The notes under the pieces are model-generated. The model was not told the origin of the DNA, ran no database searches, and saw only the letters and a program-made list of their open reading frames with translations. Shown here piece after piece: positions 1-64,000 of a DNA stretch of 64,000 nt. A program made the position numbers and the translations under genes. Each line of letters starts with the position of its first letter. Position 1 is the first letter of the stretch. Source of the stretch: Anthoceros angustus (lineage: Eukaryota; Plantae; Anthocerotophyta); contig VJWM01000134.1 of NCBI GenBank assembly GCA_010909165.1, positions 558,001-622,000 of the forward strand. Direction: 5' to 3'.

Positions 1-1624
1 AACTGACATAAAACGGCTGCCTCCTCCGCGTCCCTGAAGACACACAAGATAAAGTCATACCAAAGAGAGCAGGCAAGTCAAGTTTTGAGCGCCTGGCTGG
101 CCACAGTCTTCACCCGCCTAAGAGCTTCCCTATATCCCGCCTCTCAGCCGGTGAGTGGTAGGAGGGAAGTTTAAGGTAGGTTGCAACTGCCGCGTCTTCT
201 CGGGAAACAGAGCTGGCCGTGTTGACCGGGCCATGTTCCGTTAATAACCTCGCAGCTGTGGAGAGTGCACTGTCGACAGCGTCGAGGCCGGAGGGTTCTG
301 GGCTGGAGTTTCTCGGAACATGGTGACCGGGAATGCTCGTGGGCTCTTCCCCTTCCCCTTCCGCTTCTGCTTCCTGCAACTTGCAAGACTATCACATGCG
401 ATTCTCAGCATCACAAAGGAGGATTCTCACAACGCTAGGGTTGCAGCTTGCTTTCTGGTAGCACTTGAGGCTTTTGCTCCAGCCTCATTTAATGGTTTCG
501 GTCTATGAAAAACAAAGTCTCCACCTGCTCCCTCCCTTAGAGACAGGACAGGGAAGGGTTACATCGTAATTTGCGATACAATTTGAAAAACATGTTAGAA
601 AAAGAAAATCCTGACTTTGGGAAAAGGGAAAGAGCTACTCCCAAGGACAGGATCTTGCCCGGCATGCTCCGAACTGGTTGCAAGGAAGAAGAGTGACAAC
701 TCCCAAGTCAGGTCCATCCGTCTCCACCTTTATCAACCATATCTTGCCTTGCCCTACCTTCCTTCGGATTGGAGTCCTTATTTTAATGTAGATGGCCGTC
801 CCACTGGCCTTCGGAATGCAGCCCTTACATTTTGTCCTGCAAATGGAAGCCGAACGTGGCGGATTGGAATTTGCCGGCTGTTTGTGGCTTTCTCAAGAAC
901 ACAACGTGGTGATAGGGAAAGCCCCGGCTACAGTGTACAGTATTACAGTTCCCGGGCACCACAATTGTATGGCATGGTGGGATGCCCGCCAGTCTCTGTC
1001 TATAAAGGCATAAGTATCTACATCCACCGTCCACAACATGTAGACGTTTTTCAAACAAAATGTGAGGATATTTGTCCCAGCTTTCGAGGTAGAGCATATA
1101 CAGGGTGAAAGGGACACGTCGCATCCAGCGCGTTGCGTGCGGAATGCGCATGTGGCCAGGAGTATGTAGTACAGAAACGAAGGGAGTGTCGGCGCCAATA
1201 GGGGAGGGGCAGGTGGAAGAATGTAAGTGGATAACCGCCCCGGAAGCTTCTGGGGCGGCATTTTTCTTTTAGAACATTTGTGGTATGTAAATTCAAAGCG
1301 GACTCATATCCACGTGAGGCGAAGGTACTACTGTACAGAGTACACCGGTGTGTTGGAAGGAAAAGCCCCACACCTACCGATCCAGACCGACAGCCAACTT
1401 GCCTGATAGAGTGCAATCGGTGGGAAACCCGTGCCGCCTCGGCCAGTGGCGGGCAGCCTGAAAAAAAAATTGGGTGGCAGATGCGGCCTCGCTTCGCTCC
1501 CCTTCCGTGCCCGCTTATGTACAATTGGAGCTGCCAACGCCATCACAACACTCGAGCAAGATGAATTCGGGCGTCTGGTGTGGTCCCGGATCTGTAAATA
1601 GGGGGGATTAGCGAGTAGCACAGC

Positions 1625-2776
1625 TTAGGCGGCCATGGGAGTAGGTAATCTCCGCTCCATCCCCTCAACCCCGAGCTGCGGGACCATCTCCGTGAGCAGC
1701 TTCCTGGCCGTCTGCGTGCCGAGGTCGATGCTGGACTCCACATTGCTGGCAATGTCGAACACGATGCTCTCGAGCATGGCGGAGTCCGGTCTCTGCGACT
1801 TCTGGCGGCTCTGGTCCCGCAGCAGCTGCAGCAGAGTGCGCGCCTTCTGCTGCCCTGTCTGCGTGCCCTGCACTGTGAGCTCCAGCAGGCCCGGGATCAC
1901 TCCCTCTCCCAAGATGGCGTCCCTGTACCGCTCCCGGCTGCTCTGGCACATGGAGAGCAGGATGCTCACGGCCCGCTCCCGGCTGGCCAGCGAGCCGTCC
2001 TCCAGAACCTCCACCAGGGCAAGAATCCCGCCCTCCTCCTTCCCGATGGCGTCGATCCCCTTCTCGAACGCGGCCAAACCCTCGAGCAGGGCCGTGCACC
2101 TCTCCGCCACCTTGGACGACTTCTTGCTCTCCTGCAGCAGCGTGACGAGCGGCCCGACTGGCTTGCACACCAGAATGCGCGTCAGATTCTCCGCGTCCGT
2201 GGACAGATTGTAGAGCGCCATGAGCGCATCCACCTTGGCCTGCATACTAGACGAATCCAACATATCCACCAGCAAGGCCGTGGCCCCGGACGCCCCGATC
2301 ACCGGCTTGTTCGGCGGCGCGGCAGAGAGCGTCAAAATCGTAGCAGCCGCAGCCTCCCGCAGCGTCTCGTGGCTCGATCTCAGCAGCTCCACCAGCGGAT
2401 CCACAGCCCCGGCGGTCACAATCTTTACCTTATTCCGCTCATTCCCGACCGAAAGGTTGAGCAACGCCAGCACGGCCGCCTCCTTGGCGTCGTTGCTGTT
2501 CCCCGGCTTGAGCATCGCCACAAGCGGCACAATCACTCCCGCAGCCGCCAGATACGCTCTGCTCTTGGCCGACGTCTTGGTGAGCTTCCGAATTTGCAAG
2601 GCCGCGCGCGTCCGCTCCTCCCCCTCCCCGCACTGCAGCGTCCACAGCAGATCCTGCATGCTCTGCTTGATGGCGTTCCGCGCGCTCTCGTAGATAGCCG
2701 ACTCGTTCCCGAGCCGCTCCAGCTCCTGCTCCACCTGGTCCCGAAACTCCGCCATCTCCTCCGCCTCCCCGCTCAT
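1625..2776 (-). CDS. Armadillo-repeat protein (PUB-like ARM array, no U-box seen), single exon, 383 aa
   Basis: Repeated ARM consensus segments (AGVIVPLVAML...EAAVLALLNLS; AGAVDPLVELL...AAATILTLS; EGVIPGLLEL...KARTLLQLL). Confidence 0.9.
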   Translation of the reverse strand: MSGEAEEMAEFRDQVEQELERLGNESAIYESARNAIKQSMQDLLWTLQCGEGEERTRAALQIRKLTKTSAKSRAYLAAAGVIVPLVAMLKPGNSNDAKEAAVLALLNLSVGNERNKVKIVTAGAVDPLVELLRSSHETLREAAAATILTLSAAPPNKPVIGASGATALLVDMLDSSSMQAKVDALMALYNLSTDAENLTRILVCKPVGPLVTLLQESKKSSKVAERCTALLEGLAAFEKGIDAIGKEEGGILALVEVLEDGSLASRERAVSILLSMCQSSRERYRDAILGEGVIPGLLELTVQGTQTGQQKARTLLQLLRDQSRQKSQRPDSAMLESIVFDIASNVESSIDLGTQTARKLLTEMVPQLGVEGMERRLPTPMAA

Positions 2777-4379
2777 CCGCCTCCCGCTCCCCTTCCTCTT
2801 GCTCGTGCCTGCTCCAATTTCGAATCACCGCGTCCTCCTTCCGCAAATTCCTCCCTCCTCCACTCCCAACCCCCGTCCAACCCGATCCTCCACACAAATT
2901 TCCCCCGCTTTCATCAAAAACACTTCACACCACACCTCACCAGATCTACTACTCCTCCAAGATCACAGCGCTGCAAACCTCCAATCCAGACCTCCTCCTC
3001 CTCCTCCTCCTCCTCGCAAGCCGAGATCACTCCTCTTCCGCGCCTCAGCCTCCTCCTCCGCCAGATCCAAGAACGCACGCACCAGCCGGCTCACCAAGAA
3101 GCAGCTGCGACAGGGGCAGCGCGGAGGGCGAGCCGGGGGCGGGGCGTGATGAGGTGTGCGGGACATGCAGAACAACATGGCAGCTTTTAATGGCAGCCGC
3201 ACTCCTGCTGCTGCACTTGGCCGGAGCAAGGGTAGGGAAGACGGACGCGGGTCCCAGCCCCAGGGCGTGGAGCGGGAGCGGCGCACAGAAGGGCGGAGCG
3301 GAGCGTCCAGGGCGTTCCCGCTGCGGCCGCGTGGTGGCCTCCACGGCCGCTTTTCACCCCCGTGGTAAAAAGCTTTCTCACCCACTTTCACCCCGCCCGG
3401 CAAGAGATATTTGCGTGCTGCAGGGTCCGGCCCGAAACGGGCCTCCGCTTCGCCTTTTGCCTTCGGAATTGCACGACCCAATTGCCAATTGCCATGCGAC
3501 GCCCAAGTCCCCAGCGCAACCAGATTCACACTGTTCTACGGTGCTGGCTCCTCCGGTGGTCACATCCACTCGCTCACCTTCCTCCCCGCGTCCCAAGTGA
3601 CGTGCGCCCGCGTCCACGCCCATTATGTTCTTTCACCCCCCTTGGCCCTTTACCTTGCCTTGCCCTCACGGCAACAAAACAAAACAAACCAATCTCCGGG
3701 TTTGAAGTTCAAATTCCACGACTTTGACCCCCTTACGCCTCCTCGTCTTTTGCGTTTACGCGTCTCCTCCGTTTTCGCTGTGCCGCGCTTACTAGGTATG
3801 CAGGACTTTACTCACACAACTGCTGTTTTTTCTTGTCCATACCAAAAGAAGAAGATTCGTCATCCCATGCAAATGCAAATGCAAATGCAAATGCGACTTC
3901 ATTCCAGGTGGAGATACATATGTATTCTCACTGCTAAAGTCTTATCACCAAAGTCCAAACCTTTATGTTCAATCTTCAACATTCCATGAGTCTCTCGAGG
4001 TATTATCAAAGTTAGTCAAGTTTTTCCTTTCTTTATAATTGTAGGTAGTGAGATAGTCTATGAGGGTCAAAAAAAAAAAAAGAATCGTGGATGATAGAGT
4101 CTATGAGGGTCAAAATATAAGAATTGAGGATGGATGAGAATGAATGTTCTTACATCACAATCCAAGATCATACGGTGGGAAAACTTCTCATGTCACACAC
4201 TGGACAACATCGGCCATGGGCGCCTGCCCCTCGTGTCCCGATGTCGTCAAGTGGTGTGTGAAGATTCTTTTTAGTTTGTGACACACAACGTTTTCTTTTT
4301 TGGGGCTGTCAGAACATGGGCCTTCGCACATCCATCCTGCATGACCCCATCTACCCGTCAGTTTGCCGTAAACAAACCG

Positions 4380-5030
4380 TCACAGACCTTTGTGGCACAT
4401 AGCCTGCAGCAGCCATCTGGGCCTCGCGCGACTGGCTTTCGCACCCATCCAGACCTTTGTGGCGAGTAGCTTGAGGAGCCATCCGGCCTCGCGACATCGG
4501 CTGCAGCCATCCAGCCTTTGAGGCGATAACTGCAGGAGCTATCCAGCCTCGCGATCGCTTTGGCAGCCATCCGAGCCTCAGCGATTGCCTTTGGCAGCCA
4601 TCCAGGCCTCGCGGCGCCTTTGGCGTGTGCCTCGCGATTGCCTTTGGCGGCCGTCCGAGCCTCGCGCGATTGCCTTTGGCGGCCGTCCGAGCCTCGGCGC
4701 GCTTTGGAGGAGCCATCCGGGCCTCGCGACACTGGCTTTCGCAGCCATCCAGGCCTTTGTGGCAGATAGCTTGGAGGAGCCATCCAGGCCTCGCGGCGCT
4801 TTGGCAGCCATCCGCCTTTGTGGCAGATAGCCGGAGGAGCTATCCAGCCTCGCGATTGCCTTTGGCGACCATCCGAGCCTCAGCGATTGCATTCGGTAGC
4901 CATAAAGGCCTCGCGGCGCTTTGGCAGCCATCCAGCCTCGCGATTGCCTTTGGCAGCCATCCAGCCTCGGCGCCTTTGGCAGCCATCCAGCCTCGCGATT
5001 GCATTTGGCAGCCGTACAGGCCTCGTGCCA
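4380..5030. repeat. GC-rich minisatellite, ~27-30 bp units (GCCTTTGGCAGCCATCCAGCCTCGCGATT and variants)
   Basis: Tandem imperfect units are directly visible. Confidence 0.9.
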
Positions 5031-7907
5031 ACCATGAATGATATATATGTACATGTGTGGTGTAGGTAAACCCTAAACATGAGTATGTGTGTTTGACAAA
5101 AACCCTAAATGGCAGAAAGAAAAGTAGATGATTTGTGGCGTCTACAGCCCGTCGTGCGCTGATGTGGCCCGTATGTGATGAAGGAATCTTGAAGATGCCT
5201 ACGCATCTTCATGTAGAGTACTGGAGAAATAAAACTTGTCACACAGACCCTTCTCCTTGACGAGATCGGTATTCCATACTTCAGTTTTATGCTTTATGAT
5301 TTAAAGAAAAATATGTTTTATCATTATGGTTTTTTATTATTGTACTAATAATTTCTTTAATAAAGTAGATTGAAGACAATGGATTGAAAAACAAGACGAC
5401 CCGGTGAGCTCCTAGTGAGATGTTCCTCTCACCTACCGGGACTCTAAAGCGTTTGAAGCATGCAGCGTAGGAGTGTTTTGTGGGTCGATTTTCTATAGGT
5501 ATCTACAAGATCGAGTGGGGGATTTGAGTACGAAATTTGTATTTGGGTATGATAGGTGTTCGAATGTGGATGCACCGAATCACACAGGAATCGCTTGTAG
5601 CTGGAATGTACCAGCTTGCCATGATGGGGCATGCCAGGCAATGCTGGTAACACGAGGCCGAGGACACCGGATTTGGCAGTTTCGGTTTGGAGTCCTGCAA
5701 TCTCGCGGAGGGAGAGGGGGATGTGAGTGGGAGCAGCTGCGACAGGGGCAGCGCGGAGGGCGAGCCGGGGCAGGGCGTGATGGTGTGCGGGACATGCAGA
5801 ACAACATGGCAGCTTTTAATGGCAGCCACTCCTGCTGCTGCACTTGGCCGGAGCAAGGGTAGGGAAGACGGACGCGGGTCCCAGCCCCAGGGCGTGGAGC
5901 GGAGCGGCGCACAGAAGGGCGGAGCGGAGCGTCCAGGGCGTTCCGCTGCGGCCGCGTGGTGGCCTCCACGGCCGCTTTTCACCCCGTGGTAAAAAGCTTT
6001 CTCACCCACTTTCACCCCGCCCGGCAAGAGATATTTGCGTGCAGGGTCCGGCCCGAAACGGGCCTCCGCTTCGCCTTTGCCTTCGGAATTGGAGCTGGTG
6101 ATGGGAGGAGTTTGGTGGTTCCCTTCCCCGTTACGACGTTGGGGAGATGCGGGTGGCGGCGAGGAGGTGGTGTGGGGCTGGGAGGGGACGAAGTTTCCAA
6201 TCGAGTGACATTGTATGGAGGGAAGGAGGGTTTGGGAGCCATCCAGCCTTTGTGGCGAGATAGCTTGAGGAGCCATCCAGCCTCGCGATTGCCTTTGGCA
6301 GCCATCCAGCCTTTGTGGCGAGATAGCTTGAGGAGCCATCCAGCCTCGCGCGCCTTTGGCAGCCATCCAGCCTCGCGATTGCATTCGGTAGCCATAAAGG
6401 CCTCGCGGCGCTTTGGCAGCCATCCAGCCTCGCGATTGCCTTTGGCAGCCATCCAGCCTCGCGATTGCCTTTGGCAGCCATCCAGCCTTTGTGGCGAGTA
6501 GCTTGAGGAGCCATCCGGGCCTCGCGATTGCCTTTGGCAGCCATCCAGCCTTTGTGGCGAGATAGCTTGAGGAGCCATCCGGGCCTCGCGCGGCGCTTTT
6601 ATCCAGCCTTTGTGGCAGATAGCCTGGAGGAGCTATCCAGGCCTCGCGCGACTGCCTTTGGCAGCCATCCAGGCCTCGCGCGATTGCATTCGGTAGCCAT
6701 AAAGGCCTCGCGCGACTGCCTTTGGCAGCCATCCAGGCCTCGCGCGACTGCCTTTGGCAGCCATCCAGGCCTCGCGCGACTGCCTTTGGCAGCCGTCCAG
6801 GCCTCGCGCGATTGCATTTGGCAGCCGTACAGGCCTCGTGCCAACCATGAATGATATATATGTACATGTGTGGTGTAGGTAAACCCTAAACATGAGTATG
6901 TGTGTTTGACAAAAACCCTAAATGGCAGAAAGAAAAGTAGATGATTTGTGGCGTCTACAGCCCGTCGTGCGCTGATGTGGCCCGTATGTGATGAAGGAAT
7001 CTTGAAGATGCCTACGCATCTTCATGTAAGATCTTGGAGAAATAAAACTTGTCACAGACCCTTCTCCTTGACGAGATCGGTATTCCATACTTCAGTTTTA
7101 TGCTTTATGATTTAAAGAAAAATATGTTTTATCATTATGGTTTTTTATTATTGTACTAATAATTTCTTTAATAAAGTAGATTGAAGACAATGGATTGAAA
7201 AACAAGACGACCCGGTGAGCTCCTAGTGAGATGTTCCCTCTCACCTACCGGGACTCTAAAGCGTTTGAAGCATGCAGCGTAGGAGTGTTTTGTGGGTCGA
7301 TTTTCTATAGGTATCTACAAGATCGAGTGGGGGGATTTGAGTACGAAATTTGTATTTGGGTATGATAGGTGTTCGAATGTGGATGCACCGAATCACACAG
7401 GAATCGCTTGTAGCTGGAATGTACCAGCTTGCCATGATGGGGCATGCCAGGCAATGCTGGTAACACGAGGCCGAGGACACCGGATTTGGCAGTTTCGGTT
7501 TGGAGTCCTGCAATCTCGCGGGAGGGGAGAGGGGGGATGTGAGTGGGAGCAGCTGCCATGTGTGCGCTGTGATGCAGCTGTTTGCAGAATACGACGGTGG
7601 GCCTCGTGGGCTGTTTAGCAGCCGTGTATCTGGTGTTGGGGGCTGATTGGGCGAATTACTGGGGGTGCTGCATCACATTTGTGGGCTTACATCGATTGCA
7701 TGGCTGCTACAGCCCCGGCCCCTGTTCCCCGCGGCTGGGATGGAGGTATCGGAATTGGAGCTGGTGATGGGAGGAGTTTGGTGGTTCCCTTCCCCGTTAC
7801 GACGTTGGGGAGATGCGGGTGGCGGCGAGGAGGTGGTGTGGGGCTGGGAGGGGGACGAAGTTTCCAATCGAGTGACATTGTATGGAGGGAAGGAGGGTTT
7901 GGGAGCC
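4995..7907. repeat. Mosaic local duplication: ~4995-5740 = ~6808-7556; 5732-6091 = 3100-3471; 6083-6240 = 7749-7907
   Basis: Near-identical blocks by direct comparison, differing mostly by 1-2 nt indels. Confidence 0.85.
6235..6835. repeat. Second array of the same minisatellite
   Basis: Same unit as 4380-5030. Confidence 0.9.
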
Positions 7908-9172
7908 CTATAAGTGGCCAGGGTTGGAGGTTATGTGGAAGGAAAGGGGAAAGGAGGAAGAGGGGGGGAGTTGCAATGGCGCAGATTGGAGCGCTGGATG
8001 GAATCAAGGAGGCGTTGGTCGCGTTTCCTCCTACCTGGGAATCGTCTCTTGTGGCAACGGCGACTATCGTGGTTTTAGGGTCCCCCGTGTTGCTGTCGGG
8101 GCTCACGGTGCCGGGTGTGTTGAGTGCTTACGTGCTGGGCACTCTTTCCTGGCGGGCCTTTGGACCGACTGGATTTTTCATTGTGGCGCTCTACTTTGTC
8201 TTGGTAAGAGGCTGACGTGTGCTTGCTCTTAAGGGCCTTTGGCCTTGCCCTAGCCATGGCCGTGTTGGACGGGTGTGCTGAGATTGCCAGCGCAGGGAAC
8301 CGCAGCCACCAAGCTGAAGATCAAGCAAAAGGAAAGCGAAGGCATCGCCGAGCAGCGGAGAGGGAGGCGAGGTCCGGCCAGCGTGTGGGGTTCCGGAACC
8401 GCAGGCTGTCTGTGCGCCCTAGCTGCCATCTGGGGCATCGGGGGACCTGAACTGGCACCTGTGTGGGCGCTGGGGTTCGTGGCCAGCTTCTGCACCAAGA
8501 TCAGTGACACAGTGTCAAGTGAGATTGGCAAAGCCTATGGCAAGACTACGTAGGTATTTATGTCTAGGCCTACAAGCGGCACTTGGCTTCTAGGTCCATC
8601 CTCGGTTCTGCTCTTGCTGATGCTAAAGGAACCGGGTTTGGCATACTCATCTGCCTCTTCTGCCACGCACAGGTACTTGGTAACAACCCTTTCGATCGTG
8701 CCAAGGGGGACCGAGGGTGCCGTCAGTCTGGAGGGCACCTTGGCTGGCGTGTTGGCAGCTTCTGTGCTTGCTGGTGTTTCAGTTATCTTGCACGAGGTGA
8801 GCCCTTGTCGTCCCCTTGGATCTTATAGCCTATGCGCATGATGCTCGAGGGTGTGCTGCTCATTTCTCCTGTTGGCTCCTGGTTCTCAGACTGACCTGCA
8901 AGGAGCAGCTATATGCTTGCTAGCGTCACAGCTGGCCAATCTTTGTGAGAGCTATGTTGGAGCCACATTGCAGGGGAAAGAGGGCTATGAGTGGGTACGT
9001 CGTTGGGATGCGTTGATAAGTTTGTCTAAGTACAAGACATCATCTTCTTGTTTCGTCTTTTCTCACCCCCATGCCATCCTATCTTGTGCAGCTAAACAAC
9101 GACATTGTCAACATTTTCAACATATCTATCGGTGCAGCTCTTGCCATTGCAGCCAAGCTTCAATTGGGATAA
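7699..9172 (+). CDS. VTE6: VTE6-like phytyl-phosphate kinase (DUF92/TMEM19 family), 5 exons, plastid-type N-terminus
   Basis: Exon peptides PPTWESSL...AYVLGTLSWRAFG, GTAATKLKIKQKESEGIAE...RGPASVWGS, SFCTKISDTVSSEIGKAYGKTT, VPRGTEGAVSLEGT, ESYVGATLQ, LNNDIVNIFNISIG*, joined by GT-AG introns. Confidence 0.9.
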
Positions 9173-9965
9173 GTTTGGGCGATGGTCGGCCTCGTGATCG
9201 CGGTTCTCAGTAGTCAGGGCAATCCCAGAGCGGACTTTTCTGGGACTAGACGCCCTGGAGTTTACCGTGGAACGTTGTCTCGGTAAGAACCTCATGTACA
9301 GCAAATTGTTCCTTTCCAACTTTTTCTTATCCATCATACTTTGGGTCTCTGCATACGTGCAATGTTTGTTTTCCTCTATACAAATGTCCTTAGTTAGGCA
9401 CTAAGAAGCTTTTGAGAATCTAGGTCTATCGGACTGAACTCCTCAAACTTATCCTATGTATTTGGCTGGGTCCCTAATGCTACTCAAATGAACTTTCCTA
9501 GGCTGTCAAATCCAATGTCTACTCTTAATGGGATTCCGTAGAATCCCATACATTCGTTCAAGTCTTGCCACAAGATTGAAAAATTTGGCGCTGCTTCGCT
9601 GGAATTTCCACATGAGCCTAGAACATGAACCATCTGGCTTGAAGGGTGCAAGTATTTTGAGTGTTTTCAGAACCCAAACTGGCGGTTTGAAGGAATTGCG
9701 CTTGCTAGAGATGCCAGCAGGCATCTCTGTTTACTTTTCAATTGGGATCAATAAGCATCTGGTTGGTCTTGAAAGGGGTTATTCTGCCTGAAGTTTCCAG
9801 CTAGCCTTGAGCAGATGGCAGTAGCGTAATTAACCCTTCCCACGCAAAGTCTTGGGCCCCATGTACTCACCATACAGCATAGTTTTAGTTTTTTTAACGA
9901 CATACACCTCATCCGACAAAGAAATCCTTACTTTTGCTGGTCCTCAGATCCCTTCTCGCAAATGG

Positions 9966-10877
9966 TCAACCAAACCTGTTCGAAGGCGTGGAAAACAGTG
10001 TAAGCAGATGACACAGAGAATCCCATCGACCAAAAAGAAATCGGCAATGTCGGCCCAACCTGGCCGTTCTTGCCCTCTTTCTGTCTTCCGAACCGGGGTT
10101 TTCGGGAAGACCGAATCTGGCCGCTCGAGCCCGTTTCTTCGACTCGATGGTAGGATACTTCGATGAGCTGGTCTGCTCTCGCTGCGCAGATCCGAACCTG
10201 CAAATGCATAACCCGCGAACTTAATTGGAGAAAACCTTGGTACAGGAAGAACATGCCTACTACTTACATACTCCGGCAAGCAAGCATAACCAAACAAGAT
10301 ACTTGCCTCACCGATCGAGCCGTCCTCTTCGCTGCCTCTTCCACCAAGGAAAGAGGCCTTGGTTTGCTCCTGCTCCAAGTATCCGTAACGGGACCAAACC
10401 TGCGGCATCACATGATCTCACCTGAGAAGATACTAACTAGTCGCAGCAGCGTGCCACGACGCGGTTAATCTCGAGTACGCATTTCTGCTCAAGAATAATA
10501 TGTACTAAGCACCTCACAGCTCGAATTATGCGCCTCTCTGCCTCCGAGACCTGCAAGTTAATGCCAAACCGCTCAGCTCGACGTTGTCTTTTCTCCAAGT
10601 GATCCGACACCTTCGCGACGAGCGACTCGAGAATCCGACCATCTAGGTCAGAACCAGGATGCTCCTCAAGCCAGCTCCGGGCAGGTTCACCTGTCGCTTC
10701 CTCCGACACATCACTTTCTCTTTCCAGATGCTGTCCCTTCACTGTATGCACTGGACGAACCGCAGCTTTCCTCACCTTCAACGCAGAAACATACTCCGCG
10801 CAATCAACCAACGAGCCGTCCTCTTCAAATCCTCCTGGGAATTCCCAAACCTTCACAGGTACAGACGCACGCGCCAT
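9966..10877 (-). CDS. MOS11/THO1(SARNP)-like protein with repeated RxxRFG motifs; exons 10877-10513, 10399-10307, 10197-10060, 9975-9966
   Basis: Spliced product contains EKRQRRAERFG, RRIIRAVRFG, AKRTARSVRFG, KKRARAARFG, KRARTARFG*, the pattern of the THO1/MOS11 C-terminal domain. The 5' end is uncertain. Confidence 0.75.
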
Positions 10878-11619
10878 TACGCATGCACTCAGCTCTTCAC
10901 CCAAACCCTAGCCTAGATGTTGTGCAGGTAGCGTGCTCGCCGTTCCTCCCAATCAAATGACAACACACGGATCACCTCAGAGCGCATGGGCACGTCCCTT
11001 AGGAGCCACAATTGTCCACAATTCCCTGCTCTCCACTGAACGATGCCTCCTCCCTTCTCCCAAGCGCACACCACAAAGGAGAAATCAAAGACGCAGACAC
11101 TGCCTCCAAGGAATAGTCACAGAAGCACATATCCAACGAGTTGAGGCAAGATCTTCAAGGCACCGCCATAGATCAAACTGTATCACAACGGGACCAAACT
11201 TTCAAACACAGTGCGGAAGATCAATCGTTGAAACCCAACAGTCACGGCAGGCCTGAGATTACACGAATTTGCCGTCCCCAAGCACGCACAATCCCTTGCC
11301 TCTGCCGAATGAGCACCGAGATCCTCGCAGTTTAGATCAGAACCACGGATTATCTCAGTCCAAGACGGAAGGGAATAATACGAGCTCTTTCTTGCACCAC
11401 GCTAATCAAACTCAACACCATTTTCCAGAGGCAACCGGCGGTAGTCTGCAACTAAACTAAATCTTGGGTTGAGAACTATGGTGTACCGATTGCACACCCT
11501 TCGCGGTTCTGAGAAAAGTTTTTTTTCACTCTCTCTCTACGATACGGAATACTATAAATATATATTGCCTACATTGCACCAAATACATATGAACCATACC
11601 AAAGAGGACAAAGGGGATG

Positions 11620-11697
11620 ACAAGTCAAGTACCAAGTCCCATGACGGAAATCCGTCCTTAGTGGACTCAAATAAAATTCTTCTTCTTCTTCTTCTTC
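11620..11697 (+). mobile_element. 5'-truncated copy (3' tail only) of the non-LTR element at 12.0-15.8 kb, flanked by a 25 bp direct repeat
   Basis: AAGTACCAAGTCCCATGACGGAAATCCGTCCTTAGTGGACTCAAATAAAA(TTC)n is nearly identical to 15690-15757. CATACCAAAGAGGACAAAGGGGATG occurs at 11595-11619 and 11712-11736. Confidence 0.75.
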
Positions 11698-11999
11698 ATA
11701 CATACGTATGGCATACCAAAGAGGACAAAGGGGATGGGGCAACTTTTTTCGTGCAAAAGCCATACAAGGCATAGGCATCTTGAGGAATATACCACAGATT
11801 CCAGTACGGATTGCTTTCTCACAGCACATGCTGAAATGTCCGCTTTAGCGCCCTAACCAACAGCGGCCAAGCACCAAAGGGGACACACACTTTCTCTTCG
11901 AAACGTGTGTGTGCTTCAAAATTTTTCAGTCCTTGCAACTTGAAAACAAAGAGCCGGGACACTATGTTATCAGAGTCTTCCGCCCTACCTTCTACGATT

Positions 12000-14900
12000 A
12001 AGTTTTCTTCGATGCTATCCCATGGCCGCCAAATCCTAACCTAGCCGCCGCGCCGGCCGCTCCATCTAGGTTGCCAAACCCTACCTCAGCCGCAGGCATG
12101 GTCTTCACAGGCAATGACGGCCGCGGCCGCAGGCATGGCCATGGTTTGCGAACCCTGCACACGCCCACGGCCGTGTCCGAGTCTTCGCAGCTAGGGACAT
12201 TGGAATCGTGTTTTTGTTAGGGAACCCGCGATGCTGGAAACATTAAGAAGCATGATCCTCCTCAAAACAGGAAGAAGCACGAGCCTGCTCAAAACAGGAA
12301 GAGGGGATGGTGCTAGAATATGGAAGCCACCTTCAGTTGGAACAAGAAACCGGGTGCATGCATCTGTTGATGGCGGGATTTGGGGATTCTTCTGCTGTAA
12401 TTCGTTCTACCACTCCTTTGATGCCAGCGATTTACGGGTATAGGAGAGATCATTCTCCGTTGCTCGTTTCTTGAGATGCCTTTGACCCAAACGGAGCAAG
12501 GCGATTGAGGAGATGCTCCTTTCACCTTGCTCTAAGCACATCATTTCTTCTGATGTCTTTGAAAAAGTGCTATACGGAGCGTACACTTCATATGTCTGGT
12601 TAATGCCAGGGACGAGTTGTCCTTGGCACCCGGTACTCCCTCGACCCTGACACCCTGGTCATCCATAGGTTATTCCTTGAATCGTGCCGTTCTCATTTGT
12701 TCTTGCCTTCTCCCCTATGATACAATCCAGTCCTTTAGCGGCAGTCAAGGACACCCTTTGTCCAGTCTGCACGCAGCTGTGCTGTGGGGTCAAGGGGGTG
12801 AAATGTCACATTGGGCACAAACACAAGGACTTCGACCGAACCACCTGGGAGGCTCAAGTGAGGCTTGCTTCTTCTAGTGGGGCTGTACATTTGGCTCCGA
12901 GTTTGGATGCTCCCCTCGGCCTGCCCCCAGAGTCCTAGCAATAATTGCGAATGCAATTGGATCATCTGCTCACCCTGTTCGAAGTGCGCTTTTTGGGACC
13001 CCATCTTTTTCGGTGTCTCCAGAGGCGCCTGCATGATAACGCGTACGTTCGCCTTGCCTATCGGCTTCCTGTGGATCGCCTTGGGCTGGACCCTGGGACG
13101 AGGTGGCTTGGACTCTATTCCTTTTTCTTCTCTCGTGGTGTCTTCATCGCTCCAGGGGTGGTTGTTTCGGCTATAGGGAGGTGGCATCTCATCTCCGTCG
13201 GTTTCGGGCTGGGGACTGGGAAGCTCTGCAGGAGGAGGGGGGCGCACAACGAGATCTAGGCTAGAGGTTGCTAAGGTGGATCGGGTCTGTCAGGACCCGC
13301 CAAGGCACGGCTCAAGAGGTGTCTCTTGCTAGGCCGTGTTGGGGAATACGCCAGGGCTGCCCGAGCACTTTGCCTGGAGCCGGTGGCGCCAGCCTTTGAG
13401 GACACCATCTATGTGCTTCTGCCCTTCATCCGGCCCAAAATGACCTCATTCCACAAGATATCCTGCATTATGTGCTAGAGGAGCCTTTTTGTCTCGACAA
13501 GACGGTCTTTGGTAGGGCTCTTACCACTGGCCCGCGGCTTTTTCTCGAGTGGTATATCTAGGATGGATTACGATCACCTTCGGGGTAACTTTCCTCCAGA
13601 GGATCCTTCTAGCGGTTTCTCGCAGCTCATCATTTTGGGAGCGGCAGTGGCCAGGGGTGAGACTCCTTACCAGATCTCTCAGGTGTTGGGGGCCAGCAAG
13701 TTACTGGCCATGGAGAAGCCCACGCCTGAGGTTATGGGTCGGCTGCGTTTGGTATCACGGCGATTTGGGAGTCACATCAAGATTGGGTCACCCTGCAGGT
13801 GGACGACGAGAACGCTTTCAACACGGTCTCTAGGATGGAAATTTTTATAGAGCTCAAGGCTGCAGGTAGGCAGCTGGCAAGACTTATTCCTTTCGTACAC
13901 TCTTTCTATGGTTCCCCATCTACCCTCTACTTTCGGCACGGACCATCTAAGGAAGGGGTTGCTGTGCAAGACTCGACAACCGGCACGAGGTAGGGGGATC
14001 CCTTGGGAGGTGCCTTCTTTGCCATTGCGCACTTCAGGGCCCTAACCCTTAATGCTGCCGCAGTCAGGGAATGTCTCTTTCCCTCCATGGCGGATGACAA
14101 TCATATCTTAGGACTCGGGAGCATAGTTTCTTCGCAGGGACTTCGCATCTTGGGGGTCCCCGTGGGACCTCAAGCCTTTACTCAGGGTTTTGTGGATGAG
14201 GCTTTGAAGGAGGACTTGGCCCACGTCGGCGACCTATCTCTATTAGGAGACCCGAATGTGGCATTTGGCATCCTTTCGTTCTGCTTCGCGCGTCGGCCGG
14301 GTTATCTCACTAGGACGGTGGCTCCTTCCCCAGCTTTTTTATTAAGCTTGTGGAATTTTGATCTATAGATTATGTAGGCACTTGGAGACATTATCGGGCC
14401 GGGGACCTTTGAGTATGCTGTAGGGGGCTTTGCTTAGCGGCATGTATCCCTTCCTATCGCTTTTGGGGGCACGGGTCTACTGGCCATGGAGGCCTCGGCG
14501 CCGGCGGCTTTCCTTAGAAGCTAGATCCTCTCTACCCTCGTCTTCACTGCTCGTTTCTTAATTCGGGATGTTCCCATCTTGGAGGCCTTTGTCTTGAGCG
14601 TTGAGGAGGGGGCCTTCACCTCGCAAGCTCCCCTTAAGTTGGTCAGGGACTCCTTTTCCTCCGAGGCTAGGGCGGCCTTGCCTCCCTTTTCCTCGTTTTC
14701 CGTGGAAGGGCTACGTGGCCTTTAGGCCTCTCTCCAGGAGAAGCAGTACGGGCAGGCGTAGTGGGCAATCCTTCTGGACTCTACTATTCCCCGGCCTATT
14801 CGTGCCTACATCCGCTCTTGCTCGGGGAAGGGAGCAGGCTCTTGCATTCTGGCTCGGCCTTGCATCCAGGCGTTCCGAATCGCACCAGCTTCTTTTTCTA

Positions 14901-15757
14901 CTGTGAGGAGGTTCCGCCTGGGTTTGGTCTAGCCTCTAGCCTATTCTCTCTTAGCCTGCAGCTGTGGGGCCCCCCTCGACGACTCAGGGTCCCACCTGGC
15001 TCGCTGTCCAATTGGAGGGCAACCTATCGCTACGCTTGACGCCGTTCACGACGTCATGTTTTCGATGGCCAAGGAGAATGGCTATTTTCCATAGAGGGAG
15101 CGTCCATATACCCTGCACAATGGGGTGTCTCAGGACGGATCTATTTTTGATCCGAGGGGACCAAATCTCTGTTGTGAATGTCGTCGTAACGGACTCTACC
15201 CAGAACTCCATTTGTGAGCATGTCATTATCAACCTTCTGGGCTAGGTGGCGGAGGGATGTGCGACTGCCAAGGTATGCAAGTACCTACCTCTGCAGGACG
15301 GCCACGCCTTCATCCCCCTCGCCATTGAGCCTCACGGGGCTATCGGAAAGGATTTTTCTCGGCTCATTAAGGATTGTGCTAAAGCCTACACAGTCATCGA
15401 ACGAGGTGGGTCTCCCTCTTTCCTCGGTGGTGGCTTGCTTTCAATAGCGGGTCTCCATCGCCCTACAAAGGGCGCTAGCCAACGCTATTTATAGGACGGC
15501 AAGGAGTGCTAGCAGTCGTGGGGGCTAGCCCCTCCGGCTCTTGTCCAAATGGCTTAGGCCAAATGGACACACATTTATAAGAACGTGGTTATTAAGCATC
15601 ATACGCTTGGATCGGTGCTTAGATGGGGTGCCTAAAGGGAATGGATGCCCTTGGTGCAAGTAGCTTAGGCATACCATGGTACAAGTTGTTAAGTACCAAG
15701 TCCCATGACGGAAATCCGTCCTTAGTGGACTTAAATAAAATTATTCTTCTTCTTCTT
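12000..15757 (+). mobile_element. Decayed non-LTR retrotransposon with C-terminal restriction-like endonuclease (CRE-clade-like)
   Basis: Fragmented frames give a C2H2 finger (CPVC...CHIGHKH ~12760), RT motifs (NAFNTVSR ~13810, GTR*GDPLGG, SMADD, GLRILGVPVG), a zinc knuckle (CSCG...HLARC ~14960) and RTD...K.CKY...FIPLAIEPHG, then an AATAAA+(TTC)n tail. The 5' boundary is approximate. Confidence 0.75.
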
Positions 15758-15879
15758 TGGCTTAAAAAAATGAACAGAAATCAATGAAAGCACCTTGGAG
15801 AACCAAAACAACAGTTGCCTTTGGCCCTTGGCCTTTAAAAAATGAACAGAAATCAATGAAATCACCTAGAGAACTAAGA

Positions 15880-17271
15880 CTAGAAGGGGCTCACTGTCCG
15901 GGCCAGCTGAATGCAAAACTCCGGCACGAGACGTCTGTCGCCTTTGTGGTGCGTTTCGTCCATGGCTTGACTGGCGTTCACTATCTCCAACAGGGCGACT
16001 AAGAGTTCGTCCGTCCCGCCTCGCATCCAGTCCTGGACGATCATGTCGGTGTGGCCCTTCTCAGGGAAGACCGTGATGGTCACCTGGCATGCCGAGGATC
16101 GGAGCGCGTTCGCGAAGGACGTGCTGGAGTGGGAAGGAACGGTAATATCAGCACCTCCATGAAAGAGGTGGACGGGCGGGAGGTAGGAGAGGGCCGGCTG
16201 GAAGCTAGGTTCTCGCACCGTGCAATCGGGGGAGAAGAGGGGGAAGGATGCCTGGCCCTCCATCAATTTGGACAACACAGTTTGATGCAGGCCTCGGGAA
16301 TGGAAGTGGTCTGCTAGTAGAGGGAGGTTGTAAACGCCGGAGATACCGATGAAAGCCGAGATCTGAGACGCCTTCCAGCCGGAAGAAGAATCAGATGCAG
16401 CCTCCCGCTCAGCCTGCCTGACCAGCGCGCAGGAAGCAAGATGCGCGCCCGCTGACTGCCCTACGATGTACACCTCCTCGGCATCGCCTCCGTACAAGTG
16501 CGCAGTCTGGAAGACGAAGGAAATGGCCCTGGAGACGTCGTCCACCATCTGGCTGATGGTGGCCTTGGGGAAGTTGCGGTAATCCACGCTGGCCACAAGA
16601 ATATCCCTCTCCGAGAGCTTTCTTGCGAACAGCGCGCCCCAGGCCTTGTTCCCGATCATCCAAGCCCCACCTGCGACGAAGATCACCACCGGGCTTGCCC
16701 TAGGGGATGCCTTCGGAAGGTAGAAGTCCAGAATGTTGCGAGGCAGGTCGCCGTAGACGATGTTCCGGCGGATGGAATTGGAAGAGAAGTAGTACCATCC
16801 GACCTGCAGGTGTCCGGGGAGCAGTAGCATCGCGTACAGACCAAGAGCCGCGAACTTGATCAGCACCTTGGCGCTCCATCGCAGCCAGTGCTGCAGACCA
16901 AATCTAGGTTGCTGCTCCGGCTCCTGCTCAGAGAAGGGATGCTGTTGTAACAAGGAGAAGGTTCCTCCTCCGATGGCGATGGTAGTGGCCTCCTCTCCTC
17001 TGCTTTCACTTAGCAATGGCTGATTGATGGAAGCCAGCTGAGCGTGGATTTGCTGGACTCCTGGCGGAGCAACAAAGATGGCTCCTTCTTCCGCCATAGC
17101 GTCCTTCTTCTCCGATCCATGTCCTGCCGCGGGGGTAAGTATGATAGGCTGAACATTGAGAAGATCCGGCGGCAATGTTATGTCAATCACATGCGCAGGC
17201 GATGGTGCAACAAGTGACATCCCTGCTTCGGCCGCTGCAGAGTTTCTTCTGCCCCTGGATGCTGGAAGCAT
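15880..17271 (-). CDS. ICME: Isoprenylcysteine methylesterase (ICME)-like alpha/beta hydrolase, single exon
   Basis: RRNIVYGDLPRNILDFYLP, VIFVAGGAWMIG, VDYRNFP, nucleophile motif GQSAG, HGGADITVP, GHTD. Confidence 0.85.
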   Translation of the reverse strand: MLPASRGRRNSAAAEAGMSLVAPSPAHVIDITLPPDLLNVQPIILTPAAGHGSEKKDAMAEEGAIFVAPPGVQQIHAQLASINQPLLSESRGEEATTIAIGGGTFSLLQQHPFSEQEPEQQPRFGLQHWLRWSAKVLIKFAALGLYAMLLLPGHLQVGWYYFSSNSIRRNIVYGDLPRNILDFYLPKASPRASPVVIFVAGGAWMIGNKAWGALFARKLSERDILVASVDYRNFPKATISQMVDDVSRAISFVFQTAHLYGGDAEEVYIVGQSAGAHLASCALVRQAEREAASDSSSGWKASQISAFIGISGVYNLPLLADHFHSRGLHQTVLSKLMEGQASFPLFSPDCTVREPSFQPALSYLPPVHLFHGGADITVPSHSSTSFANALRSSACQVTITVFPEKGHTDMIVQDWMRGGTDELLVALLEIVNASQAMDETHHKGDRRLVPEFCIQLARTVSPF

Positions 17272-17525
17272 GCGGCATCGGAGACTTGGGGCGTTCTTCG
17301 CGCTCGTTGCGTGCTAACCCAGGGTGAGGACTTTCGTCCTACGCGCCGGCCGGAGACTTGACCTCACTTACCAAGTCATTGGAAAAGACTGGAATAGGCA
17401 TAGAAGACTGTTTTTAACTGAATGCAGCGAATTCCGTCCGAGAATGGCTTTCGCTCTGCTATTGGCAAATGGGATGTTGCTCTATCTCCATGAGAAGCAT
17501 GGGACAATTGTGATGTATGTATTTT

Positions 17526-20500
17526 TCACAGCTCTCTCCAGTGCGACGAACCATTGATGACCCGAGGGGACGGGCCGTTCATCAGTTTCCTCTTCCTATA
17601 CCTCCACGCAACTTGGATACATTGTGCAGCCCAGCTTCTCCAGTAAGGTGAAGCGTATCTGCAGCATAAGGGCCAGGAGGTGGGCATTTCATCAATCCTG
17701 AACAGAAAGCATTTGACGTCGTGGGAGCTAGAATGACACATGGGCTAGTACCTGATTGCACCCTGAACACGGGGGCTTCGCATATCTCGGCTGTAGCTCT
17801 TCACGAGCTTCTCCAAATCGGCAACTTCGATTGTGAAGGCTTCAACATTGGTGACGCACCTGACTTGCCTGCTTGACACTGCATGTTGACCCATTCGTCT
17901 TGTGGGGATGACCTTCCGTGGAGCCGAGGATTCATTGCTCGCCACTTTATCCATACAGGGTTCAGTATGATGGACTCCGGTTTGGCGTTTAGGAGGCAAG
18001 GCTGCTATTCCACCACAAAGTGATGCGACGTACCAGATGGTTGTTGTAAGTTCTGCTCCAGACACCAGACCAGTAGTTCCTCTCCACAGAAGTTCCCTTC
18101 GTTAAGAGGCACGCCGTCGCCGTAATCTCCACAGCTTACTAGAGTACCACGAACGATGAAGATCATACGCTCAAGGGGGAGGTTGACCCGCATGATATCG
18201 CTCCCGGCAATGTACACCTTCGGCTTCAGAAGCTCACAGATGGCATCCAGCACATGCTCCTCCATATGCTTGAAGATCCCAACCTGCATGGTGTCCACCA
18301 CAGGCATCCTGTCACAAATGCTTCCAAGTATGCAGAGAGAAGGGACAAGAGACAACCACGAACCTTTTTCACAAGATCAAAGCATAGAAACCGTCGAATT
18401 TCTTTGTGCAGATCTTCAGGCAGGCTATCCAGAAACTCTTCCTCATCGACACCACGGGTAGAAGCCCACTTCAGTCGTTCTGCCTGTCTTACCTTCCTGT
18501 GACGAAGCCACTCACACCCAGTGTCATTCCATCTACATCTTAGCAGCATTCCAGAGTTCCCAGAGCTCTTCAGCAACAAAAGAAAGTGAACAGACAACAT
18601 GTTGTGTAAGTTGAGCTTTCATGCCTGCGCATATTTATAGGCAGCTTCCTGCGTGCCATCCATCCCTCTGCATCGTGCCTCCGAAGCTGCATCTCCAACT
18701 TCCTGTTGCATATATGAGCTTCTGTTTACCGGAGGGCCACACTACAGATCCACAAGAATCCACCAGCACAGGAATGCACAAGTCACAGATGGATGTAACG
18801 AGACCTTCTGCTGAGTGACTGCAGGAAGTTTTGCATGTTTCCAATAAGCAACGCGAACAGGAAAAGACCCAAGGCTGTAACGCCCAACACAAACACTACT
18901 TCCCCGACAAAAAGACTTGGAACTTGGTTTCCTGCCAAAGTGCTGATTTGCTGCATCCAAAGACGTGGGCTATGAGTCAACGCGAGAACTGCTTTTGCTG
19001 TAAAAGAAGGAGTGCAGCCATGGTTGTAGACCGGACCTGGAAGCCCCAAAAAAGTGCATATATATACTTTGTCCAAGATTGACTTAGTGTCACCACAGGG
19101 ACTGCAGTTTGGTAGATGCCATAATCGAAGCTGGTTATGTTGGCATTGAAACAATCTCCTGTGCTGGTGTTTTTTAACCACTCCTGTCGAAGAGGATTGT
19201 CAAGGCCCCGCTTACCATAGCCACAATCAAGATAGTCAGTGAGACAGGTGCTATTTTCTGCAAAGCACTGCTCATGCAGGCACTGGTTCACTCGCTGCAC
19301 ATGGAGCACAAGAACATATCAGAAGTCCCCCACCAGGGGGCACCTCGACTTGCAACTCAGAAAGCAGATATAGTGATGTGCTTTAACACTAGATATGGTT
19401 CCGAGATTGCTGATACCTGAAGGCCAAAGAGGTACCAAGTGGACCCAACAAGATGCCCAGCAAGAAGATACATGAGGAGGTTGATAACAAAGTTAGCCCA
19501 AGCAGTTTCAAAGATGAATCCTCCGGCAGTTTCCCCTGATAGAAGTGGCAGAAACCGGATCATTCTGGGGAAATACTGAACGAGAACTGTAATTCGGATG
19601 ACATTTTTGAAATAGTCTGCTTTTCCCAAGTAAATGGGCACCACAAACCAGATGATAATCTGGACAACAGATTTCAGTGGGGTGTAAGTCAGCTAAGCAA
19701 CACAGCATATACGGAACACAGCATATTCCGTGTCCTTGTTCTGAATCACAAAGCTTATACAGACCTGAGGTAAAGGCAAAACTGCGATGACATCGATCAG
19801 AAACCAGCCACTTAGATAGTTACGTGCAATCTTCTTGGGATCATCCACCAGTTCTCCAGCTCCGATTTCTCGTGATTCCACATACGCCACCCTGAACTGC
19901 AACCCAGAGGTTCTGTTTGAGAACTGAGCTGCATGTGGCCCGATGTTGCTGATATCTTTGCTGCCACGCTCTCTCAAGAATGAGCAATGGTGATCAGGGA
20001 AACAACTAGTCTAGCCTGCGGCATTTACCTTCCTCAGAATTGCATACTATTACAAACCTGAAGGAGCATGTGACCAAAGTAGAACAAATCTGTCACGGTT
20101 CTGAATACTGTAACTGCCAGTGCAAAATTTCTGTCGGTGTAAATGCACTTGTTCTTCTGTGGCATGTCAAAGGATATGCTCTCATTGGAATCTGTCAACA
20201 TTCTCACCCGTGCGCCAGCCAGATCAGTGGAAAGAGATGAGCACATTACCTCGTTTGCAGCGAGTAAGAAGAAGAAAAGAGGATCAACAAATATAGCCAC
20301 AAGGCAAGATATAACGAAAAACTTGTTCCACCACTGTATGATCTTTGTGTGAGGGTTCAGGATGCCAGGAACGAAGAAGAGAAGATTCCCCATACACTTG
20401 CTGCGAAAGTCTTTAGCCCCCCTCATGAAGGCACTTCTCACTTGCTAAAACTCGGAGACATGTCGCAAGAAGCACCACAGTTAATGGGCTTGCATGCTGT

Positions 20501-20819
20501 GCAACCCGACAAACAATCCCTGAAACACATAACTGCACATGAGCAGGCATACCAGGTGACGATCTGAGAAAGTTTTGCTTTTCGTCTCCTTGGAATGGAA
20601 ATAGGAGGGACATGTTGTGCAAAAGGGGTCGTTGCATCTTCCCAGGGGTCCCGACTTCAAAAGATGTCCGTGCTGCTCAAAAGGATCAAGTTCCACCTTT
20701 CTCTTTCTCTCCACCGGAATATCGATGGACACCTGGGACAGCTCCAAGGACGAGTCAAGGTTGCCTGACAACATCGGGAGGTCGTCGAAGTCAGGCGTGT
20801 CACTGTGCAACCGTTCCAT
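17526..20819 (-). CDS. CNGC: Cyclic nucleotide-gated channel, CNGC19/20 (group IV-A) type, multi-exon
   Basis: SGPLGRCNDPFCTTCP, WNKFFVISCLVAIFVDPLFF, pore ISTLAGNQVPS (AGN filter), CNBD GNFCGEELLVW and NVEAF, IQ motif IQVAWRYRK. The start codon is uncertain. Confidence 0.9.
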
Positions 20820-22200
20820 CCTCCTGGACCTGCTTCTGGTGTAGTCCTGCGTTACGGCAACTTCGAGCTTAAGTATCAGAGGGAGCAACATCCAGGCACC
20901 CCATGAACCCAGTCATCCCGTAGCACAGAGATTCACAAACTCCGGCAGCCAGGCCCTGCCTGTCACAACTCCATGACAGAACCTTCAACGTGAGACAGCC
21001 AGCAGGGCCTCAGACTACTCACCACCGCAGGCATCATATCAGCTCTGTTGAGCAACCCCCTTCAATCTCTCTCTCCGCAACCAGCCTAGAATGAGTTCTC
21101 CCAGCTGCGTCACCTTGCATCACTCGAACCAATGTCGCGGTCTGCAAAAGCTCGGAATTTCAACACGGTCCGCCTCCCTTCCCCTACACATCCATCAGAT
21201 TTGCCGGAGCTCCCATCGCTGAGCTCACATGGGAGCCACTGGAGCACGGACAGAATCCCAAATTCCAGCGTTACGACACTATACCCACAATCCCAGCAGG
21301 GCAGCGGCTGCTCCGAGCCGCTGAACAGCAAATGCGGCAAAACCCACCTCAGCAAATGCAACAAACAGCGGCTTTTACACGCAGCGACCCTGAACAGACG
21401 CCTTATCCAATTCGTCACACAACCCACCAAAACACACACATACACATGCAGGATCAGACCAATGCAGACGCCAACTCGGGGAATGCCATGCGATGCAATG
21501 AAATGCAAACCAAGCCAGACAGAATCAACGAGCCCCCAGCACAAGGCATGACGCGAGCAGACGAGCGGGGCCGGGCGCACCCGATTCCCGGCACTCGGTC
21601 GGGAGGTGCCGCGAAATTGAGAAGGACACAGTGGCCATTTCCAATGGTACCCAGACGATGCTTTGCGCTGCAACGCATTCTCTCTCTCCTCTTTCTCTCT
21701 CTATCTCAGGTTCCGAGTCCGACTCCTGTCTTTGGCTTGAAGTTGACGCGATATAGACTGACCTGGTCCTTGCAAACCGCCAGGACGCCCAGACAGACAC
21801 CCGGACACGGAACACGCCAGAAAATATCCACAACACAAGAAATGTTTTCTGGATCACTCCCCTCCCTTCGATTTTCGACTCCCAAAACCCACCGTAAAGC
21901 CCTAAACCCAGAGCCCTAGTGGAGGGTTTTGCATCTGCCCAGCCCTAAGCACCCACAACCCGAGGGTTTTGCGAGCCGATGCTGCAGCTGGAGATCGAGA
22001 ATGCGGGGGATGATGGATGCCTGAGCTTGGGCTGGATGGTGCAAGGGCTTGATGCGGGAGATCAGTGCATGCAGGGAATGTAGGTAGATGTGAACTCGAA
22101 ATTGGCAGGTCCTTGAGGAACGCTGAGGTGTGTGGAGGGGAATTCTGTGCTTCCTGCAGCAGGCAAGGCGGAGGAGGAGTGGCAGGGTTTAGGAGGCAGG

Positions 22201-23614
22201 ATGACAGGGGCGTTGGTGAGGGCAGGCAGTTTGATCCGGAAGGTTTTGGTGGCGCCGTCGGCGGGTGGCGGGAATGTGTGCAAGTCGGAGGGCCTGGGGC
22301 TCGGATGGGGCCAGCGGGGCCAGCTGCATTTGTTGTTCAGCTCCTCTGCTGCCAGCGAGGAATTGGCCGGGGTGTCGGATGAGGCAGGGAGTCCGAGTTC
22401 GCGGGAGGTTGGAGGTGGTTCGGGAAGTGGCACTGATGCAGCACCTGCAAATACGTACGTGATTCCGGATAGATCGAAGCTAGTTGCGACGGAGCCTTAT
22501 AGAGTCTCTCCGTTCACGGAAGTGGAGTATCCGACGTTCACTAAGGAGCCGTATAGTGGGAAACCGGCTTCTGGTATGTGTGTGTGAGTATTGGTTGCTA
22601 CGTTTTGATGGGAATAAAGATCTGCTTCTTGCGTTTGGGCATTGATGGACGTGGTTTCTGACAATCAGACAAAACGGAAAGTTTATGGAAGGTCTTCTTC
22701 TCCGATCCGAACAAGTGGTGGGACAACAGAAACAGGAAGGTATGGCTCTTAATGAAATCTTGCTGACCAGTGGAGCCTGCGTGATTTCATTTGCTTTTGC
22801 ACCTCGAGTGGCTGTTCGTGTGGCTTTTAAGCACAAGAAGTCTTTGCGGTTGTGTTTCCAGCGGTATCCAGACGATCCAGATTTTCAAAAGAAAGGAACG
22901 AAGGAGCCTCTATGGATTGACCACCAGACCACTCCTGCTTGGGTGAAGCCTGAGCTTGAAGCCCTTGCGAAGCGAAGAGAACTGGAAAGGAGACCTACCC
23001 ACGGTTATGGATCTCACAATTATTCTTCAGAACCGGCAGGGGATGATGCTTCAGAAGAACAGAAAGCAGAGGGAGGGTCAGACGCAGAGAAGAGTTCCGC
23101 TGGAACTTTGAACCTGTCCTTGGACTCTAAAAGGGACCAAACACCGGAAAGCAGCCCTGAAGCCATCAAGAGGGTGAACAATGCACTGGACGAGATTATG
23201 GCCCGCATAAAAGAAAAGGAAAGGAAGGCTGCAGAGGCCAAGGCAGCCGGGATAGATGAGTCGGCAAGTGAAGGCGGCTCCACAACTAACGCTATTGCAC
23301 CTCGAAACAGGAAGGTCGAGGGCTATGTGAGGAGGTATCCTCGACACAACAAGAAAGCCATTCTTGAGCAGGAATCTGAGGAGGGGGAGTCCACGGCTGA
23401 GTATCACAGCGAGAAGCTGGCCATTGCCTTCGGACTCCTCAAAACCCCACCAGGCACAACCATCCGCATCTTCAAGAATCTCAGGGTGTGCATTGATTGC
23501 CATGAGTTCACCAAAGCCGTGACCAGGGTTACAGGAAGGGAGATCATCGCCAGAGATGCCAACCGCTTCCATCATTTCAAGGACGGCAAGTGCTCCTGTA
23601 ACGACTACTGGTAG
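22201..23614 (+). CDS. PPR-less PDF-motif/DYW deaminase fusion protein, paralog 1; exons 22201-22573, 22669-22739, 22862-23614
   Basis: Spliced [19 protein letters not shown]|[20 protein letters not shown]...PAWV (OSB PDF motif). C-terminus HSEKLA...[10 protein letters not shown]...[16 protein letters not shown]. Canonical in-phase splice sites. Confidence 0.85.
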
Positions 23615-24257
23615 CCTGGGCAACCCCTGGGCCCTGGCTGTGCGTCGTCAACAAGTCCTGGAAGCCTCTCTTAAATGCAAGGGCAGGGCGGTGCTGAAGT
23701 GATCTCAATCCGTGAATCTCGGTAGTGAAGGTGAGACGGAGCTGTCATTTTGTTAGAGCCTCAACAGCTGTGGAAAACGTAGGACAAGGGCGAGGTATGT
23801 GGTAGTGCCAGTCAGCAGTCACTGCTCCTCAACCACTGCTCACGATGTGGAATCCAGGAATCGGGAAGGTGTATTCGATAGTGCCAGTCAACAGTCACTG
23901 CCTCCCAACCATTCTGGAATGGAGGAGTCGAAGAAAGGAGACGGACTAAGCCGCTCATGGCTGACCTTTGATCATCGTCATGCCCGAACCATTCTGGAAT
24001 GAGGAATAGATAACTGTGGAGGGACTAACTTCTCACCGGTAATCTTCACAAATGCATCGTAATTGCCTGCTTAGCGAAGTAAATCGTTCGCAGCCCTGAA
24101 GTTGCGAGCGCTGAATAATATTTCACGGACGTCTACATATTATGTTTAGCATATTATGTTTAGCAGACTATGTAGTCACACGCGTGGCGAGTCTAGCGAC
24201 TCTCGTGAAGACGTCAAGCCACTGCCACTTGTCTCTGGTGTCACGCCAAGAGAGCTC

Positions 24258-25100
24258 TCAGCCTTGCACTTCAATTTCCTGCAAGCTTTCCTCTAGCTTT
24301 GCCACCGCATGCTCTTGATGCAGCTTGGTGAGCGCGGCGAGGAAGCCTTCCCGGTCATAATGGATTTGAAGCTCCTCAATCACGAGATCCTTGTTCACAC
24401 GGGCCAGGCAGTGGCCGATAATCTCGACCATCTCTCCATGCGCAGGGCATCCTTTGAAGGGCCCGGCCATGCGCCCGAAGTGGCGCCAGGTGAAGGAGAC
24501 GGTGGGAGGCGGCGAAAACACCTCCAACACCTCAAACGCGAAGCCTTCAGAAAAGGCGAGCTTGAACGCGTCGTTAGCCGACTCGAACGTCTCGCTACTC
24601 CCCTTGTAGTGGCGCATGCAGTCTCCCAGCAGCATGTTGTACGGTCCAATCTCCGCCATGGTGGCCGCGTCCACAGGCCCGGCCCCGTTGGAGAAGGCCT
24701 GGAACCGCGCTACGTCCATCGTCCTCCACCGACTCGCCTCCCCGATGTGATGCGACTCCACCTGCACCGCACCGAAATCCATCACATGCATCAGCACCGG
24801 ATTCCATCACACACTAACGACTCTACCAGCAAGCGCAACGCATCATGAACCAGATCAACCTCTTCCGACATCACGAACCTCCCAATTCTTCACCAGCTTT
24901 TGCACTACGGCCTCCAGCGAGCCCGCCGGATGCTCCTTCATCCTGTGCGCGAAATACGCCTTGTTCACCGTGGCGTAATCCGGCAGCCCGAACCTCCATG
25001 GCGTGTCCGCCTCCGGCTCATAGTCCCGGATGATCTCCTCCAGCCTCCCCTTGCTCTCCCGGGTCAGGCTTCCCATGGGGCCCCCGTGCTCAAGCGCCAT
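24258..25100 (-). CDS. Pathogen-related protein family (probable NTF2/SnoaL-like fold); exons 25100-24879, 24761-24258
   Basis: WRFGLPDYATVN, GSLEAVVQKLVKNWE|VESHH, GPYNMLL, ETFESA...F...GFAFEVLEVFSPPPTVSFTWRHFG. Confidence 0.85.
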
Positions 25101-25718
25101 GACACTCCCTCCGATCGTGAGCTCAGAATTAAACCTCCTTGCTTCTGAAACCCGCTCCGATCGTGAGGCCTAGACAGACATTCCCTCTTGAAAGACCGTC
25201 CGTCTCGGAGCGAGCGCCGGGGCCTGAATTCAGGCCGAGCCTTCTACACATTTCTTGTACGTACACAGAGACGACCGCCCCGACCGATTAGGATGGGCTA
25301 TGTCATACCCAATCGGACGGACGAGATAAACCCTCAGCCCTCTCCCCACATGGCGTGGATGTCCCGCGACCGTGCGATGGGCCTCGTCTTGGAGGCTCTC
25401 TCCCGCCATGGGAAGGGAGTAGACTAGGTCAAGGCAAGCTCGCCGACCCGACGTTTTTTCAAGCCAATAAAAAACGAAAACTGGACTGAAAACACGGGCA
25501 GTTCAGGAGATGTTATGTCATGCCGTTCAGTTCCTTGATGAGGAGTTGCCGGGAGGCGGTCGAAATATCTCTCCGATATGGGATATTTCAGATGTAATGG
25601 GGCTGGGAACCTAATGGGATCGGGAGGTAACCCTATTAGGTGATGAGAAATGTGTGACCCTGTGACGACGCTGGACAAAGCTGCGGGACCTTGGCGGCTG
25701 GCTCGACAGTCTCTCCGC

Positions 25719-27348
25719 ATGGATGCCGTGTTGAAGCCGGCCGTGCTCTGCGTGCCGAGCGCGGAGCTATGGCGGAAATGCGTGAAGAGCTGCGCCGCGG
25801 TGTCGCACCATTCCGCGCAGGCGGCGAAGCAGGGCGCGAGGTGGCTGCCCGTTGAGAAAGGCAGCTGCGGGGTGAGGCGGGGAGGATTGCTGCTCGGGAG
25901 AGTGCAGAATTACTCCACGGCGGAGGCGGCGCTTGACACCGGGAATGCGGGTAGGTTTTGCAGCTGGCCGAGCTAGGTTTTGTTTGCGCTTGTGGATTTG
26001 CGTGCTTGCATTGCATGCTGGGATGCAGGCGCGGTATGAAGGGTTGCGTTTTCCAGATGTGGAGACTCCGAAGCTAGGGCAGGAGCCGGGTCAGGTGAAG
26101 CCTCCTGGTATGTGTGGTTTTATGTGGTTTCGTGATTGTGCGAGGGTGGGACAATGTGGTGAAGGGGTTAAGGGGTTCCTGGATTGCAGAGAGCAAGGCG
26201 GAGAGCCTGTGGAGGGTGTTTTTCAATGATCCGAGCCGGTGGTGGGACGACAGGAGTAAGAAGGTGCGTGGCTTGTGAAACCCTTGGCCGGGACTGGTGG
26301 GGGATTCGGTGGTTTGGGTGTCGTTTTGGTGTGCTGAGAGGAGGGAGGGGTTTTGTGTTGTGGTTTGCAGCGGTCACCGCAGGATCCGGATTTTCAGAAG
26401 AAGGGAACGAAGGAGCCGCTGTGGATTGACCATCCCTCCACTCCGGCTTGGGTGAAAGGGGAGCTGGAAGCTTGGCAACAGAAAAGGGATCAGGAAAGGA
26501 GACCGCCAAATCGTGGCTATGGTGCGGGCGGGCCTGGTGGACCGCCGGGGACTGGGAACGTCTTGGGAAGGAACTTAGTAGGTAATGGGAACATCTTGGG
26601 GAGGAACATGGGGGGGGTAGATAGAGAGAAACTTTTTGGGAAGAACTTTGCGGAGAGGAAAGCGGAGGGCTTCGAGAAGAGAGCGGACGGCTTCGAGAAG
26701 AAAGCGGAGGTCGTCGAGAAGAAAGCGGAGGACGATGAGGAGGAAGACGACGAGTGGATAGATGACGGGGATGACCTCATGGCCCGGTTGAGAAGGAAAG
26801 AGAAGCAGGCGGTGAAAGAGAAGACGGCGGATAAGGGTGGATCTGTGAATCATACTTTGGACCCCGACCATAAGTCGGATTTGGAAGAGGCGGTGGATGC
26901 CTTGGAAAATGAGGTGCAGGACCTTAGGAAACGGCAGAGAGAAAAGGAGAGGCAAGAGAAGATCGCGAGAGGAGAGATTGATCCAGACGATGAGAATGAG
27001 AAGGCAGCCAAGGCAGCGGCTCCAATAGCGAGGAACCGGGGGAAGGTTGATGGTTATATGAGGAGGTATCCTCGGCACAGCAGGCAAGCTATGTTGGACG
27101 ATGAAGGAGGGGACGGGGACTACAACCCAGCTGCCTACCACAGTGAGAAACTGGCTATTGCGTATGCGCTCATGAAATCGCCTGAGGGCCATACCATCCG
27201 TATTGTGAAGAACCTGAGGGTATGTATAGATTGCCATGAATTCACCAAGGCTGTTACCCTGGTTACCGGAAGGGAGATCATCGCCAGGGACAACACTCGT
27301 TTTCATCATTTCAAGGACGGGAAGTGCTCCTGCAACGACTATTGGTAG
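25719..27348 (+). CDS. PPR-less PDF-motif/DYW deaminase fusion protein, paralog 2; exons 25719-25950, 26057-26107, 26190-26263, 26371-27348
   Basis: Spliced [19 protein letters not shown]|[20 protein letters not shown]...PAWV. C-terminus HSEKLA...[10 protein letters not shown]...[16 protein letters not shown]. The intron within the PDF motif is at the same position as in paralog 1. Confidence 0.85.
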
Positions 27349-29534
27349 CCTGCCCAACCTGGCTCGGGATGGGTGCTTCCCACGCCTGAGAGGGCCCCTC
27401 GTACATGCAGAGTAGGGCGTTCCTGGTATGATCTTAGCTTTTTCTTTTTCTTTGGGGAGAAAGTCTCATCTATAGCTTGAGTCTCAGTTTCAACCTAAAT
27501 AGAGAGAGTAGCATCGAAGGGGAAGGAAATGTCAGGAGGAGCCTTGTAGTAAATCCCCTGCCCGCAAACCACTTCTATCTGTTGCTGTTCCTACTGTGAG
27601 ATGCGCTGAATGTACAGTTCACATTCTAAGGAACACGGGCGGGAAGCCACACGGCCGATCCAAGTCGCGTCCCCGTCAGCGGTGGACTTCAAAGTTACGA
27701 TAGCCAGCGGGCAAGACGATGCAATATAGCAAACTAGCCTGTCTCATGCGATGAACTCAAAACGAGGGAGCTCGGCTTGTCCTGCGCATCCGAGAACCTT
27801 GCCAGACCTCATGCCTTTACTCATCCTTATCAACCCCAATGAAAACTCCTCCAGACCTTGTGGCGTCAGACAAGGCACGAGACTACTGAGCATGTACAAT
27901 TTACCCTCGATCGATGTTACCGATCGGGAGTATCAACGAGGGTTACATCGAGCGAGGAATAACACTTATCCACAACTAAAAATCAAAAACTATAGATAAT
28001 GTTAGATGAAAATGTAAATTAGCTTTAAAGATTTATAATTAAGGGTTGTTTGAGCTCATTCCTACAGTAATTAAGAAGAAGAAGAATTTTATTGAAGTCT
28101 ACTAAGGACGGATCTACTTCTGGATACAGGTCATGTGGTTTTGAGGGTAGACTGTAGATAGTAGATAAACTCAAGAATTTTTCTCGTTCCTTTCGTAGCT
28201 GGAAGATTCCTATGCCCTCTTTTGCCCATCTTTTTCAACGCAATGGAAAGTTGCGAACCCCGCCAGACCTTGTGCCTTTACGCCTTCTAGATGTACCTTC
28301 TCGAAAGGCAAATGATCTACGAGTTAGAAAGCAAAAGGAGCAGTGCGCAATAAAGAGTGACGTAGAGACGAGTCTGCCTGCATAAACACAGCCAAGTCCA
28401 TCCGGACAAATGAGATACCGCACCCAGGCTGGCAGGTGCCGTTCATGCAGGTAGGCTGGAGTTCGGTTGGAAGCAGCTCCACACCCAATGGAAACAAGGC
28501 ACGCTTGAATCAGCAAGTGCACTGAACCTGAGCCCATGCGTGACGAACATTTCGTAGTGCGGGACTGCCACACACTTGAATTGATGTTGGTAGTAAGTAC
28601 CCAAGTTGCGACCCGTTTATTCACTTGTGCGACTACATATTAAAATGACTGACGTCAAGCTCGGCTACGATTTATGGTACATTGCGCAGGTTGCGGCACT
28701 GCACACCCCTACAATACAGTTATAGAATACAGACTCGAAGGCGGCTGCACTCCCTTCCTCCTTCCATGCTCCAACAGCGTCTCTGAAGTCCGCCCACAAA
28801 GCCCCTCCTGCCCCAGTTTTTCTACCCATTGCTGCCCTCTTTGCTAGATTTCGTCGATCCGAATTGGCTTCCTCGACGCTCCTGTCAATAGTCTGCATGT
28901 GAGCATCCACTTCGTCACATCTGCTTGTGTGTAGACTGTGCACATCAGGGGGAGGGAGATATTATGAGCCTTAGGGTACGGGACACGCCGACAGCAATTT
29001 GCCTCAGGCCAGGGATGGATCCGCTTCGGCATCAGCCCTGCATGCACCCGTGATCCTTGATGACATTCGTCTCAGGAAGTGCCTTGGCTGCCGCAGCTGC
29101 ACATTCTGCCTGAGGCGTTCCTGTCCCTTTGTCGCCTTGTTTGTGTAACCGGATCTGCGTCCGGCTTCGTGTGAGCGTGTCCAGGACAAAACATTTTGAC
29201 TCCATGTCTGTGGCACGACGTACGTGCGCGGTCTTCGCTCCTTCCTTGTAAGCATGGTCCGTTGCTTCCTGGCTGCCACCTTCATATATGCGGACTCCGC
29301 TTCCAAGCTCCCCTGCCTCCCATCTCTCCCTCTCACCGCCACCGTCACGCGGACTCCCCTTCCGGGGCAATGCCAGACCGTCACAGAGTAGCTATCTCGA
29401 GTCCGGGCAAAGCTCCACAAAGAAAGCCCCAGGCAGATGGGAAGAGAAACCAGTCGAGGTCGTGGTACATATGTCGGTTCTGGGTCCAGGCCCCTCGTCC
29501 CCGAGCTGAAGAACCCGACCTCTTCCGGCCTACG

Positions 29535-31094
29535 CTATCTGTAGTCAAGGTTAGCGAGCTCCTTCTTCAACTTCCTGCTGAAAGGCTGGCAAGCATCCAC
29601 ACTCAAATCCACCGCAGCAGCCAAGGCCATGAACACGGCAGCATCCTCCACAGACGAGGCGTGCTGCATCGCCAGCTGCACCACCGGCTTGCTCCTCTTC
29701 CTCTGTGCCTCCCCCTTCACGCTGCAACTCATGACGAAGCCCCCCGGCGCCTGGAGCCCCAGTGTGACGAAGGAGTAGTCCCCGCTGCTCTTGGGGCTCT
29801 CGTCCGGGGAGCGGGAGCTGCTGGGGGTGGGAGCCTCCGACCTCAACTTGGAGGTGTCGATGACGAACTCCCCCCCGTGCTGCTTGCTGAGAACCGTTCC
29901 GCGATGACGATCCCGTTGCTGAGCCCCGCCACGCCCCACCGTCCCCATGAGCTGGAACCTGCACCTCCCCTTCCCGTTCCGCTCCTCCAGGCCTCCAGCT
30001 GTCCCCACGGCCTCCAACTGTCCACCCCGGCATGTCTGGCCGCAGAATCACCCACGCTCCCGGGTTCGACTTGCTCACCCTGTCCGTCCCCGCCGACGGC
30101 ACGAAGGGCGTCACCATTGACGCTGCCGCCAGAGGAGCTCCCGACAGGTCGTGGATCATCACCAGCCACCCCTTCCTCTCCTTCCGCTCCTTCTCCTTAC
30201 CCCCGTTCAGGGCCGCTGCCCACCCGCTCGGCGTGGATGGATCGTTCTGCCCCAGCCTGGAAACCACAGCACCCCCATCCCTCAGCATAACAAGCGCACG
30301 AAACCCACAAAAACCCAGCAAAGCCAGAGCTGGAGACGAGCAAAGCAAGGGCAGCAAAGCAAACCAAAGCAAGTCCCAGAAAACCCACAAAATCAAGAGC
30401 TGCGGACAACAAAAGCAAAGGCAGCAAAGCAAATCAAAGCAAGGCGAAACAGGGCAGAGCAGAGCAAAGAGAAGGAAAGGAGGAAGAGACTGACCCGGAG
30501 CGGCTGAACTTGCAATTGAAGATGGGCTGCCTGGAGTTCCCCTCAGCCTGGACAATCTTGGGGTTGAGGGAGGCGGCGCCGTCGAACTGGAAGACGTAGC
30601 GGGGATCGGGCTCGACGCGGACGACGAGATGGAGCTCGGCGCCGGGGCGGCCGCCCTGGGCCTTGCCCTTGCCGATGGAGACCCAGCCGGAATGCAATTG
30701 CTGGGGCTTGCCGGCGGCCCAGTCGCGCTCGATGGGGACTCGGAACAGGCCTAGCTGCTTGCCTTGGCTGACGCCGCAGCAGGAGCCCTGGCGGCCCGTG
30801 AACACCACCACCTCCAGGAAGCGGGCGGCGGGCATGCATCGCCCACCAGACAGGAGTTTCTTCAGCGCGGGCTCGTCGAGATGGAAGCTGGCGGCCACAT
30901 TGTGGGCGTCGGGATCTTGGGCTCCGGGCCAGCAACGGCAAGGCGGCCGTCTGCGCGGGAAAATTCGGCAAGCGAACCTCGCAGTAGCAGGGGGAGGATG
31001 CCGAGTGCACTCCCGCGCCCGCAGCCCTGCTCGCCACCGGTATCCTCAGCCCTAGCCCGCCCACGCAGACGCGGATGAACGCCCGCGCCTCCAT
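29535..31094 (-). CDS. DUF1005 family protein, 2 exons, with apparent frameshifts near 30920 and 29985-30030
   Basis: FIRVCVGGLGLRIP, SPCYCEVRL, EPDPRYVFQFDG, RKGWLVMIHDLSGAPLAAASMVTPFVPS, SNPGAW, SWRPWGQLEAWR, EDAAVFMALAAAVDLSVDACQPF. Confidence 0.85.
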
Positions 31095-34000
31095 AGCCGC
31101 CGATTCCCGAGCTCCTCAACCTCACCTCCTCCGCCCGCGCACCATTCCTCCCTGCTCTTTGTTGGGTTGCTCACCAATGCCGCCCACACCGCAATGCCAC
31201 ACCCGGATCCCGACCCAACAAAACCTCCGTCTCTGCTAGGTTGCTCCCTTGCTTGCCTGATGAAGCCTCTCCCCTGCCGTTGCCCTCGCCCTTGCCGTGC
31301 TTGCCAGACAACGCTCCTCCGCTTCGACTGCTTGACTCCCAAGCTCTCCCTCCGGGCCAGCTATGAAGCTTGCAGAGGCAGGCCCCACGGCGATGCGCGA
31401 CAGCAGCCTCCAGCGGGACCGGGTCAGGCAGGGGAAAGTGGATGATGGAGAGGCCAAGACATGCTAGCTGTCTCCCAGCAGGACCTGCCCTGTCTGCTGG
31501 GACACACGAGAGCTTCCCGAGGAGGGCGGTACTGTACACAAACAGACAGCAGGCAGGCGGGCGGGCGGGCGTATTCTATACCATCGTACAGTACCGGACC
31601 CGTCTCTCCCTCCCGATCATCCAGCGCATAGGGGAGGACAGACGGACAGTCAGACTTCCACTCCAGCGTGAGCTGCCATGAATGCGGCAACCAGCTCGGA
31701 CACCTGAGGTGGGTTTTCATGGGTTTTGAGACGTCTCCGCTCCACCTCACCAGCCCGGCCAGCCAGCCACGCATCTGCAGTTGCAGTTGCCACAGCTATA
31801 CCCTCGCCTTCCATTCTCGGCGCCGCAACTCTCCCAGACGTCACCGCTCTACTGGGCTCCAGCTTCCAGATCGCATCCTCGGTGATCCAGCTTTGCGCAC
31901 GCAAATCCAGCTCCGCGACGGCGCGCGAGGAAGCGCCAGGTCTAGAAAGCCGCGGCGTGTGCCGCACCGGACGACACTTTCAGGGGAGCGCTAGGCCTGC
32001 CGCAGAAACCCCGCTTCCCGCTCCCGGAGACCATCTCACCGCCCGGGCAAGAGGTCCCGGTTCGGGACACGCAATCGCCCGCGATTCTTGCGCAGGTCTA
32101 GTCCGGGCGCGGGGCCACGTGACGGGCACGGACGTGGCTGGCGCCAGCCTGTATTGTGCAAACATACGTATGCACAGGACATCCGGCCGGGCCCGGGCGC
32201 CGGCGACATGGGATCAGGACCCGCCGGGGACCACCATGGATTTCCGGTTTCCGTTCCCATCCATGATGCATGGCCTGAATCAGATTCATGGATGGCGCAT
32301 GTGAGCATAGTACGGCCGAACCGCGGATAGCCTGGTCGAGTCGAGTGGTGCGGCGTTTCGAAACGGGAACGGATATCCCGCGCCGTTGCTGTTCCCGCGC
32401 TGGTGTCGAACGGGAGGCCCGGAATGGCAGCCCTCTGCCCGCTGCCCACTGCCCACTGCCCGTCCCATCCTTCCGTCCCAGTCGCGCCTTCCCTAACATA
32501 ACATAACAGGCGGCCAGCGGGTTCCACGTACGTATGCGTTATCCGTACTGTTTAAACAGGACTGTTCTGACACCAACGGACTCGGCGCTGGACAGTTCTG
32601 ACAGCGCGGGCATCTCGGTGGGGCGGGGCCCGGCTCTCTGGTTAGCCTAACCGCCGGGTAGGGGAACCGGGGCCTGGGCTGGCATGCACTGGCCGCACAT
32701 GCCCGGCAACGGCGCATGTTCCCGGTTGGTCGTTACGGGACCACCCGCTCCAGAACGAGCTTTCCTACTCGGAGCCTATTCATCTTCCACTGCCGTAGAG
32801 ACTAACAGCAGCAGTGACGGGCGCAGGGGCGACTGGCCGTCGCGACTGGCCGTCACCCCACCCGCCTCAACCGTGGCCAGTCGCAGGTCAGGGGGCGTGG
32901 CAGGCGCTTAAACTTGACGACGCGGACTGGTGACTGGTGCGGACTGCGACCAGGTGGGAGCAACTACAGAGCGCCAGGCTGCCGCCAGGGCAAGGAGGAG
33001 AGGTGGCTGGCTGTGTGGCTTCGAGTTCCGACCTCGCGTTGGGAAGAGAGCTTGAATATCCCTGCAGCGCACGCTTTCAGAAGACGAATGCCAACCTCAG
33101 ATCCAAAACACGCTCATCTGGAACTGAACCCGGTGACCTATTGGAAGCCAGGCCAGAACCTTCTCCTTCGTGTTCGCGTGGATTGAAATAAAATTCTTCT
33201 CCTTCCACAGACATCTGTATACGCCAACACATCTACACGAACGCATGTATGGACTACGTGCTTTGATATGCACACATGTTAAAAGAGGAACACTACTACT
33301 TACATAGTTAGATAGTTTTTGATAAAATTGATGGGTATTATGTTTCATGGACTTTGGAGGACCCCAAAGACCTTACAAGAGCGGTCCTTTCTTGCGGGCG
33401 AGATAACATAGAACATATAACACGTGGACTAAAACACGCAAATAGAAAGGACTTCAAAACCTTACAACAACTGCCCCTTTTCTTTGCAGGTGAGATAACA
33501 GAGAACAAATATCAGGCGGCCCCGAAGATAGAAGAGGCAGGCCACCAAAGGACCAGGAGTAATTAGGCGTGGGTAGCACCCCATCCCAATAGTGATCTAA
33601 CCGAAAGTACATAGTTACACAGGTACATAGTTGATAACATTTAATATCAAATTCGGATTCAAAAAAACTTAAAATCAATATATTTACTGAGTGAAAAAAC
33701 TATGTTAAATTAGTGTACTTAAAGTGGTTTTCATGCCACCATTGAAATCCATAATATTATGCAAAGAACCACTATGAAGGCCTTTCTCAAATTAATGCCT
33801 TATATAAGGAGTGTTGTATTCAATTTGTCACAAAGTTAGTGTCACACTTAGCATTTGACAAGATTAGTATTGAATTTAGGGAAGTTAGGTTGAACTCAGC
33901 TTGTCACAAAGTTAGCGATGAACCCAGCGAAGTGTCAAAATTTTATTTGACATTCGTCGTCAATTGTTTTTGGCCTTACGTCTTTTGCATTCATTTGGCC

Positions 34001-34488
34001 TTGTTTGTTTTTGCCTTATTCGTCTTTTGTCAAAACTTGTTCTCCGCGTTTTTCGTCTTTCTCCAAAAATTTTGTCATCATTCGTTTTTTTGTCAAAAAG
34101 AAAACGACCCAATCTTTTGACATCATGACTATTACACCAGCCAGGAATCGACCCGCATCCATATTATGGTAGGGTGCCATTCAACAAACAAGCAAGAAAA
34201 TTTATTTGAAGTCCACTAAGGATGGACATGCCACCATGGGACTCGGTACTCCGAGCAACTTGCTCCATGGAGTAAACTAGGCTATGATTGTAAAGAATGA
34301 ATTTACATCATTTTACAGAATTTTATCATCTAACCTTTATATACTTGTGTTATTTATCTTTGTTTTTATAGAATTATGCAAAAAAGAACTCCAACAAGGT
34401 ATTTGGGGTATCAACAAAAATTTGAATAGAATTCTTGTAAGAGGGTAAAAAATATATGATAGAATTGTGCAAATATCAAGGATGATAT

Positions 34489-34493
<5 letters not shown>

Positions 34494-34522
<29 letters not shown>
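34494..34522. repeat. (TA)n microsatellite
   Basis: Directly visible. Confidence 0.95.
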
Positions 34523-34525
<3 letters not shown>

Positions 34526-35282
34526 TCCAATTAAGTAGAGATTTTGTGAAACAAGTCCAGTATTTATTTTCACTTAATTTAAAGGCTCCCAAAGGGGCCT
34601 AAACAATAGCGAAGGCACACAATGCCTCTCGTATCAAAGGGCTCATATGCACAATACAACAAAGATCTTATATAAGGGGCCATTAAAGAGCATAATTTAT
34701 GGTTCAACGTAGACCTTATGTCAAGGGCCACTACATATCCTAGTATGAGATTTATATCTGAGGCTTATTAAGAATCGATTGAAACCACTTATATTAGAAA
34801 CGTATTACAAACCGTTAGTCCAACAGTTAGGCTACAAGGGACTAAGAATAGTTAAGGACCATACACAAGGAAGAAACATATAGGACACCACGTGCTTAGA
34901 GGAGTTGGGCTAAGCACCCCATTCCAATGATCCCAGTAGGGGCTGAGACCAATTGGGAGATGCTTATCCTAATTATCATCCAACCTTATCTTAATACCTT
35001 ATCCTAATTATCATCCAACCTAGAGAATTCTTAGCTGGAAAGTTCCTATAAACTCATGGTCATGTGTCCTCCTAAAGTAGAAGGACATGCAATGAAATAG
35101 ATAGTCAAAACAAACAACATTGATGGAATTTTTTTTATTGTAATGACAAGATTTTATGTGGAAGAGCTACTAAGTCATGGCCAAAATTGAGGCATTTTGA
35201 AACTTAGTTACTACTTTCATGGATGTCATGTGAACAATATTCTTGGATTGAACCACTAAATTTTATTTGAATCTATTCGTAA

Positions 35283-35810
35283 CTATACAGGAAAATCGTG
35301 AGGTAAATCAATATTCATTGGTGGATCTGGTATATAAGGACATTCATTTTCAAAAGACCTTGAGATAGTATATTTTAAAAAACAGTCATGTACAAGAATT
35401 TGTCCCTCATCTGGTATGCCTCTACATTCTTGGAACAACATATTTGCAACAAGATGAAGACATGCTCGACATAGGTCCCAATTGTACATAGTATCCTCAT
35501 TTATATAACATGTGACTACCCCCCATAATGTAGGAGCATTATAAATCGCAGGTGTTCGCACTTGCATATATTGTGGAAGAGTTCCAACTTCTTGTTTGAA
35601 GCGTTTTCCTTGGCCATTGATACTTTTTGGAGGCAGTGATGAAATTATTTGTGCAATTCCAGTGACAATAAAATTGCCTAGTGGGAGGTCACGTATCAAG
35701 TAGCTTCCACAACTATGATCAATGAGTGTATTGTTTGGATATCCATTTACCAGCTCTTGAAGACAGAAACATATTGCTACTACCAGCTTACATCTCCACT
35801 GTCTACTCAT
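35283..35810 (-). CDS. Small secreted cysteine-rich protein with a single Gnk2/DUF26-like domain
   Basis: Hydrophobic N-terminus. WGVVTC...CRACL...LFQEC...GQI...CFLKY matches the DUF26 layout (YGxxxC...CxxCL...C...G...CxLRY). Confidence 0.7.
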   Translation of the reverse strand: MSRQWRCKLVVAICFCLQELVNGYPNNTLIDHSCGSYLIRDLPLGNFIVTGIAQIISSLPPKSINGQGKRFKQEVGTLPQYMQVRTPAIYNAPTLWGVVTCYINEDTMYNWDLCRACLHLVANMLFQECRGIPDEGQILVHDCFLKYTISRSFENECPYIPDPPMNIDLPHDFPV

Positions 35811-36677
35811 TATCTTTGATACTGCTAAATATCTAAGTTTTTGTGTTGTGGAAGTAAAATAATTTTAAGTAACACAAAAATCATGATTATCTAGCAATTA
35901 AGAAATGAACATGAGAAAAGCAATAATAAGAAACCCTATAAATTTATATCAATAATAATATAATTCTTTTATATTATTAAAATTAATGTTACACTAGTAA
36001 GAAGTTTGCATTGCATAATGAGATGAGATGAGTGTCATAACCACTGAAAAATCAATATAGGTAAACTAAAACAGAAAATATCAAAAGGCTTATAAATATA
36101 AATATAAATACTAAGTGATATTAAAATATTAGTAACTAAATAATAATATTCTAAAATATAGCTTTGAATCTTTTTTTAAAACTTTATTTTAGTTGACAAA
36201 CTTATTCTAATATGACAATGATTTCACACACAAGTGAATATTCGTATTCACGTCAATTTCAATAATTATATGTAGCCATCTCACTTGATAGTCAAAGGGA
36301 ACGCAAGGCCAGCTTGCTTATACTGAAAGCCAGTGGGTCAACTGTAGCACCATACGATATTAACCTAAAAAAAACTTTGCCCTCAAGTGTCCTCCGATTG
36401 TCAAGTGAAAACGACAGATGTAGGCCCATCCTGAATGGCAGCCTTCGCTGGGCAGCAGATAGCATTGGGAATTTGGGACCAGATCGAGTTTAGCGAAACA
36501 AGAGTTCACAAGTCGTGCAACTTGATAGCCTCCTGCCACGAAACTCTGCAGATTCATGCCATCAACTGAGCTGGCTAACATGATATCTACAAGCTAAGTA
36601 ATGCTAAGTGACCGCGAGTAATAGCAGCATTGGGACAGCCTGACGGAATTTCATGCTCCCCGATATGCAGAGAAGAT

Positions 36678-38033
36678 TCAGAAGAGGAACTCCGTTAGAT
36701 GTCTGCTACCAAGGTCCAAACCACTTTCGACAGCGGCAGCGCTGGGACAGTTCATGCGATGCCACTCGAAGTGATCCTCACAGCAGATGGAGTTGCAGAT
36801 GATTTTCAACCCTCTTGCCTTCCAGCTGGCCTTGTACATGTTGTAAGACTTGTCAAAGGCCTTGCTCATACAATAGCTGCATGGGAAGAGCTCCCCTGTG
36901 TCCGTCACTGGACAAGTCCCCTTACAGCACTTGATGAGGCGTTGCAGTTTGTACGAATAATATTGCCTGTGCCACGGGTTTTCAAGAGCATGGCGAGCAA
37001 GATGACCTGCACTGTCACACAAAATGCTGGAGCATTCCAAGCAAAACCCTAGATTTGATGTCTGCGTGCACAAGCAACACTTCGCTGTAAGAGATGCGGC
37101 CCCTATCTCCTTACATCTCTTGTAGAGCTTAGCCAAGTCCCTGCTGCGGGTGTGCCCATCTTCATCCTGCTCTCCTCGACCATTCTGAGCTGTTGGGTGA
37201 GCAGCAAACGGTGTCGGAAGTCCGGCCGCTGATGTGCAATCAACGGCTAAGTGACCAGGTCGCATGCATTTCCAGCATCGGTATGTGGAAAGACTGCTCT
37301 GTATGATGCCCTCCCAATGGTCACCGTTCCCCCTGTTAGCTTCCAGCTCCGGTGGTTGCAAAGCTTCTGCAGGCAAAGTAGGGACCGTGAAAGAGTTTCC
37401 ACTACCTGCCAGACTTTCAACTTCTGCGTCGGCCCGCAGCTGTAGATGCTCATCCTTGCACTCCGCGCTGCAGACATCTTCGTCCGTCTCAGCACAAACA
37501 TACTCACCATACCTTCCACAAACCACACATACAGGCTCTCCAGGACCTGCGAACCGCTGATCTGTCCTCCGCTTCAAGACGCCACTGCTGGTATACCTAT
37601 CCCTCTCTGCCGACTCGTCCCCGTCGGCCTCATCATCTGGCGAGACTCTCCCCCCTACTCCCCCTGGGTCTCTCTCGTTCCCGCCAAAAGCGCAAGCTTC
37701 TCCATCACTTCCTTCAGTTCTGCGCAGTGACCTTGTCTCCTGCACTCTCTTCCTAGCTTGCTCAACATACTCTTCATGCGACACCACTGCGGGAGGTTCG
37801 ACAATCTGTGGGCTGGTGCCCTTGGACTCAAACTTCTGCCTCTTCACACTCCGCTGCGCAACGGATCGCTCCGTTCCGCACGTCACTGCCCTTCCAGATG
37901 CATCCAACCTGGGAATCGATGCAGCTCCGGTTGCGATGTTGTAGCTCTCAAGATTTTCTAGGGTAGAGGTCAGGTCAAATTCCTGTGCGTAGGAGTAGGC
38001 AGTGTTCTTGTAGAAGTTGGTGCGGGTGGCCAT
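36678..38033 (-). CDS. Multi-zinc-finger protein (HIT-type finger resembling the DDX59 N-terminus, CCHC knuckle, further Cys/His clusters), single exon
   Basis: QRFAGPGEPVCVVCGRYGEYVCAETDEDVCSAECK; CWKCMRPGHLAVDC; Cys-rich C-terminal half. Confidence 0.8.
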   Translation of the reverse strand: MATRTNFYKNTAYSYAQEFDLTSTLENLESYNIATGAASIPRLDASGRAVTCGTERSVAQRSVKRQKFESKGTSPQIVEPPAVVSHEEYVEQARKRVQETRSLRRTEGSDGEACAFGGNERDPGGVGGRVSPDDEADGDESAERDRYTSSGVLKRRTDQRFAGPGEPVCVVCGRYGEYVCAETDEDVCSAECKDEHLQLRADAEVESLAGSGNSFTVPTLPAEALQPPELEANRGNGDHWEGIIQSSLSTYRCWKCMRPGHLAVDCTSAAGLPTPFAAHPTAQNGRGEQDEDGHTRSRDLAKLYKRCKEIGAASLTAKCCLCTQTSNLGFCLECSSILCDSAGHLARHALENPWHRQYYSYKLQRLIKCCKGTCPVTDTGELFPCSYCMSKAFDKSYNMYKASWKARGLKIICNSICCEDHFEWHRMNCPSAAAVESGLDLGSRHLTEFLF

Positions 38034-38236
38034 AGCATCAACTTACGATACACCAAGCATGCAAGCACAAGATAGCTGCATACTTCATTTCTAATGCACA
38101 AGTATCAACGACAGATTTTGCTTTTGCACATCGAGAAGGCTTTCTATCGCCTGAGGCCTTCAGGCCATCGCGGTTTACAGAGACAACAATAACATCAGAA
38201 GAACCTTCCTTTCTAGTCTATAATCTGGTGCAGGAA

Positions 38237-41000
38237 TCAATTCATTCCTACTTCAAATAGCTGGCGTCCAATAATCATACGACGTATTTCACTTGTGCCA
38301 GCTCCAATTTCGTACAGCTTTGCATCGCGAAGAAGTCTGCCCGTCGAATACTCGTTTATGTAACCGTTGCCTCCCAAGCATTGGATGGCCTGGACCAATT
38401 TTCACATACCCGCTTTACTATTAACCGGCTCTTTGGTGCATGCAGGGTTTTGAGCCCAGAGAAACGTACCTGCAATGCGTTTTGGGTTGCATTTTCTGCC
38501 GCGAAAAGGATGGCTGCAGCACAGTCCTACATCAAGAAAGAAGAGAAGCTATTAGAGAGCCCTTCTGCAAGGGGAGCACAGAAGGATAACTAAAACACAC
38601 CTTTCTGTCAACGCGTCCTGCATCACAATCAGTTGCCACAGAGTAGACTAGAGCCCTGCAAAACAAGGAACACACAGAGGTTTGTCAGAATCCAGTGCAC
38701 TTCCTGACCCTTCCACCCATGTCTACGAGTGCATGTGGTCATATGTTGGTTGTCCAGTGCCGAACAAACCTACCTAGAGGCCTGCAATTTGGTATACATG
38801 TCTGCCAGCTTGCCCTGCAAACGAAGAGACAGCTCAAATATAGATTTTGAGATACTACTGACTCATCTGAAGCATAGCCACAAGCAAGGATAGAACAGGT
38901 AAAAACTGGGCCACATGCAGCACGTAAAACTTCAGTCAGGACCTCATTCATGACCCAAATCCCTTTCAAGTTGCAAGGGTGGACTACCACCTGCATTAGC
39001 TGGAATTCACCAATAGGTCGACCAAACTGCTGTCTTTCACGAACGTACGGGAGTACTGCATCCATGCATGCCTGCATGATACCAACTGGACCAGCTGCCA
39101 GCACTAGTCTCTCCAAGTCCAAACCTGACATCATTATGTACACACCTGCAAGTCATTCACAAAATCAGACTTGAAATCGTCGTGTATGGGGAGACGTTTA
39201 AACCAGTCGAAGAGATTCAAAAGTACCTTTGCCTTCTTTCCCGAGAACATTTTCATCCGGAACAAAGCAGTTTTCAAACACCAGCTCACAGCTGCACAGC
39301 ATGATGCACGAGATCAACGAACTGACTACAGCCCAAATAATTTTGCACAAACCTACAGGCCTGAAGACACTTCCATCGTCACTCACGTGTCACTTCCTCG
39401 CATTCCAAGCTTGTCCAATTTTTGTGCAGTGCTGAACCTGTATGACGCAGCTGTTAGTATAGCTTCCGTTTATGTGAACTTGCGTAATGTGATATGCTAG
39501 CCATAAGTTACCCTTCCATGCCCTTCTCAATAATAAAAGCCGTTATACCATGTGCTCCTGCCTGCAAATCAGTCTTCGCATAGATTATCTACAAAGCACA
39601 GAACAGAACATCGGTCCAAATCAGCACCGAAGAAACTTGGCCACAAGTTAAAACCAATGTGAAACCTGAATATGCTCTGTAAAGGCAGTATACCAGTGTG
39701 TCTGCAACAGGTCCATTCGTGCACCACATCTTGTTCCCATTGATCACATAGCCCCCTTGAGTTCGTGCAGCTTTGCACTTCATGCTTACTACATCCGAAC
39801 CAGCTGAAGGTGGATTGCACAGGTCAATAAGAATATAGGGAGGATTGCAGTAAGACGAGAGGAACTACATTTGCTCAGGGTTCTCACAGTTTGGTTCACT
39901 CATGGCCAGCGCTCCCACATGCTCGCCAGCAATTAGCTTCATACACCGACAGGGTTCCAAATTACATCAAAAATCAACCATAATTTCACCTTAAACCTAT
40001 CCAGATCAGACTTGTAACTTGAGATCTCGACGGCAACTGCAGACTGACCCACCTACAGAACAACCCCCAAAGTACAGAAGTACTAACCAACCTTTGGCAA
40101 ATACTTCGCCTTCTGAGAAGAATTCCCGTTTCGGACCTACATATGAATGTCAGGCCTGTTAGCCTACACTTTTGCGGGGCATAACAACGCATTCTCTACA
40201 CTGAATACACAAAATCAAAAGACAAAAACTGCTTCAAATCATAGTCAAGATCCGCAAGTTCAGACTTTTTACCAGCTGATTAATGCAGAGATTAGTATGG
40301 GCTCCATACGATAGACCAACAGCAGCGGAAGCCCTACTGATCTCCTCCATAGCCACGCAGTGGTACACATAGCCCAAATCCATGCCCCCATACTCAGCTG
40401 CAGAAAATAATAAACCCGACATAGGGTGTTCCATATCAGCGTGAATATACAATCACAATCTGCCCACCAAAGAAATGCTGTTCAGGGCACAAAAGAACGC
40501 ACAACTCACATGGAGCGGTAATGCCATGCAGGCTAAAGTCTCCCATGAGCTTCCAAAGATTCACAGTCTGCAGGTTAAAGGACTCTTTCAGCACCCTGCA
40601 TTAAGGTCAGAAATTTTGACAATTTGGGACCTTACCTTAGGGAAATGATTTGAGGAATCAATCTCTGCAGCACGAGGAGCAATGTGTTCCTCGGCAAATT
40701 GCTTTACGCTGTCCCTGAACTGCAACAGCCATCCAGGAAAAGATACATCAGCCTTCTACCATCCAAAATCCATGACACCATCCAAACAGGGAAACACGAA
40801 CCTGGCGGGAGGTATCATCTTCAGCAGCTTCCGCTCCAAACGTCCTATGTCCAGAGAGACTCTGCCACACAGAAGACCATGCTTAAGGCATGAGATGTCT
40901 GGCCCTTATGAAGTCCAAATTCGAGGCCTCCGATGCATAGCATGCAGGAGATTCACATACTTGTTGGGCTGAGCAGCCCGCAAGTGGCCTCAAGCATCCA
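38237..41000 (-). CDS. IVD: Isovaleryl-CoA dehydrogenase, multi-exon; N-terminus not resolved
   Basis: [113 protein letters not shown]. Confidence 0.93.
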
Positions 41001-42659
41001 CTTGCAGAACCAAGCGAGCTTGAACAGAGTCTGCTAGCCACCAGCACCGATCATCATGTCAATTTGTACTCTCTTTGCACAAAAAATGAAAATCCACATT
41101 CAAGCGACAAATTCCTCCGCCCCCAATTCTGCTTAATTTCAGCACCAGTGCCAAAACCAGAACCGAGAAGCTATCAAGCTATCATGCCAGCTTAACCGCG
41201 GCAATGCTACATGCTGCCAACAGGCACACGTCACAGCTGGAATCACGAAGGCAATACCACAGTACAACGACAGCTGAACATCCAACTCACCTAAAAGCTC
41301 TGCCAGCCAGAGCTGTCCGTAGCTGAGGCCACATGATATAAACACTCCAATCTTCCTCCAAGCCCACGAACTGTGGGAGGAAAATCTGCCGAGATCAAAG
41401 CACAGCACCCACAGCACCAATTCATCACCAACTGCGGAGGCTGATTTGAGCGGATACGCTCTAGCGCCTTTTTGAACTGCCCAGAATTGAAGGTGAATTG
41501 AACGTTTCCAGTACCGAAATGATTTAGCTCTTATGATCTCAAAGTGCCCCGATGATCAGCCCTCCAGCAGTCATGCTCAGGCTTGCCCAACCCCAATTAT
41601 CGTCAGGAGAAAGATGACAGTATCCCCTTTCAGTCCAGCATGTGCGCGTGGAACTTATTATTGAAGGAGGAGGACGAGAGTACCACGCCTGCTCCACTGG
41701 GATGAGTCGACGCAAATATGTAGCTTGCCTGGATCACGGCGTCAAAGTATGCATTCACCCGGTGACCGGTCTTGCTAACGGCACGTGGCGATTCCTTCAA
41801 TATCCAAGAATTTCCATCAGTGCTATTGCCGTACAAATGACTCACCTATGCTCAGCCACGTTGCAAATTGCAGAGCCCTAGCGCCGATATAATCGGTAAT
41901 TGGCCCGCGTAGCATATATAGACTGAGCAGCTTTCGCCTCTTTTGTCGAACATAGTTTCTCGATCAAATAGGTGTCTCCCCTAACTCGGAGGTATCACTT
42001 CGATCCTCTCTAGCTCCAGCCATATCTGCACTCGTCACAACACGTCTTCGTCGATCACTGAAAGCATACTAAGGACTATGGAAGACTTATTTCCAAGCAA
42101 AATGGAAGACAGAAGCTTAGAATGAACTACGTGAATATGCCATGTTCTTCAAGAAAAATCCTCAGTCCCTATTCGGAGTAGTGAAACAAGTATAAGACTC
42201 AGCTAGACTTTCCGCTTTGCATGGTGCTATTGGGAGTGACCCTTCCTCGTTTTGCTGAACATCTGCATCATCCTCAATAATACATCCTTCACATTAGTAG
42301 TTATACTCGCGCATAAATGTGTCGTGCTTTAAAGAATCTTGCTCTTAGATTCAACAAAGCTTCTTATATATATAGCTTACTTATATTTGTATTTCTAGTG
42401 GGGAGGCCAGTCCCTAATGATAAAGGCGTATTTTCTTATAAGTGCACAACATCCTGCACTCATGCTTGGTTCAAGCAATTAATGATGTTAGTTCATCATA
42501 GCAAAGCAAATTTTTTTGATAATAAAGACCATGTCCTTTGCTGATCTAGCTATGTTCTAAAAACACGCCCGTGACTTGTTTTGATACAAATATCACACAA
42601 ACACATAAGATTGCACCATAAATCACATGATTTAATTACTTAGTTTACACTTTAGTTTC

Positions 42660-43380
42660 ATGTTCAATTTACGAAACTAAGGAGTCTAACTAAACAAATA
42701 CATTTCCTTTGCCTCGTATTAATGAGTTGCTAGAAGGTTTAACATGGGCTAGGTATTTCTCAAAACTAGACTTGGCCAACGAGTATCATCAGAATAGCCC
42801 CTGGAGATGAGAAGGTTTGACATGGGCTAGGTATTTCTCAAAACTAGACCCGGCCAACGGGTATCATCAGAATAGCCCCTGGAGATGAAGGGAAGACAAC
42901 AATTTATTCCCACTATGGCCACTACGAGTGGCTCGTGATATTCTTGTATATGACCAATGTCCCTGCTTCTTTTCAAACGCTGATGAATGGTACATTGAAG
43001 GGTCTGATTGGAAATGACATACTTGCATACTTAGATGATGTCATAATGTATGGACGCACTTTTAGGGAATATTCTTGTATATGACCAATGTCCCTGCTTC
43101 TTTTCAAACGCTGATGAATGGTACATTGAAGGGTCTGATTGGAAATGACATACTTGCATACTCAGATGATGTCATAATGTATGGACGCACTTTTAGGGAA
43201 CATGATGAACAGCTCTGGAAACCATCGTACAGACTCAAGACTCAGAAACCATAAGCTGCATGCGCAAGCCTCAAAATGTGAGTTCTTCATGACCGGTTGG
43301 AATATCTTGGTCAATCATAAATGCACATGGGGTTTGAGCTTCAACAAGGTGCAAGTAATCCGACAGTGGTTTGTGCCTGT
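42660..43380 (+). mobile_element. Degenerate Ty3/Gypsy reverse transcriptase fragment with two internal tandem duplications
   Basis: PLPRINELLE, YFSKLDL..YHQ, GHYEW, NVPASFQTLMN, YLDDV, KLHAQASKCEF, interrupted by stops. Confidence 0.8.
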
Positions 43381-43629
43381 TCAAGTATTTGAACGGTGTG
43401 GTGCGCGGTGTAGTCTATGGTGGGGCTTATCCCAAAGGTTCAAGGCTTGCTTTGTGGGAGTCTCTGTGGCTCTGTCGTGTTAAGCATTGGGTGTTGGGGT
43501 TGATATTACAGTGGGCATGGGGTGGAGGAGGTTGCGGTGAGGACATGATTTAGGGTTTTTGGTACGGCGTCTTTGGTGGCTGGTAAGGAGGAGGTCGCGG
43601 TTATTTTATTTTTGTTGATTTTTTGAGGT

Positions 43630-44953
43630 TATGGCTTCTATTGTCAGTAAGCATAAAACAATTAAATATGGAGACAATATATCAATATTGGAGGCTACAT
43701 TACGTAGTATTGAGGATAAATATGAAGACAACACGGTATCTATATTGGAGACTAGAGTACGTAATATTATGGCGGGGAATATTTTCTTAAGGGAAAAATA
43801 TGAGTCCCTTTTGGCTAAGCACCAATCTTTGGCATGAGACTCGTAGGACGAGGGGGATGAGGAGGGCCAGGAGGACGAGGAGGATGAGGTCTATTCCGTA
43901 ATGGATGATCTTATAGATAAGAGATTTGATAGTCAGGATGCTATCATTAGAAAATTGCAACATGATCTTGATTCGGCGAGCTCATGGGCTAAAGATTTTG
44001 AGGCGTCTTTCAAGGTCAAGTTTGATTCATTGCTTTTGCAAGTTAATGCCTTGCAAATTCCTGTTCCTTATGTGGGTTGCTTGTTGAAGGCAGATCAAGT
44101 ACCTAGTTTGGAAGGCTACAAGAAATGCATAGTTATGTGGCCAAGGTTTGGATGATCAGGTTGGAAGACTCTCGAAAAGGTTGGTGGAGCAAGGGTTACA
44201 AAATGAAGTTTTTTCATGGACCATAGAGGAGAAAGCTATAAATTTGGAAAATCATTTCACTTCAACAAAACAAGTTTTACCTATAATTTTTGGAGAAGCT
44301 TAGTGGTAAAAACCTCCTGGAGGTTAATGATCCCCCTGCTCCTTCTTGTCCTGGTGGCAACACAGTGTCGAAAGTTGTTTCTGAGACGACGGATGATGCT
44401 CGCTGTGCTTTGAACTTGAGAATTTCTGATCTCGATAATGACATTGTTGCACTACTTGTGGCTGCAAAGGAGGTTCTCAATAGGCTAGAGGCCGATGCGG
44501 TCGTTCCTCGAGCGTTCTAGCTTGGAAAGGATCCTAGTAAAGAGCGCATATTGATTCTGACTTTTCACTCTATGGATGATCGCCTCTAGGTTATGAAGGC
44601 TAGGTCTATGTTATGGACAACTTAGTTACATATCAATGAGGATCTTACATCATTGCAATGAAAGACAAGAAGGAGAAATTACCCGCTTTCACAGTTGCAG
44701 GTCAAGTGGCTTTCTTTCGTGGGGATGAATTGGTGGTGTTTAGCCCTTCTTCATGCATTTTTTTTGACACTATTGATTGATTGAAGATTATTTGTCTTGT
44801 TTGAATTTTACCTTTACATTCGTGCAAACTATTCTACCATAATCTATGTAGTTGCCATAATTCAGTGTTGCCATATTTCAGTTTTGCCATATTTCAGTCC
44901 CATAACTGAAATCCGTCCTCAATGGACTTAAATAAAATTCTTCTTCCTCTTCT
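43630..44953 (+). mobile_element. Decayed LINE ORF1-like remnant ending in the shared (TTC)n retroelement tail
   Basis: Coiled-coil-like fragments, then LGKD...RILILTF..DDRL*VMKAR...HINEDLT..Q. Tail at 44897-44953. Confidence 0.45.
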
Positions 44954-45809
44954 ATGAGATCATTTTTGAGTTTTTATTTATGTGCGTGTATGTATCCTAG
45001 TGCCGAAGATGACCTAGTGCACTTCCATCTCTTTGTTCTTTACTCCCGCTTAAAATATGATTTCTAGATTATTCTTGACCAAGTGATATCCTAGATTTTT
45101 ATGTATATTAAAAAGAATTAAAAAATACAAATAAAATAATTCATAAAATCTTCAACGTACCTGGTAATTATATCATACATCAGCTGATGTTTGCACAGCA
45201 GAAAAAACGTAAGTTGAATGTGGTATCCTAGGAACAGGTCATTGTAACAATACTAGGACCGAGATATTTGGGCTGAGATACTGTAAATACCGTCCATGGA
45301 TCACACGTGTCTGGTGTCCTGTGGCCCGACCAGCGCGGTGTGGCCACCACCTGCCCCCGTTCCGTTAGAAATCCTGGGCGTCAGCACGCTCAACAGGTGG
45401 GAACACGCGCTAAAAGTCTGCAGCAGTGGGGTGGGCCTTTAGCGATAATGGCAGGTGGGGCCGCTGCTACCTGCTGCTCCTAACCTCGGAGCGACATCCA
45501 CACACACGCTTTCTTTCGTCTGTGGTCCCGACTTCCCAATACCATGGCCATTACACCTGCCAGTCGGCCATTTCCATCGCTCCCGCATGCCGCATGCGCG
45601 CCACTCATGGGACGCCCCCGTCGTTAACATAACGGCCCGGCCCGGCCCGGCTCGGCCCTGGCTTTGGCTCGTAAGCCTGGCTTTCCAGTCCCTTCCCCCG
45701 TTTCTTCCCAGTAATGTATTAACCGCATTTCTTGTATACATTGGTGGTATGAACTCAAGGTAAGTAAGTATGTACACCCGCGCGTTAGGAGCCATGCCAT
45801 TCCACATCG

Positions 45810-45915
45810 TCTGCCCGCTGCCCCGCTGCCCCGCTGCCCGCTGGCTGGCCCGCTGCCCCGCTGCCCCGCTGCCCCGCTGCCCCGCTGCCCCGCTGCCCGC
45901 TGCCCGCTGCCCTGC
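45810..45915. repeat. Tandem 7-8 bp repeat (GCCCCGCT)n
   Basis: Directly visible. Confidence 0.9.
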
Positions 45916-47864
45916 TTTTCAAATTCGATCAGATCTCCGTCAGGTAAAGGTGACCGGCGGGCCCGACACCTGCTCACCCTTGTCCTGTAGCGACGCCGGT
46001 GGAAGGTGGTCGGTTGTGAGCGCGGTGCCGCGGCGGCCACCGGCGACCGGCTCGCCACCGGATGTCGCAAGACGGTTGGTGCGGGCCGGCCCTGCTTATC
46101 CGGGCACCCGTCTTGGATGCCACCCACGTCGCCCGATTAGCTCGCTTGCTTCGCGTATTGGTGGCCTTGGCGCTTGCCTCACGGTTACCAAGCTCCGCGG
46201 CTCGTCGTTGCCAACGGCGGACAACGGACATTATCAAATCTCGCCACTTCCCATTGGATATTATTCACCTGCTTTCCCCGCCCCCTTCATGCTTGATTCC
46301 ACTCCCCGCTTGTGCAACTGTGCAACTGTGCGCCTTGCAACGCGGTGCCCGCCGCAACAACCAAGCGCTTTCCCTTTTCTCTTTCTACCTCCCTTCCATG
46401 CTTGCTTGCTTCCGAGTGTTATCTACATTGCGCCAACCGAGATGTAGGCTCTCTACATATAGATATTATTTTTTTTGTTTATATAAATATGAATAAATAT
46501 AAGTTTACAGATATTTTCAAAAAATTATTTAATCTAAATTTTTTTATGACCGAGGTCAATACAATTATATACACGTTTTCCAATGTACGAAGCCAAATGC
46601 CCACTAGTCTTTTCATTCACTTATTGAGATAAGAGAGAACGGGAAGTTGAGGAGAGTATGGTATTGAAGAGAAATGGAGAAAGAGTTAGTCGTCTCCATA
46701 GTAATTGTTAATGAAAGGTTAGTCGAAGGTCTATTACTTGTAGAGTATCTACAAAGTCTAGAATGGTGTTAGAGACCTAGTCCAAGAACAAAAGGTTAAT
46801 CAAAGGTCTATTTTAATACTTGTGGCTTAGGGGTTCATTCGTGGAGGCTAGGCCCCTGGCTCTTGACGCTTTAGTGGGTTGTCCCCTCGAATAGATAGAT
46901 TTTCCCTTCTCTTCGTTTCAATAAAGTCTTCATTGTTCCTTTTAATACTTGTGCAGTGTCTAGAATAGTATTAGAGACCCGGTCTAATACATATATGCTA
47001 AAATTTAAAATCATTTTAATAGTCTTCAACTCTAACATTTGGGCACTAAAATCTTTTGATGTGCTTCAATATCATATAATTTGTACGTATATGCCTGTTT
47101 TGTTTTCACTCCCACCTACTACTAGACTAGGCCTGTTTCCTTTGTATTCCGGAGGTGGGACTGGTCTTCATTTGTAGCAATGTATGGGGGTGTGGACGAA
47201 GGGAAGGAGACGGAAGTACGAAGTATCAACGTGGAGAAGTAGGAAAAAGTAAAATGTAGGAACGATTTTTGCTAGGGTTTATGATTATTACGCATTTATT
47301 TCACTAATTACTGTGACGTTAACGCGGGCGCGGCAAAGAGGAGGGAGGACTAAAAGAAAGGATGACGAGGGTGTTAGGAGTAAGGCGACTAGACTAGTCT
47401 AGACTAGCGTAGAGGAGAAGCCGGAGGAGGTGACAGCGTCGGAGGCAGTGTCGGAGGCGAGCCGGGAGTGGCGTGGGTTGGCGCTGGCGCTGGAGCAGTG
47501 CTTGGAATCGAGGCAGCGGGCGGCGGAGGCCGCAGCCGCACCGGGAGCGGGAGCGGGAGCGGCGCTACCTCCTCCGGTGGCGCCAGCACAAGGGGGAGCA
47601 GGAGCGGGAGGGGCAGGAGGAGGAGGGGGAATAGCTGCCGCGGCAGCCGCAGCAGGGGAGGAGGACGGTGGCGAGGCAGCTGCAGCTGCAGCTGCAGCAG
47701 GTGCCCCCTCCGCGCTTGCGCTTTCGCTTGCTGCCGACTTGGCTCCGTCCCAGCTGCTGGCCCCTCCCGCCACCACTGTGGGACACGACAATGTGCTCTT
47801 GCAACAGCAGTTGCAGCAGCAGCAGCAGCAGCAACAGCATCAGCATCAGCTGGGAGGGGCAGCG

Positions 47865-48954
47865 ATGCTGCCGCAGCCGGGCGTCACGGCCCGCTCCCAA
47901 TTCAACAGCCTCAACATGCTGGCCGGCTTCTACAACCTCTCCTCCCTCAACGTGGCGGGCGCCGGTGCCGGCCCCGGGAATGCAAATTCCGGCGGAAGTG
48001 GAGGCGGAGGTGGAGGCGGGATGGGAGTGGTAGGAATGGGACCTGCTGCGGCCGCGGCTGCGCTCGGCCAGGCGCTCAATGCTGCAGCTGCCAGCAGCTC
48101 CGCGGGAGGAGCCACCTCGCTCACCGCATCGCAGACTGCTAATTCAGCCCTGTCTCAGCAGCACCGTGGCCTCCCCGACTCCATGGGCCTGCCTGCCTCC
48201 CCGCACTCCTTCACATCCAGCAATCTCAACCTCTCCGCCTCCGCTGCTTCCTCGCTAGCCAGGCAACAGCAGCAGCAGCCGCTCTCCAGAATCCACCTCC
48301 AGGAGCAGCAGCAGCACCTCACTTCGTCCTCGTCTGCTTCCAACTTGCTCTCCGACCAGATGGTCCAGCAGCAGCTGCACGCGGGAGGTGTTCAGCATCA
48401 GGCGCTCAATGGCCAGCAGCAACAGCAACAGCAGCAGCAGCCGCAGCAGCAACAGCAGCAGCAGCTTCTTGTCGGAGGACAGCTCAATGTGCTGAGCCAG
48501 CAATTGCAATCTCCGGCGGCATTAGGGCCGGTCAAGATGGAAGGCCAATCCAAGGACCCGGCGGGGCCGAGCCAGCAGCAGCAGCAAGCTGCGGGCCTGC
48601 TGGTGCCCAAGGCGGAGGTGAAGCCCGAGCCTGATCTGCAACAGCAGGTGGTGCAGCACGTGTTGCAGCGCTCCGACTCCACCTTGTCGGCGCAGTTGCA
48701 GCAGAGGCAAGAATTGCTGCAGCTCCAGCAGCAGCGGCAGCAGCAGCAGCAGCAGCTTCTGCTGCAGCAGCGGATGCTGCAGGCGCAGCAGCAGCAGCTG
48801 ATGCAGTCCTTGCCGCACCTGCAGCGGGTGCTGCCTAACCACCTCCAGCAGCAGTCGAAGCAGCAGCAGCTGCCGCAGCAGTTGCAGCTGCAGTTGCAGC
48901 TTCAGCAGCAGCAGCAGCAGTATCTGCAGCAGCAGCAACAACAACAGCAACTGC

Positions 48955-48985
<31 letters not shown>

Positions 48986-51903
48986 GTTGCAGCTTTTGCA
49001 GCAACAGCAGCAGCAAACGCAGGCCCTGTTAGCTGCTTCTCCGGCCAAGACTGCGCAGATTGAGCCTGGGATGTGCGCGAGAAGGCTCATGCAGTACATG
49101 TTCCACCAGCGGCATCGCCCTGATGTAAGCTCCGTCCTGCTTTAGTCTGCCGTTTCCGACATCCCGCATTCCCATCACCCTCCCCTGCTCACCTTGTTGC
49201 TTCCCTTGCCAGGACAACAACATCGGCTTCTGGCGGAAGTTCGTGGCTGAGTACTTCGGCCCGCGGGCAAAGAAGCGCTGGTGCGTCTCGTTGTATGGAA
49301 GTGGCGGACGGCAACCTACTGGTGTCTTCCCCCAGGTATCGTGGGGCTAGGGGCTGCTCTTCTGTCCATTCCGCGTCGTGCATTCGGGGCTCGGAACTTA
49401 CCTCCTCTGCTATGGCAGGATGTGTGGCATTGTGAAATATGTGGAACAAGGCCGGGTAGAGGTTTTGGTAAGCTGTTTGCACCTTCCCCTCGATCACAAC
49501 GGCAGAATGAGCAGATGTGCCTGTTTCGCTCTTTCTGCGTGTTGGTGGCCAGGCGCTCCTTCTTGAGCTGTTCCGTCAATTGCTGCTGCTCTGATGTTAT
49601 GGTGGTGGACTCTTGGCGTGTGGCTGGGATCCAGAAACGACTGTAGAAGTTCTTCCGAGACTGAGTAAGATAAAGTACGACAGCGGTATAACGGAAGAGC
49701 TGCTCTTTGTCGACATGCCGCATGAGTATCGCCTGAATTCGGGCCATATTGTTCTCGAATATGGCAAGGCCATCCAAGAAAGCGTCTTCGATACAATTCG
49801 AGTCGTGCGAGATGGGCAACTCAGAATCATCTTCTATCCAGACTTGAAGGTATAGGGTTCAGTGCGGCTTGACATATGAACATACCAATTTCATGCACTC
49901 TTCCTCAGCTTTTCTGATATTTTCTTTTGAATGGGTATTACACAATACCTCCTTTCTGGGAGGTTGTTGCCGGTCGTGAAGTATTGAACACTTGTTTGTT
50001 TCTCGGTACCCTGCCTACATTTTCCATAGCGCACCTCTGATAACCCTGCGATTTCTGACGGTCCAGATAAAGTCCTGGGAATTTTGTGCTCGTAGTCACG
50101 AGGAACTTCTTTCTCGAAGATTGATCGTTCCGCAGGTAACTAGCTGCCATGTTTATCGAATTGTGTTTTTGTCCTTTCGTTTGATTCCTTCATATGCGTA
50201 AAAGCTTGATTGCAACTCACCCTGGGAAGTCCTTGTGTGCAGGTGAGTCAATTGACAAGCATTGCGCAAAAGTATAATGCTGCAACACAAAACGGTAGCT
50301 CCAACCTCAGTCTGCAGGAAATGCAAACAAATTGCCATTTGTAAGTTTCTATTTTCTTCTCATTTAACAATGTCGGGCGATGCGATGCGTTGTCCACGGT
50401 ATGTGTCGTTGGTGGAAACTAGTAATAGTATGTTGTAAAAGTTTTCGGTTTCTCATGTCTCCAGGTTTGTTACAAGTGCAAGACAACTGGCAAGAAATCT
50501 GGAAGTGCCACCTGTGAACGATCTCGGGTACACAAAGAGATATGTTCGGTGCCTCCAGGTGTGCCTAGGAAAGATATGGCTGAGGTGCATCTATGGTATC
50601 ACCCTTGTCTCTCGGGACTAACTTGGTCCGCTGTTCCTTTCCAGATATCAGAGGTCGTGAACAGCATGAAAGATTTAATTGATTTCAGCCGGGATAATGA
50701 CATTGGCCCTACAGGTATGTTAGTGACATAGATGTGAACTTGTTGCAGCAAGCTCGGGATGGTCCACTCTGGGAGTTCGTTTTCTTATCTTCCATTTTGC
50801 TTCGTGTCATGTGTACAGCAAGTCTACTGAATTTTCCTCGGAAAAATTCAACTGCCGGTGTGGTGCAAAGCCAGTGTTTCTCTCAACATTCAGATCCACA
50901 GGTAGGGGCATCTTTGCTTGGGGAGCAGGTATCCAGTGTTTTACATCCTCTCCACCTTAGCAATGGGGGTAGCCATGCTGGAAATGCTTTGAACGGTGCT
51001 CCTCAAAATTCCAACCCCCTGAGCTCCTTCCCATCCTTGGTTCTTCGCACTGGTTTGAACACTTCACAAAACTTGCAGGCCAGTGTCCCGAACTCCATGT
51101 CAAATCCCCTCCAAAATGCGACGACTGGGATGTCTGGCTCTTTGCAGCAGGCATCACAGGCAAACCCAGTATGTTTTCAGAACTCCGTCTCATCAATTTC
51201 TGGACCCCTTCAACCAGCTCCCTTGAACAACGTCCTCTCCAGCACAATCCAGGAAGGCTCAGCTGCAAGTTTGTTGCAACAGAGTCCCCTTCAGTCCACC
51301 CAAATCAGTCAGCAGGATACCCAGAATGTTGTCCAACATTTTTTGCAAGAAATGATGATGAATCAGCAGATGACTGGAAGTGGCTCATTCCAGCAAAATG
51401 TTGGAGCTAGAGATGTTCTAGGTTCTATCTCAGCGCGTACTGGGTATGGTGGAAGCTTAAATGGCATGACCACTGGCGGTTCCTTGAGCAATGGGTCTGG
51501 AGGGATGGGGAATGGCAATGGATTGGTGGGGAGCCACGTAGGGAGCAACAACTCGTTTGCAGCAAATGCAGGAAGCTTGGGTACCATGGGTGGTGGGCTT
51601 AACAGTAGCATAAGGAATATGGGGGCTAATGTCGGCTCGCTGGGAAATATGAGCGCTATGAATACTCTCAGCGGGAGACTGAATTTGGCTTCTGTGACTC
51701 AAGGTCAGAGTCCGCAGTTGACACAAGGGCAGAGTCTGCAGTTGACACAAGGTCAGAACCTGCAGTTGACACAAGGTCAGAGTCTGCAGCTGCAGGACCC
51801 GAGTAACAGCCTTCAGCATGACTTGGCAGGGAACGGGCTCTTAGGCAACCTGGGCACATCTGCTGGGTTTGGTGGGCTACAGTACACCTGGAAGTCCCCC
51901 TGA
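47865..51903 (+). CDS. SEU: SEUSS/SEUSS-like transcriptional co-regulator (LIM-binding domain) with long polyQ tracts; the frame is open upstream to 47403
   Basis: CARRLMQYMFHQRHRP, DNNIGFWRKFVAEYF...KKRWCVSLYG, WHCEICGTRPGRGFE, IKYDSG..EELLFVDMP, SWEFCARSHEELL, VNDLGYTKRYVRCLQISEVVNSMKDLIDF. SEU versus SLK subclade is not resolved. Confidence 0.9.
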
Positions 51904-53629
51904 CAGGAATACTTTCACATGGTATTCATGGGATGGTAACTTCATTTGTTCCTACTTTCCTGATAGCCACGGAGGAGGGTCTCTCATGGAAAATTTTTCC
52001 GGATGGCCAGTCAACGAAGTGGTTGGCTGTGGAGGTGTAGCCATGGTGACGGTTGTGTCTAAACTTTGCGGATGTGCACTGCTCTCAGCAATGGAATATC
52101 AGCTCAACCAAAGGTCAGACTTGCATGTATCTGGAGGTTTGACACCACAAGTTCCCGCCATGCACTGAAATGTCCTGCATATTGTTAAGTGAATCATTTC
52201 TCCCGTGCCATACAAGTTGACCCTCATCAGAGCGAGGGCAGGATTTGTCATGCATTCAGCACTGACAAAAGGATGCGGGTCAGGCTTAGGTACTCTGGCA
52301 TTGAAACCTTCTGTTTATCGGTTAACTTATGTAGCTGGGTTTAGATGCTACTAACAAGTGGATGGGCTCCATGCTGCTGACATGTCGATTGAGGGGATGA
52401 CTTCTCCTCCCCCCACAAACTGACCTGCCCCAGATTGTGATGGACAGTTTTGTTCCAGCGGTACATTATGTAATTTACTAAGATCCCAGATTGGAGGGGT
52501 AATTTGATGCATGTTCAGGCAGCATCAGTTTTGAAGCCAATAGTTAGCTGCTTGGTTTAGAATTTGTACAAGCGGATATGCAATACGGGAAATCCCAAGC
52601 TATGCATCTCCAGACTTTTCTCGGGTTGGCAGAAGCTCTAGCAGTGGAAAGGTATCATCAACGTTTTGTTTCTTATGGTGCATGCCATTCAGTCTGCTGT
52701 GTCTGGTACCATCAGGAATGTCGCGGTGTAAGTTTCTATGGTTCACACAGTGATGCTTTAACTGTTGCTTAAGCTTCTCCTCTTTATGCTGCTCTGAAGT
52801 ACACTTCCGATGGATCTCCCACGGAGGAACTCCGGTTGTTGAGATGTGGCTTGGGCGTTGGTTGGCATTGCCAATGGTTACTTTGCTGCAGACCCTGAAG
52901 GAACGAGTCAACGTGTCTTATTCTTCACAGGAGAAGACTCAGCTATGTCGGTGGAAGAAAGTCTGTGTTGTATGGATTGTGTCACTGGACAAAACTCCTC
53001 GTCGCCCACGTTACACAAACCAATGTATCATATACAGTGTTGACTGATGGTACCGGATGTAGGTCTGGCTGTCTGGCACGACTGATGGACGTGCTGTGGC
53101 AATGTCGGATTCCAGGGCGGAGTACGATACGGAAATAAAGAACATTTATTTCCAGATTTAAAGCTGGAAAGGTTATAGTCTACGTTTAATGGTAAGCATT
53201 GTACATATCCAATTCCTACCCGATCATTTTCCTAATCCGATGTGACCAATTAATAACCGTGTGCAGCGCCCTCTGTCCAACGTCCATGTAGCCAAGCTGG
53301 GCAAGGTGCAGCTGCCAGATTGCGGTCAGGGAATGTGCCAACGTTTCCATGAAAGCGCGTCTCGTCATAAAGCTCCCACGTTCTGCATACGCGTACATGA
53401 CTTGCCGAAGCAGATACTGGATCTCCTTTCTCTGAACAGACAACAAGCGTGGTCCTTGGGATATAGCCTCAGGGCCTCTCAGCATATCCATTCGAGCCAG
53501 GGTTAGGATGACACCGCTAATCGGGTGTCCAGTGTGTACAGATAATGTGATTTGTCACGAACTTCTGTCGTGAACCGTGCAATTGTGGCTCAGCTTCCTG
53601 CAATCTCTTATATGTAACTACTTTCAGCT

Positions 53630-53845
53630 CGGACGTTACTGGTGACCTATTGATTGAAAGCTAGAAAAGGTTACAAAGCTAGAAAAAGTTACTGGTGACA
53701 TATTGATTAAAAGCTTGAAAAAGTTACTGGTGACATATTGATTGAAAGCTTAAAAGTTGAAAAAAAAGGCCTTGTTTGCTTTGATTGAAAGCTTAAAAGT
53801 TCAAAAAAAAGGCCTTGTTTACTTTGATTAAAAGCTTAAAAAGAT
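53630..53845. repeat. AT-rich short tandem duplications (GTTACTGGTGACATATTGATTGAAAGCT units; AAAAGGCCTTGTTT units)
   Basis: Directly visible. Confidence 0.8.
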
Positions 53846-53872
53846 ATCATCGAACTCGTGTAGCTTTGTGAA

Positions 53873-53960
53873 GGAGTCGAACCCACACTCTCACACTTGT
53901 TAGGGAGTCGAACCCACACTCTCACACTTGTTAGGGAGTCTAACCCACACACTCTCACTC
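53873..53960 (-). repeat. Three ~31-32 bp tandem units containing a tRNA B-box-like GGGTTCGACTCC on the minus strand
   Basis: GGAGTCGAACCCACACTCTCACACTTGTTAG occurs twice, followed by a degenerate third copy. Confidence 0.7.
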
Positions 53961-54674
53961 CCCTGTGGATGCTCCAGCCCTTTCTGAGTTATCAGTGCTT
54001 ATTACTGCTACCGAAGTCGACTCATAAATGTATGTGTCTCGTGAGGCCGGTTGGCTAGTGACCTCTGGCAAGAAACGCGCAGGGCCTGAATCTACTCATA
54101 TTGAGTCGTTCGACTCACTTTTTGAGCTCTTGAATTTCTTTCACACAGGGATGCCACTTGAAACCGGATTTCACAAGATGCCTCTCCCCAACGGCGTCTA
54201 CCTACGTCTACCTATGGTTCTTCTGAATTGAATTGGAGGCGCTCGCACCTGAAACTCCTTGAGCCGTAAGAGCCATGCGTTGGAGAAGATATGTGGCAAG
54301 CGTATATGAAGTCCCTGGACCACTCACGGCAGCTTGTCATTCATGTTTTTCTCTAAGAAACAAGCTCAGAACACAGCGAAACGAGCAAATCACAGCAGAC
54401 TATGCGGATTATGGTTTGGAGCTTGGTCTTGGTAGCACGTCCATGCTACCCGTGTCCCGAGAAGACATCCGGTCAGCGAAGCACAAACGAGCCCAGACTG
54501 ATAAGCCGTGCAATGCTTCCGAAGCTGATACAGCATGCCTATGAGACAGAATTCCCTTGACGGTCCTGATCCGACGGGACAGGAAGTCAGGAACCCCTAA
54601 ACTAGGTTCGGCATAACCCCCTGCAGACTCGATGCCAGTTTCGGACCCCTGACCCTTCGCAGCCTTTTGCCGCA

Positions 54675-56179
54675 ATGGAGCGTGTGGCCTTGCGGACGGT
54701 GTGCTGTAATGTGCCTGCACTTCAGCAAATTGCAGCGGAAGTGCCCGCCGGCCGCTGTGTCTGTGGTACCTCCATCCCTAAAGGCTTTCTGGGTCTCAGC
54801 TGGGATGGAAGGTCTCTGCTCCCAGCACCGAAAAGGATGGAGTATGTGAAAACAAGGGCACATTTTGGGGTAGCTGCAAGTGAGGATGATCGGCAGCTTC
54901 CACACGAGCGGAATCGCACCTCAGGTTTGCCCTGCCGGGGGCCTAATGTCCCACGAGCATTGGCAAGGGCGGAGCCGGTCTCCACTCCAGAGGTGCATGC
55001 TTTCTCCTCAGATTGTGTGGACTGCCACAGGTGTATGGTTGCATGTTAGGTTTGTGGGCATTGGAATCCTAGGCAGCAACGGGCGGAGGAGACTTGCATA
55101 GAATGACGTCTGGCAGGCCAGACTTGGGCTGATGATCCATGTAGGTGTTTGTCTGCTACTCGGTTTTGGGAATTGGGCGACCAAGATGTTGAGCCTCATT
55201 GAAAGCGAATTCTTCAGGTGGAGGCGTTTTTGGACTTGATCAAATGGGACAGCAAGGGGCTTGCAGTGGCTATTGCACAGCATGTAGACACGGGCGCCAT
55301 TCTGATGCAGGGGTTTGTAAATCGTGATGCAGTTTCTGCAACATTGGCGTCATGTAGGGCAACCTTTTTCAGTCGGAGCAGGTCTCAGTTATGGACTAAG
55401 GGAGAGACGTCTTCAAATTTCATCGAAGTGGAAGATGTCTTTCTAGACTGCGACAGTGATTCGGTATGACGTCGTGACCTTCTTGCGCTGTCTTATATGC
55501 TGATCATAGGCCTGTTCTGACGGGGCAATGCTGTGACAAGATTATTTATCTGGGAAAACCTGACGGACCAACATGTCACACCGGAGCTGAAACATGCTAC
55601 TTCACATCGGCCTCTCAGAAGGGACTACTTGCAAAACGGGTCAGTTAGCAGATTGTCTTCCCTGGATTTTGCCGCTGTGCATGTCAACTCTGCAGCAACT
55701 CGGGCTCGAACTGGGTGTGTTTCAGACGGCGCCTTCAACGCAGGCACTCACAACCTTGTACTCTCTGGAAGCCACAATTGCAGCCCGGAAAGTTGAGCTT
55801 TCGTCAGATACTGCGAAACCTTCTTGGACGAAGAAGCTTTTAACCAATCAAAGCCTACTCTGTTCGAAGATCAGGTCTGTTATCCTCTTGGTTGTCCATC
55901 GTTGGGAGTTGAATCGTTGAACTTTCCTCACTTGGCATGATCTGTGCTTCCATCCACAGAGAAGAAGCAGATGAGCTGTGCCGAACAGTCGAGCAGAACG
56001 AGGGCAAGCAAAGGACAGCCTCTGAAATGGCGGATGTTTTGTATCATACCATGGTGCTCCTGTCCGTGCAAGATGTCAAAATGGAAGAAGTCCTCGACCT
56101 GCTGAGAGCAAGATTTGCTCAGTCTGGAGTGGAGGAAAAGAACAGCAGGAAACAGAAAACAGAAGCCCCTCGAGCCTGA
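54675..56179 (+). CDS. HISN2: Bifunctional PR-AMP cyclohydrolase / PR-ATP pyrophosphohydrolase (HisIE), plastid-targeted, multi-exon
   Basis: IKWDSKGLAVAIAQHVDTGAILMQGF, FFSRSRSQLWTKGETS, DCDSDS, GPTCHTGAETCYF, KIREEADEL, SEMADVLYH. Confidence 0.93.
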
Positions 56180-56729
56180 ATGTTACATTCACCATGGTCT
56201 GTAATTTACCTGAAGTCCGTCTTGTTCCAAGCAAGGCGGACAGATTTTGTGTCTGCTTTATCGTGCATCCACTCTGCAAGTAGAAGAATCCTCTGCAAGT
56301 AGGGATATTCGGACACAGAGCAGTACGTTGTGGGCTTGTGGCATGCCCGACGACACGTGTCTCCTCATTCCAAGGTCGATGTCTAAACACCCGGGTTCCC
56401 CGCGGATCACCCTGGCCCCTCATCCAGTCTACGCCCTGCACGCCATAGATCTGTTCGTGTCGCTCGAAAGCTTTTCGTGCACGTTTGTATCAGTTTTAGA
56501 ACAACAGTGGCCACGTCTGCGCAAAGTGCTGAAACCGCTGGATTGACAGGTTAATGAAGGATCCGCATTTCGCTGCTTCCGATTGGGAAAATGGGCGTGC
56601 TCCTGCTTGTCTGCTACTAGGAGAATTGTGTCCTCCCCTTCATCTGTTGCTGGGTTACCAGGTCCAGACGCTTGATCATCGCTCTCGGCTTTTCTGTGGG
56701 CTGCGGGGTGCGGCAAATTGGCTTCCCGA

Positions 56730-59700
56730 ATGGCCAGCTTGACCCTGAAGGATGTGCCCTTCCAGGCAATTCAGTCCTCCTCATCAGACAGGAAGATTGC
56801 GGGCCAAAGAATCAAGGGCAGGGTGGCAGCAAGGAGCATCAGGAGGGTTGTATTTGTCTCGGCTAACGTGTGCAGCAGCTCAGCATGTGGGGAGAGTACA
56901 AGCGACGGATTGTTGTTGTCCCGTGGCGGGTACGGTGGACACAGAATTGCTGCCGTAGCCAGAGGTTTTCAAGCTGGGAGGGGATATGGTAGGAGTAGAG
57001 ATTTGGGCTTCCCGTCTGTGGACTTGTTGTGCCCTTCCTGCGCATCTGCAGCGAGAACCGGATTGCGAGCCACACCCTCCAAATTCCGTGAAGCAGCTGT
57101 GCAGGATGGGGAGAATATAGAGCCAGATATGGTAGAAGATAAGAGTGACGGTAGGGAATTGACCGTGGACATTACTGGGGATGGCGAGCGTGGAAGCTGG
57201 TGGAATGATCTGCCAGAGAGATACAAGGCTATCTTCGCAACATCGCTGGCATTTGTTATTTGTAACATGGACAAGGTTAGTAGCGCTCGTGGCAATGAGG
57301 ACATCTCACTGGTTGGCTTTTATCCCATGGAGTTGATACGGAGCCTTTTGCGCAGAACAGGTGAATATGAGCATTGCGATTATTCCTATGTCTCACCAGC
57401 TGGGATGGAATGCTTCAACAGCAGGGCTAGTTCAGTCTTCCTTCTTCTGGGGGTATGCTCTGAGTCAGCTGCCGGGCGGGTGGCTCGCGAAAACCTTCAC
57501 AGGGAAGTGAGTACAGGCCAACTCTTTCTTGCACCTACTTCGCAAGACGTGCAGATCACCAGGATGTTTCCCATGTGGACGTCAAGCTGTATGCCTGAGT
57601 GTTTGTGGAAAACGTGCAGGAGGATATTGCGTGCAGGGGTTTTACTGTGGTCCTTAGCCACTGCAGCTCTTCCAACTTTTGCTACTGTCATGCCAGCACT
57701 TCTTTTCAGTCGGCTAGCGGTCAGTTTCCGAATAGCACTCTCGACTGGAGCTGGACTACACTTCAGATGGCGTATTTTTTATGTTACCAGTCCTCGCTTG
57801 CATCTGTCAAAGCTTGGGTGTTGGTTCTGATTTTTGTGCAGGTGGGACTTGGAGAAGGAGTTTCTCCCTCAGCTGCAACAGATTTGATTGCAAGGTTTGC
57901 CTTGGCTGTAGATTTCCAATGTCTGTCTCGGTTTTGCTTGTTGTTCACACGGAAACTGCTCGCCGTTACCCTTTCCCTTGGGATGCTTAGCACTGTGACA
58001 CTCAAGGCTTTCTGATTTGCAGGACTATGCCTCCTACGGAACGCTCGAGAGCAGTGGCCTTTGTCTTTGGTGGACTCAATGTTGGCAGCGTGGCTGGGTA
58101 TGTATATCTGCTGCCTCGAAAGCATTGACGTTTTAGTGTTTCTTGTTCTTGTTTGTTAAAAGTTTGGGTCCAATTCATGCAGGCTTCTCATAGCTCCGCA
58201 GATAATTAAGACATATGGCTGGGAAACTGTCTTTTACATCTTCGGCCTGATTGGTATAATCTGGTGAGTTCTAGGCATGCTGTAACAAAGTCACCCTTTC
58301 CTTCTGTCGCACAGGTTGTGCTATAACGGACGTGTGTATGCATTCAGGTGCTTCGCGTTTGAGGGTTCATTGAGTGAGGGAGAAAAGGACTCGGCACAGG
58401 GCTCGCGAATAGCTAGTAAGAAAAGTTTGTCCCAGAAGGAAATCAGTCTATCTGTGCCAATGAGTTTCTGTTTGCAAGACTGTTCTGCCATTGAATTTCC
58501 CCACTGAAGCCAGAATTGAGTCTTGTTTGTTTCGCGTTAGGGGAGGATGGCAAACCTGAGAAGGCCAGGTTGAGAATCGCAGATACTAAGGAGATAGATT
58601 CAGAAGCCAAAGGCGTTGAGACGGATAATGAAGTAAGGGTTCGGTTTTTGTATTGTCGTGATATTGGTCTCATTGTCAAATGCCTTAGATGTATGACATT
58701 GGTCTTATTGTTGACATTCTATACTGCCTGAATGTACTTCAGTCAGTCCCATGGAAGGAAATCCTCAAGAGCCCAGCAGTCTGGGCAATGATCTATGCAC
58801 ACTTCTGTGGGAACTGGGGTCACTACACTCTTCTGTCCTGGCTCCCCACGTACTTCAGGTGTGGCATGTGTTTCTTTCTATAGCTGTCAATCTGACAGAA
58901 TTCTTGTGAGATCTGACTGCACACCGCTCGAATTGGGCACGTTATCTAATGTTCACTTGCTGCTTGTTCACCAGTGAGGAGTTGAATTTGGACCTCACCA
59001 ATGCCGCAGCGGTAATTGGAACACTCCTTAAACTTCGATGTTTGCATCAGCCTTCTGGCCTTGTGATTCTTATGATGTGGATGTCTGCTGCAGGTATCAA
59101 TTCTACCTGCAGTGTGCTCCATAGGAGTGTCGAGCATAGCTGCCCCTCTAGCAGATAAACTCATCTCGAATGGAGTGGACACCACTCTGGTGCGGTTTCA
59201 TCAAGGATTAGTCGTCTTTTTTGGGAGGTAATCTCTGCTCAGGGTAAGGGACTGACAGTTTGTGACGGAGATGCAGGTCCGAAAAGTCTGCCAGAGCATT
59301 GCGTTCGTATCACCAGCTGCCTGTATGGCTATCGCCTGTTTAAACGATCATATGGCTCCCTGGGCTGTTGTGGGCATCTTGACTGCGGGAATTGGCCTGT
59401 CAAGTGTGGCATTTTCAGGTACAGACGAGTTCAGTCTCTGCCGACCTGTCCATTGTTTAAGAGAGTTTCACCTTCACCTTTTCGTTTGCTGTGCTCCACT
59501 GCAGGGTTGTACTGTACTCATCAGGATATCTCCCCCAAATATGCAAGCGTTTTGTTGGTACGATAAGCTGACTTCTTCTGACCATCTGAACGTAAGGGCC
59601 TTGTATCTCACATAACTAAATGCTGATCCACAGGGCATTACAAGCACGGCCGGAGCTATTCCTGGTGTCGTAGGTGTTGCATTGGTGGGTTACATATTCG

Positions 59701-59922
59701 ACGAAACTCAATCTTGGGATGTAAGTTCCCTTTCCCATCCACCTGTGTTTCTGCCCTTCCTGGCCGTTTCCAAACTTGCTTGTGACCCTGTTTCCTGTAC
59801 AGCTTGCCCTGTTTGTCCCGTCTATCTTCTTCTACCTCACTGGAGCAGTGGTCTGGAATCTCTTCGCCAGCAGTAAGCCCCAAAGTTTCGAGAGTGTCCC
59901 ACTGGAATCCAAGGCTAAGTAG
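56730..59922 (+). CDS. PHT4;5: Plastid PHT4/ANTR anion (phosphate) transporter, PHT4;5-like, multi-exon
   Basis: RYKAIFATSLAFVICNMDKVNMSIAIIPM, QSSFFWGYALSQLPGGW, GLGEGVSPSAATDLIAR, AVWAMIYAHFCGNWGHYTLLSWLPTYF, GLYCTHQDISPKYA. Confidence 0.9.
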
Positions 59923-60178
59923 GTTCACATCCAAGCAGGCATGTTAGGTTGGTAAGAATAAGAGGAAGTGCATACATGGAGGCTTGAGGATCCAACCATT
60001 TATAGATGTACAATAGTACGTTGTGACCGCTGTCAATGGCAGTTGGACGGTGTTCCACACGCAGATCACCTCCCAACCGGTGTGTACAGATGTTTCTGGA
60101 CCATAGTGCTGTACCTAATCCAAGTCGAATTGTAATTCGATGTACAGTAAATGGAATGGTAAGCGTAACGAGACCAGT

Positions 60179-61093
60179 TCACGAAGTCCTGCTGTCCCTG
60201 GGCCTGAGCAAACCAGCCCACTTGCCCAGTAGATCATGTGGACTAGCATCCATACGAGTACCCACTCCACCCCAGACAAGCAAGTGGGGGAGATCTTGCA
60301 GCTGCCCTCCAGTCACCTCATGGACAGGCCTGAATCCGAACCAACTGTAGTACCTGACAAGCTGCATCAGCAGGTTATCAGGAGCAAGATTTGATACCTT
60401 CTCAGCTCAAGGTCTCGAAGCCTCGTTATTTACCTTTGCATGATATTCAGGGGAGTCGTTGATGGCCAGCAGCTCAGCTTTCACGCAGGAGCAGTCTACG
60501 CCATGCCGCAAAGCAACTGCTCCTACAAAGAGTCCCACACCCAGCAAGGATGACCGCCTCCGAGCCGACAACTTCGTCAACCTTATCGACTCCAAATGCA
60601 GTATCCTTCCTCCCAACCAAGGCAGCACAAACCCTTGCGCTCGCCCTAGATCTCCCCCATCCAAGCTCCAGGCCTGTATACTAAAGCCGGCACCGAGGCT
60701 TTTGAGCTCCAGCCTCGCTCCCTTCTCCTCTGCCGCTGCCAAAATCTCTGCCATGGAAGGCAAACTGTCAAGGCCCTCGTCCCTTCCACCATGCTGCCTA
60801 CCACTCCCCGCATCTACACCTTTCGATGACATGCTCACCTCCTCCTCGCCAGTTGACATGCCAGCAGCTGACATGCCGAATGCAACAGCAAACAGAGTTG
60901 AGGAGCATTGTGCTCTGCTTGCACGCACTTTCCTTCGACTGCTGCCCTTCCTCTTCAGCCAAGGCAATCCCAACCCTGTGCAACCATGCTGCAACGCCAG
61001 AGGGTGGGGCAGCGCATTGTAGCTCTTCGCAGTTCTCGGGCATGAGGCTGCATTCGTGAACGAAGGAACAGGAGGGTGCAACACGGCATCCAT
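60179..61093 (-). CDS. Conserved plastid-type protein of unknown function (GNAT-like features); exons 61093-60434, 60361-60179
   Basis: Transit-peptide-like N-terminus, then LHLESIR, AELLAIND..YHAK|LVRYYSWFGF, LVWGGVGTRMD. Confidence 0.75.
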
Positions 61094-62183
61094 GTTGGGC
61101 GGATGCAGAAAGCAACTTGCACATACGAGTATGGACGCAATGAAGGATCTGTTCAGGCTGGTCCACATACGCCGAAGTGTTTACCAAAACAATGCACCTC
61201 GATTATATGATGACACAAGTCATTGATGAGTGTTGATATGCAAGGGCACACTTGCAGCTGGTCCCTCTTGCAAAGAGAGAACCTTAGAAACTCTGCAACT
61301 ACGGCTCTGCTAACGTCATTTCTCTTGGACTAACGATTCCACATGTGACATCACTTCTCATCCACCGCTTGAGATTTTACCTGCCTGTGAGAACAATTTT
61401 GGGTGTCAGCTACATGACCAAAAGAGAAAGCAGAGAAGAGAAGACAGTACCAGAGACAGCTTCCTCCACTCACTCTGCCAGTCTCGATGCCTCGCACGCT
61501 TACCCAACAGCACATGTCCAAAACTGAGGAACTTTACCACCTGCTTTACAACTTCGTTTCCAGTGCTGCGTATTTTACAGCACACTCACAAGAGGTATGC
61601 ACGCGATCTTGATGACCCACCAGCCCTTTTGTAAGTGGGTGCGAAACACTGGACACTGCACATCGGACACTGGACACTGGAACTTCCTCTCAGGGTCGCT
61701 CGGGAGTCTCACTTCCATTTCAGTGACCATACACAACATGCTCGTTTTAACACTCTCCATCCGTCAGTTCAAAGAGCCAAAGTCTGGAGAAGAAATTCAA
61801 GTCGCCCTAGGGTCAGATCCAGATCGGAGCTTATCCCGTGAAGTCCCAATACAACCAGCGACAGACTCCAGCGCAAAGGATAACAATGCACAGCATTTTG
61901 CTGGGAAATTCCCTGCCTCACGTTGCCGGCCCGGCGATAATCGTGGGCATGTAAAACGTCAGGCCCGCAGGAGCAGGATACAAGATCGAGAGAAGCTCTA
62001 CATGAAGAGATCCGCATTCATACGGATAATCAAGGTAGTAAATGTTGATGTTTTGCACAAGTCAATATCACGTTGTTTATGCGTCAAGCAGATCTCCTCA
62101 TGTAGACCCTCTGTCGCACTCTTCCTTCACCCCCATCGACCGCTTCTCTTGCTCGTTCTTGATTTTATAAGGAGCAGCCAGGC

Positions 62184-62347
62184 CAGTCTCTAGATCGAAG
62201 CAAGCTTGTAAAAAAAGATAGGTATCCCATTTATTCAAATCATACCCATGGATAATATGCTGTGTAGTCTCTAGATCGAAGCAAGCTTGTAAAAAAAGAT
62301 AGGTATCCCATTTATTCAAATCATACCCATGGATAATATGCTGTGTA
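62184..62347. repeat. Perfect ~82 bp tandem duplication
   Basis: AGTCTCTAGATCGAAGC...ATGCTGTGT occurs twice head-to-tail. Confidence 0.9.
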
Positions 62348-63329
62348 TTCATGAGCTTCTCTGTCTTTGAAAACCATCACTCTTTCAAATTATACCCATA
62401 TTTCGAACCATATGCATGGATAACATGTTGTATATTTATGATGCATTTTATATTATTTTTATATAATAATATTTTAATTTATGGAAGAAGTTTTCAAAAA
62501 ATAATTAAAGGTCCATCACAATTGGTTAGTGCATGTGAATCACGTAACGTTATCTTCTTCTTTTTAAAGTATTTTATGCGTCTTTGGGTAGCCATCAAAA
62601 TTAGTTGAAAGAGAATGAGAGAGGTTTTACATGATGAGATATGCATTCATACGGATAAACAAGGAGTTCAATATTGATGTTTTTCACACATCAATATCAT
62701 GCTGGTTGTGTGGCATGCAAATCTCCTCATGTAGAGCTTCCTCGCCTTCCTTTGCCCCTCATTGGCTTCTTGATTCCATGAGGAGCTATGATCTCTAAGT
62801 TAGAGCAACAACCAAAACTTACAAAAACATGAGGCAAGCTTATAACTGAAGACTGTATAAAGAAAGATTATATGATTCTAAACCTGCTAGGACTAGCTAG
62901 CTCTTATGTCCTTTGAAAATCATGGATGCTTTAAATTAGACCTATGAAAACCTGGCTGAATATATATGAGGTAATACATATTATTTAAATATAATTTATC
63001 TTGCTTATAGACCACCTAATATTATATTTTTAAGTATTTTATGCTTATATAGTTATATATATACCCAATAGTTATGCTATTTTGTATATATATACATATG
63101 TAGTTAGTAGTTACGCTACTTTGCATATATGTATATGGATGTGCCTAATAATTACGTACCACCTACGACTTTTGAGTCAAAAGTGACATCGCGCAAAGTA
63201 CGTCGTAGAACGACGACAGTGCGAGAGGGCCGCGAGGGAGAGTGGACGGATGTCATGTGAACCCGAATTATGGTCTTCGCGACAATTTGGGCAGGGAACT
63301 GGTGGAAACGCTAGGCTTTTGAAAGGAAC

Positions 63330-64000
63330 ATGGCTCAAGATCTGGAGCAGCAGCTGCATCTGGTGGAGGAGGAGTTGCTTCGGGTTCAAGGTTTGTCCTT
63401 CATCTGGTCTTGTGAGGAGGTCTCATTTCGCTCCAGCCGCTTCTGGACACCACCGGACTCTCCAAAATTCATGGCCAGCTTCTGCGGCTAACAGCTTGTA
63501 CACGTGCTTGCCTACAGACCAGATAAGCACTTTGCTTGAACATCAGGAACAGTTGCAAGTGCAGCAAGCTGAGTTGCGTGTAATGCTGGATGAGATCAGG
63601 GCAGAATCACTCCACAAGCCCAAGGTGGGATCAGAGGTTTCAAGGAAGAAGGCTGAAAATTGGACAGGCCCATTTGAGTGGGATGATGTGGCGGACGACA
63701 TTAGGCTCAACATTTTGGCATACCCTCGTATCGTGCGAACCAAAAGAGGTTTGTTAGTAGGAGTGTGCTATCGACTTGATGCAACTGGTTTTGTGGCAAA
63801 GGAAAGAGTTTTCAACCGTGCTTGTTTTGGCAGATAATCAATGCCGTGCTGAGTGGACGAGACGTGGTTGTGATAATGGCAGCTGGAGGTGGCAAGAGCC
63901 TCTGTTATCAACTCCCTGCATTGATTCGACCTGGCACTGCACTGGTCATCAGTCCCCTTCTTTCTCTCATACAAGATCAAGTAGGTTCGATGGCTAATGC
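63330..64000 (+). CDS. RECQ2: RecQ helicase (RECQ2/MED34-like), 5' part; continues beyond the window
   Basis: Coiled-coil N-terminus, [40 protein letters not shown]...[13 protein letters not shown] (helicase motifs I/Ia). Small apparent frameshifts near 63712-63745. Confidence 0.88.

What the first reader, a model, noticed from the sequence alone, without database searches (positions are those of the whole stretch)
22201..27348. Two genes fusing an OSB-type PDF ssDNA-binding motif to a DYW deaminase, with no PPR repeats
Seen: the ORF track hides this because introns split the module. Spliced, both genes read LW(K/R)VFFxDPxxWWD(N/D)RxxK|[28 protein letters not shown], then a charged linker, then a DYW core with HSE, CxxC, HHF and CSC...DYW all intact. 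No 35-aa helical PPR or E motifs are visible. Established: LWxxFFxNPxxWWDNRxxKxNPxxPDFKHKxTGEALW...PxWV is the PDF motif of plant organellar ssDNA-binding OSB proteins, where it mediates ssDNA binding. DYW domains are the Zn-dependent cytidine deaminases of organellar RNA editing and are normally guided by PPR arrays or recruited in trans (Arabidopsis DYW1). Inference: this could be an organelle-targeted deaminase steered by a single-stranded nucleic-acid-binding module. It might act on ssDNA (AID/APOBEC-like), be a nucleoid-tethered trans-acting editing enzyme, or link editing to DNA replication and recombination. I do not know this architecture from the literature, but could not search.
Basis: partly seen in the sequence, partly recalled or inferred. 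Interest (0 to 1): 0.95.

Follow-up and report, generated by a model that had tools for sequence, protein, structure and literature searches.

The report
Hornwort editing enzyme without RNA reader

Summary
The fusion is real. G1 (398 aa) and G2 (444 aa) are spliced at five GT..AG introns, all seen in transcript contigs that carry both modules; three related organisms have matching transcripts. The N-terminal motif is a true OSB-type PDF domain; no PPR or E motif is present. All catalytic, zinc and PPR-docking residues are kept; the model best matches DYW1 (Z 15). Homologs in other hornworts, including Nothoceros, keep both modules around unrelated linkers of about 130-800 aa; I found none outside hornworts. 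PDF also heads PPR proteins in ferns and lycophytes, so it does not by itself imply a DNA substrate. Best reading (~0.55): a hornwort-specific, independently evolved trans-acting C-to-U deaminase completed by E+ PPR partners, with PDF as a tether. An ssDNA deaminase is not excluded (~0.1). The scan noted the same architecture elsewhere in this genome (s1-270528) and many PDF-PPR fusions. I found no paper on it. No function is shown.

The parts
22201..22573 (+). G1 exon 1: ATG, putative organellar (mitochondrial-like) targeting peptide, and unconserved spacer
   Evidence: targeting inferred from composition
22669..22739 (+). G1 exon 2: 5' half of the PDF domain (LWxxFFxDPxxWWDNR)
   Evidence: joints; 30.5 bits against the OSB PDF HMM
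22862..23614 (+). G1 exon 3: 3' half of PDF, charged linker, truncated DYW, stop
22862..22960 (+). G1 PDF 3' half (PDF...PLW...PAWV)
23159..23212 (+). G1 amphipathic helix equivalent to DYW gating helix alpha1, followed by a ~30-aa low-confidence insertion
   Evidence: alignment; AF2 helix at pLDDT above 90, aligned to DYW1
23330..23347 (+). G1 family motif RRYPRH, replacing the canonical GYxPD gating segment
23402..23611 (+). G1 DYW deaminase core: HSE, KNLR, CIDCH, HHF, CSCNDYW
25719..25950 (+). G2 exon 1: putative mitochondrial-like presequence; an in-frame upstream ATG at 25650 could add 23 aa
26057..26107 (+). G2 exon 2 (51 nt spacer)
   Evidence: joints
26190..26263 (+). G2 exon 3: 5' half of the PDF domain
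   Evidence: 27.2 bits
26371..27348 (+). G2 exon 4: 3' half of PDF, Gly-rich and charged linker (with a 21-nt repeat at 26653-26731), truncated DYW, stop
26371..26469 (+). G2 PDF 3' half
   Evidence: 33.1 bits
27061..27078 (+). G2 family motif RRYPRH
27136..27345 (+). G2 DYW deaminase core

Best explanation
G1 and G2 are old paralogs of a small hornwort family of organellar, PPR-less DYW proteins that supply C-to-U deaminase activity in trans. Shown: one mRNA encodes leader + one PDF domain + variable low-complexity linker + a DYW domain that lacks the PG box but keeps all zinc, catalytic and PPR-interface residues. Inferred: after import into the organelle, the DYW core docks on an RNA-bound E+-type PPR protein. 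That partner's E2 motif and PG box complete the substrate pocket, as CRR4 does for DYW1, and the target C is deaminated. The PDF domain, on a long flexible linker, is a sequence-independent tether to single-stranded nucleic acid (nascent RNA or nucleoid) or to the editing complex; it does not choose sites. The family probably arose from a PDF-PPR-E-DYW gene by loss of the PPR/E/PG block (weakly supported), independently of angiosperm DYW2.
For: PG box absent in all 5 members, present in 118 of 183 non-DYW2 comparators by a crude pattern, and absent in 46 of 47 DYW2-like donors. The AF2 model's best structural match is DYW1, 7w86: Z 15.0, rmsd 2.4 A, 112 of 117 residues. H542/S543/E544/L567/C570/C573 and interface R568/R591/R595/F596/H598 equivalents are invariant (residues from PMC13324415). 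DYW1 lacks the PG box and is completed by CRR4 (PMC13041630, PMC11897456). E+ PPRs, the natural clients, are 'exclusively enriched in hornworts' (PMC13386178). Purifying selection acts on both modules: G1 vs G2 pN 0.09-0.16 against pS 0.58-1.0, while the linker is unalignable across the family. PDF also heads fern and lycophyte PPR proteins.
Against: No interaction, localisation or activity data exist. The interface residues are near-invariant in all DYW domains, so their presence is weak evidence. The gating segment is more altered than in DYW1/DYW2, which keep GYVPD-type sequence: an insertion after alpha1, H in the D872 position and A for L889. In OTP86, changes to this region reduce editing. 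Alpha1 seems retained, whereas E+ partners are thought to supply the gating N-terminus for DYW2, so the fit with a partner is not guaranteed. The role of PDF is unknown.
Confidence: 0.55

Rival explanations
1. A non-catalytic or weakly catalytic adaptor. The zinc-bound DYW fold is kept as a docking or regulatory module (for example a competitor or scaffold in editosomes, or a link between nucleoids and RNA processing), and little or no editing depends on its active site.
For: Loss of the PG box plus family-wide changes at L889 and D872, residues tied to activity or activation in OTP86. A sister paralog (L002/P0136) keeps leader + PDF but has lost the DYW entirely, so PDF proteins of this clan can work without a deaminase.
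Against: The catalytic Glu, the base-stacking Leu and the K915 equivalent are invariant across members with saturated synonymous sites. A pseudo-enzyme would be expected to let them drift.
Confidence: 0.2
2. One reading: a self-sufficient deaminase aimed by PDF at organellar ssDNA (AID/APOBEC-like) or at ssRNA without a PPR partner. The new basic RRYPRH segment would replace the gating finger and PG box and help hold the substrate.
For: PDF alone is sufficient for ssDNA binding in OSB1 (PMC6963530). The gating region, which blocks the active site in the ground state (PMC7611903), is rebuilt with an invariant basic motif. Distant fold relatives include bacterial cytidine-deaminase toxins (9c63, Z 6.3; 9k3e DddB, Z 6.1).
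Against: The PG box is needed to complete the pocket. PDF is common on PPR proteins, so it does not point to DNA. The PRH region is unstructured in the model (pLDDT below 60). I found no paper reporting DNA deamination by a plant DYW. An unguided mutator in organelles would be costly (inference).
Confidence: 0.12
3. A trans donor that works mainly through its tether: PDF anchors it to nucleoids or R-loops, so that editing is co-transcriptional or coupled to replication and recombination. Or it serves deaminase-less WW- or KP-lineage PPRs rather than PG-type E+ proteins.
For: The PDF is as strongly conserved as the DYW core. Unchecked scan notes report many deaminase-less WW- and PG-type PPRs in this genome.
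Against: There is no direct evidence. The active site is the C-to-U type (HSE...DYW), not KP.
Confidence: 0.13

Closest known systems
Arabidopsis DYW1 (PPR-less DYW recruited by CRR4) and DYW2/MEF8-type atypical donors
   Same: No E motifs; N-terminally truncated DYW lacking the PG box; intact HxE/CxxC and second zinc site; best structural match of the model.
   Different: Carries a PDF domain on a long variable linker; gating segment replaced by an insertion plus R(R/K)(Y/F)PRH; the core forms its own clade (100/96) apart from DYW2-like sequences (DYW1 itself was not in the tree); found only in hornworts.
OSB1-4 organellar ssDNA-binding proteins
   Same: One full PDF motif (69 bits for P0290; model TM 0.88 to an SSB-family cluster) and the same phase-0 intron inside the motif as a flowering-plant OSB gene.
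   Different: No OB fold; PDF is N-terminal and single; it is fused to a deaminase.
PDF-bearing PLS-PPR(-E/DYW) proteins of ferns, lycophytes and hornworts (apparently undescribed; e.g. Adiantum KAI5076972.1, Diphasiastrum KAJ7295315.1)
   Same: N-terminal PDF after the leader; the Diphasiastrum gene has the same intron in PDF; Atlas clusters named DYW-domain proteins contain the PDF fold.
   Different: The whole PPR, E and PG block is absent and replaced by low-complexity sequence.
RRM-DYW fusion reported in hornworts and angiosperms (PMC13386178)
   Same: A DYW domain fused to a non-PPR single-strand-binding module.
   Different: The module is an RRM, not PDF; that kingdom-wide survey does not mention OSB.

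Membership tests
DYW1/DYW2-type trans-acting DYW donors | No E1/E2 motifs and few or no PPR motifs | tested here: met
DYW1/DYW2-type trans-acting DYW donors | DYW domain truncated at the N-terminus, PG box missing | tested here: met
DYW1/DYW2-type trans-acting DYW donors | Catalytic HxE...CxxC, second zinc site and PPR-interface residues intact | tested here: met
   with residues
DYW1/DYW2-type trans-acting DYW donors | Canonical GYxPD gating segment retained | tested here: not met
   replaced by R(R/K)(Y/F)PRH in 5 of 5 members
DYW1/DYW2-type trans-acting DYW donors | Common descent with angiosperm DYW2 | tested here: not met
   separate clades in a 70-column tree; comparators are mostly seed plants and the root is arbitrary
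DYW1/DYW2-type trans-acting DYW donors | Binds an E/E+ PPR protein and is needed for its editing sites | not testable with these tools
   needs interaction and knockout data
DYW1/DYW2-type trans-acting DYW donors | Organellar targeting | tested here: inconclusive
   basic, Ser/Ala-rich, acid-poor N-termini; no predictor or localisation data
OSB proteins | PDF motif | tested here: met
OSB proteins | N-terminal OB (SSB-like) fold | tested here: not met
   no SSB hit in the exons scanned; an OSB query matches the window only at PDF
OSB proteins | ssDNA binding | not testable with these tools
   needs EMSA; the conserved K/H after PDF are changed to Q/V and K/R
Canonical PLS-E-DYW editing factors | PLS PPR array, E1/E2 and PG box in cis | tested here: not met
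DYW:KP (U-to-C) editors | KP-type N-terminus and variant active site or C-terminal tripeptide | tested here: not met
   canonical HSE and DYW end; compare the KP-type neighbour in L001
AID/APOBEC-type ssDNA deaminases | APOBEC homology or fold match | tested here: not met
   no APOBEC among the listed PDB matches; absence from a list does not exclude it
AID/APOBEC-type ssDNA deaminases | Deaminates ssDNA | not testable with these tools
   needs a biochemical assay

The most novel reading that the evidence does not exclude
A hornwort-specific DYW enzyme that no longer needs a PPR array: the rebuilt RRYPRH gating segment makes it competent on its own, and the PDF domain delivers it to organellar ssDNA or nucleoid-bound RNA. 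It would be the first plant DYW acting on DNA or without PPR guidance, and a possible link between organellar mutation and the extreme editing load of hornworts.
Probability: 0.12. Interest if true: 0.92.

Novelty: new variant of a known kind. Interest (0 to 1): 0.62.

Why it matters
Hornworts have among the heaviest organellar editing in plants and an excess of E+ PPR proteins with no deaminase (PMC13386178), yet I found no report of a trans donor outside flowering plants. This small, expressed, conserved family is a concrete candidate. If confirmed, it shows that split editosomes evolved convergently, and it makes the question testable by a two-gene E. coli assay or a few knockouts. It is also the simplest natural setting in which to ask what the PDF domain does on editing proteins, and whether the gating region can be redesigned, which matters for programmable C-to-U editors.

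Tried and rejected
Mis-splicing or separate transcripts: rejected. Chance motif match: rejected by shuffles and by fold. Pseudogene: rejected (open frames, in-frame indels in relatives, pN far below pS). Degenerate PPR repeats in the linker: none. U-to-C (KP) type: rejected. Membership of the DYW2 clade: not supported. Intron position as a clue to origin: uninformative, since the intron in PDF is shared by an OSB gene and a PDF-PPR gene and absent from others of both kinds. Similarity scores lean slightly to OSB PDFs (sample biased); a FastTree leans weakly to PPR-borne PDFs (support 0.49/0.76); a larger tree run was killed. Blank or uninformative searches: the word search with G1 exon 3 residues 1-165; Atlas by features (only sub-0.9 DYW clusters, then nothing usable); metagenome loci (80 DYW loci, none with PDF or PRH); phages by tblastn; solved structures for the PDF fold (best Z 3.1); Rfam. 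Nine paper searches found no PDF-DYW or PDF-PPR description; Zaegel 2006 and Toma-Fukai 2023 were not held and are cited through reviews. The joined G1/G2 models were used only for the local frame check and a G1-G2 alignment and were never searched or folded.
Full report
Observation. The region holds two paralogous genes on the + strand, G1 (22201-23614, three exons, 398 aa) and G2 (25719-27348, four exons, 444 aa), separated by an unrelated minus-strand SnoaL-like gene. Contigs of run X1 skip exactly the five predicted GT..AG introns and show no mismatch on the listed pieces. One contig per gene carries both the PDF exons and the DYW end. Runs from three related organisms give matching spliced contigs (a few percent nucleotide difference) with coding indels in multiples of three. 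The runs are only guessed to be RNA, but the spliced joints show transcripts; X1 may be the genome's own sample. The organism is a hornwort by inference: the nearest named family member is a Nothoceros aenigmaticus protein. Anthoceros is my guess and was not named by any tool.

The N-terminal module. A profile of the 3' half of the motif retrieved 170 proteins at E up to 0.001. They include OSB proteins with a Pfam SSB domain, fern and lycophyte PPR proteins with the motif at their N-terminus, and proteins made of motif arrays; none of the 150 listed had a DYW domain. An HMM from 60 OSB motifs scores each half-exon at 26-33 bits, against at most 12 for shuffles. The uninterrupted motif of homolog P0290 scores 69 bits. 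It folds as a small confident domain (pLDDT 89) with no solved counterpart (best Z 3.1). In the Atlas it matches an SSB-family cluster (TM 0.88), PPR and 'DYW domain-containing' PPR clusters (0.86, 0.85, 0.80) and two phage clusters (0.71, 0.62). So the motif is a true PDF domain, known to bind ssDNA in OSB1 (PMC6963530), but it is also a common front end of PPR proteins in seedless plants.

The C-terminal module. Pfam finds the DYW core. Every zinc ligand, the catalytic Glu, the base-stacking Leu, the K915 equivalent and the five PPR-interface residues named in PMC13324415 are present in all five family sequences. The domain is not complete, however. The PG box and its strands are missing. 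A helix equivalent to alpha1 is followed by an insertion of roughly 20-35 aa. The canonical GYxPD segment is replaced by R(R/K)(Y/F)PRH, which puts His at or next to the position of OTP86 D872. L889, which is L/V/I in 96% of 230 other DYW domains, is Ala in all five. An AF2 model has a confident helix and core and a low-confidence insertion; its best match is DYW1 (Z 15.0, 112 of 117 residues), ahead of a full PPR-DYW (Z 13.9). That model was built on an alignment rich in ordinary DYW domains, so it is not independent of them.

The family. Two searches covering lengths 179-1638 aa each returned one outlier: P0002 and P0290. P0002 lies in genomic contig L001, where the same WWD exon, the same phase-1 and phase-0 introns and the same PDF exon sit upstream, joined to the DYW by about 800 aa of Ser/Pro/Gly-rich sequence. 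P0290 (609 aa, L086) has an intronless PDF, a different linker and the same C-terminus. A sister gene in the L001 sample (L002) has leader + PDF + 50-aa repeats and no DYW. The DYW cores of G1, G2, P0002 and P0121 form one clade (100/96) apart from DYW2-like sequences, on only 70 columns and with few hornwort comparators. Synonymous sites are near saturation while both modules are conserved (G1 vs G2 pN 0.09-0.16, pS 0.58-1.0). The motif RxxPRH occurs in no other of 234 retrieved DYW proteins nor in 80 metagenome loci. These searches are length-gated and show only top hits, so restriction to hornworts is likely but not proven. The source organisms of L001 and L086 were not named; I take them for hornworts from the Nothoceros cluster mate and from sequence similarity. 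G1/G2 leaders look mitochondrial and the L001/L002 leaders look plastid-like (composition only).

Mechanism. DYW1 lacks PPR motifs and the PG box; its pocket is completed by the E2 motif and PG box of CRR4. E+ PPRs are reported as exclusively enriched in hornworts. A PG-less, catalytically intact, PPR-less DYW in a hornwort therefore fits best as a trans donor for those proteins (0.55). A tether whose linker varies from about 130 to 800 aa cannot position the active site on a base, so PDF more likely raises local concentration on single-stranded nucleic acid or on the complex (inference). Rivals: a non-catalytic adaptor (0.2), a nucleoid-coupled or other-client version of the donor (0.13), and a PPR-independent ssDNA/RNA deaminase (0.12). 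OTP86 mutagenesis shows that the residue before the PG box, L889 and the beta-finger all matter for activity. That argues against stand-alone activity and also leaves room for the adaptor reading.

Origin. Loss of the PPR-E-PG block from a PDF-PPR-DYW gene is the simplest path, since such genes exist. The intron inside PDF is ancestral and shared by OSB and PDF-PPR genes, and motif similarity and trees do not resolve the donor.

Comparison and novelty. It probably works like DYW1/DYW2 but is not a member of the DYW2 clade; it is not an OSB (no OB fold), not a canonical PPR-DYW, and not KP-type. [quoted passage not shown] Subscription papers were not searchable. Earlier notes of this scan report the same PPR-less fusion at another place in this genome with a similar reading (s1-270528) and many PDF-PPR fusions; these are unchecked AI notes and I count only what I retested. 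Verdict: a real, expressed, conserved and apparently undescribed variant of a known kind; interest 0.62.

Noticed in passing
window 24258-25100 (-): SnoaL-like gene (Pfam E 6e-7; resembles plant 'pathogen-related protein' from memory) between G1 and G2, with an intron near 24760-24876, head-to-head with G2 across about 600 bp. X1 also holds a diverged paralog transcript (about 85% identical).
   Followed up: partly
G2 contigs are deeper than G1 contigs in all four runs, but contig depth is a poor measure of expression.
   Followed up: partly
window 25650-25718: An in-frame upstream ATG could extend G2 by 23 aa; it lies inside the transcripts of X2, X15 and X20 but upstream of the X1 contig start.
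   Followed up: partly
L002:1818-3869: Hornwort-type paralog with plastid-like leader and PDF but no DYW. It has four ~50-aa repeats whose core motif (HLxxLxAP) also occurs once upstream of the DYW in P0002 and P0290 but not in G1/G2.
   Followed up: partly
L001:4800-5436 (-); L002:1-125 and 4426-4546: The L001 gene lies tail-to-tail with a DYW:KP-type gene, and L002 is flanked by DYW ends on both sides; the G1/G2 window has no PPR genes at all.
   Followed up: no
P0290:99-163 model: The PDF fold has no solved relative (best Z 3.1) but matches two Uroviricota protein clusters in the Atlas (TM 0.71, 0.62), hinting at a phage link. It also occurs as arrays of up to about ten copies in other eukaryotic proteins (P0122, P0126, P0177).
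   Followed up: partly
window 4411-5025 and 6231-6838: Two blocks of a degenerate ~30-nt satellite; the second lies inside a 454-codon minus-strand ORF (5503-6867) with no Pfam hit.
   Followed up: no
window 18000-20900 (-), 29535-30898 (-), 1625-2776 (-), 15880-17271 (-), 36678-38033 (-): Ordinary neighbours: a channel gene resembling CNGC (by eye), DUF1005, an ARM/U-box-type protein, an alpha/beta hydrolase, and a zinc-finger (HIT/CCHC) protein.
   Followed up: partly
window 47430-49145 (+): Long ORF with a ~96-unit CAG-rich tract (48726-49015) and no Pfam hit.
   Followed up: no
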